Source of the DNA: Glycera tridactyla
Taxonomy: Eukaryota
Assembly (NCBI GenBank): GCA_965644265.1
Contig: OZ286477.1
Span: forward strand, 41,416,001-41,480,000
Reading direction: 5' to 3'
DNA: 64,000 bases
A program made the translations under genes and the position numbers. The first letter of the stretch is position 1; every line of letters starts with the position of its first letter. Below the pieces are notes generated by a model. The model had not been told where the DNA came from. It did no database searches and saw only the letters and a list, made by a program, of their open reading frames with translations. This document shows, one piece after another, positions 1 to 64,000 of this stretch.

Positions 1-14000: not shown

Positions 14001-16713
14001 AATTATGAAGAAAGCAAATAGAAAGTACAATGGCTGCGTTGGCCATGTAAATTAGTCCCATACCAAATCTTCCATAGGTAGATATCCTCTGTTCGCTCTG
14101 TTTCATATTCCTTCACCAAGATGCGTTCTCCCAACGCAGAAATTTGACGATTTGAAATTTTCGAGTTATGAATCACTCATCTCCAATGCATGATATTGAA
14201 CATTTATTGAATAAGCACAAGATCACTGCCACTTCACAGTCAATAGAGCAGTTTCTGCACAGCCTGCCTGGTGGCATTTGGTGAGTAGTGGTGGATTTTG
14301 GATCGATTACTACCTCCGACTGTTATGATTGGAATCTGTCACCTCCAATGAGAGAGGCGCCTCATAGAAATTAATCTCATCAAACATTCATCTTTTGCAA
14401 TGATTGCATTTCGATTACGATTTCCTTTTTATATATTATGATGTCAATGATACCCCAGTGTATGTTTTCCATACAAATTGCAGGGTTCATTGTGCTAATA
14501 TAAATCATGTCTCTCCAAATGTTCATGATGTTGTTATCCTGCCGATATGTATCTTCCATGAATATTATGATATGATATACTCGGTATACCTCTCTCATTC
14601 ATATCGTGATGTTGGTATCACTCTAATATGTCTCTGGAAAAGATATAATATTGGTTATCCCATAATACTTGTCACACACGAATATAGAGTAACCTCCTGT
14701 TTGTGACACCAGTATTTTGCCAATATTCCTTCAGACATCGCATCAAAGAGACGAATATTATAACTGCATGCTATGCTCTAACCGATTGTATAGTGTAAGG
14801 TCATCCAGTGAAAAAATGGGATGATATCATTTGCATCACCTGGTAATTGATGATAGTAATCACGGAGATGCAAAACCAGAAGAAACATCAGTAGTAAAAG
14901 GTTCAAGTAAATTCTGAGAACACTATTTTTTTCCTCCTAATTGAGTGGTCCACCAGACTGAAGCCCTCTGTCATGTGACCTATCAGAGGGATAGTCATAT
15001 ACCATCCATCATCCAGCAATACCATCGACTAGACCTCTCGTTGCATGTATGACATTCCAGGTCAATCTGACATGAAGCATGTGAAATTCTATTGGATAAG
15101 ATGTTCTGAAAGGAGATCTGGAGGCACAAGCACTATCTTGATGACCCTTGCTTCCCGCTATTCGTTCTTCAAAAATGTATGCAGGGGATATTTTCCAGGG
15201 CGCCATTTGTTCCTCAAATTTCACTACTGTTGGTAATATATACAAGTAATCAACATGCTGCAAAAGAATCGCCTGGAAACCTTCAAAACCCCAACCTGCA
15301 TCCACTCCCTGTTGCAGAGATGCCCATCGCCATCAGACACGTGATCGCCGATTGTGACGTAGAACCGCTTCAGCATACAACTTCAAATCATACACACATT
15401 TGGTCTTCAAACATGTGGAATCACGACCGCGTTATCGAGGGGTAATGATCTCACACATAGTGACTTGTGTCTTTTTTGTAGCCGATGATAGAATCATGAT
15501 CTTCAATACATCTGCTTTGGAAAAATGTCCGATATGCGATGGTCACAAGAAGAATGGAATCGACTGTAGTGATGTCTGACATACCTGCATGACCAGGCAT
15601 TGATGATTTCTACCATTTTTCCATTCAAAATTACCCCAGCAGAGGGTCGAACCTTCAATTCCCGGATGACAAAAAAATCATGTCAGTCTATCACAATCGA
15701 GCATCTATGTTTGTAGTCAAGCCTCTCTCACTATTGTATTCTTTGGAAAGGTTGTTGTTCTCAGCCTTTCATTTTGTTTGAACTCGTGAGGGGAAGAAAA
15801 TTACATTTTGTGACTCCTTTTATATTATCATCATAATCTGAACGTCGAAAGAACATTCATCTATAGGGATTCGAACCTTGTTTGAAAAAAAAAACCAGGA
15901 CATCCCAGGATACTGAGCTAATTTTGTTACCTAGATCACTTAACTTACTTGCCCAGATTCTATGTCTTTGTATAAGATGCGGTAAGTGAGAACCAGAACA
16001 ATTGAGCAGAAGTGTGCCACATCGACAGATATGAGCCAGAAGAAATGGGTAGGACCGGTGATGTATGCTTGGATGCTTGGCCATGCCCTCACATCAAAAC
16101 GATACTGTTGGCAGACCATAGAAAGCACTGCTATAGAAATTACTTTCATAATTTATTGAGCATATAGAACGGATATTCACCCCCAGTTCGTCCTACATCC
16201 CACCATCACTATGATCTCATCAGGCTCGGGAATCATTCACCAGATGTCATGGAAGGCCAAACAATATGGCAGCAACATAACCTTCAAGGGGCAGTCGAAA
16301 TAAGAATGAATAGCTAAGCCACCTAAGATTGAATTTCCGAAGTACTCGAGAGAGTTGAATTTGAATTTCTGCAATAATTGATATATTCACTATGGTATAA
16401 GAAGCCACCATATAAACTTGATGATTGTATAATAGTTCACAAACTTTGACGATATTGAACAACTTGACATCTCATCCAGCTCGTTGAAGTGACCATAAAT
16501 CGGGCGGGTAATTCATATATTTCCTGGATCAATTGATGAACTAGTCAATCAATTGATCAACCAATCCAGTCGATCACTTCTTCAGACAGTCGACCAATCA
16601 GTCAATCATTGATGAATTCCTCGAATATTGAACAATTCCATCATTTCATTCATTCAACCATCCATTCATTCATTTATTCATTCATATATTCATCCATGCA
16701 TTTAATCTTTCTA

Positions 16714-17990
16714 GATCAATTGGACTATGTGCTGGAGATAGCGGAGGGCCTAGGTTGGATTGTAAATTTGGAGAAGTCAGAATTGACTCCTATTCAGAAT
16801 TTCTCCTACCTGGGCATGGAATTCAATACTGTAGAGAGTCTAGTGAAGCCAACATTGAAGAGAATCTAGAGACTGAAGGCATGTGTCAGATCATTCTTGA
16901 GATGCCCTGTCCAACCAGCAAGAGTGATCCTAAGACTCTTGGGACACATGTCCAGTCTCTTGGACTTCATCCATCTAGGTCGGCTCTATATGAGACCAAT
17001 CCAGCTTCACCTTTTGTCTGTTTGGAGACCTCACTTCGACGACTTAGAGTCTCTGGTCACTCTGTCGGAGGAAGTTCTGGAAAATACTGAACTGGTGGAT
17101 GTCCAGAGAAAATACTCTACAAGGTATTCCTCTGCAGCCTCCAAATCCTCAAATAATGATCACGACAGATGCTTCTCTGACAGGCTGGGGGGCGACAGTG
17201 ACATTTCAGGAAGAGAGGGACCATGTTTCGGGGGAGTGGCCTCTCAGTTACAAAGAAAGGTCCATAAATTCCCTAGAGCTGGAATCTATACTGTTGGCTC
17301 TAGAGACCTTTCACAAATGGATAGTAGGGAAAAGAGTTCTTCTTTTGTCAGACAATGCTATAGCAGTGGCCTATATCAGAAATCAAGGGGGGGGACACAA
17401 AGCGCATTGCTGTGTGGCCTTGCCTGGCAGACTCTAATGTTTGCGGAAAGTTGAGGGGCGATATTACTGATCAGACATATCCCAGGGAACAGGAATGTGC
17501 TGGCGGACGCTCTGTCCAGATCCAAACCAATTCAAACGGAATGGGAACTGGACAGGGCAACATTTCAGAAGGTGTTGGAGTGGTTTCAAGTATTACCAAC
17601 AGTAGATCTGATGGCTACATATGCGAGCAAGAAGCTTCCAGTATTTGTAAGGACCTTTCCCGATCCAATGGCACTGGCCGTGGATGCCATGTCTATCCCA
17701 TGGGATCAGTTCCAAATAGCATATATATATATCCTCCAACAGCCCTCAACAGAGAGGTGCTGAACAAACTTTGAAATCTAGACCTTGTTCTGATTTGTGT
17801 GGCCCCCTGGTGGCCCAACAAGGCATGGTTTTCGGATTTGCTGGAAATGTCTGTGACAAGCCCATAGGAGTTGCCGACTCACAGGGACATTCTAACCCAG
17901 GTGGTGAAGGAAAGAGGCTAAATCATTGGAAGCCTCAAGTCACGAACCTTCACGCCTGGTGTTTATCAGGTATGCCCTTGTCGAGAAAGG
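16714..17990 (+). pseudogene. DIRS-A RT/RNase H/methyltransferase ORF, disrupted
   Basis: ORF-track pieces 16609-16869, 16897-~17090, 17099-17400 and 17497-17730 join into one pol-like protein. In-frame stops occur at 16867 and ~17452, with at least three frameshifts. It ends in the NLHAWCLS motif. Confidence 0.92.
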
Positions 17991-19010
17991 CTTCTTTGCT
18001 GAGGCAGTCAATAGAATCTCTAACCCAACCAGGGGGTCCACAGATAAGGTGTACAATGCCCGATGGGAAATCTGGGACCAGTGGTGTGGGGACCATCGGG
18101 TTGATCTGGTTGATACATCACTGGCTATGATCATCGATTTTTTCTTTTTTCTGTGGGATGAAGGGAAGTCGGTTGAAACCTTGAAAGGTTATAAATCAGC
18201 TATGGCTTCATTTTTTTTGTCATTTTGACAAGCAAATATTTGATTCTAAAGACTTGAAATCCTTTTTTCGCAATATGTCTTTAGAGAGGCCGATTCACAG
18301 AAGTATTGTACCAGCCTGGAACTTGCCTATAGTTTCAAGGTTCTTAACGGGAGCTCCGTTTGAACCTCTTGATCAGGCAAGTTTGGAGTCCTTGACTATA
18401 AAGACCGTGTTTTTAAATGCGTTGGCATCTAAAAGCAGGAGGAGCGAGTTACATTCGTTATCTGGCAACCCTCAGGCGATTAGATCTACTCGCAGTCTTT
18501 CCAAGGTTACTCTGGTTTTCTGGCAAAGAATCAACCTCCAGATAAGGAAAGTCCTTTTATTCAGATACCGGCCTTGTCTACCACTGATGGTAGTGGTAAT
18601 GAGGCAACACTTTGTCCTGTTAGAGCTCTGAAGATTTACCTCGATAGGGTATCTCATTTTAGAGGAGACAGGAGATGGTTATTTCTTCCTATTTCTGAGA
18701 CAAGTAGGACAGAAATTAGAGGGGACAGGATCTCGAAATGGGTTCAAGATCTTGTTTTAAGAGCACACAGTCAGTCTGATGGTTATTCATGAGGAGAAAG
18801 AGTTTCTGCCCATGAGGTGAGAGCATTGGCCTCATCTTGGCGCATATTAGATAGGAACTCATCTTTGCATGAAAACATGCAATCAGCATATCGGAGGTCT
18901 GGGAACACTTTCGCTACCTTCTATCTGCATGATCTTTCTGGTCAAGCAATGGACTATATTCATTGGGACCATTAGTAGTGGGGCAACCGGTTGTTTTGCC
19001 TCCTGAGTAA
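17926..19010 (+). pseudogene. DIRS-A tyrosine recombinase ORF, disrupted
   Basis: SAM-like N-domain (VYNARWEIWDQWC, TLKGYKSA), VPAWNL, PFEPL, ALASKSRRSEL, LCPVRALKIY, SAHEVRALASSW, TFATFYLHDL, ending GPLVVGQPVVLPPE* at 19010. Split by stops and frameshifts. Confidence 0.92.
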
Positions 19011-19046
19011 TTTGAGCAATTTGCTCACCATCCGTGCTATATTTGG

Positions 19047-19394
19047 ATGCTAAATTTGAGGGAGAGACAGGGACGGTATTAACTAAACCCAGGTTTTTTA
19101 TGTAACCTGGCTGGTAATACCTACCTGTCTCTCCCTCAAATAGATGGACCCTCCCATTCGTCCCTGCTAATTGTTGTGAAAATACTCTGTGCGCATGCAT
19201 GGAAGTCGCCAGGTCACTAGTGAGGCATTAGCGGCACTAGCTGGCGGGAGGCAACGGGGAGGCATGGAGGTCCATCTAGTGAATTCTTCACTTTGTTGTG
19301 AAGTTCGAGCGTAGGTAGTAAGGCATGGGGAATGCTAAATTTGAGGGAGAAACGGGTAGGTATCAACAGCCAGGTTACATAAAAAACCTGGGTT
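19047..19394 (+). repeat. DIRS-A internal complementary region (19047-19141) and right terminal repeat (19332-19394)
   Basis: 19085-19141 (aacccaggttttttatgtaacctggctggtaatacctacctgtctctccctcaaat) is the near-perfect reverse complement of 19337-19394. The left half 19047-19080 resembles the terminal repeat. This is the canonical DIRS1 ICR/ITR layout. Confidence 0.9.
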
Positions 19395-19836
19395 GAATTA
19401 CACATGCGTCTGTATCTCATAGGATTCCCGGTATGTATATCAGGCTAGACCTTTACCGAGAACAAATTTCTCATACTGACTCGTATATCATACATCTAGC
19501 ACCCTCTTCGAGGGCAAGTTAGATTTGATACTTTTCAATTTTGGAGAGATGATTCCTATCTATGTTGTTGAATAAGAGACCGAGTGTCATGTGCAACCAA
19601 TCACAACATTATCCAAGAAGGCAGAAAGTCATTTCAAGATGTCAGGAAAGGGCAAAGCAATGCAGGAGATCCCCTGGAATGAAGTTACTTAAAAATCGCA
19701 ATAAGTCATAAGTATGGATCATCGAAAAATGGATGAGCTCTGGGAATGATGATCGTTGTGAGAGTCTAGAAAAGTTATGGTCATTATGAGGATGAATCTT
19801 GAAAGTTGAACACACTCATGAATCATGAAGAGAGTC

Positions 19837-22800
19837 ATCATCTATCTAGAATCAGATCGTTATTGGGTCTGGAACTAGGCGATGCTTTTCAAGTGATCAC
19901 CATATAGTGATGTTCAGCTATCAAGTGACGAAGGATGATAAACATTTCTAGGAAGGCAGAATCCTGCAAGTAATTGGATATCTGACTGAACGTCTGTCTA
20001 TCAGTATGAACACAATCTTTGCTGGTATCAGGCACTAGGCCATGCATGTCCAGGGGAAGTAGTGGTTCTGTCATACAGAAGGCTAATCAGAGGTCTGATA
20101 GAAGGTACACGCTGTGATGCCATTAAGGAGTCATTAGGCTGTGAGCGTGTACCCTGACCCCACCCCGTCCCCCTGTGTACATGCATTGTGATCTATGATG
20201 TACATCAAATCAATTATACAACTATGACCCCTTAATAATATTCCTCTCATTTCTGAACAAATGCCATAATCCATTCTGTTTTTGATTTGCTCTCAAGATT
20301 TCCCATTCTTGCTTCGAGCACTAATCATATCTGTAGTCGCATTTCTTGCCACCTTCTATGCCATATACAAATCATTCAATAAGACTCTGCAAATCTTCAC
20401 CATTGTTATAAATGGAAAGTCATCTCCTGACACATGGAATTCCCATAATTCTTCCATAATTCCGAAGCCCATCCTAATCATATACACATAAGTATTCACA
20501 TGGCTTCTTCAATTTCAAATATATGTATTTCTTCCATCCTGGTATGCATCAAAACTTCATCTGTCATTTTTTTTCCACCAACTCTGAACGGATTTCCGCC
20601 TAGTGGTTCGTCAACAATGAGATGGTGAAAAATGATCGGCATGCTCACAAAGCAGTTGGTATAATCTCGCTGTTTTGAACCTCATTTATGTTACGGTGCA
20701 TAGCTGCCGATATGATCGATCAATAGATAGAACTCAGCAGAGACAGATGGAGTATGATTGGATGCCTCGTTTTCGCCCAGTTTGTAATCATCTGTGACAG
20801 TACTTTGTAGGAGAGGAGAGCCTGATATTAATCAGAAAGAACACATTCATCTCGGACTCATCTGACCTGTCTCATTCGCTGTATCAATGAGCTGATCTCA
20901 TCAGAGTTTCGAAGAACCGGAGATGGGAGAATATGTACTGCCCAGCTGTGAGATATTGAAGGTAATCCCCGGTGGTGAAGTTTGTAATCTTCCGATATTT
21001 TTTTATTTATTTATCAGTAGGTTGCCTTCAAATTCTGGTCTCAAATTTCTGTATCTCACTCGTTTATCTCTAGAACCAGTAGGGGTGGATATGTGAATTA
21101 GCCCATACTTTTCTGACTAAAACGAACAAAGCATTCCCTATCAGAAGACAGTCTCGGTATCCACGATACTCGCAAAGGACTACGCATGAATTAGCAAGGT
21201 GAAAAACTGCAGTAAATGATGATTGCTCTGATGCACAAACTGTCCTCGTAATCCTGATGTGGAAATGACTTTGGAATGGAAAACAAAATCATGGTGAATG
21301 CGTTATACACACAAATCATCATGACCGTTACAGTAATCAGTTTAATCGCAATCTGTTCCAATTATCTTAGTTTCACCATCGAAGATATAATGACCGAAGC
21401 ATGGTATCAAGAAAGCATGGGATTCCCAGGAGACAGATCTCTAATTAGTAAAAAAGCAGAAAGATCTTGATTGCGGGAAGGACCAGGTGATGTCCTCTGA
21501 ATGATGACTAAATCCTGATGGTGAGGTGGCAGAACGGATGATGGTGATCCACATTTCTTGAGAGCCTCGATCCAAAAAGTAATTCTAATGTCTCAGTGAA
21601 AGGCAATTACTCTGAGGTTAATCCTGTTCTCTTATAGACCAAGCATATGAAACTGGTGATGTTGCTTTTGTGTATCAATGCAAGTAGCTCAACTCATGTC
21701 TGGGGGGGGGGGCAATTCATGCCATGACAGCCCTGGAGTAGTGTCACCATTAACGAGTCATTTTCTGCTTAGGGAATACCCTGCCCCCCTGTATGAATGG
21801 AGATGATACCAGTTTTACAACTCAGACCACCTAATCAACACTTGTCGACGCTTATCCATATTCGAATGCCAGTCATCCGACTTTTGAAAACTCACATCCT
21901 GAAGACATCTGAATCGCAAACTGAGTCATATGTGTTTCACTGCTATTATATATATTGCTGTCATCAGCCCATGACAGCACTTTTCACCAATGAAGAGATA
22001 CAGACTGTGGTCGAATATTGGAATTACAGAATTATAGTATTTTGGCCATGGTTGACTCCACAATGCCCTGATGAGAGCCGAAGCACAGACAGGTCTGGAC
22101 ATGTCTTAAGTTTCGAGAACCTAGGCAATTTCAGAATACATTTGAACATGTACGGTTCATCAGACTTTGTCATTTGCGGTGTTCCGCCAATTAGGAGATA
22201 GAAGAGTGTGAATGCCGTGATCTGGTTGCTGCTTCTGAAAAGATGTGACGGTGCCATCAGGAATGAGGTAAGGATTGAAACTTGGGTGATATGGCTGGAA
22301 ACATTTTTACCATTGTGAGATATCACACGGACAGCGAGAATCATCAGTCCTTGCATGGGCACCAACAACCATCACTGATTCACCCCAACTTGAATGATAC
22401 AAAGAGGCCATTTATCACAGGCACCCATTGTGTATGACTTCTCCCGGAGAGATGAACCAGACGCAATCATCATTATCTGTCAGAAGAGATAGGTTCAGAT
22501 ATACCTCGTCCAGTCGAGAGCTTGTCCACCATGACTCCATGTGGTAATATACAACAGAGGTTATGTGATCTAATATATTGTCATTTTGGCATGCTCACTA
22601 CTGTGCTTCATCCGTCTGTGACTTCCTGCCTGACTCTGTACATGCCTGTCTTACTGCCCAACTCTCTTCCCATCCTGCTGATGTTCAATTGTCCACCGAT
22701 CAGTCCATTAGATCATCAGTCCATTCATCAAATCATCCATTCACTCATCCATCCATTCATCTATCAGCCTGTCAATCTGTTCATTGGTTTGACTGCCTAC

Positions 22801-23189
22801 ATACCTGCCTGTCTCTCTGCCTGTCTGTCCGAATGTCTCTCCATTCATTTCTTATTTCACATGTCTTCAACTCCTCATGTTTGCGTCTTTCTGCCTATTG
22901 GTACACTTTCCTCCACCTTCTTCCCCCCCCCCCCTGGCTTCATTCATGTATCTATCTCTGTCTATGACTGTCGGCTCGAAGAAGAGGTCATCAGAAAACA
23001 GAGATATTTATCCCAATTGTTATAGTGACCCAGTGTCTAATGTACTGTCATTTCTTCTTCGATTACGGATATCCATCAACAGTGGAGGCTCTCATTAGTG
23101 ATGCACTTTTCCCACTCTAGATTGATGGCCATATAGAGAACTGCGATAAGTGATTTCCCGTATGAAAAAAGCAGTCTGTCTGTCTGTTT

Positions 23190-23220
<31 letters not shown>

Positions 23221-26200
23221 CCCTCTCTCTATTTTTATCTACTGCTGCCATCTAACCGTAACTATGGTGGTATCTGTCAGTGATGTCATCAATATATGTC
23301 AGTAATAATCTTGATGATCCAATGATGACGTCCTTTATAAAGGTCAGATGCCCGGCGGGGGGCATATCATCTCCCACGTCTCCACGGATCAATTCCATCA
23401 TCAGCGGCCAGGTCCCTCATCAGTCATGTCCATAGACGACTCTCGATGCCTCCCATACTAGATGACATATGTTGAGTGTGAGTCTGGTACCATGTGTGTT
23501 GGAGATACATATATCAGATTCATATATGAGCCACCTAGCTGTGGCTTGAGAGAGAAAGTGACTATTTGATGGACCTACCTCATATCCTGTGAAGTCAGAA
23601 AGGGACATCATTCGAAGTCTCACTTTCAGTCAGATGCAATATCTGATGCGTTGATCATAATTGTTACAAAAATCATTTTGATTGCAAGCTATAGATAGAA
23701 AAATACTTTTCAGAAATTTCTACAATGTCGGTTTCCAATCTCAGACTCACAAACCACAATTCCAACACAGTGGTAGCTCAGATACTGGTCGATTGTTTGA
23801 GTTGTGATACCTCCCAATGTCACCGATGCTTATCAACATCTGGCGTCCTTCATAAAGTTGACTTATATTGCTGCAATTGTTCCCCATTAGGCTGCTGAAA
23901 CCATTGGCACACCAGAGGTGAAGAATGGGGCCCCCATATTTTCCTACCTATCTTGAGCGGTGACGACTGCTGTCCTTCGTGAAAAGTAGGGACAGCTCCC
24001 AACAGCTGTGCTCCTCTTCTTCAGCAATTCTAGTTCTCCGTCTGATATAACTCAAGAAGTGTGAAAGGACGTCAAACCCATTCTAATAAACAAACATTCA
24101 TAATTGCTGGAATCATGATCAGATATGATTTAGTATGCCGAAACTTTACACATGCCTCATCGAGGACATTGACGGTCAGACTCCGGCTCTGATCATATGA
24201 AACAAAAGCCCACAAATGTTATGCTTCTTGGTGGTTGTCAAATGGCTTGATGATTTAATGACTGATATACGCATCTCATAATATTTGGTATGAGATATGG
24301 TGCATTATTATGTCCTCTGAGCACCAGGCCATTGGTATGTATTCCACTGATTTTTCACCTTCTGTGAAGCACTATAATTACGAGTTTATGACCATCCTTT
24401 GTTTATCGCATAAATGCGATACAACTTTCTGTGAAGCACTACAATTATGAGTTCATGACCATCCTTTGTTTATCGCATAAATGTGATACAACCTTCCCAA
24501 AAGACATCAAATATCACTCCACGGTTTCTTTAATGAATATCACACGATCAGGTATTCATGACGTATATTCCGATCTATCCTCATCGGATTATTATATTGT
24601 GATGCTGATTTCGGCTGCTAGCATTCCAGTGTGAGATGCTGATGGTGCGTATTGATTTTTTTGTTGTAGGTGAGATGTCACTCCATCTCAACTTGTCTTA
24701 CTCGAAATCGGTAAGATTTAGTTGAGGTATATGGCAAGTATCAGCCTAGTGGATTATGTATGGCATGCATTTCTTGTCAATTCAATGGAAGCTGGATGTG
24801 CTGTCCCTGCGTTTGTGTGTGATGGTTCATGTGTATGAGTGATCATGTGTGTTAATGTGAGTGATTTTGAGTGATGGAATAGAGGTCATTGTGTGAAAGA
24901 ATTAAACAGATGAGTGACCGTGTGTTGATATGTGAGTATTTGAGAATGTCTGTGAGTACCCACGACAATATGCATGTGAACGGATTTGTGCACGTATGGA
25001 TGAGATGGTTTGAGTGTGTGAGTGTATTACTGTGTGCATTCGTGTGTGCGTGCAACTGTGTGTTTGTGTGTGTGTGAGGCGGGCGTGTCTGTAAGTGTGT
25101 GCATGTGTTAGCTTCTGCATGCCTGTACGTGGAGGGAAATGAGTTCATCCATCTATGTCCCCCTTCTACAGAACCTAAAAATCGATTGAATTTGTAATGA
25201 ATATCTAAGATGAAGTGAGCATGAATAATTGTGCATATATCATGATACCGTAGCATTTCTCAACGGATCTTTGTTTTTCATGGGATGACTCAGTGGTACA
25301 TCGACCAGTAGACTTGACAGCATATTAGTAGTTGGGGGTAACATGCACAATGTATATAAGTTGAACACAAATGAGACAAGTGGGCTGAACCAGTTATCAC
25401 GTTCCCTGGCCAGGAATTTGTATGTGTGTCTATGTGTGTACCTCAAGGTATCTATCCATCCCTTCATCCATCCACCTATTCATTCCGCTGTACGTCTCTT
25501 CCCCAGTCTCCGCACTTGTTTGTCTCTACATTCATGCAATACAGAATAATCTGAGAGGGAGAGTTAGGCAGCTAGTGTAAGTTGGTGAGTGCATTATAAA
25601 TCACAAAGGGATGCAATCATAAGCAAACTGGATGTTAGAGGATGATAGGCGCCTTTCATAACAAGCTATTATTGGAAAACTATTAGAGCATGTATAACTC
25701 AAGCCCCAATGGGTAACTCAGTCTGTCTCTCTCATCAATGGCATCCATGGTCGGCCATCAGTAGCACATGTCATGTGTGTTGATCCTGATGTACTCTCAT
25801 CTTATCATAAATAGGCATCTGGTTGGTTATTGATGCATGTAATCACTTTTTTCAGGGCTACTACTAATTCGAAATCACTGAGAGCACATGTGAGCTGGAT
25901 GATATGGCAGTTGTTGTTACATACTTGATAGCAGCAAGGTTTTGTATTTAACCCTCTGTGAAGAGCTCGACGATGCTTGGAGTCATGGCAGGTGATATTG
26001 TTGCATGGGGGATAGCAGTGAACTGTTACAGCCATACTCTGTAGTTCAATGATCTGATCCTCTATGTTGTCATTGGTTGTAATAGCCATACATATCTCTC
26101 TTTGAAGACTGAATAGTTTTTGATATTATCTCTCCCCAAATATCATAACCTTCATGATTTCTTTATACATGTTATATTCAGAATGACTGTTTGGATCTAG

Positions 26201-27379
26201 ATGAACAACAGGTTCTCATCAAATTCGAAGACAGGTTAGTTTGATTCACAGTCATTCATATCCTACATGTTTTTGGAGTTGATAGTTGATATTTCCTAAC
26301 AAAACTCTCTGATTTGAATGATTTCTCATGCACTTTGCGTCATATCCTAGTGTCAATATTCGGTATGTATTGGCTATGAGTACAGCCGATTTTGTGATCA
26401 CTTTTGGGGATATCCAAAACATCCCCGAAACATAGGTCCATATTTCAATCCTGATGTGCTGACTGAATAAGTGAGCATGTGCTGGTGTGATCATACAGTG
26501 GCAGATTACGATGACACTGACTTATCGACCTCACAATACACCAGATGTAGTTTTCCAATGTGGAAGCTCGCATGTCTAAGGTCATAGTTTTACCTTCTGT
26601 CATGAAGCCAAACTGGGGTGGGGAATTACCTGATGATGCTTCCAAGGTCTATGACATGGTTGTTCTAATAAATGGTACCATTAGATCACCTTCCGTCACA
26701 GTCACAGCCCACACAGCAAACAGCGATTTAGTATTGAAGGGACCAATCTTAAGGGTGACCTGTCTGCAGACAGATGAATTAGTCATATTGTCGTGTAATT
26801 GATGATCCTCCGGTTCAAATTTGATATGCAGATATGATTTTCTGTGTTTAACAAGAGTTGAGATGGGAGAAAGTTGGTACACAATGAGGAACAAGCGAGA
26901 ATCATTGAGATGTTAATCCAATTTCCACCCACATCAGAAACTATAATGCACCATGTCAGGTGAATCTTGTGAGATATTGACAACCATTGTGTTAGCTCTT
27001 CTTGAGCAAAAACTGTCTTGTCTGAATACTATGCCATATATTCTCATCAATAAAAAGGATGAATGGAACCACAAATACAAGTTAATCAAACCTTCTGGTT
27101 TTAATAAGAAAGATGGATGAAGAAGTTTCGACTGAAAAGGGTTTAATGAAGAGACAGCCAGTGAAATACAAGAAAATTGAAAGTTGGTTTTTCAAAAAGG
27201 GCAAGCTTTTTGTCTTTCTCAATCAGAATCTGAATTGCTCGCCGATGACATTATCGTTGCTCAGCGGAATGCCATCTGATTTCACAGGCAGGAATCTGAA
27301 AGTCAGGAAATCAGGGGCATTTGCCTGAAAGTTGTAGCATTCTCTCTCATAAGCTGTGGACTGCAAATGCATGCTGAAG
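19837..27379 (+). repeat. Inverted repeat IR1, left arm (~7.5 kb)
   Basis: Reverse complement of 29882-37074. Inner coordinates sum to 57261 (ORF pairs 26560-26802 / 30459-30701 and 25805-26089 / 31172-31456). Confidence 0.97.
24364..24497. repeat. 67-bp tandem duplication (mirror ~32764-32897)
   Basis: gtgaagcacta...gatacaac at 24364 and 24431. Confidence 0.9.
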
Positions 27380-27526
27380 ATTTTGTGCTTTATATGAAAT
27401 CATCAGTGCAAATCAGATCGATTCAATCTGTCAAAGCTACTTCTCTGTTTCAAGAAAACGAGATACCATGAGATGGCTGGGACAAAAAATGGGTGAATGT
27501 CATTTTCAATCCTTGACTTTTTGGCG

Positions 27527-27870
27527 ACCCCCCCCCCCCTCCAGGTTTGTTCATCTAACCTGGGGTTCAATACTTACCCATTTCTCCCTAAAATTAAGCA
27601 TTCCCTGGGCCGATAGGCCTACGTGTGAACATCACAACTACACGAATAAAAATTTGTGAACTGAAACCTCCCTCTGCCGCCGCACTGAGCCACCAGGTGG
27701 CCACCACGCCAGGTCACTTCCTGTCTCCCTAACACCAACTTCTGAAGCGGGGCGGATGGGAGGGGGAATCAAATTTGAGGGAGAAATGGGTAAGTATTGA
27801 ACCCCAGGTTAGATGAACAAACCTGGGGGGGGGTTCAACTACTGTACCATTTCTCCCTTAAATTAAGCAT
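27527..27870 (-). repeat. DIRS-B 3' terminal repeat and ICR
   Basis: 27540-27595 (ccaggtttgttcatctaacctggggttcaatacttacccatttctccct) is complementary to 27777-27830 (agggagaaatgggtaagtattgaaccccaggttagatgaacaaacctgg). A second half-repeat catttctcccttaaattaagcat lies at ~27848-27870. Confidence 0.9.
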
Positions 27871-27879
27871 AGTATGCGC

Positions 27880-28390
27880 CATGGATGGTGGGCGTAGAAG
27901 CCTACACGCCGTGTCTCTCGGGTTCTAATACCTTCAGGAAGGTGAAATAAAAACAAGAATCCCCGAGAGACCCAGGGAGAGCATAAATCTCACTCCGGCG
28001 TCAGCCCGAGGCCTGTGCCAGTAGAAAGGCTGATAGATCCCACTGAGGGGTTGATTTCACTGACACTGGTCTTTCCAGCTCAAAGTTACTCTGTAAAGCT
28101 TTCATGTCGCGACTGTTCACAACGTTTCACGAAGTATACATGAAAACTAACTGAAGCGCGTTCCTATAGCCCCAGATGGTAGCCGGTCGAAGTCCAGACT
28201 CAAAGAACTCAGCTGCATCTGGGGAAGAGGGATTCTTCGGATCCACTCTCTGGGATTCACACCAGAAGCACCACTTCTTCCATCTGGCATTATACACGCG
28301 TTCAGAGGAGGGGTGGATAGAAGATGAGATCCGCTCAACTGCCTTTGTCGAGTTATCTTTGCTGGAGAGGGCACCCCCTACAGACACCAC
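27880..28390 (-). pseudogene. DIRS-B tyrosine recombinase remnant
   Basis: VYNARWKKWCFWC, TIWGYRNAL, TPQWDL joined directly to AFLLAQASG*RRSEIYAL. The PFEP segment and most of the catalytic C-terminus seen in DIRS-A are missing. Confidence 0.85.
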
Positions 28391-29881
28391 GCGGTCAGAT
28401 TCATGACCTGTGGTCTGAAATGATGTACCCTTCTTCCCTGTACCAGAAGATCAGAAGATTCCTCGGAACAGATAGCTCCCGAGGAAGATCGATAGATAGC
28501 TGGGAACCATGACTGATTCGGCAACCAAGGGGCAATGCAAATCAGTATGGTCTCCAGTACCCTGAAATGGTTGATCACGTCTCTGATTGAGGCTGTGGGA
28601 GGGAAGACGTAGGCAACCTGAAACTGATCTCAAGGAGTTGACAGTGCGTCCACTGACAGAGCTCCTTGAGCCGGAAAAGGGCAAATGAACACGGGAAGCC
28701 TCTTGTTCAGAGGGGTTGCCATCAGATCGACAGTGGGCGAGAGGTTGAATGATTGTAGGACTCGAAGAAAAACTGACGTGTCGAGTTCCCACTCTGTATT
28801 TACTGGTTTCGATCTTGACAGAGCGTCTGCCAAGATGTTTTGTTTTCCTGGTATATGTTTGACCAGAATAAACGCAGACAACTTTTCCATCAGCATAAAG
28901 ATCATCCAAGCAAGGCCACACAACGGAGCTGAATGAGTGCCGCCCTGCTTGGACAAATAAGCCACAGCTGTGGCATTGTCTGAAAGAATCAGAACTGTAT
29001 GACCGCTGATGTGAACAGAAAACTCTTTCAAGGCCAGATAGATGGCCTTGAGTCCCAAGGCATTGATTGAGTGGCTTCTCCTGACTAGAGGCCACTCCCC
29101 CAAAACCTGCCTTAGATCCTCTCCCACTGTCAGATGGGCTCCCCAACCTGTCAATGACGCATCCGTTGTTAACGTCAGTGTTGACTGACGAGGACATAAC
29201 GATACTCCCTGATATATATTGTTCTCGACTCTCCACCAAGAAATAATATGCAAAACTTCTTGGGGTATGATAACCATCTGTTCCAGAGAATCCATAAACG
29301 GTCTCCACTGAGACAGCAGAGCCATCTGGATTGGGCGCATATACAAATGACCCAGGTGCACAAGGTCCGAAAGACTGGACATGTGGCCCAAAAGCTTGAG
29401 GATCGCTCTGGCTGGCTGCCGAGGCCTGCGAAGAAATACTTTGACAGCCAGAATCAACCTGTCCACCCTCTTCAATGCCAGATGAACAAAACCCAGGTGA
29501 GTGTCTAATTCTATCCCTAGGTAAGTAAAGGACTGACTCGGTGATAGATCCGACTTCGCAAGATTGACTATCCACCCGAGTTCGGTCGCCAGCTCGAGGA
29601 CATATTGAAGCTGAATCTAGAAAATTTCTGGATCTTGGTGCCTCAGCAACCAGTCGTCCAGATAGAAATTAACCTTGTTTCCCTGTTCATGCAGATGGTG
29701 CGCCAGCTCCCGAAGAACAATAGTAAAGACTCTTGGTGCTGTATCCAGTCCAAAAGGAAGGACTCGAAACTGATGAGCCTCCTCTTCGGACACCGCAAAG
29801 TGCAGATATTTTCGATATTCTGGATTTTTTGGCACATGGGAATATGCGTCTTTTAAGTCGACGGAGACGATGGAGACGGTC
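28378..29881 (-). pseudogene. DIRS-B RT/RNase H/methyltransferase ORF
   Basis: ORFs 29617-29835, 28630-29475 and 28378-28578 lie in one frame, separated by only two nonsense codons (29617, 28630). The frame is cut at 29881 just upstream of the DLKDAY motif. Confidence 0.93.
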
Positions 29882-32800
29882 CTTCAGCATGCATTTGCAG
29901 TCCACAGCTTATGAGAGAGAATGCTACAACTTTCAGGCAAATGCCCCTGATTTCCTGATTTTCAGATTCCTGCCTGTGAAATCAGATGGCATTCCGCTGA
30001 GCAACGATAATGTCATCGGCGAGCAATTCAGATTCTGATTGAGAAAGACAAAAAGCTTGCCCTTTTTGAAAAACCAACTTTCAATTTTCTTGTATTTCAC
30101 TGGCTGTCTCTTCATTAAACCCTTTTCAGTCGAAACTTCTTCATCCATCTTTCTTATTAAAACCAGAAGGTTTGATTAACTTGTATTTGTGGTTCCATTC
30201 ATCCTTTTTATTGATGAGAATATATGGCATAGTATTCAGACAAGACAGTTTTTGCTCAAGAAGAGCTAACACAATGGTTGTCAATATCTCACAAGATTCA
30301 CCTGACATGGTGCATTATAGTTTCTGATGTGGGTGGAAATTGGATTAACATCTCAATGATTCTCGCTTGTTCCTCATTGTGTACCAACTTTCTCCCATCT
30401 CAACTCTTGTTAAACACAGAAAATCATATCTGCATATCAAATTTGAACCGGAGGATCATCAATTACACGACAATATGACTAATTCATCTGTCTGCAGACA
30501 GGTCACCCTTAAGATTGGTCCCTTCAATACTAAATCGCTGTTTGCTGTGTGGGCTGTGACTGTGACGGAAGGTGATCTAATGGTACCATTTATTAGAACA
30601 ACCATGTCATAGACCTTGGAAGCATCATCAGGTAATTCCCCACCCCAGTTTGGCTTCATGACAGAAGGTAAAACTATGACCTTAGACATGCGAGCTTCCA
30701 CATTGGAAAACTACATCTGGTGTATTGTGAGGTCGATAAGTCAGTGTCATCGTAATCTGCCACTGTATGATCACACCAGCACATGCTCACTTATTCAGTC
30801 AGCGCATCAGGATTGAAATATGGACCTATGTTTCGGGGATGTTTTGGATATCCCCAAAAGTGATCACAAAATCGGCTGTACTCATAGCCAATACATACCG
30901 AATATTGACACTAGGATATGACGCAAAGTGCATGAGAAATCATTCAAATCAGAGAGTTTTGTTAGGAAATATCAACTATCAACTCCAAAAACATGTAGGA
31001 TATGAATGACTGTGAATCAAACTAACCTGTCTTCGAATTTGATGAGAACCTGTTGTTCATCTAGATCCAAACAGTCATTCTGAATATAACATGTATAAAG
31101 AAATCATGAAGGTTATGATATTTGGGGAGAGATAATATCAAAAACTATTCAGTCTTCAAAGAGAGATATGTATGGCTATTACAACCAATGACAACATAGA
31201 GGATCAGATCATTGAACTACAGAGTATGGCTGTAACAGTTCACTGCTATCCCCCATGCAACAATATCACCTGCCATGACTCCAAGCATCGTCGAGCTCTT
31301 CACAGAGGGTTAAATACAAAACCTTGCTGCTATCAAGTATGTAACAACAACTGCCATATCATCCAGCTCACATGTGCTCTCAGTGATTTCGAATTAGTAG
31401 TAGCCCTGAAAAAAGTGATTACATGCATCAATAACCAACCAGATGCCTATTTATGATAAGATGAGAGTACATCAGGATCAACACACATGACATGTGCTAC
31501 TGATGGCCGACCATGGATGCCATTGATGAGAGAGACAGACTGAGTTACCCATTGGGGCTTGAGTTATACATGCTCTAATAGTTTTCCAATAATAGCTTGT
31601 TATGAAAGGCGCCTATCATCCTCTAACATCCAGTTTGCTTATGATTGCATCCCTTCGTGATTTATAATGCACTCACCAACTTACACTAGCTGCCTAACTC
31701 TCCCTCTCAGATTATTCTGTATTGCATGAATGTAGAGACAAACAAGTGCGGAGACTGGGGAAGAGACGTACAGCGGAATGAATAGGTGGATGGATGAAGG
31801 GATGGATAGATACCTTGAGGTACACACATAGACACACATACAAATTCCTGGCCAGGGAACGTGATAACTGGTTCAGCCCACTTGTCTCATTTGTGTTCAA
31901 CTTATATACATTGTGCATGTTACCCCCAACTACTAATATGCTGTCAAGTCTACCGGTCGATGTACCACTGAGTCATCCCATGAAAAACAAAGATCCGTTG
32001 AGAAATGCTACGGTATCATGATATATGCACAATTATTCATGCTCACTTCATCTTAGATATTCATTACAAATTCAATCGATTTTTAGGTTCTGTAGAAGGG
32101 GGACATAGATGGATGAACTCATTTCCCTCCACGTACAGGCATGCAGAAGCTAACACATGCACACACTTACAGACACGCCCGCCTCACACACACACAAACA
32201 CACAGTTGCACGCACACACGAATGCACACAGTAATACACTCACACACTCAAACCATCTCATCCATACGTGCACAAATCCGTTCACATGCATATTGTCGTG
32301 GGTACTCACAGACATTCTCAAATACTCACATATCAACACACGGTCACTCATCTGTTTAATTCTTTCACACAATGACCTCTATTCCATCACTCAAAATCAC
32401 TCACATTAACACACATGATCACTCATACACATGAACCATCACACACAAACGCAGGGACAGCACATCCAGCTTCCATTGAATTGACAAGAAATGCATGCCA
32501 TACATAATCCACTAGGCTGATACTTGCCATATACCTCAACTAAATCTTACCGATTTCGAGTAAGACAAGTTGAGATGGAGTGACATCTCACCTACAACAA
32601 AAAAATCAATACGCACCATCAGCATCTCACACTGGAATGCTAGCAGCCGAAATCAGCATCACAATATAATAATCCGATGAGGATAGATCGGAATATACGT
32701 CATGAATACCTGATCGTGTGATATTCATTAAAGAAACCGTGGAGTGATATTTGATGTCTTTTGGGAAGGTTGTATCACATTTATGCGATAAACAAAGGAT

Positions 32801-35800
32801 GGTCATGAACTCATAATTGTAGTGCTTCACAGAAAGTTGTATCGCATTTATGCGATAAACAAAGGATGGTCATAAACTCGTAATTATAGTGCTTCACAGA
32901 AGGTGAAAAATCAGTGGAATACATACCAATGGCCTGGTGCTCAGAGGACATAATAATGCACCATATCTCATACCAAATATTATGAGATGCGTATATCAGT
33001 CATTAAATCATCAAGCCATTTGACAACCACCAAGAAGCATAACATTTGTGGGCTTTTGTTTCATATGATCAGAGCCGGAGTCTGACCGTCAATGTCCTCG
33101 ATGAGGCATGTGTAAAGTTGCGGCATACTAAATCATATCTGATCATGATTCCAGCAATTATGAATGTTTGTTTATTAGAATGGGTTTGACGTCCTTTCAC
33201 ACTTCTTGAGTTATATCAGACGGAGAACTAGAATTGCTGAAGAAGAGGAGCACAGCTGTTGGGAGCTGTCCCTACTTTTCACGAAGGACAGCAGTCATCA
33301 CCGCTCAAGATAGGTAAGAAAATATGGGGGTCCCATTCTTCACCTCTGGTGTGCCAATGGTTTCAGCAACCTAATGGGGAACAATTGCAGCAATATAAGT
33401 CAACTTTATGGAGGACGCTAGATGTTGATAAGCATCGGTGACATTGGGAGGTATCACAGCTCAAACAATCGACCAGTATTTGAGCTACCACTGTGTATAC
33501 TCAGTCGTAGTTTGTGGGAGATGATATGCCCCCCGCCAGGCATCTGACCTTTATGAAGGACGTCATCATTGGATCATCAAGATTATTACTGACATATATT
33601 GATGACATCACTGACAGATACCACCATAGTTACGGTTAGATGGCAGCAGTAGATAAGAATAGAGAGAGGGAGAGAGCAAGAGAGAGAGAAAGAGAGAGAG
33701 AGAAAACAGACAGACAGAATGCTTTTTTCATACGGGAAATCACTTATCGCAGTTCTCTATATGGCCATCAATCTAGGGTGGAAAAAGTGCATCACTAATG
33801 AGAGCCTCCACTGTTGATGGATATCCGTAATCGAAGAAGAAATGACAGTGCATTAGACACTGGGTCACTATAACAATTCCTGGCATGATCTTTTGGGATA
33901 AATATTTCTGTTTTCTGATGACTTCTTCTTCGAGCCGACAGTCATAGACAGAGATAGATACATGTATGAAGCCATGGGGGAAAAAAGGTGGAGGAAAGTG
34001 TACCAATAGGCAGAAAGACGCAAACATGAGGAGTTAAAGACATGTGAAATAAGAAATGAATGGAGAGACATTCGGACAGACAGACAGAGAGACAGGCAGG
34101 TATGTAGGCAGTTAAACCAATGAACAGATTGACTGGCTGATAGATGAATGGATGGATGGGTGAATGGATGATTGGATGAATGGACTGATGATCTGATGGA
34201 CTGATCGGTGGACAATTGTACATCAGCAGGATGGGAAGAGAGTTGGGCAGTAAGACAGGCATGTACAGAGTCAGGCAGGAAGTCACAGACGGATGAAGCA
34301 CAGTAGTGAGCATGCAAAAATGACAATATATTAGATCACATAACCTCTGTTGTATATTACCACATGGAGTCATGGTGGACAAGCTCTCGACTGGACGAGG
34401 TATATCTGAACCTATCTCTTCTGAAAGATAATGATGATTGCGTCTGGTTCATCTCTCCGGGAGAAGTCATACACAATGGGTGCCTGTGATAAATGGCCTC
34501 TTTGTATCATTCAAGTTGGGGTAAATCAGTGATGGTTGTTGGTGCCCATGCAAGAACTGATGATTCTCGATGTCCGTGTGATATCTCACAATGGTAAAAA
34601 TGTTTCCAGCCATATCACCCAAGTTTCAATCCTTACCTCATTCCTAATGGCACCGTCACATCTTTTCAGAAGCAGCAACCAGATCACGGCATTCACACTC
34701 TTCTATCTCCTAATTGGCGGAACACCGCAAATGACAAAGTCTGATGAACCTTACATGTTCAAATGTATTCTGAAATTGCCTAGGTTCTCGAAACTTAAGA
34801 CATGTCCAGACCTGTCTGTGCTTCGGCTCTCATCAGGGCATTGTGGAGTCAACCATAGCCAAAATACTATAATTCTGTAATTCCGATATTCGACCACAGT
34901 CTGTATCTCTTCATTGGTGAAAAGTGCTGTCATGGGCTGATGACAGCAATATATATAATAGCAGTGAAACACATATGACTCAGTTTGCGATTCAGATGTC
35001 TTCAGGATGTGAGTTTTCAAAAGTCGGATGACTGGCATTCGAATATGGATAAGCGTCGACAAGTGTTGATTAGGTGGTCTGAGTTGTAAAACTGGTATCA
35101 TCTCCATTCATACAGGGGGGCAGGGTATTCCCTAAGCAGAAAATGACTCGTTAATGGTGACACTACTCCAGGGCTGTCATGGCATGAATTGCCCCCCCCC
35201 CCAGACATGAGTTGAGCTACTTGCATTGATACACAAAAGCAACATCACCAGTTTCATATGCTTGGTCTATAAGAGAACAGGATTAACCTCAGAGTAATTG
35301 CCTTTCACTGAGACATTAGAATTACTTTTTGGATCGAGGCTCTCAAGAAATGTGGATCACCATCATCCGTTCTGCCACCTCACCATCAGGATTTAGTCAT
35401 CATTCAGAGGACATCACCTGGTCCTTCCCGCAATCAAGATCTTTCTGCTTTTTTACTAATTAGAGATCTGTCTCCTGGGAATCCCATGCTTTCTTGATAC
35501 CATGCTTCGGTCATTATATCTTCGATGGTGAAACTGAGATAATTGGAACAGATTGCGATTAAACTGATTACTGTAACGGTCATGATGATTTGTGTGTATA
35601 ACGCATTCACCATGATTTTGTTTTCCATTCCAAAGTCATTTCCACATCAGGATTACGAGGACAGTTTGTGCATCAGAGCAATCATCATTTACTGCAGTTT
35701 TTCACCTTGCTAATTCATGCGTAGTCCTTTGCGAGTATCGTGGATACCGAGACTGTCTTCTGATAGGGAATGCCTTGTTCGTTTTAGTCAGAAAAGTATG

Positions 35801-37074
35801 GGCTAATTCACAGATCCACCCCTACTGGTTCTAGAGATAAACGAGTGAGATACAGAAATTTGAGACCAGAATTTGAAGGCAACCTACTGATAAATAAATG
35901 AAAAAATATCGGAAGATTACAAACTTCACCACCGGGGATTACCTTCAATATCTCACAGCTGGGCAGTACATATTCTTCCATCTCTGGTTCTTTGAAACTC
36001 TGATGAGATCAGCTCATTGATACAGCGAATGAGACAGGTCAGATGAGTCCGAGATGAATGTCTTCTTTCTGATTAATATCAGGCTTTCCTCCCCTATAAA
36101 GTACTGTCACAGATGATTACAAACTGGGCGAAAACGAGGCATCCAATCATACTCCATCTGTCTCTGCTGAGTTATATCTATTGATCGATCATATCGGCAG
36201 CTATGCACCGTAACATAAATGAGGTTCAAAAGAGCGAGATCATACCAACTGCTTTGTGGGCATGCCGATCATTTTTCACCATCTAATTTTTGACGAACCA
36301 CTAGGCGGAAATCCGTTCAGAGTTGGTGGGAAAAAAAATGACAGATGAAGTTTTGATGCATCCCAGGATGAAACAAATACATATATTTGAAATTGAAGAA
36401 GCCATGTGATTACTTATGTGTATATGATTAGGATGGGCTTCGGAATAATGGAAGAATTATGGGAATTCAGCTTTTGAAGTTCCATGTGTCAGGAGATGAC
36501 TTTCCATTTATAACAATGGTGAAGATTTGCAGAGTCTTATTGTATGATTTGTATACGACATAGAGGGTGGCGAGGAAGGCGACTATAGATATGATTAGTG
36601 CTTGAAGCAAGAATGGAAAATCTTGCGAGAAAATCAAAAACAGAATGGATTATGGCATTTGTTCAGAAATGAGAGGAATATTATCAAGGGGTCATAGTTG
36701 TATAATTGATTTGATGTACATCATAGATCACACTGCATGTACACAGGGGGACGGGGTGGGGTCAGGGTACAGCCTAATGGCTCCTTAATGGCATCACAGC
36801 GTGTACCTTCCATCAGACCTCTGATTAGCCTGCTGTATGACAGAACCACTACTTCCCCTGGACATGCATGGCCTAGTGCCCGATACCAGCAAAGATCGTG
36901 TTCATACTGATAGACAGACGTTCAGTCAGATATCCAATCACTTGCAGGATTCTGCCTTCCTAGAAATGTTTATCATCCTTCGTCACTCGATAGCTGAACA
37001 TCACTATATGGTGATCACTTGAAAAGCATCGCCTAGTTCCAGACCTAATAACGATCTGATTCTAGATAGATGAT
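29882..37074 (-). repeat. Inverted repeat IR1, right arm (~7.2 kb)
   Basis: Mirror of 19837-27379. It lacks 23378-23750. The match ends at tctagatagatgat (37061-37074). Confidence 0.97.
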
Positions 37075-37204
37075 AACCATTAAGACAATATATCATTGTC
37101 TATACTTTCCAAGTAATGGTGGGATGACTTTCAGGATATACCTAGACCCCGTCATGAAATTTCGAGAATTGGTGAAAACTGCATCAATTACTTGAGATGG
37201 TAGA

Positions 37205-40200
37205 ATTATGTGCTGATGTCGGAACAATACACAGCTTCCATTATGAGAGGATGAGTTATGATGTGTTGCAATAATGCAAGTTGGTGATACAGTATTCATC
37301 ACCCAGACAACATGATTACATTATCATATTGCCCCTTACAACCTCATGACAGGCCTCTGTACATTAACATCCGATTATGTGCATCGTCTCTACAGTATAT
37401 GCCAGTCTGGCTCTGATATGCATATGGTGCAAATACAGCAATGATGTGGCTCAAGGGAGGAGAGCAATTTCTCATTCCATGAATTCAAAAAGTGTCAATC
37501 TAGCTTTTTAAACTCAATGTCAATGTTCCATCTTTAGATATCCTTATTGAGCCCTAAATCAAAATAATCCGTTTTCAGTTCTATTCGGAGATCACCACTC
37601 TTGTCCCCCAAGATAATCATCAACAACATCAAGTTATATATGCGCTGGAGCTTGGATGCATCTTTTCAGATTTTTTCGTAGCATTTCATCATTCTGTTTA
37701 TCCTCCTATCTGGCCATCCATAATCCCATCCATACACCCTTTTCTCCATCATTCTATCCCTCATTCCTCAATCCCCCGATTCACCGAACCACCCTCACAT
37801 ACATCTGCTCTATGCACGCACCGAACCACCTAACCACTACCCTATTGAGGGATTTTCTTCAGATTAAAGGGTAACACGAAAAAGTGGATCACATATCCGC
37901 CTGTCAAACCACCAGTTGAACACAATTTCATTCGAATCATCATTGTCATTCTCTTGTTGCATACAGGTCAGACTTGTCAGACTATATTCACTCATATTTC
38001 TGAAGAATATGAAGGTGACAGCCAGTTAGGAGAAGCCAACATGAAAACAGTCTTCAATTTGGTTCCTGTAAAATCATCACTGATATATTCATTTGAAGTT
38101 GAATCGCTCAGTCATGATATGCATTATGGATCTGCTTGTTTGGATTTCAAATGTTGACATTTCGTTACCACTTCTGCTATCCACAAAGGGTAGAGAACTG
38201 CCCCGCAGTAGTACCCCTTCCTTCAACGTTCACAATTCTTTGGTCAGATATGATCCAAAAGTGTTGCAAGGAAGTCAAAGCTGGACAAAGAAACAGACTG
38301 GAATGAGCCAATTTTCATATCACCGACAATGTCACCATCACCAAAAGTGAACCAAACCACTACGATCATACCTTTGCTTCTTTCACCACAGTCAACCTGA
38401 TGGTGTGCATTGCCGAAATATGTGTATTGAATGATAGCATTCTGCCCTGAATTATTGTGTGTGACCATCACTTAAGGTATTGAAATTCCGTGCATAGCGA
38501 GGCATTCATTTTCGGCCGATGTCATGACATATACCAACCCACCGTCTGCAAGCTCAACAAACTTGTTCATCCTCCTTCTTTTTCGACCCCAGCAGCGAAA
38601 GATACCATTACAGGTATGTAGGAAATTTTATTGATCAATGCTGTAGAGGGTTGACTTATTCAGGTCAGACTCACATGTGCTACGTTGTGATGCCCATGCA
38701 ATTAGCACGCATGGGGTCATACAAACTCAAACTTTTGGTTCCCAAATGTAAGTTGAGGATTAACGAAATATGTTTACAGGGTATAGTCACACACTTCCTA
38801 AGACTTACTCACTTGTACACTTTGGAAAGAGTACTCATGATTCGAGTTTCGAGACTCATAAAAGCAGTAAGATGTGGCGTTGTGTCCGTCAGCTGGTTGA
38901 AGGCCCCCTGCTTTGATCGGAATGTCTGCCCTCCACCTAAATGATGGAGGAGGGCAAGTCGGACGTAATAATTGGAAGTACACATGGTGTTGAGAGTATA
39001 TAGCAACTTAAAATGTGGATTCTCATCTGAACCAAATTAATTCAAATATTCTTTCATTTCATGATAATGCGGAGCTGCTGGTTTTTTAGCTGAGTCGTGC
39101 TCCTCCATTACCAGACATGAAAAATGCTGCACATTGCTGGATATCTGAATTATTGACTTTATCAGTAGTAATTGTTGGTTTATGCCTTATAGAATATGTG
39201 TCCGATCTCATCTTCGCTCCTCCTCGGCAGGTGTTCTGATTCAGCCTACTCAAGTGCAGAAAGTGGACTTAAAACGGTAACATTTAATTTTTTCAGATAT
39301 GGAAACATAGCATGTCCCCAGAAACTTTCATCTCCACACATTGATGTCGTTACTTCGGGCATATGCGGTCTATGTCAGCATCTAATCTAATGCTAAATTA
39401 GCATTATTTGCATATTTCTCCGATCAGTAGGCTCACCAGGAGCTGATTGAGATTACCTATTGCATAAACAGAGCCAACACAAGACTAACCAGTGATTCGC
39501 CAGCGGTAATCAGGTGAATGTACGCGAGTTTCATTATACTGTAGCCATCAGAGATTATGTGATTATCAAAAGAATTGCACAACTGCTTATTATTGAGAGN
39601 NNNNNNNNNNNNNNNNNNNNNNNNNNNNNNNNNNNNNNNNNNNNNNNNNNNNNNNNNNNNNNNNNNNNNNNNNNNNNNNNNNNNNNNNNNNNNNNNNNNN
39701 NNNNNNNNNNNNNNNNNNNNNNNNNNNNNNNNNNNNNNNNNNNNNNNNNNNNNNNNNNNNNNNNNNNNNNNNNNNNNNNNNNNNNNNNNNNNNNNNNNNN
39801 NNNNNATCATCATTATCATCAACACCATCATCACCACCAGTATTCCGTCGAGTCAGCCATTTCTCGGTATACCAATGCGAATTCAGCCAGCTTTCGTGCT
39901 ACAGACGGAACCCATCTATTATAGTATCCCGACAGGGACGATCTCTTGGGATGGTGTCGAAGAATGTTGTACCCTAATCTGGCTGAAAAATACCCATTTG
40001 TTTCTTCATAAATGCTATGTCTTGGGTTTTTCTGAACAGCTGCAGCATCAGCAGAAGCAGCTGTTGCGGCAGCAGCAACATCGTCATCATCTCGTTGATT
40101 CAGGTGTTCCTTGGCAACCCGAAGCCAATATAGCCACGAGTCTAGCTGCTCACGAGACCCCTCCAACATGTTATCCTGACATGGACAGTCTCAGGAGGAG

Positions 40201-40600
40201 GAACAACTTCATCATCCTCGCCCTCATCGTCATAGTCACTGTCATTGTCATCGTCGTCATCAACGACAACTGTGATCAGTGTGACAGCGACAACATCAGA
40301 AGCAGAAGAGCGGCAATAATTTCAACAATGGAAAGATGGACAGCGGTAGCCGAGAAATCCTCCGAAATAGGATCGAGACCTTTGTGTATCATCTTGCCAA
40401 GAGGCAAGAACACTCACAAGGGTCATGTGCGCTGAAATATTTGACTTTGGGAGTGAGCCCTCATTGTGCCACCTTGTCTATCCCAAGATACTTTGCTCAG
40501 AAGTATGTCAATCGTGGGCAGATATGGGTCAGTCGAAATTTCCCCTAGTAGACATCCTGGAAAATCATCAGAGCTCGCATGTCGATGATGAGTTTCAGGG
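37205..40600 (+). repeat. Further diverged direct paralogue (delta) of ~44730-46530
   Basis: 37210-37380 matches 44735-44920, 38975-39140 matches 45395-45560, and 39490-39585 matches 45845-45935. Weaker similarity at 40440-40490 to 46476-46520. Confidence 0.75.
39208..39285 (+). mobile_element. 5'-truncated copy of the same SINE
   Basis: tcatcttcg.tcctcctcggcaggtg...agcctactcaagtgcag.aagtggac.taaa matches 62619-62690. Confidence 0.75.
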
Positions 40601-41193
40601 TGTTCACTTTGGTTGGTCGGTTGGCTCTGGCTCACCGTCATAGCAGCGTGTGTGTGCTATATTGGTACGCTCATGCAATAGACATCGATCGAACCATTCA
40701 ACACCCCTGCTTCTAGGTTCTCGATTGAACTTAAAAAATCATGATAGTCACAGACTTCTATGGTGGTGGATATGAGATAGTGTGTGGGAGAAACATTAGA
40801 CCCAACCCTCCAAATCAGTTAAACCACCCGTAATTCACGCATAAAACCCTAATGATGCTGCGAAATGCTCCTCAACCACCCTTCAATCATCATCACTATA
40901 GAGATTACTGGTACTCACGAGGTCATATCCTCAAAAAATATATTTATCTCGAGAGATATCCTCTGGGGCTGGTTTTGTTGTTTTGGGAAGCGACACATTG
41001 GGAATACGTATGTGTAGGTGAATATTGGTGGCAACAAAGTGTATCTTTGATATTGACCCTGAGTATATTATCTGTTGTGAGAATGAATCTACCATATATA
41101 TTGATTTTTTTATAATGCATCACATATCTTGTGACACCTTGTCCCACTATTTGTTCACTTATTATCATTGTTGTTTATCAATGTATATATGTA

Positions 41194-41360
41194 CATTCGA
41201 ACCTCCCTATAAAGACCGCCTTCGGTCGCACCGAAAAGTGGCCTTTATATGGAGGTGGTCTTTATAGATAGGTCATCTACTGTAGAAAATAATACCACAG
41301 TCGCAGTTCAGGGCGGTCTTTATAGGGAGGAGGGCTTTATAGAGAGGTGGTCTTTAGCAT
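41194..41360. mobile_element. pogo-like MITE, one end truncated
   Basis: TA followed by cattcgaacctccctataaagacc. Repeated internal ggtctttatag(a/g)gagg motifs are complementary to the left end. No complete right TIR. Confidence 0.65.
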
Positions 41361-42134
41361 TACCATTTAGTGTATTGTACCAGAATAAAAAGTCAAGTAA
41401 ATTTGATGGATGTTTCGCTGTGTTGCATCTCGCTTTTGTGGTTCCATTTATCGGGAGTTCTTATGTACATGTGGTATAATCATCCAACAGGACTGAAAAC
41501 TCAGAGGATGCGAGGATATGTCCCCATCCCAAGGTATAGTCCAAATCGAGTGTGTTTCTTTTCTGGGATTTCCTTCATGTATCCTCCATGAAAGTATGGA
41601 TATGTCCTGGTAATATGCGCACAGAGACTGAGTAGTTCATGTGGTAACATAAATTCTCAATTATATATTGTTCTTCTATGTTCTATGCTTTATGTTTTAT
41701 GTTCCTTATTTTGCGTATCTTATGTGGGAATCGTAATAATCATATATTTTCACACAACCAACTTCCTATCTCGATCTTGATTTGGCATTTGTTCCGATTG
41801 CTTAAAAAAAGTATTTGTACAAGTCAAATAGTGGGACAACTGGAGGGTGACAGGATGACAAAATTGACAAGCAGTGTTGTTTTTGTTATGGTGCAAACTT
41901 ATCTTATTTCCATTCTTCTTATAATGAGTTGTTCTACTTCAGTTATCTTCTGTCCTTGGTCATTTGGGGACAAATTACATGAGTGANNNNNNNNNNNNNN
42001 NNNNNNNNNNNNNNNNNNNNNNNNNNNNNNNNNNNNNNNNNNNNNNNNNNNNNNNNNNNNNNNNNNNNNNNNNNNNNNNNNNNNNNNNNNNNNNNNNNNN
42101 NNNNNNNNNNNNNNNNNNNNNNNNNNNNNNNNNN

Positions 42135-42232
42135 CCTCATCGTCACCGATGCATCCCTCATCGTCAATGATTCATCCCTCATCGTCACCGATGCATCCCT
42201 CATCGTCAATGATGCATCCCTCATCGTCAATG
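42135..42232. repeat. 21-bp tandem repeat, >=4.5 copies, continuing into an N gap
   Basis: Unit cctcatcgtca(cc/at)gatgcatc. Confidence 0.85.
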
Positions 42233-43647
42233 ATAACAGCAAGAATGACAACAACAACAACAGCAGCATCAACAACAATGACGCAAAAAGCAACGCAGTG
42301 TAATTGAAGGCACAAATAAAAATTTAGCCCTCGTTAGCAGGTGTACCACAGTACTTTCAATCCATCCTCCATACATGAAGATATGTCGTTCACACATGAC
42401 AGCTGAAGATTCTGGTTACCATGGAGTTTTCCTTGACGCAGTGTCATTGGTTGCCATGGTAACATTTGAAATTAGCCTAAAAATCAAAAGTTGCTACTCA
42501 GATGACATATAGGTACATAATTCATGACTAAAGGATGCCATCATATCGTATGACTTACAAGGATTTTTTTCGAGAGATGTTCATGTTCTTTGCTCCATGG
42601 TTGTTATGGTGAGCAAGGACGAATGACAAAAAATTGGTGGAAAATCACATTTCTCCAATTCGTACAGGCCATTCCTGCCCCTCCGCATAAGATTTTTATT
42701 ATTGCACAATCCACAAGGCTGTAATAGAAAACTTTAGGGCCCAGATTGTTGATGGGAAGTTTCTTTATCAGGCGAGCTGGAATAAGTCAAAATTAAGAAT
42801 TTTTGAAGGTTTCCATGAAAACTTTTCATGCATTGACACAGACCATTGTCCCATGTGTCGAGGCCCTATGTTTTCTGTGGAAAGTCACAACATAGCTTCA
42901 TGTTGGAGGTTATTCCTGAATTTCCTGATGAGTGGAAGGGTCTTTAGTTTTGGCATTAGATAGGGTAGGTCAAAGAATGTGGGGAATTACCTTTCATGCG
43001 ACCTAGACCTTGATTGAGAGCCATGGCAGTTACATACAAAAATATAAACTAGAAGTCCTGTGCTCGTTAAATGCAAAATATTGATAAAAATAGGTTGAAA
43101 TATAGATGTACCATGACCATATTACCAGGCCATTGTGAGCACAAAGGATTTGCCCTGATAAACTGGTGCATTGTCATTAGTGACACTGCGAACAGCAACA
43201 TTACCATTAGCTACAACGAGGGAAGGATGTTTAGCGGTGGCCTCTAGAGCACCCATGACATTCTGAGATGCTGACATAATTAAGCGACTTAGTATTATAT
43301 CCAACCATGCTCTGCAAAGATGTGAGTCAAATGACGACAGATATAGGTCAGTTGGATTTCCCTGGAGAATTTCCAGAGATGACGAGTTTCAGAGTTGTTG
43401 ATTGGTTGAATGGTTCTGAATTATTCTAACACCAGCAATGTACGCGCTAGATTGTGACGCCCGTGTAATGAATATTGATGGATTTATTCAGGACTTCTCT
43501 CGGGCCCTCAAAGGGAGATGATATTTCATCGAATCCATAGACTTTTGGGGTGGCAGATACGAGATAATTTGTGAAAGAGACATTTGGTCTCACCTTGAAA
43601 AAACAGATATTACCACGTGTTATCCTCAAACATCTTATACATCACAT

Positions 43648-44223
43648 CAACATGATACTATGAGATATTCTTTGATTGGTCCTCGAAGACCATCACTGCC
43701 AGGCATCATAACAACATGATACTATGAGATGTTCCTTGGTTAGTCCTCGAAGATCATCACTGCCAGGCATCATAACAACATGATACTATGAGATGTTCCT
43801 TGGTCAGTCCTCGAAGACCATCACTGCCAGGCATCATAACAACATGATACTATGAGATGTTCCTTGGTCAGTCCTCTAAGACCATCACTGCCAGGCATCA
43901 TAACAACATGATACTATGAGATGTTCCGTGGTCAGTCCTCGAAGACCATCACTGCCAGGCATCATAACAACATGATACTATGAGATGTTCCTTGGTCAGT
44001 CCTCGAAGACCATCACTGCCAGGCATCATAACAACATGATACTATGAGATATTCCTTGATCGGTCCTCGAAGACCATCACTGCCAAGCATCATAACAACA
44101 TGATATTATGAGATATTCCTTGGTCAGTCCTCGAAGACCATCACTGCCAGGCATCATAACACCATGATACTATGAGATGTCCCTTGGTCAGTCCTCGAAG
44201 ACCATCACTGCCAGGCATCATAA
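43648..44223. repeat. 64-bp minisatellite, 9 copies
   Basis: cctcgaag anchors at 43681, 43745, 43809, 43873, 43937, 44001, 44065, 44129 and 44193 (period 64). Confidence 0.97.
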
Positions 44224-47200
44224 GTTCATCTGGCATTTGTTTGCCACTGAAAAAGCTTCAAAATATGCATCTCGAAAGTTATCCACTGAGGATGAAATTC
44301 ACTGGAACTGGTGTTATGGTGTCAGGACCAACATGTGAATAATACTCGAATGGTTTAGTTACATATTGTGTAGATGAATATCTGAGGTCATCGCATGCAC
44401 ATCTAAGTTTGCAATCACTGGGAATATGAAAACTAACATAATTTGTAATTCTCCATATCCATGGATGAACAGGAAGCCCAGATCACTCATGGTGGTCATC
44501 AATGTTGATGATAGATCAATGGAACTTCATCTTATCCTTGCATGCTTTAGTTCACACAAGCACCATTGTAACAACGAATTTGAGCATATCTTGGTTATTG
44601 CTCAACCAATGCCTGCATGCTAAATTCGTCGGACATATGCCTCCATCGTAATCGTCAATAAGATAAAAAAAACGATCAACTATTCATCTCCTGTTTGAGG
44701 ATACAGTAATCACTGAACACGATGGTGAGTTTGCTGATATCAGAACAATACGTAGCTTCCATTGTACAGTGATGAGTTATGGTGCTCTGCATTTATGGAA
44801 GTTGATGATACAGTATTCATCACCTAGACAACCTAATCACTGTGTCCAGTTGCCCCGTCTCTTCATGGATATACATCCTGACGAAGAACATTAGTACAAG
44901 TACACTCAATTATGTGCATGAAGACAGCATTCACTTATTTAACGCATTGTCTTGTCGGAATATGCACAACATGAAGAAACTACTCAACCGCCTAACGAGC
45001 TCATTCAAAGTGTCACCACAGCAGTAAAATATACTCTCCGACAGGTGAGCTGAGAGATTTTGTTCCCTAATCATACACAGGATTGTTAATATCTGGTCCA
45101 ACTTCATTTTTGCTTAGTTGTGATGCCCGTGCGATTGGCATTGGTGCGATTATTTTAGGCTCATCCTTTCAGGTCCTTGACATCAGGAAAGCATTTCTGA
45201 AACTCGTGTACAGGGAATATGAGTATACTATGAGATATCTATTCTATATGATTCACGAATATCTCAAAAGCATTCAATGAACGGAAAGATGTGACATGGT
45301 GTCTGTGTTTGTGGGCAAGACAAACACTGGTTCAATTTAAATGTTTGCGCTCGGTCTAAGTGATGGATGATGGCAGGTTGGAGGTAATGATGGAGAAAAC
45401 ACATAGTGTGTAAAGTAAATGTCATATTGAAATGTGGAAACTCATCTCAACCAAATGAACTCAATTATCCCTTCATTTTGTGATAATGTTTGGCTGCAGG
45501 TTTATGAGCTGAGTCTAGATTACCCAATACTAAACATGAGAATGTTGCATACTGCTGAGTGTTGGATGTTTGGCTGGTGTTTGATTCACCCAACTGATCA
45601 GTAGTACCTGTAGGTTTTTGCCAGATCAAAGATGTATCTTGTCATTTCAGATATAAAGACATTGCAATCCCTGGAATCTTGCATAGCATCTTATTGATGC
45701 AGTTGCTATGGAAATTTTTCGGTCTATGTCACAATCTAATCAAACGTGAGCATCATTTGCCTGTCTCTTCAATCAGTGGGACCATCTGGGTCTGACAGGA
45801 TTAACTGTGGCATATACTAGGAATTGGACCATTGCACGACAACTCGGTGATTTTCCAGCAGTAATCAGGCGAACGTACGCAAGTTTTCTCATACTGTAGC
45901 CATCAGAGAAGATGTGATTGATGAAAGCATTGCTCATTGGCCTTGAATAGCTCATCAATCGAGAGGAGCAAATGAGGAATATAATGTGACTAGAGATGTT
46001 GCCTTCATCTTACAAGATGATGCTACGCACATCCTTTTTCTTCTTCTTCTTCTTCATCATCTTCTTCTTCTACTCCTCCTTCCCTTCCTACTCCTCCTAC
46101 TCCTCCTTCTTCATATCATCATCATGATCATCATCATTATCATCCTGATAACTGCCAACGCTATCATTGTCTCCATCGACATCAACTTCAGCAATGATGA
46201 CAACAACAAGAGCAAAAAGAGCAGCAGCAGCAACAACGAAAGCAATGGTAGTGACATCAACCACATCTACAACAGCTACCACAGCAACACTTATATATTC
46301 TATATATATATACCAAGTTTAAGGATGATTGGTTTTTGTTCAACATATGCACCAAACATGCCATATATCGACGCCGATGATATGGACATGGGTGGAATCA
46401 ATCCTCAACCCGGGTCTCTCAACAAAAAGGGAATATCTGTGAGATTGACAGCAAATACAGGATATCACACTGGGCTTGACTTGACCTTCAGAGTAATCAT
46501 ACCACCGTTTCTGTCCCATGCATAACACCCAAATGTGAGGAGTTCCATAATTTGCTTCCAATAATTATCGCTACAAGGCTTCCCATATTGGCTCACAAGG
46601 TGGACTCACATCTGTTTTCCCCGAAAGATTATCTCAAATTAATATATTTCACAGGAGTTATCCAGTGACTGTAGATTCAACTGAAAATGGATAGATTTCC
46701 GTGGTCACCAAGTGCAGGTAATGGTATGCATACCTCAAACAATCACTGAGTGACAGCAGTTATAATTTCACGTCATCCATGGATGAGTGGGAAATCTTGT
46801 ACACTGATGGTGGTCATCAATGTCGATGATAAATCAAAGCACCTACACCTCACCCTCACATGCTCTACTTCACACTCGCCCCATAATGCTCAACAATGTG
46901 AGCATAGCCTGGCCATCACTGAACTCTTGATCTCACACCATATTTGGCTTATCAAGTGAGATAATCATAAGAATCATCAGAATCATCCTTCAGTGGAGTC
47001 ACAGTAAAAAGACAAAAATTGGGAGATGCATGGAGTCAACAATTGAGAAAATAAAAATTTAGGGCGACAGATAGGATTGATGGATAAATGGATGGATGGA
47101 TGAATGGGAGGAGAAGTAGATGGATGGATTGATCGGTTGGTGGATGTATGGATGGATGATCGATGAATGGATACATCAGCGGATTGGGGATACACAGGTG

Positions 47201-47260
47201 GATGGATGGATGGATGGATGAATTGATAGGTGCATCGTTGGATGGATGGAAGGAAGGAAG

Positions 47261-47560
47261 CAGAGCCCCGTTGTCAGCTGAGCACACACTACATCTTAAT
47301 GGAGCCAGTGCTAATTTATCCAACCCATCAAGTAGTATTTCAAAATCAATAGCAGCAGTGTGGAATAATTGTTCTAAACGATCAGTAAACTGACTTCACA
47401 TGTACTACAATATTTCCCTATATTTTTGCTTATATTTTGTATGTGAGTATTTGTCATTTTGATAATGTATATATTTTTTTGTGTAATATGTTTTGGAATG
47501 GAAATGAGCTGTCACAGCTCATCTCCAGAAATAAACATTATGAAGCCTTATGAAGCCTTA
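47261..47560 (+). mobile_element. Probable 5'-truncated LINE 3' end
   Basis: Left-arm-specific. A frame ending ...AVWNNCSKRSVN* is followed by an AT-rich UTR, hairpin gagctg-tca-cagctc (47506-47520), AATAAA (47530) and a short tandem tail (atgaagcctt)x2. Confidence 0.55.
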
Positions 47561-47739
47561 TGGAGGATGGATGGATGTAACTGGTTCAGTGGATTATAAA
47601 CATGTCAGATGATTTTTCTTCGTACATCGTCTCGTCAGATGATTTCCACTGAATTATCCACTTGTCAGACATAGTTCTTCATTATGCAGCAAGAAGTCCC
47701 TCGGGCTGTATCACACTATCATCACTATCACAACCATAA

Positions 47740-48181
47740 TAAAACTCCAAATTCGGCGGGTACGTTTTAAACACCCCTGTCGTTATTTCTCGTCTGATTT
47801 CAGTTTTGTTTGCACGAATGTATTGAGGGGGTGTTCCGATGATTACCAATTTGGGTTTCAGGGACCCTGTATGCTTCTGAATAGGATTACGCCATCATTT
47901 CATTGTATGTATTCACCGAATGCCCGGGCATTATCGCCCAGTCTTCCCCATGTTTACAACGTAGATACGGCAGCCGCACCTGGTGCAAAACCAGCGTGAA
48001 ATCGTCATATTTTGCGCTCTAAGGTAAAATAAACAAGTGAACCTTGCCGTGATCACATTTCTGATCGTCGGAGATGTCACCAATGTATGTCTGCAAGTAT
48101 CATTTCAATCTGGAGCGAATTCGCGATGCTAGGGCGAAAAACGTACCCGCCACGACATAGCTTGACAAACTTTACCACCAA
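47740..48181. mobile_element. ~440-bp non-autonomous insertion with subterminal inverted repeats
   Basis: Present only in the IR2 left arm (the right arm reads caaccataac-tatcagcacc). Perfect 14-bp inverted pair ggcgggtacgtttt (47755-47768) / aaaacgtacccgcc (48138-48151). Confidence 0.75.
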
Positions 48182-50296
48182 TATCAGCACCTCAATCATC
48201 TCCACCTCAACACCATCATCATGACTACTACCCACACCACCAGAGTCTGACATTTCAACCACAGCCACTGCCACCGCCATGAGAAATGCCCTCATAAGGT
48301 CTGATGAAGTGTTTTTATTTATGCTGATTCCGTTTCAGTGGTATCAGGGGTAAACTGCTGTGCTTCACATGATAGCAACTCTTGGTACAGCACTTCTGGG
48401 ACCATCACAATTGCAGAAGGCAGCTGCTGGCTGATGAAGGTCGACAAGATGCATGGAGAATGGCCACATTGATGAGCAGCGCTGATTTCAAGGGAGTGCA
48501 AACCAATTTGTTTACATTCATTTCGTAATGAGTATTTTCACTTCAGTTATCTTCGCCCTCGATCATTTGTGAACGAAAGACATCAGTGGGAATGTCGTAG
48601 TTGTTTGGTCCGTCAGTGAAGTGTAAAAGCTTGTCCGGTATATGCTGATTGTCAGTTTATCTAGCACTCGACAGCCACCCGAGCGATTTCGATTCTACTC
48701 TCACTATAGGTTCCAAGTAAATGACACTCTCCGTCATTTCCGCCGGAAGTCACTGGTCTGAATACAGCAAGCCAGTCGCGCCCAGTCTCCAATCACCAAA
48801 TGTCAACTCAAACACTGCAGTGAGGAAAACCAGCTCTGACAATGTTCATATGACCTACACTCCTGATGACAGTGACAGATAAACAAGAGTTGTGGCCATG
48901 TACGTATCACAAGGGTCGAGGAAATGGGAATTGAATGCCTCGTGCTTATGTCAGTAATTATCACCTTGCGGCTAAACGATGGATAGTTGGTTATGATCAA
49001 TACCGCCGAACCATCATCCTGAAAATCACAGAAATCCTTCGACTATCAGTGTATGCAATAGTACAACGAATTTTGTCCTCCTCCTTTACTTGCACTTTGC
49101 GGTCTGTAAAACAAAATTGGGAAAATCTTGTTGAATTTGGTACAACTTATATGCTCATGAATCTCCTGCCTGGGTGAAATTTATCCCGACTCTGGAATAG
49201 ATGCTTTCTTAAGCAAGTAGTATAAAGATAAACATCCTGATCACACCGGTTATCAAGGTGGGGTAATTCCAGATGTCATTGTGAAAGAAATTCATTCCAT
49301 GAATCCATAGGACTGCAATCACGGAGTTCTGCGGTAGTTGCGCCACTCTACCAGACCTTCTGATGTTTGAAGCAATGACGATCCGCCACCATCTCTGGCC
49401 TCTTCCCTTCCACAGTGAATAGATCCACTCTCTCACAGCCATGTTTCATGGACCCGTCACCCAACACAAAACATGGAGCCATTGATGCTCGATCGTGGTG
49501 TCGCAATCAACGCCATGCATGGAAAGTGAGGACCAAACAAGCCGTATCCCACGTGGCCTCACCATTTTCCCTCAATTTGTTACATCAACAGGCGGCAGGA
49601 GTAGGTTGCGTATAGTATGCTGGAAGAATGCAAGATAATTGACAATGACGTAAATGTTTAGTGGATGAACAATGGCGAATGTCAGGTATTCATCAGCCGA
49701 ATCACTCCTCATTTCATCGTAGAATTGGATACTATCAACGGAAAATTAGAGGCAATAAGTCCTGGCTGTGTCAGGTGGGCTTCGAAGTCTGGGCAGGGGA
49801 CAGTTTCACAGAGGACTTGATGCAGATGACATGTATAAATTCTTTTGAAAATATGATGTGCATGATGACTATTTCTGATTTACTGACAATTCGAAGAAAC
49901 AGACGAGAATACAGCGACCAATAAAGCAGTCCAAGTATTGAAAGTTGTGCTGAAACTCTGCCAACTGATAGGACAAACAACTCCAACAGGTGATAGCAGA
50001 TCACCATGAATGATGCTCATCATCTGATTATACAGTAGCTAGAACCGATAGTAGTACAGTGAACGGAAGCATGGAGAATAAAGTCAACGGAAACATTGAC
50101 AGTACAGTCGACAAAGACACTGTCCATACATGTTCATTCATCAGAAGCATTGACAGTACAGTCATCTGAATCTGAAATAGCACAAACAGTCAATCAAGTG
50201 AATAATTGATCAAACACTCAACCGAACGATGACCGTACAGCCGAGAAAGGCATCGGAGAAGCATTCATCAGTAGCATGGACAGTACACTCAATAAA

Positions 50297-51030
50297 AGTC
50301 AACAAGCCTTGATAGAACAGTCGATAGAAGCACTGACCCTACAGTCAACAAGCATTGATAGAACAGTCAATAGAAGCACTGACCCTACAGTAAACAAGCA
50401 TTGGTAGAACAGTCAATAGAAGCACTGACCCTACAGTCAACAAGCATTGATAGAACAGTCAGTAGAAGCACTGACCCTACAGTCAACAAGCATTGATAGA
50501 ACAGTCGATAGAAGCACTGACCCTACAGTCAACAAGCATTGATTGAACAGTCAATAGAAGCACCGACCCTACAGTCAACAAGCATTGATAGAACAGTCAA
50601 TAGAAGCACTGACCCTATAGTCAACAAGCATTGATAGAACAGTCGACAGAAGCACTGACCCTACAGTCAACAAGCATTGATAGAACAGTCAATAGAAGCA
50701 CTGACCCTACAGTCAACAAGCATTGATAGAACTGTCAATAGAGGCATTGATCCTGCGGTGAACAGGAATTGCGAGAACAGAGAACAGACGCACTTATACT
50801 ACAGTCAACTAGCATTGCGAGAACAGACAACAGACGCACTGACACTACAGTCAACAAGCATTGTGAGAACAGTCAACAAGGTCACGGACACTACAGTCAA
50901 CAAGCATCGTGAGAACAGTCAACAGAGGCACTGACACTACAGTCAACAAGCATTATGGGAGCAGTCAACAGAAGCACTGACACTACAGTCAACAAGCATT
51001 GTGACAAAAGTCAACAGAAACATATACAGT
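50297..51030. repeat. 46-bp minisatellite, ~16 copies (mirror at ~56514-57247)
   Basis: Unit cagtcaacaagcattgatagaacagtcaatagaagcactgacccta. About 10 homogeneous copies are followed by ~6 diverged ones. Confidence 0.95.
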
Positions 51031-51085
51031 ACAGTCGGTGATAGCATTGACGATACAGTAATCCAAGGATTCATCGGTAATGCAT

Positions 51086-51089
<4 letters not shown>

Positions 51090-51139
<50 letters not shown>
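51090..51139. repeat. (AT)n microsatellite
   Basis: Perfect dinucleotide run. Its mirror position is the N gap 56340-56473. Confidence 0.97.
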
Positions 51140-51144
<5 letters not shown>

Positions 51145-52049
51145 TCAGAAGAGTCTGCGCTACACTATGGACTGGGCAGTATTCATATTTGTACCGACCT
51201 CAGGCAGCGAGAGAACAAAAAAGTAAACTTCTGCCACCCTCTAAATCAGCTGGAGATGTCAATCTGATGTATTTGTTCTCATTTTTTGCCAGCTAGGGAA
51301 TGCTCTCATTTTAAAGGTACATGCATTAGGTGAATATTGTTACATGATTAATCAGAAAAAATAATTTACAAACACTTATGGCAGACTTTGTTTTAGTTGG
51401 AAAAGAGAGGCGTGTGGTGGTAGAAATGAAGCCCTAATGAAAAAGAATATTATGATGTGTCAAGTGTAGTGTAAAGAAGATAATGATCCTTGCCTCACAT
51501 AGACTCAGCAAAATGCTTACATCATAGGATCAGTAACATCTGAGTGCCAGCGCAAATGATAAACGAATATTTCACACTTTCTCAACCATATCTAGATCAT
51601 TTGAAACCTGAAATTAGAAGCATCAGCATCGATGTTAGTGTATTCATGTCTAGAATATGGATATTTCAACTTTCCTTAGTGATACTCGCATGGATCAAAA
51701 TATACCCCGATCCCCTTTTCCCGCCTCCCCATTTCCNNNNNNNNNNNNNNNNNNNNNNNNNNNNNNNNNNNNNNNNNNNNNNNNNNNNNNNNNNNNNNNN
51801 NNNNNNNNNNNNNNNNNNNNNNNNNNNNNNNNNNNNNNNNNNNNNNNNNNNNNNNNNNNNNNNNNNNNNNNNNNNNNNNNTGCTGCTTCTTCTACTATTG
51901 CTACTACCATTACTACTTATTACTTATTACTTATTACTTACTACTACTAACAAATTCTGTCCGGGCTATACAATGCTGCTCATGGCTACCTACGGGAGTT
52001 TTGAGTCAGATGGCACCACCAGAGAATGGTCTGAATTAGGTGTCTGCAT

Positions 52050-52367
52050 GAATCGATCTATGGAGATCCCTAGTTCGAATTATGGAGACCCATGAATGGA
52101 TTTATGGAGAACCCTAATTTGAATCATGGAGGTCCATAAATCAAATTATGGATCTCCCTAAATTCGTTGGACTTGCAACATGACTGAATTATGGAGTTCC
52201 ATAATTCATTTATGGAACTCCCTAGATGATATATGGATATCGGCATATAGTTGTGATCTAGGGTATACCATAATGATTTAGGGATCTCCCTGATTAAATA
52301 TGGTTCTCCATGAATTGAATTAGGGAGAACCCTAAATGGTGAATAAAGTTCCCAATAGCGTTCCATA
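52050..52367. repeat. Degenerate ~22-bp satellite with palindromic core, probably part of an interspersed element
   Basis: Units such as atggagatccctagttcgaatt, atggagacccatgaatggattt, atggagaaccctaatttgaatc. It ends gcgttccata immediately before the beta copy starts. Confidence 0.7.
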
Positions 52368-52369
52368 GA

Positions 52370-55300
52370 GGAACGGATAGAGAAAGCTCTGTTTCATTGA
52401 GATATCACACACCCAGATGAAATGACCCTTGCTGTGAGGCTGCCAAGAACCAGCTGGATCCAGGCATTTTTGGACATCAGCCAGGGATAACTGAAAATAC
52501 TTAATGTGTCTGTCACACGACTTCCTTGGAAGGCAATATTTTTTTCATGTATTTCCTTCAGAAGCAGCATAGCAAACAAAGCCCTGTCTCTGCTACAGTG
52601 AACACACGTTTTAGGACAACCCTGACACACACACATTACACGTTCTCTGCCACCGGAAGTGGACCAGACACAAACTTTTAGCCACTAATCTCAACTGCAA
52701 AATTACTTCTCTTACACGGAAAGTGCTATATTGTACTGTGAATATCCGATTNNNNNNNNNNNNNNNNNNNNNNNNNNNNNNNNNNNNNNNNNNNNNNNNN
52801 NNNNNNNNNNNNNNNNNNNNNNNNNNNNNNNNNNNNNNNNNNNNNNNNNNNNNNNNNNNNNNNNNNNNNNNNNNNNNNNNNNNNNNNNNNNNNNNNNNNN
52901 NNNNNNNNNNNNNNNNNNNNNNNNNNNNNNNNNNNNNNNNNNNNNNNNNNNNNNNNNNNNNNNNNNNNNNNNNNNNNNNNNNNNNNNNNNNNNNNNNNNN
53001 NNNNNNNNNNNNNNNNNNNNNNNNNNNNNNNNNNNNNNNNNNNNNNNNNNNNNNNNNNNNNNNNNNNNNNNNNNNNNNNNNNNNNNNNNNNNGCTGTATT
53101 TTCTATGATGTTTCTTTTTTCGATATGAAAAACTTCTGCAAGAATTTCCTCTATGACAGAAGCTTCTCCGCTACAGACCAAAACAAAACATATTAACAAT
53201 ATATATGCGAAATATATACACACTATGTGCGTGTAGGAAGGGGCATATTTTTTGGAAGTGAAGGATGTGAATGGCTGAGATCTGAATGGGGTGGATAAGA
53301 GGAAGAAAAAAAGGGGTGGGGTAGGGGTGACTGGGACATTGAGTCTGACTTCTCGTACATACATTGGGCTCATCATAATGAGGTCAAAGTACTGTTGGTG
53401 ACAGAGGGGGGCAACACAGTAGTCAGGTCTGCCAGCATCCTTCTATGACAACCCTGTCAAACAATGTGGGAATGCCAAATTTCCCTATGGATCAATTAAT
53501 TTTTCGCTCTCTATCGGATCATCGAAGTTCATGTCTCATGCTTGACTTCGAACAAATCACTATGGGCGGGGAGGTTGATTGCAGCCTCCCAAAGTTTGAT
53601 GCGATGATATTGTCGGGATTTCCCGCCCCACCTCCAGATACTGCTGGCAAGTAGCCGTCATTGAGATATCTTGTGTGATAGTTCTTCATCAGGCCTTCAA
53701 TATCAAGATTGTTCATGATATGCAACCAAATGTTTGTTTTTGATTAATTCCACATTGCGAACTGCAACAGACCAGGTCCATCAATGCAGCCTCGCAGAGC
53801 TGGGTCACGGGTGATAGCGAAGCCATTTTTAAGATATTTGGAAGAGGCAATGCGTTTATGATGATGAACCACCACCAGAAAATGGCAAGATCCCTCCTTT
53901 CAGATAATTGTCACATCAGAGTGTAGATTACAGCAAAACTATCTTACAACCAGCTGATCATACCCTGAGTGAGGATTCTGCTCTCCTGTCTTTTTTAACC
54001 ATACCCTACCTCATGCATTGGTATTTGGTCACAGGGCAGTGTGTGACAGAGAATGCGATTTTGAGAGTTCCATGAATGTAGATCATTAGGAGTTCCGTTA
54101 ATGTGGGTCATTATGAAAATCTATGACAAGGGGAGTTCCGTCAATATAGGTCATTATGACAATTTATGACAAGGGGAGTTCAGTGAATATAGGTCGTTGT
54201 GGCATTTTATGACAAGGTGAGTTCAGTGAATATAGGTCATCATGACAATTTATGACAAGGGGAGTTCAGTGAATATAGGTCATTATGACAATTGATGACA
54301 AGGGGAGTTCAGTGAATATAGGTCATTGTGACATTCTATGACAAGGTGACTTCAGTGAATATAGGTCATCATGACAATTTATGACAAGGGGAGTTCCAAG
54401 AAAGTAGGTCATAAGGACAATTTATGACAAGGGGGATATAGTTCATCAAAGCAAGATATGGCGATGAGATTTCCATGGATGTTGGTAATTAGGACGATTG
54501 ATGACTAGATGAGTTCTGTTTATATAGGTCACTAGGGCAGATTATGACAAAGAGAGTTCCGTTGATGGAGAAGACAAAGACAGGGTTGAGGCGTTTTCGC
54601 GAACCAATTTTAAAAGACAGATATTCAGACTCATTACTATATTGACTTAATCCTACTCGGATGGACTCCATAATGGCCATTGTGGGCTTTGTTCATGGGT
54701 GAGAGAAGTCCCTGCATCAGTAAAACCATGACCACAGATTTATGCATGGTCACCATCAATCAGACAGTGTGAACGACATTCGATTGTATATGTGTGTGCA
54801 AGATATCAGCTACAATGAGATGCTATCCAACATATTTCTAATTGAATCGTATATGATCTCCGAGTTAAGCTTTCCATTTGTTTAGGGAGGATTACAGGTC
54901 ATTCAGCCCGATGAGAATTTGACAACGATCTGATTTCAATCCTGCTCTTCATTTGGACAACCATTATTATAGCAAGATTCCCCAAGCTCAATGGTACGAA
55001 CAGTTTTACCACACGCAGTGGAGCACAGGTGGAGCGATATCCCGAGGCACATTGCGCCATCTGTGCTCACAAGGGTGTGATATCATCATTCAAACCGCTC
55101 AGGGTGGGGACACTTGAAGTACCTTCTAAGTTCTGAATTAATTTCACTGTTGTTTTATTTGTAATCTTCTCTGCCCTACCTTGTGGAATAAGCAGGATCC
55201 GCCATGTTTGTTCTTCATGAATGCTCACTGGTACTCTATCTTACAGCACATGCTTCAAACATGAGCAGATGTTACAGTGCCAGTCAGGTGGTGAATGGCA

Positions 55301-55551
55301 CAACTAGTCCTTGCATTACTTACAGGGTGGGGAGTATTCCTAGTGATATGACATACCACTCTATCACAGAGAAAACTGCACAAGTGGCATTATGCGACTG
55401 AAACACTCTCTTGAAATGATCTTTTTTTTGTGATTTTCCATCTCGAGAAAGTGACGAGTTTTTGTCTCGCTTGTGGGCGAGCTTGAGATGACGGTAGAGA
55501 TGAATGGATGGATGGGTGGATGAATTAATGGATGTATTGATAGAAGGATGA
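52370..55551 (+). repeat. IR2 spacer portion of the beta copy, continuous with the right arm
   Basis: Colinear with 2021-5450. Its first 100 bp match the reverse complement of 413-510. Confidence 0.88.
54088..54435. repeat. 43-bp minisatellite, ~8 copies (homologue of 3755-4165)
   Basis: Unit gagttcagtgaatataggtcattatgacaatttatgacaaggg(g). Confidence 0.93.
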
Positions 55552-55765
55552 NNNNNNNNNNNNNNNNNNNNNNNNNNNNNNNNNNNNNNNNNNNNNNNNN
55601 NNNNNNNNNNNNNNNNNNNNNNNNNNNNNNNNNNNNNNNNNNNNNNNNNNNNNNNNNNNNNNNNNNNNNNNNNNNNNNNNNNNNNNNNNNNNNNNNNNNN
55701 NNNNNNNNNNNNNNNNNNNNNNNNNNNNNNNNNNNNNNNNNNNNNNNNNNNNNNNNNNNNNNNNN

Positions 55766-58700
55766 GGAAATGGGGAGGCGGGAAAAGGGGATCGGGGTAT
55801 ATTTTGATCCATGCGAGTATCACTAAGGAAAGTTGAAATATTCATATTCTAGACATGAATACACTAACATCGATGCTGATGCTTCTAATTTCAGGTTTCA
55901 AATGATCTAGATATGGTTGAGAAAGTGTGAAATATTCGTTTATCATTTGCGCTGGCACTCAGATGTTACTGATCCTATGATGTAAGCATTTTGCTGAGTC
56001 TATGTGAGGCAAGGATCATTATCTTCTTTACACTACACTTGACACATCATAATATTCTTTTTCATTAGGGCTTCATTTCTACCACCACACGCCTCTCTTT
56101 TCCAACTAAAACAAAGTCTGCCATAAGTGTTTGTAAATTATTTTTTCTGATTAATCATGTAACAATATTCACCTAATGCATGTACCTTTAAAATGAGAGC
56201 ATTCCCTAGCTGGCGAAAAATGAGAACAAATACATCAGATTGACATCTCCAGCTGATTTAGAGGGTGGCAGAAGTTTACTTTTTTGTTCTCTCGCTGCCT
56301 GAGGTCGGTACAAATATGAATACTGCCCAGTCCATAGTGNNNNNNNNNNNNNNNNNNNNNNNNNNNNNNNNNNNNNNNNNNNNNNNNNNNNNNNNNNNNN
56401 NNNNNNNNNNNNNNNNNNNNNNNNNNNNNNNNNNNNNNNNNNNNNNNNNNNNNNNNNNNNNNNNNNNNNNNNNATCCTTGGATTACTGTATCGTCAATGC
56501 TATCACCGACTGTACTGTATATGTTTCTGTTGACTTTTGTCACAATGCTTGTTGACTGTAGTGTCAGTGCTTCTGTTGACTGCTCCCATAATGCTTGTTG
56601 ACTGTAGTGTCAGTGCCTCTGTTGACTGTTCTCACGATGCTTGTTGACTGTAGTGTCCGTGACCTTGTTGACTGTTCTCACAATGCTTGTTGACTGTAGT
56701 GTCAGTGCGTCTGTTGTCTGTTCTCGCAATGCTAGTTGACTGTAGTATAAGTGCGTCTGTTCTCTGTTCTCGCAATTCCTGTTCACCGCAGGATCAATGC
56801 CTCTATTGACAGTTCTATCAATGCTTGTTGACTGTAGGGTCAGTGCTTCTATTGACTGTTCTATCAATGCTTGTTGACTGTAGGGTCAGTGCTTCTGTCG
56901 ACTGTTCTATCAATGCTTGTTGACTATAGGGTCAGTGCTTCTATTGACTGTTCTATCAATGCTTGTTGACTGTAGGGTCGGTGCTTCTATTGACTGTTCA
57001 ATCAATGCTTCTTGACTGTAGGGTCAGTGCTTCTATCGACTGTTCTATCAATGCTTGTTGACTGTAGGGTCAGTGCTTCTACTGACTGTTCTATCAATGC
57101 TTGTTGACTGTAGGGTCAGTGCTTCTATTGACTGTTCTACCAATGCTTGTTTACTGTAGGGTCAGTGCTTCTATTGACTGTTCTATCAATGCTTGTTGAC
57201 TGTAGGGTCAGTGCTTCTATCGACTGTTCTATCAAGGCTTGTTGACTTTTATTGAGTGTACTGTCCATGCTACTGATGAATGCTTCTCCGATGCCTTTCT
57301 CGGCTGTACGGTCATCGTTCGGTTGAGTGTTTGATCAATTATTCACTTGATTGACTGTTTGTGCTATTTCAGATTCAGATGACTGTACTGTCAATGCTTC
57401 TGATGAATGAACATGTATGGACAGTGTCTTTGTCGACTGTACTGTCAATGTTTCCGTTGACTTTATTCTCCATGCTTCCGTTCACTGTACTACTATCGGT
57501 TCTAGCTACTGTATAATCAGATGATGAGCATCATTCATGGTGATCTGCTATCACCTGTTGGAGTTGTTTGTCCTATCAGTTGGCAGAGTTTCAGCACAAC
57601 TTTCAATACTTGGACTGCTTTATTGGTCGCTGTATTCTCGTCTGTTTCTTCGAATTGTCAGTAAATCAGAAATAGTCATCATGCACATCATATTTTCAAA
57701 AGAATTTATACATGTCATCTGCATCAAGTCCTCTGTGAAACTGTCCCCTGCCCAGACTTCGAAGCCCACCTGACACAGCCAGGACTTATTGCCTCTAATT
57801 TTCCGTTGATAGTATCCAATTCTACGATGAAATGAGGAGTGATTCGGCTGATGAATACCTGACATTCGCCATTGTTCATCCACTAAACATTTACGTCATT
57901 GTCAATTATCTTGCATTCTTCCAGCATACTATACGCAACCTACTCCTGCCGCCTGTTGATGTAACAAATTGAGGGAAAATGGTGAGGCCACGTGGGATAC
58001 GGCTTGTTTGGTCCTCACTTTCCATGCATGGCGTTGATTGCGACACCACGATCGAGCATCAATGGCTCCATGTTTTGTGTTGGGTGACGGGTCCATGAAA
58101 CATGGCTGTGAGAGAGTGGATCTATTCACTGTGGAAGGGAAGAGGCCAGAGATGGTGGCGGATCGTCATTGCTTCAAACATCAGAAGGTCTGGTAGAGTG
58201 GCGCAACTACCGCAGAACTCCGTGATTGCAGTCCTATGGATTCATGGAATGAATTTCTTTCACAATGACATCTGGAATTACCCCACCTTGATAACCGGTG
58301 AGATCAGGATGTTCTGTTCATACTCCTTGCTTCAGGAAGCATCTGATCCAGAGTCGGGATTCATTTCTCCCAAGCAGGAGATTCATGAGCATCTGAGTGG
58401 TATCAAATTCAACTAGTTTTTCCCAATTTTGTCTTACCGACCACATAGAGCAAAAGGTGCAGGACCGAATTCGTTGTACTACTGCATACACTGATAGTCG
58501 AGGTGATAAAGACTGACATAAGCACGAGGTAAGGTCAGAGCATTCATTTCCCATTTCTTCAACCCTTGTGATACGTACCTGTGTTGTTCATCTGTCACTG
58601 TTATCAGGAGTGCAGGTCATATGAACATTGTCAGAGTTGACATTTGGTGATTGGTGGCTGGGCGCGACTGGCTTGCTGTATTCAGACCAGTGACTTCCGC

Positions 58701-61700
58701 CGGAGATGACGGAGAGTGTCATTCAATTGGAACCTATAGTGAGGGTAGAATCAAAATCACTTGGGTGGCTGTCGGGTGCTAGATAAACTAGCAATCAGCA
58801 TATACCGGGAAAGCTTTTACACTTCACCGACGGACCAAACAACCACGGGATTCCCACTGATGTCTTTCGTTCACAAATGATCGAGGGCGAAGATAACTGA
58901 TGTGAAAATACTCATTACCAAATGAATGAAAACAAATTGGTTTGCACTCTCTTGAAATCAGCGCTGCTCATCAATGTGGCCATTTTCCATGCATTTTGTC
59001 GACCTTCATCAGCTAGCAGCTGCCTTCTGCAATTGTGATGGTCCCAGAAGTGCTGTACCAAGAGTTGCTATCGTGTGAAGCACTGCAGTTTACCCCTGAT
59101 ACCACTGAAATGGGATATGCATGAACAAAAATACTCCATCAGACCTTACTCCATTTTGCCATCTCTATTGCGGGCTTTTGAACAGGGCCATGGCAAAAAT
59201 GACAACATCGACAACCAAGATGATGGTGATGGTTGTGGTGATGGCAGTGGGGATGAGGGCATTGTTCATTGTGGTGGCAGTGGTTGTGGTTGAAATGTGA
59301 GGCTCTGGTGGTATGGGTAGTAGTTATGATGATTGTGTTGAGGTGAAGATGGTTGAGGTGCTGATAGTTATGGTTGTGATAGTGATGATAGTGTGTGATA
59401 CAGCCCGAGGGACTTCTTGCTGCATAATGAAGAACAATGTCCGACAAGTGGATAATTCGACGATGCACCACGAAACATCGTCTGACAAGTTTATAATCCA
59501 CTGAACCAGTTACATCCATCCATCCTTCCTTATATCCATAAAAACGATGCACCTATCAATTCATCCATCCATCCATCCATCTGTGTATCCCCAATCCATT
59601 GATGTATCCATTCATCGAACATCCATCCGTACATCCATCAATCGATCAATCCATCCATCTACTTCTCCTTCCATTCATCCATTCATCCATCCATCCATGT
59701 ATCCATCAATCCTATCTGTCGTCCTGAATGTTCATTCACTCAATCATTGACTCCATGCATCTCCCAATTTTTGTATTTCAACTGTGACTCTGCTGAAGAA
59801 TGATTCTGATGATCCTTATGGCTATCTCACTTGATAAGCCAAATGTGGTGTGAGATCAAGAGTTCAGTGATAGCCAGGCTATGCTCACATTGTTCACATT
59901 GTTGAGCATTATGGTGCGAGTGTGAAGTAGAGCATGTGAGGATAAGATGTAGGTGCTTTGATTTATTATCGACATTGATGACCACCATCAGTGTACCAGA
60001 CTTCCCACTCATCCATGGATGACGTGAAATTATAACTGCTGTCACTCAGTGATTGTTTGAGGTATGCATACCATTACCTGCACTTGGTGACCACGGAAAT
60101 CTATCCATTTTCAGTTGAATCTACAGTCACTGGATAACTCCTGTGAAATATATTTATTTGAGATAATCTTTCGGGGAAAACAGATGTGAGTCCACCTTGT
60201 GAGCCAATATGGGAAGCCCTGTAGCGATAATTATCGGAGGCAAATTCTGGAACTCCTCACATTTGGGTGTTATGCATGGGACAGAAACGGTGGTATGATT
60301 ACTCTGAAGGTCAAGTCAAGCCCAGTGTGCTATCCTGTATTTACTGTCAATCTCACAGATATTCCCTTTTTGTTGAGAGACCCGGGTTGAGGATTGATTA
60401 CACCCATGTCCATATCATCGGCGTCGATATATGGCATGTTTGGTGCACATGTTGAACAAAAACCAATCATCCTTAAACTTGGTATATATATATAATATAT
60501 AAGTGTTGCTGTGGTAGCTGTTGTAGATGTGGTTGATGTCACTACCATTGCTTTCGTTGTTGCTGCTGCTGCTCTTTTTGCTCTTGTTGTTGTCATCATT
60601 GCTGAAGTTGATGTCGATGGAGACAATGATAGCGTTGGCAATTATCAGGATGATAATGATGATGATGATATGAAGAAGGAGGAGTAGGAGGAGTAGGAAG
60701 GGAAGGAGGAGGAGTAGAAGAAGAAGATGATGAAGAAGAAGAAGAAGAAGAAGAAGAAGAAGAAGAAGAAAAAGGATGTGCGCAGCATCATCTTGTAAGA
60801 TGAAGGCAACATCTCTAGTCACATTATATTCCTCATTTGCTCCTCTCGATTGATGAGCTATTCAAGGCCAATGAGCAATGCTTTCATCAATCACATCTTC
60901 TCTGATGGCTACAGTATGAGAAAACTTGCGTACGTTCGCTTGATTACTGCTGGAAAATCACCGAGTTGTCGTGCAATGGTCCAATTCCTAGTATATGCCA
61001 CAGTTAATCCTGTCAGACCCAGATGGTCCCACTGATTGAAGAGACAGGCAAATGATGCTCACGTTTGATTAGATTGTGACATAGACCGAAAAATGTCCAT
61101 AGCAACAGCATCAATAAGATGCTATGCAAGATTCCAGGGATTGCGATGTCTTTATATCTGAAATGACAAGATAAATCTTTGATCTGGCAAGAACCTACAG
61201 GTACTACTGATCAGTTGGGTGAATCAAACACCAGCCAAACATCCAACACTTAGCAGTATGCAACATTTTCATGTTTAGTATTGGGTAATCCAGACTCAGC
61301 TCATAAACCTGCAGCCAAACATTATCACAAAATGAAGGGATGATTGAGTTTATTTGGTTGAGATGAGTTTCCACATTTCAATCTGACATTTACTTTCCAC
61401 ACCATGTGTTTTCTCCATCATTACCTCCAACCCCCCATCATCCATCACTTAGACCGAGCACAAACATTTAAATTGAACCAGTGTTTGTCTTGCCCACAAA
61501 CACAGACAACATCTCACATCTTTCAGTTAATTGAATGCTTTCGAGATATTCGTGAATCCCAATGGATAGATATCTCATAGTATGCTTCTATTCCTTGAAC
61601 ACGAATTTCAGAAATGCTTTTCCGATGTCAAGGACCTGAAAGGATGAGCCTCAAATAATCGCACCCATGCCAATCGCACGGGCATCACAACCAAGCAAAA

Positions 61701-63407
61701 ATGAAGTTGGACCAGAATCAAACAATCCTGTATATGATTAGTGAACAAAATCTCTCAGCTCACATGTCGGAGTGTGTATTTTACTGCTGGGGTGACACTT
61801 TGAATGAGCTCGGCAGTTGAGTAGTTTCTTCATGTTTTGCATATTCCGAGAAGACAATGCGTTAAATAAGTGAATGCTGTCTTCATGCACATAATTGAGT
61901 GTAATTTTACTAATGCTCGTCGCCAGGCTGTTTATCCATGAAGAGACGGGGCAACTGGATAGCGTGATTAGGTTGTCTGGGTGATGACTACTGTATTATC
62001 AACTTTCATAAATGCACAGCACCATAACTCATCACTGTACAATGGAAGCTACGTATTGTTCTGATATCAGCAAACTCGCCATCATGTTCAGTGATTCATG
62101 TATCCTCAAACTGGAAATGAACATTTGTTCGTTTTTTTAGCTCAATTGACGATCACGATGGAGGGATATGTCCGACGAATTTAGCATGCAGGCATTGGTT
62201 GAGCAATAGCCAAGGTATGCTCACATTCGTTATTACAGGGGTGCTTGTGTGAACTGAAGCATGCAAGGATAAAATGAAGTTCCATTGATCTATCATCAAC
62301 ATTGATGACCACCGTGATTGATCTGGACTTCCTATTCATCCAGGATATGGAAGAATTACAAATTGTGTTAGTTTTCATATTCCCAGTGATTACAAACTGA
62401 GATGTGCGTGCGATTACCTCATATATTCATCCACACAATATGAAACTAGACCATTTGAGTATTATTCACATTTTGGTCTTGACACCATAACACCACTTCC
62501 AGTGAATTTCATCTTCAGTTGGCCTGCCGTGGTGGCTCAGTGGTAGCATACCGGGCCGGCGTGCAATGGGTCTGGGGTTCAGTGCTCGGTCCTATCATGC
62601 AGGAACATTTCACCCTTCATCTTCGATCCTCCTCGGCAGGTGGTCTGATTTAGCCTACTCAAGTGCAGGAAGTGGACCTAAAGCCTTAACATTTCATCCT
62701 CAGTGGATAACTCTCGAAATGAATATTTTGAAGTTTTGTTGTGGCAAACAAATGCCAGATGAACTTATGATGCCTGTCAGTGATGGTTTTCGAGGACTGA
62801 CCAAGGAACAATTCTGAAACTCGTTATCTTTGAAAATCCACAATGGAAACCCAACTGACCTATATCTGTCGTCATTTGACTTACATCTTTGCAAAGCATT
62901 GTTGGATACACATGCACAGTCACTGAATTATGTCAGCATCTCAGAATGTCATGGGTGCTCTAGGGGCCACCGCTTTACATCCTTCCCTCGTTGTAGCTAA
63001 TGGTAATGTTGCTGTTCGCGACATCATTAATGACACTGCTCCAGTTCATCAAGGCAGATCCTTTGTGCTCACAATGGCCTGGTGATATGGTCGTGGTACA
63101 TCTTTATTTCAACCTATTGTTTCAATCTTTTGCATTTTATTAGCATAGTTTATATTTTGCATGTAACTGCCATGGCTCTCCCTGGCAATCAAGGTCAAGA
63201 TGGCATGAAAGTCAATTCCCCTCATTTTTTGACCTACCCTATCTAATGCCAAAACTACAGACCGTTTCCCTCATCAGGAAATTCAGGAATAACCTCCAAC
63301 ATGAAGCTATGTTGTGACCTTCCACAAAAATCACAGGGCCTGGACACATGGGACGATGGTCTGTGTCAATGCATGAAAAGTTTTCATGGAAACTTTCAAA
63401 AATACTT
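55766..63407 (-). repeat. Inverted repeat IR2, right arm (~7.6 kb)
   Basis: Mirror of 42795-51736 with arm-specific indels. Homology fades at ttcaaaaatactt (~63407). Confidence 0.96.
62520..62690 (+). mobile_element. tRNA-derived SINE with ~14-bp target-site duplication
   Basis: A box tggctcagtgg (62533-62543) and degenerate B box ggttcagtgc (62576). Flanked by atttcatcttcagt (62506-62519) and atttcatcctcagt (62691-62704). The mirror arm has a single empty site at ~44245-44260. Confidence 0.85.
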
Positions 63408-63799
63408 GATATGTTTTGGTGAGAACTTACCATTTAGACCCACATCTCATATTCTAAGACAGCAGACAGTATATACGAGAATAATGACAGCAGTGATGGC
63501 GATTGTCAAGCGTACGCTCCCTTCAGCGATAAATAAATGGCAAAATGGTGTATTTGCATTGATATACCATAGCTCACATACTAAGACAGCAGACAGTATC
63601 TTCATTATCGCATATACAATAATTATGACGCACACTCACTTCAGCGAAAAAAAAGTGGCATAACATTGACATTTCCATACAGTCAGTAATCTAAAGCTAC
63701 TCTCCTGAGATTTGAGGGAAATTTCATACAATCTTGAGATGCATAGGTTCAAAAGTACCAAGATATTTGATGCAGTATTGAAGGTAAATAATCAATATA

Positions 63800-63976
63800 C
63801 AGTAAAACCTGTCTTAAGTGAAAAGTCACGGGACCAGATTTTTCTTTCACTTAAGACAGGATTTTGCTTAGCGCAGGACAATTGTAGTGAGAAAAAAACA
63901 TCCAGGCCGACCGTGGGGTATGTGCTCAAGACAGGATTCCACCTAGCGCAGGTTTACACTCAAGCAGGTTTCACTG
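63800..63976. mobile_element. Tc1/mariner(pogo)-type MITE
   Basis: TIRs cagtaaaacctgtcttaagtg and cactcaagcaggtttcactg, flanked by TA on both sides (63798-63799, 63977-63978). Length 177 bp. Confidence 0.85.
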
Positions 63977-64000
63977 TATATGGTAGAGTTATTCTCACAA

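Follow-up and report, generated by a model that had tools for sequence, protein, structure and literature searches.

Two back-to-back palindromes at a DIRS-like element of Glycera tridactyla, possibly the halves of one rearrangement

The palindrome IR1, folded around part of an old DIRS-like element in Glycera tridactyla, abuts to the base (37074–37077) a second palindrome, IR2 (37074–66708), and the two form a pair of back-to-back mirror duplications of 47 kb. Positions are those of the window, the whole stretch of 64,000 nucleotides that was analysed (contig OZ286477.1, 41,416,001 to 41,480,000 of the forward strand). IR2 was absent from the first-pass annotation, which had described IR1. 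We favour, at about an even chance, a reading in which both palindromes are halves of one recent break-repair event in an old DIRS copy, with the outer native arms later exchanged or copied from the homologue. The rearrangement is interstitial (41.4 Mb on a 79.3-Mb contig), with ancestral sequence resuming at the IR2 spacer.

IR1 is formed by inverted arms at 19834–27379 (7546 bp, forward strand, called A) and 29882–37077 (7196 bp, reverse strand, called A') around a spacer of 2502 bp, which bears out the arm sizes of 7.5 and 7.2 kb and the spacer length given in the first-pass annotation. A is the native copy in its ancestral context, old local paralogues crossing both of its ends (19734–20315 at 81% and 27320–27525 at 84%), and A' is the derived inverted copy. 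The earlier description of the arms as exact mirrors does not hold, since they differ by 89 substitutions in 7146 columns and by six small indels. Their identity is 96.6% over the outer 3.6 kb and 99.64% over the inner 3.6 kb; the near-identical inner tract (24142–27379, forward strand) contains 4 substitutions in 3238 bp, compared with 85 in 3908 bp farther out (Fisher P 5e-18). Comparison with an old paralogue reveals two independent deletions at 23377–23764 (forward strand), short in the left arm and long in the right. The 17 bp exclusive to the right arm at this place were considered as junction filler, an idea that was dropped because they match the paralogue and are therefore ancestral.

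IR1 is far beyond chance expectation, and no comparable low-copy inverted repeat was found in 10 DIRS-centred blocks of 40 kb, six arbitrary blocks of 100 kb, and two far flanks. Besides a 135-bp repeat, a 1-kb piece of arm has no matches beyond the other arm and two nearby paralogues at 70%. A Foldback or long-TIR transposon was also considered and rejected: the arms are not dispersed, target-site duplications are absent at 19834/37077 and at 19834/66708, and the left outer end is ancestral sequence with no insertion junction.

The left arm of IR2 (B', 37074–51736, reverse strand) is a derived inverted copy of 55766–66708, with patches from 0.1% to about 15% divergent and several one-sided indels. 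The native right arm (B, forward strand) occupies 55766–64000 and runs beyond the window to 66708 (contig 41,482,708). Between them, the spacer s2 (51737–55765, forward strand) is mostly the ancestral single-copy continuation; its inner junction, J3, is not base-resolved, the visible arm ends bordering N. The near-identical inner tract of IR2 (49244–51736, reverse strand) holds 3 substitutions in about 2400 readable bp and one 42-bp microsatellite length change. At the other two junctions the assembly is gap-free and base-resolved. J1 (29861–29882) has 1 bp of microhomology and an imperfect 9-bp local tandem duplication, of undated age, a few bases inside the DIRS side. J2 (37074–37077) joins the outer end of A to the outer end of B, also with 1-bp microhomology, and cuts a dispersed repeat that is intact across the native end of B at 66708. 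A transposon end at J2 was dropped as a candidate, the join lying about 120 bp inside the repeat.

The paralogues, which read through across 19834, 27379, and on to 52381, give the ancestral order as U-A-f-[DIRS-B site]-s2-B-V, where f is an unduplicated ancestral flank and DIRS-B is the element cut at J1. The present order, U-A-f-DIRS-B(3')|A'|B'|s2-B-V, contains three junctions that are new. The paralogue order thus implies that 29882–51736 is a single inverted, circularly permuted copy (A'B') that replaced the 5' half of DIRS-B. High-identity copies number two of A and two of B, A and B being different sequences; an inserted dimeric inverted circle was discarded, as B and A were not joined in the ancestral order. 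A single young event is supported by the order and read-through of the paralogues, by the dispersed repeat, which J2 cuts at 37074 and which is whole across 66708, and by the base-exact abutment of the two palindromes. The region itself is an old tandem array of roughly 25–30-kb units, adjoined by older palindromes (IR3, 86–92%; IR4, 65–82%), and one paralogue carries an inversion at the homologous site.

Two other explanations bear on this architecture. A tandem duplication of a roughly 25–30-kb unit, followed by an inversion that spanned the duplication junction and deleted sequence at either breakpoint, would account for J2, which is exactly a tandem-duplication junction in reverse, and would be in keeping with the pair of older tandem paralogues upstream, which are spaced about 27 kb. 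We consider it unlikely, as it requires further multi-kb deletions at both centres and still leaves the near-identical inner tracts to be explained by conversion. Still more improbable, in our opinion the least credible of all on the evidence of the assembled sequence, would be an assembly artefact, in which a second haplotype or fold-back chimeric reads entered the scaffold. Patchy divergence does resemble that of two haplotypes, and at least one near-identical 6-kb duplicate is found both on a small contig (C60) and on a chromosome (C39). Yet J1 and J2 are continuous to the base, a haplotig would retain the A-s-B order rather than a circular permutation with three joins, and chimeric fold-back reads would yield identical arms instead of the substitutions and independent deletions observed. 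The search for alleles in small contigs (three stretches and one further flank) returned three dispersed repeats and one near-identical duplicate.

Both innermost tracts, each abutting its spacer, are about 0.12% divergent (4/3238 and 3/~2400 substitutions), and farther out the divergence is patchy, from 0.2 to 15%. In IR2 the step at 49243 is abrupt, about 30 substitutions in 190 bp giving way to near identity, and patches of 6–15% divergence span 1–2.5 kb with several indels; the oldest patches (7–15%) are about as old as DIRS-B. IR3, which is older and has a shorter spacer (1.8 kb), lacks a homogenised centre (6–12% per 200 bp).

Such a pattern might also be read as the same architecture at an old age (about 7–15%), perhaps built stepwise, IR2 first and then IR1 with J2, and subsequently homogenised by arm-to-arm gene conversion, latest in tracts that reach the spacers, J1 being possibly a later deletion in which the 5' half of DIRS-B was lost. 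This is a serious but rather doubtful possibility. It would fit the markedly uneven divergence along the arms (chi-square P 9e-16 for IR1 and 8e-40 for IR2), the abrupt step at 49243, the independent deletions in each arm, and the older palindromes next door; moreover, inverted repeats kept by conversion (PMC1803023, PMC6790999) and spacer growth through secondary deletion (PMC10766186) have been reported. However, it requires two independent conversions of the same age, each stopping at a spacer, and IR3 has no such tract; kb-sized spacers are also described as making central hairpins unlikely outside long single-stranded DNA (PMC7999016, PMC10164571). No donor arm is evident, either in IR1, where the differences polarised with one paralogue divide 17 vs 10 (P 0.25), or in IR2 (31 vs 22 and 17 vs 23). 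An identity mosaic is also expected from allelic exchange, and for this reason it is not diagnostic of a palindrome maintained by conversion.

The single young event that we prefer would have started with a break within DIRS-B followed by resection. The left end would have folded back over about 2.5 kb to copy A outward and the right end over about 4 kb to copy B outward, the two copies then being end-joined at J2; alternatively to two fold-backs, one strand might have switched template three times. The arms would have been identical at the start. Those parts of the native arms beside the new junctions would have remained linked to them, their 0.12% divergence giving the age of the event, and the outer native arms would have been swapped for other alleles by ordinary crossing-over, or copied from the homologue, leaving the patchy divergence. 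The copying of allelic sequence during template-switch duplications has been described (PMC12616954).

Several observations argue for this young event: the equal divergence of the inner tracts at both spacers and of the sequence on either side of J2 (85/3908 vs 37/1955, P 0.5), the unhomogenised centre of IR3, whose spacer is shorter, and spacer sizes like those reported for human fold-backs (median 3,428 bp, PMC3907307). In addition, a search of the 264-kb neighbourhood with the 5' part of a DIRS-B relative gave matches only at the 3' inverted repeat. Against it, the 6–15% patches of IR2 look high and long for alleles, J3 is unreadable, and the inner tracts are judged equally old from 4 and 3 differences. 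A further point against it is the 1-bp microhomology at J1 and J2, below the 2–8 bp given for most human fold-back junctions (PMC3907307). We tentatively suggest, with somewhat less confidence than the single event itself, that a two-ended break with both ends folding back and their copies joined produced twin palindromes without a dicentric step, at a locus that repeatedly spawns inverted duplications. If this were true, the identity step at each spacer would be the linkage clock of a young polymorphic rearrangement and not gene conversion, and it would caution against taking every centre-high palindrome as maintained by conversion.

As the first-pass annotation stated, the left arm of IR1 continues through about 150 bp of flank (f, 27380–27530, forward strand, the left part of the spacer, 84% to a paralogue) into the 3' end of a DIRS-like element, and the right arm begins abruptly at 29882 within the RT frame, before DLKDAY. 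DIRS-B (27533–29881, reverse strand) is the 3' 2.35 kb of an old DIRS1-like copy, with a cut RT, RNase H, an overlapping ORF, and 3' inverted repeats; missing are the 5' part and, near the 3' end (3' ORF), about 0.7 kb. J1 cuts it at the W codon of the motif W-T-V-S-I-D-L-K-D-A-Y in the RT frame, which is present in six related copies. Its RT–RNase H frame is 72% identical in amino acids to that of a young copy, which matches RVT_1 at 8e-21, and RNase H Pfam matches on 28633–29616 lie below the curated cut-offs. The second ORF (28451–29668), which overlaps the RT frame, is 56% identical in amino acids to a 902-aa frame of the young copy. At the 3' end of DIRS-B there is an inverted pair of 62 bp at 96.8% (near 27534–27833), and 155 bp match the 5' end of a related copy at 89%; a 3' inverted terminal repeat with an internal complementary region is described as a DIRS hallmark (PMC3266345). 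With an RT–RNase H pol frame, this 3' ITR/ICR, and a long overlapping second ORF, DIRS-B has these features of a DIRS1-like element. On the question of a tyrosine recombinase, the 3' ORF of the young copy and of DIRS-A gave no Pfam or PDB match, and DIRS-B lacks about 0.7 kb there. A methyltransferase hit was likewise absent from the Pfam scans.

DIRS-B shows 3.5% decay at positions that do not vary among 11 other copies, and the nearest relative found differs from it by 6.6%, which makes DIRS-B far older than the 0.12% inner arm tracts. The annotation held that the duplication came after the DIRS-B insertion. This order is likely, given the decay and the fact that the flanks now bracketing the whole 22-kb inverted block are only about 235 bp apart in a paralogue, which makes a 6-kb DIRS-B the likelier target; it is nevertheless unproven, since the oldest IR2 patches are about as old as DIRS-B and a later deletion might have created the 29881/29882 junction. 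The break or template switch proposed inside the element stands in so far as the junction lies within it, but what lies there is half of a three-junction rearrangement and not a free-standing fold-back.

A DIRS link to the rearrangement, which had also been raised, is unsupported. DIRS-B itself acting through a tyrosine recombinase or its own inverted termini is, we think, very unlikely, even if J1 lies inside it, DIRS-A ends near the outer end of the left arm, the region is DIRS-rich, and a role of DIRS1 in favouring non-homologous recombination has been proposed for Trematomus (PMC5941688). DIRS-A (16705–19399, forward strand), a separate and more distant relic outside the rearrangement (RT 45% identical in amino acids to DIRS-B), ends about 435 bp from the outer end of the left arm, practically the 440 bp first reported; it too is 5' truncated within RT, yet without a palindrome. 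DIRS integration is described as working through the junction of the ITRs (PMC3266345); J1 lies instead in RT, not in ITR/ICR, and the inner end of the arm falls 150 bp beyond the terminus. The element is decayed and incomplete, and J2 cuts a different repeat. None of the 10 DIRS-centred blocks has flanking arms, which bounds the palindrome rate around DIRS only to below about 26%. DIRS-like sequence covers 13,984 of 264,000 bp of the region (5%), compared with 714 bp in 400 kb of arbitrary blocks and none in 200 kb (40% identity cut), so that DIRS and palindromes co-occur regionally; at the local cover, the chance that at least one of six junction ends falls in DIRS is 28%. A chain found at relaxed settings in block C1:49.23 Mb was set aside as two different DIRS copies in opposite orientation (67–76%), as was an apparent inverted duplication inside DIRS 120–130 kb downstream (two different copies, 66% alike). 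No report of DIRS-linked palindromes was found in a literature search judged by titles and abstract openings. There is thus no evidence here for DIRS elements making palindromes, and DIRS-B looks like a bystander, merely the site of the break.

No genes were recognised in the arms. Among 130 frames of at least 62 aa (7.2–16.5 kb, the left IR1 arm, and 37–55.6 kb) there were no convincing Pfam hits and two sub-threshold ones, a search that short exons would escape; 18 longer frames had no convincing Pfam match apart from DIRS RNase H, and no Rfam families were found in the window. From these searches the arms look non-coding, and no function is implied. In our opinion, the value of the locus is modest, that of a well-resolved natural three-junction inverted duplication in a large animal genome, with outgroups built in as old tandem paralogues. 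Allelic exchange near a young rearrangement can be put to the test here in place of gene conversion, the usual reading of near-identical palindrome centres.

The rearrangement is of a known kind. Conversion-maintained palindromes, as described for human Y P8 (PMC6790999) and Caenorhabditis inverted gene pairs (PMC1803023), are alike in their long arms, short spacer, and near-identical parts, and in new palindromes arising beside old ones; those are gene-bearing and old by orthologues, whereas no gene was recognised in the present arms. Inverted triplications of the ODIRA or DUP-TRP/INV-DUP type, also in eroded form (Brewer et al. 2024, PMC10766186), likewise present two nearby palindromic centres with spacers enlarged by secondary loss. 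There, however, the inverted middle arm of a triplication is common to both palindromes, while here A and B are distinct, with two copies of each instead of three of one. Fold-back inverted duplications (Hermetz et al. 2014, PMC3907307; Al-Zain et al. 2023, PMC10622511) share the unduplicated spacer, 2.5 and 4 kb here against a median of 3.4 kb, perhaps a short local templated insertion at a junction, and the loss of sequence at the break. The 2502-bp spacer is within the 15 kb that delimits inv-dup-del cases (PMC3907307); such cases are marked by 2–8 bp of inverted microhomology, repeat homology, or a junction insertion, and J1 has 1 bp of microhomology with the imperfect 9-bp duplication alongside. 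The described cases involve a single folding end and a dicentric intermediate, with loss of the chromosome end; IR1 and IR2, in contrast, are interstitial, keep the DNA of both sides, and show no terminal deletion. Copy-and-paste clusters of the local n-jump type (Li et al. 2020, PMC7025897) and the DUP-NML-INV/DUP and DUP-INV-DUP variants (PMC6902434, PMC12616954) are alike in having two segments, on either side of single-copy DNA, duplicated locally, in mixing inverted and non-inverted junctions, and in being explained by template switching. DUP-NML-INV/DUP is described with two junctions; the present case has three, the two duplicated segments being inverted as one, with a central deletion. 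Compared with these variants, it stands in an animal reference assembly, where divergence has already begun.

All results come from one assembly (2.04 Gb, 207 contigs; window G000:C51:41,416,001–41,480,000), with coordinates extended beyond the window ends where needed. In self-comparison the first palindrome, IR1, has two inverted arms of 7546 and 7196 bp around a spacer of 2502 bp, in agreement with the first-pass annotation. The arms, which had been described as exact mirrors, differ by 89 substitutions in 7146 columns and by six small indels. An outer block (19834–23377 versus 33514–37077) is 96.6% identical and an inner one (23765–27379 versus 29882–33496) 99.64%; substitutions are concentrated outward, with 85 over the outer 3908 bp against 4 over the inner 3238 bp (Fisher P 5e-18). 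At 23377–23764 the left arm has 388 bp and the right arm 17 bp; each arm has suffered its own deletion, because an old paralogue shows both pieces to be ancestral. The spacer is formed by 150 bp of flank and the 3' 2.35 kb of a DIRS1-like retrotransposon, DIRS-B, on the minus strand, so that the left arm does continue through flank into the DIRS-B 3' end, as first read. The abrupt start of the right arm in the DIRS reverse transcriptase (RT) was also recovered, within a W codon upstream of DLKDAY. This junction, J1 (29881/29882), has 1 bp of microhomology and an adjoining imperfect 9-bp local duplication. The arm DNA is low-copy, a target-site duplication is absent at the rearrangement's ends, and Pfam and Rfam scans of frames and bases recognised no cellular gene or RNA.

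The rearrangement is larger than first described. A second palindrome, IR2 (37074–51736 versus 55766–66708, visible spacer 4029 bp), was overlooked and begins at the exact base where IR1 ends. This region consists of an old tandem array, in which two paralogous units lie upstream (~−48 to −27 kb and −21 to +7 kb) and are 65–87% identical; in all, three old units of ~27–30 kb extend from ~−48,600 to 59,400 on C51, with no recognised gene. The paralogues are colinear through 19734–20315, to 27525 and then, after ~235 bp, into 52381–59374; therefore the IR1 left arm (A) and the IR2 right arm (B) are the native copies. A dispersed repeat is intact across 66708. At 37074, by contrast, the repeat is interrupted ~120 bp from where it begins, and its join to the start of A shows 1 bp of microhomology. 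Because of this read-through and of the repeat, the ancestral order is reconstructed as U-A-f-[DIRS-B]-s2-B-V and the present one as U-A-f-DIRS-B(3')/A'/B'/s2-B-V (U and V, outer flanks; f, flank beside DIRS-B; s2, IR2 spacer; primes, derived copies; slashes, new junctions). The net change is thus the gain of a single 22-kb copy, inverted and circularly permuted, which brings three new junctions. The sequence of the third junction is unreadable, since IR2's inner ends, as far as visible, border N. Searched against the 264-kb neighbourhood, 5' sequence from a DIRS-B relative matched nothing but the DIRS-B 3' inverted repeat.

Other inversions are present nearby. The nearer paralogous unit has its own ~1.6-kb inversion (413–2014) at its homologue of the IR1/IR2 centre, where 1603–2020 is inverted relative to 26943–27290 and a (GTCT)n tract lies in both paralogues. 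An older inverted duplication, IR3 (65966–68634/70481–72512; 86–92%), overlaps the right end of IR2, as does an older, nested anti-diagonal at 64765–94288 (64.8–69.8 versus 90.5–94.3 kb; 65–82%). The locus has produced inverted copies at several ages.

We regard IR1/IR2 as real at the level of the assembly. The sequence argues against a haplotig or chimeric reads, because J1 and J2 (37074–37077) are gap-free, the copy is circularly permuted and each arm has independent mutations. Elsewhere, a small contig (C60:10001–16000) is nearly identical to C39:76,569,863–76,575,862 along the 6 kb compared and is possibly redundant. Beside a DIRS copy, C11:45,105,686–45,121,885 holds direct repeats ~12 kb apart (3778 bp at 100%, 598 bp at 99.8%), either a very young insertion or an assembly duplication.

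IR2 is a mosaic. Its outer 2 kb differ by 0.6–3.3% per 500 bp, and most of 39–49 kb by 6–11%, with a patch of 1.3–1.9%; just outside 49243 there are ~30 substitutions in 190 bp, and from there to the spacer 3 in ~2400 bp. The inner tracts of IR1 and IR2 are equally divergent at 0.12% (P 1.0, small counts), differences that polishing could have flattened. Both sides of J2 are equal at 2% (85/3908 versus 37/1955, P 0.5). The young age of the inner tract is confirmed by a minisatellite at 50297–51019 and 56525–57247 (46-bp unit, 15.7 units, 88% between units), which has equal copy number in the two IR2 arms and differs between them by one substitution. DIRS-B is 6.6% from the nearest relative found and deviates at 26 of 736 sites invariant in 11 other aligned copies (3.5%; 0–0.6% in young family members), and is therefore much older than the inner tracts. 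Its proposed insertion before the duplication is likely when set against these tracts and the visible IR1 arm divergence (at most 4.5% per 500 bp), but less so against the most diverged IR2 patches, which are about as old.

The architecture, the junction sequences and the loss of the DIRS-B 5' part are established from sequence; the repair steps are what we infer. A break in DIRS-B would be followed by resection; the two ends would fold back over 2.5 and ~4 kb and be extended outward by copying 7.5 and 11 kb, after which the copies would be end-joined. One strand with three template switches would give the same product. The spacer sizes fit human fold-back junctions, for which PMC3907307 gives a median of 3,428 bp, although the human junctions mostly show 2–8 bp of microhomology against 1 bp at J1 and J2. 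We prefer a young event to an older origin. Only in the ancestral chromosome were the two spacers adjacent, so that two inner tracts of the same young age point to a single event there. Crossing-over would then swap the native arms with standard alleles except next to the junctions, where we would expect differences of order twice the mutation-to-recombination ratio, i.e., a few (4 and 3 observed). The same pattern would result if the homologue had served as template, allelic copying being described for template-switch duplications (PMC12616954). A close rival is an old duplication with patchy gene conversion (PMC1803023, PMC6790999): kb-long patches of 6–15% would be much for alleles, whereas the centre of neighbouring IR3 (spacer 1846 bp) is not homogenised. 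Tandem duplication, then inversion and deletions, is a lesser rival to the young event.

A DIRS role, earlier held conceivable, is not favoured. In ten 40-kb blocks centred on other DIRS copies, the flanking DNA never formed a long inverted repeat (0/10; upper 95% bound 26%); five of these copies were the closest DIRS-B relatives and five came from a more distant, mostly young group. DIRS-A, a separate relic (16705–19399), is also cut 5' within the RT, yet without a palindrome. Moreover, DIRS recombination is placed at the ITR junction in PMC3266345, whereas J1 lies in the RT. DIRS-like coding sequence makes up 13,984 bp of the surrounding 264,000 bp, which gives a 28% chance of a hit in DIRS among the six junction ends (19% over 464 kb). 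Pointing the other way, arbitrary blocks are far poorer in DIRS (714 bp/400 kb; 0/200 kb), and two far flanks held no inverted repeats; around the locus DIRS and inverted duplications are both abundant. This can be accounted for by a gene-poor, permissive setting without DIRS as a cause, though the sample is small; for Trematomus, a part for DIRS1 in rearrangements has been put forward (PMC5941688). Across many contigs, older DIRS subfamilies coexist with a young, high-copy family, whose five sampled members lie within ~2% of each other and have long open frames.

The inverted repeat found in one of six arbitrarily chosen 100-kb blocks is a multi-copy 7.7-kb element (C4:70,089,167–70,096,912) with 2-kb inverted ends (98.8%), copies of which are arrayed on C18, C51 and C47 at a period of 6629 bp. 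Its frames of 214–503 aa have no Pfam match; one resembles what we take to be an N-terminal motif of Penelope-like elements.

Among known systems, IR1/IR2 does not fit an inv-dup-del, as it shows no terminal loss, nor an inverted triplication as described in PMC10766186, having two copies and no shared arm, nor a foldback transposon, its arms being low-copy and lacking a target-site duplication. The locus behaves like a fold-back/template-switch inverted duplication and belongs with the local n-jump complex variants of PMC7025897: a rearrangement ordinary in kind, and real in the assembly.

What the first reader, a model, noticed from the sequence alone, without database searches (positions are those of the whole stretch)
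42795..63407. 20.6-kb quasi-palindrome (IR2): old arms with a sharply bounded, recently homogenised core
49244-51736 vs 55766-58300 differ at only a few sites (for example 51661/55841, 51290/56216, 50533/57012). Immediately beyond 49243/58301 identity drops to roughly 85-90%. 45750-46950 vs 59830-61090 is again ~98%, and 42.8-45.7 kb ~90%. Arm-specific TE insertions occur only in the diverged blocks. Inference: an old inverted pair with discrete conversion tracts, the latest running from 58300 to the simple repeat at 55766.
Basis: partly seen in the sequence, partly recalled or inferred. Interest (0 to 1): 0.72.

Follow-up and report, generated by a model that had tools for sequence, protein, structure and literature searches.

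The report
Non-coding palindrome with homogenised inner core
A 20.6-kb inverted duplication of non-coding animal DNA has arms about 10% diverged, apart from two sharply bounded stretches that one arm has copied from the other; this is a clean but ordinary example of gene conversion in a palindrome.

Summary
The left arm (42792-51736) and right arm (55766-63410) are inverted copies around a 4.0-kb spacer. A penalised-likelihood segmentation gives four blocks:
- A, 42792-45299: distance 0.106.
- B, 45300-46793: distance 0.021.
- C, 46794-49243: distance 0.101.
- D (core), 49244-51736 vs 55766-58300: 3 differences in 2401 sites, distance 0.0013.

A and C are equally diverged (p=0.72). Two older paralogues in the window serve as outgroups, at 1990-8138 and 37211-41985. 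They are 20-29% from both arms in all four blocks, so B and D are not slow-evolving or constrained. Differences in C split evenly between the arms (17 vs 19). The first paralogue runs without a break from spacer through core to outer arm, so the core is not a separate insertion.

All indels of 60 nt or more lie in A and C. They include a tRNA-derived SINE with a 13-nt target duplication and a MITE-like insert.

I found no coding or RNA signal. The neighbouring gap-free palindrome IR1 also has a 99.9% block next to its spacer.

Best reading: an old inverted duplication with discrete arm-to-arm conversion tracts. An assembly artefact in the core cannot be excluded without reads, because both arms end at gaps at the same homologous base. 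The kind is known, so interest is modest.

The parts
42792..51736 (+). Left arm of IR2 (8945 nt). It is probably the derived, inverted copy.
   Evidence: Self-BLAST and MAFFT arm alignment. The outer edge is sharp at about 42790/63412. The paralogue at 1990-8138 is colinear with the spacer plus the right arm, not with the left arm.
55766..63410 (-). Right arm of IR2 (7645 nt, including a 134-N gap). It is contiguous with the spacer in the ancestral order.
51737..55765 (.). Spacer (4029 nt, of which 699 are N in three gaps). It contains 22/44-bp and 43-bp tandem arrays. The stretch 52464-55550 has a paralogue at 2014-5322.
   Evidence: No Pfam hit for its ORFs.
49244..51736 (+). Block D, the left copy of the homogenised core. 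The right copy is 55766-58300.
   Evidence: 3 mismatches in 2401 sites, JC distance 0.0013. Outgroup distance is 0.20-0.29.
55766..58300 (-). Block D, the right copy of the core. It is split by the gap at 56340-56473.
46794..49243 (+). Block C, diverged (right copy 58301-60001).
   Evidence: 142 mismatches in 1498 sites, JC 0.101. Left arm matches the outgroup at 17 sites, right arm at 19.
45300..46793 (+). Block B, the older homogenised tract (right copy 60002-61508).
   Evidence: 31 mismatches in 1483 sites, JC 0.021. Outgroup distance is 0.27, as elsewhere. Only microsatellite-length indels of 24 and 9 nt.
42792..45299 (+). Block A, diverged (right copy 61509-63410).
   Evidence: 158 mismatches in 1596 sites, JC 0.106.
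50297..51019 (+). 46-bp minisatellite, 15.7 units, inside the core. The mirror copy at 56525-57247 has the same unit number and variant order, with 1 mismatch.
62520..62690 (+). Right-arm-only tRNA-derived SINE (171 nt), flanked by a 13-nt target-site duplication with 1 mismatch.
   Evidence: Its head also occurs at 39208-39273.
47740..48173 (+). Left-arm-only 434-nt insert with 14-nt subterminal inverted repeats (MITE-like).
47259..47563 (+). Left-arm-only 305-nt insert inside a GGAT/GGAA microsatellite. Its nature is unknown.
43407..44177 (+). Left-arm-only stretch of about 770 nt, mostly a 64-bp minisatellite of 9 units where the right arm has one unit.
59149..59252 (-). 104 nt present in the right arm and in the paralogue (6951-7019) but missing from the left arm, so a deletion in the left arm.
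1990..8138 (+). Older direct paralogue ('copy 3') of spacer + right arm (matches 52464-61097, about 71-86% identity). Used as an outgroup.
37211..41985 (+). Older direct partial paralogue ('copy 4') of the left arm (matches 44732-48588, about 70-79% identity). Used as an outgroup.

Best explanation
IR2 is a real inverted segmental duplication of non-coding, repeat-rich DNA in a non-mammalian animal genome.

Proposed history:
1. An ancestral unit (today's spacer plus right arm) had about 7.6 kb copied in inverted orientation about 4 kb away.
2. The two arms then diverged to about 10%. They picked up a SINE, a MITE-like insert, minisatellite expansions and deletions.
3. Non-reciprocal homologous recombination between the arms (gene conversion: a break in one arm repaired by copying from the other) overwrote two stretches. 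The older one is 1.5 kb (block B, now 2% diverged). The more recent or still active one is at least 2.5 kb next to the spacer (block D, 0.13% diverged).

Shown: the four-block pattern, the equal age of A and C, the lack of constraint in B and D, and the continuity of core and outer arm in a paralogue.

Inferred from established knowledge of homology-dependent recombination:
- The copying mechanism itself.
- That the sharp edges persist because recombination needs long perfect matches, so a homogenised island keeps converting while 90%-identical flanks are refractory.
- That proximity to the spacer favours pairing. The neighbouring palindrome IR1 shows the same placement.
For: - Four-segment model: distances 0.106 / 0.021 / 0.101 / 0.0013. 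A vs C is not different (p=0.72); B vs flanks 4e-32; core vs flanks 6e-73.
- Outgroup distance is 0.20-0.29 in the core and 0.22-0.28 in A, B and C.
- Differences in C are symmetric: 17 vs 19.
- Copy 3 is colinear from the spacer through the core into block C.
- The outer edges of the core (49244 and 58300) lie inside uninterrupted sequence, not at gaps.
- Three differences separate the two core copies, two of them in the 574-nt piece between gaps.
- No indel of 60 nt or more lies in B or D, against six in A and C.
- IR1 has no N anywhere in it, yet it carries a near-identical inner block of 3.0 kb (3 mismatches in 24163-27162) next to its spacer, plus a second identical patch.
- The tract sizes (1.5 kb and at least 2.5 kb) fit the multi-kilobase tracts reported for a human Y palindrome: mean minimum 2068 bp, maximum over 9 kb (PMC3723533).
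Against: - Both arms stop at gaps at the same homologous base (51736/55766), and the right core copy is split by another gap. This is also what a repeat collapsed and placed twice, or a consensus shared between copies, could look like.
- A 46-bp minisatellite identical in unit number and order in both arms is equally expected from an artefact.
- No reads, no second assembly and no orthologue were available, so conversion is inferred from the pattern and not observed.
- Conversion between arms already about 10% diverged is expected to be rare, unless the core was homogenised continuously.
Confidence: 0.72

Rival explanations
1. Assembly artefact confined to the core. The outer arms are a real, old inverted pair. 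The inner 2.5 kb is either one sequence placed on both sides of the spacer, or two copies whose reads were pooled, so that their consensus looks more alike than the true copies are.
For: Gaps sit at the inner ends of both arms at exactly homologous positions, and another gap splits the right copy opposite a dinucleotide run in the left arm. The gap lengths are odd, estimated numbers, typical of a scaffolded draft. The minisatellite is identical in both arms.
Against: The switch from about 85% to about 100% identity lies inside continuous sequence in both arms. Three differences exist, two of them in the isolated 574-nt piece. The order and orientation of the right-hand pieces match an independent paralogue. 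The same assembly resolves a 3.0-kb, 99.9% inverted pair in IR1 without any gap. Pooling reads could lift 99% to 99.9%, but not 90% to 99.9% with an edge this sharp.
Confidence: 0.17
2. The core and block B are alike because they are functionally constrained or mutate slowly, not because they were homogenised.
For: A 140-nt patch in block B is better conserved in the old paralogue (about 89%) than its surroundings (about 72%).
Against: Outgroup distances in the core (0.20-0.29) and in block B (0.27) equal those in A and C. No Pfam hit for 15 ORFs within IR2. Codon positions differ equally in the best-conserved patch, 17/16/18. No Rfam hit and no folding signal. A minisatellite and a dinucleotide run lie within the identical stretch.
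Confidence: 0.02
3. The 'palindrome' is a transposon with very long terminal inverted repeats (foldback-like), or two copies of an element inserted head to head. In that case the core (with the spacer) would be a younger element lodged in the centre of an older one.
For: The arms carry internal tandem arrays (64-bp and 46-bp), as foldback elements do. Several older copies of the unit lie in the same window.
Against: No target-site duplication at the outer ends. No transposase or other protein signal. The older copy runs straight across the arm/spacer junction and across the core/outer-arm region, so neither the arm nor the core behaves as a unit with its own ends. Tandem arrays make up only a small part of the arms.
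Confidence: 0.03
4. The diverged blocks are the altered ones. On this view a young, once-uniform palindrome had blocks A and C of one arm overwritten by conversion from diverged paralogues elsewhere in the genome.
For: Diverged paralogues of the unit do exist nearby.
Against: In block C, derived states are shared evenly by the two arms (17 vs 19) and in block A 5 vs 6, whereas one-sided overwriting predicts a strong skew. A and C have the same distance. Independent transposon insertions and deletions occur in both arms within A and C. The in-window paralogues are far too diverged (over 20%) to be the donors.
Confidence: 0.03

Closest known systems
Large sex-chromosome palindromes of primates and mouse, kept alike by arm-to-arm gene conversion (Rozen et al. 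2003, cited from knowledge; PMC3723533; PMC8327919; bioRxiv 10.1101/800185)
   Same: Two inverted arms around a unique spacer. Identity is kept up by non-reciprocal exchange between the arms. Tracts are multi-kilobase (mean minimum about 2 kb). The centre is the most dynamic part.
   Different: Those palindromes have arms of 8 kb to over 1 Mb at 99% identity or more along their whole length, and they carry testis-expressed gene families. Here only 2.5 kb of about 8 kb reaches that level, the rest is 90-98%, and no gene is detectable. The chromosome and the organism are unknown.
Palindromic segmental duplication SD12A1 on mouse chromosome 12 (PMC13688818)
   Same: An autosomal-type, largely non-coding inverted duplication with about 93% cross-arm identity and a few blocks of much higher identity (97-98.6%).
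   Different: It is megabase-scale. Its authors read the high-identity blocks as later local duplications and found no evidence of conversion. Here the high-identity blocks are colinear and flush with the old arms, which fits copying between the arms.
Conserved long inverted repeats in Caenorhabditis (PMC1803023)
   Same: Invertebrate inverted repeats of about 2 kb at 99.7% identity, maintained over long times, with gene conversion proposed.
   Different: Those flank paralogous gene pairs and have short spacers (126 bp). Here there are no genes and the spacer is 4 kb.
Quasipalindrome correction by template switching (bacteria and yeast; from knowledge)
   Same: An imperfect inverted repeat is made perfect by copying one arm from the other, starting near the centre.
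   Different: That process is known for repeats of tens of bases. A kilobase-scale equivalent here is only an analogy.

Membership tests
Gene-converting large palindrome (sex-chromosome type) | Two arms in inverted orientation flanking a non-duplicated spacer | tested here: met
   Arms 42792-51736 and 55766-63410; 4.0-kb spacer with no arm-to-arm match.
Gene-converting large palindrome (sex-chromosome type) | Arms of at least 8 kb with at least 99% identity along the arm (the criterion used in PMC8327919) | tested here: not met
   Identity over the aligned columns is about 95% (334 mismatches in 6978 sites). Only 49244-51736 (2.5 kb) exceeds 99%.
Gene-converting large palindrome (sex-chromosome type) | Arms more alike than their age allows (concerted evolution shown against an outgroup) | tested here: met
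   For blocks B and D, arm distance is 0.021 and 0.0013, against 0.10 in A and C, with equal outgroup distance. The outgroups are paralogues, not orthologues.
Gene-converting large palindrome (sex-chromosome type) | Arms carry duplicated protein-coding genes | tested here: not met
   No Pfam hit for 15 ORFs within IR2. The longest stop-free stretch outside low-complexity runs is 138 codons. No codon-position bias. Short spliced exons could be missed.
Gene-converting large palindrome (sex-chromosome type) | Location on a sex chromosome, and spacer inversion polymorphism | not testable with these tools
   No chromosome, organism or population data. The spacer orientation matches the paralogue's order.
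Foldback / long-TIR transposon | Target-site duplication at the outer ends | tested here: not met
   The flanks at 42790 and 63412 share no direct repeat. About 10% divergence could have eroded a short one.
Foldback / long-TIR transposon | Copies share the same termini; arms built mainly of tandem subrepeats | tested here: not met
   Older copies cross the arm/spacer junction. Tandem arrays are a minor part of the arms.
False duplication / collapsed repeat in an assembly | The identical stretch is bounded by gaps or contig ends on all sides and is 100% identical | tested here: inconclusive
   The inner ends are at gaps (51737, 55765). The outer ends are inside continuous sequence. There are 3 differences.
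False duplication / collapsed repeat in an assembly | Read depth and spanning reads are inconsistent with two copies | not testable with these tools
   No reads. No second assembly was found.

The most novel reading that the evidence does not exclude
Two neighbouring non-coding palindromes (IR1 and IR2), set among older inverted and direct copies of the same units, each keep a near-perfect block exactly at the spacer edge while the rest decays. This could mean one of two things. It could be a centre-anchored homogenising process, such as breaks at a hairpin or at spacer-edge simple repeats, repaired from the other arm. Or it could be selection for a perfect double-stranded core, as in a hairpin-RNA / small-RNA-producing locus. 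It would then be more than the chance placement of ordinary conversion tracts.
Probability: 0.1. Interest if true: 0.6.

Novelty: new member of a known kind. Interest (0 to 1): 0.3.

Why it matters
Most knowledge of palindrome dynamics comes from gene-bearing sex-chromosome palindromes that are near-identical along their whole arms. That uniformity hides individual conversion tracts.

This locus is a decayed, gene-free palindrome. About 10% background divergence makes the tract edges visible to within 13 nt, and in-window paralogues allow a test against constraint. It therefore shows arm-to-arm copying working without any obvious selective reason.

Together with IR1, it also hints that the spacer-proximal part is favoured. 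It does not open a new question on its own. Its value is as a clean example, and as a candidate locus for measuring tract length and spacer flipping if population data exist.

Tried and rejected
- Rfam on the whole window (gathering threshold) and on block B (E<=1): nothing credible.
- ARAGORN: no tRNA. The SINE was recognised only by eye, from its tRNA-like head and its target duplication.
- Pfam on 19 ORFs, 15 of them within IR2: only the RNase H of a DIRS-like retroelement in IR1's spacer, and that below the curated cut-off.
- Bacterial promoter/terminator scan: not informative for this genome.
- Homologue search with the retroelement ORF: best hits 43-44% identity, to unnamed proteins; the named hits (starfish, mollusc, reptile) are 31-49%. 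This gives 'non-mammalian animal' but no species. I do not take the window for human: it holds a DIRS-like element and its CpG observed/expected is about 0.5. That DIRS elements are absent from mammals is from knowledge.
- Coding test on the best-conserved patch: no codon-position bias.
- RNA folding of that patch: z-scores near 0.
- Target-site duplication at the palindrome's outer ends: none.
- GC content by block: no rise in the converted blocks. There are too few sites to test GC-biased conversion.
- A 25-mer from the core against metagenome contigs: 0 hits (the first try failed on a busy machine).
- Exact-protein look-ups for two window ORFs: not on record.
- A first segmentation with a heavy penalty merged A-B-C. 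It was redone with BIC-like penalties.
- No gap was filled. For the gap at 56340-56473 I only compared lengths and flank colinearity.
Full report
**Setting.** The window is 41% G+C with CpG observed/expected of about 0.5. It has nine N runs of odd lengths, no tRNA or Rfam hit and almost no long ORFs. The only protein signal is a retroelement RNase H/RT fragment at 28630-29475(-). Its best relatives are 43-44% identical and unnamed; the named hits are starfish, mollusc and reptile sequences at 31-49%, some with the methyltransferase domain typical of DIRS-like elements. I take the window for a non-mammalian animal genome and not for human. The species could not be named.

**Observation.** A minus-strand self-comparison shows two large inverted pairs:
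- IR1: 19834-27379 vs 29882-37077.
- IR2, the finding: 42792-51736 vs 55766-63410.

A global alignment of the IR2 arms gives the following:
- 3 mismatches in 2401 aligned sites for 49244-51736 vs 58300-55766.
- One isolated mismatch at 49243/58301.
- Then 20 mismatches within the next 130 nt outward.

A penalised-likelihood segmentation gives four blocks:

| Block | Left-arm coordinates | JC distance |
|---|---|---|
| A | 42792-45299 | 0.106 |
| B | 45300-46793 | 0.021 |
| C | 46794-49243 | 0.101 |
| D (core) | 49244-51736 | 0.0013 |

A and C do not differ (p=0.72). B differs from its flanks (4e-32) and from D (1e-10). D at the outer rate has probability 6e-73.

**Gaps (tested first, as asked).**
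- *56340-56473.* The flanks of this gap are colinear with the left arm, with 134 N opposite 92 nt. Order and orientation hold; only the estimated length differs.
- *52752-53092.* The flanks of this spacer gap are colinear with a paralogue, which has its own N run at the homologous place.
- *51737-51880 and 55552-55765.* These begin at exactly homologous bases of the two arms (51736/55766). Beyond them lie unrelated simple repeats, so the true inner ends of the arms are hidden.
- Most gaps in the window abut simple repeats. I filled nothing.

**What the arms are.** No ORF within IR2 hits Pfam (15 tried). Stop-free stretches are short or of low complexity.

Two older copies of the unit lie in the window:
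- Copy 3 (1990-8138) is direct with, and colinear across, spacer 52464-55550, the core and the outer right arm to 61097, at about 71-86% identity.
- Copy 4 (37211-41985) is direct with left arm 44732-48588, at about 70-79% identity.

Three things follow from this. Spacer plus right arm is the ancestral order and the left arm is the derived inverted copy. The core is not a separate element lodged in an older palindrome. The scaffold order of the pieces right of the spacer is independently supported.

**Tests between explanations.**
- *Constraint.* With copy 3 as outgroup, the core is 20-29% from the outgroup, the same as block C at about 22%. With copy 4, blocks A, B and C are all 22-28% away. 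Blocks B and D therefore evolve as fast as the rest, and selection or a low mutation rate cannot explain their identity. The best-conserved 140-nt patch shows no codon-position bias (17/16/18), no Rfam hit and no fold signal.
- *One-sided overwriting.* In block C the sites where the arms differ split 17 (left = outgroup) to 19 (right = outgroup). In block A they split 5 to 6. Both arms diverged on their own, which argues against one arm having been overwritten by a foreign copy.
- *Transposon ends.* The outer ends have no target-site duplication.

**Arm-specific events.** All of them lie in A or C:
- A right-arm tRNA-derived SINE (62520-62690) with a 13-nt target duplication. Its head recurs at 39208-39273.
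- A left-arm 434-nt insert (47740-48173) with 14-nt subterminal inverted repeats.
- A left-arm 305-nt insert (47259-47563) inside a microsatellite.
- A left-arm 64-bp minisatellite expansion (9 units against 1).
- A 73-nt left-only piece (48966-49038).
- A 104-nt piece (59149-59252) that the paralogue also has, so a deletion in the left arm.

Block B has only 24- and 9-nt microsatellite-length differences, and block D has none.

**Mechanism.**
- *Shown:* the mosaic pattern, the equal age of A and C, the lack of constraint, and the continuity with a paralogue.
- *Inferred:* the arms arose by one inverted duplication (distance about 0.10). Later, non-reciprocal recombination copied 1.5 kb (B) and then at least 2.5 kb next to the spacer (D) from one arm to the other. 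These tract sizes fit those inferred for a human Y palindrome (PMC3723533).
- *From general knowledge of homology-dependent recombination:* a homogenised island stays recombination-competent while 90%-identical flanks do not. That would keep the edges sharp. It would also let D be maintained continuously, as opposed to being made by a single event.

IR1 shows the same layout. It has 3 mismatches in 24163-27162 next to its spacer, a second identical patch (21181-21930) and 94.6-98% identity elsewhere. Two cases are too few to prove a preference for the centre. Rearrangements around the centre are known for primate X palindromes (PMC8327919).

**Artefact question.**
- *For an artefact:* gaps at both inner ends, a gap in the right core, and an identical minisatellite in both arms.
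- *Against it:* both outer edges of the core lie in continuous sequence; three differences exist, two of them in the isolated 574-nt piece; and IR1, with an equally similar 3-kb inner block, is assembled without any gap (there is no N between 10771 and 39599).

I put the artefact at about 0.17. Only reads can settle it. No independent copy of the locus was found.

**Comparison and verdict.** The locus works like the gene-converting palindromes of mammalian sex chromosomes. It fails two of their defining features, whole-arm identity of at least 99% and gene content. It is closest in kind to decayed, non-coding inverted segmental duplications with high-identity blocks (PMC13688818) and to maintained inverted repeats in nematodes (PMC1803023). 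It is a new member of a known kind: real, cleanly analysable and of modest interest.

Noticed in passing
window 19834-27379 and 29882-37077 (IR1), spacer 27380-29881: A second, gap-free palindrome with the same mosaic. There are 3 mismatches in 24163-27162 next to the spacer, 1 in 750 at 21181-21930, and 94.6-98% identity elsewhere. One arm has a 308+62-nt indel at 23377-23763. Its 2.5-kb spacer is largely a DIRS-like RT/RNase H fragment (ORF 28630-29475, minus strand).
   Followed up: partly
window 16708-19391: A second, diverged DIRS-like copy (62-74% identity), inverted relative to the one in IR1's spacer. It lies just outside IR1's left arm (matches 28240-29623 and 27541-27870).
   Followed up: no
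window 1-511 and 1603-2302: Reciprocal-looking junctions. Read on the minus strand, 1-511 gives IR2-spacer 52366-52468 followed by IR1-arm 30312-30712. The stretch 1603-2302 gives IR1-arm 29971-30318 followed by IR2-spacer 52464-52751. The two reference sequences look as if they exchanged partners at one point each. An N run (543-1220) lies between, so piece orientation is uncertain. Unexplained.
   Followed up: no
window 2344-2626 and 52752-53092: N runs sit at homologous positions of two paralogous copies that are only about 71-86% alike. This suggests the same hard-to-assemble (or deliberately masked) sequence in both. The letters were not looked up.
   Followed up: partly
window 8002-8138, 45711-45851, 60957-61097 (also about 39400-39560): A 140-nt patch is about 89% conserved between old paralogues whose neighbourhood is about 72% alike. 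In copy 3 it is flanked by microsatellites. It is not coding by the codon-position test, has no Rfam hit and no fold signal. Possibly a small mobile element or a conserved non-coding element.
   Followed up: partly
window 1990-8138 vs 37211-41985: The two old copies of the IR2 unit are themselves in inverted orientation and bracket IR1. The region therefore looks like nested rounds of inverted and direct duplication of the same units.
   Followed up: no
window 54089-54434 and 3683-4300: A 43-bp (129-bp higher-order) tandem array in the IR2 spacer is shared with the paralogue copy 3, so it is older than the palindrome. The 46-bp array of the core (56525-57247) and its surroundings (56035-57333) are absent from copy 3.
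   Followed up: no
window 62520-62690 and 39208-39273: A tRNA-derived SINE family that ARAGORN and Rfam do not report. One full copy has a 13-nt target duplication, and one head fragment is 92% identical.
   Followed up: partly
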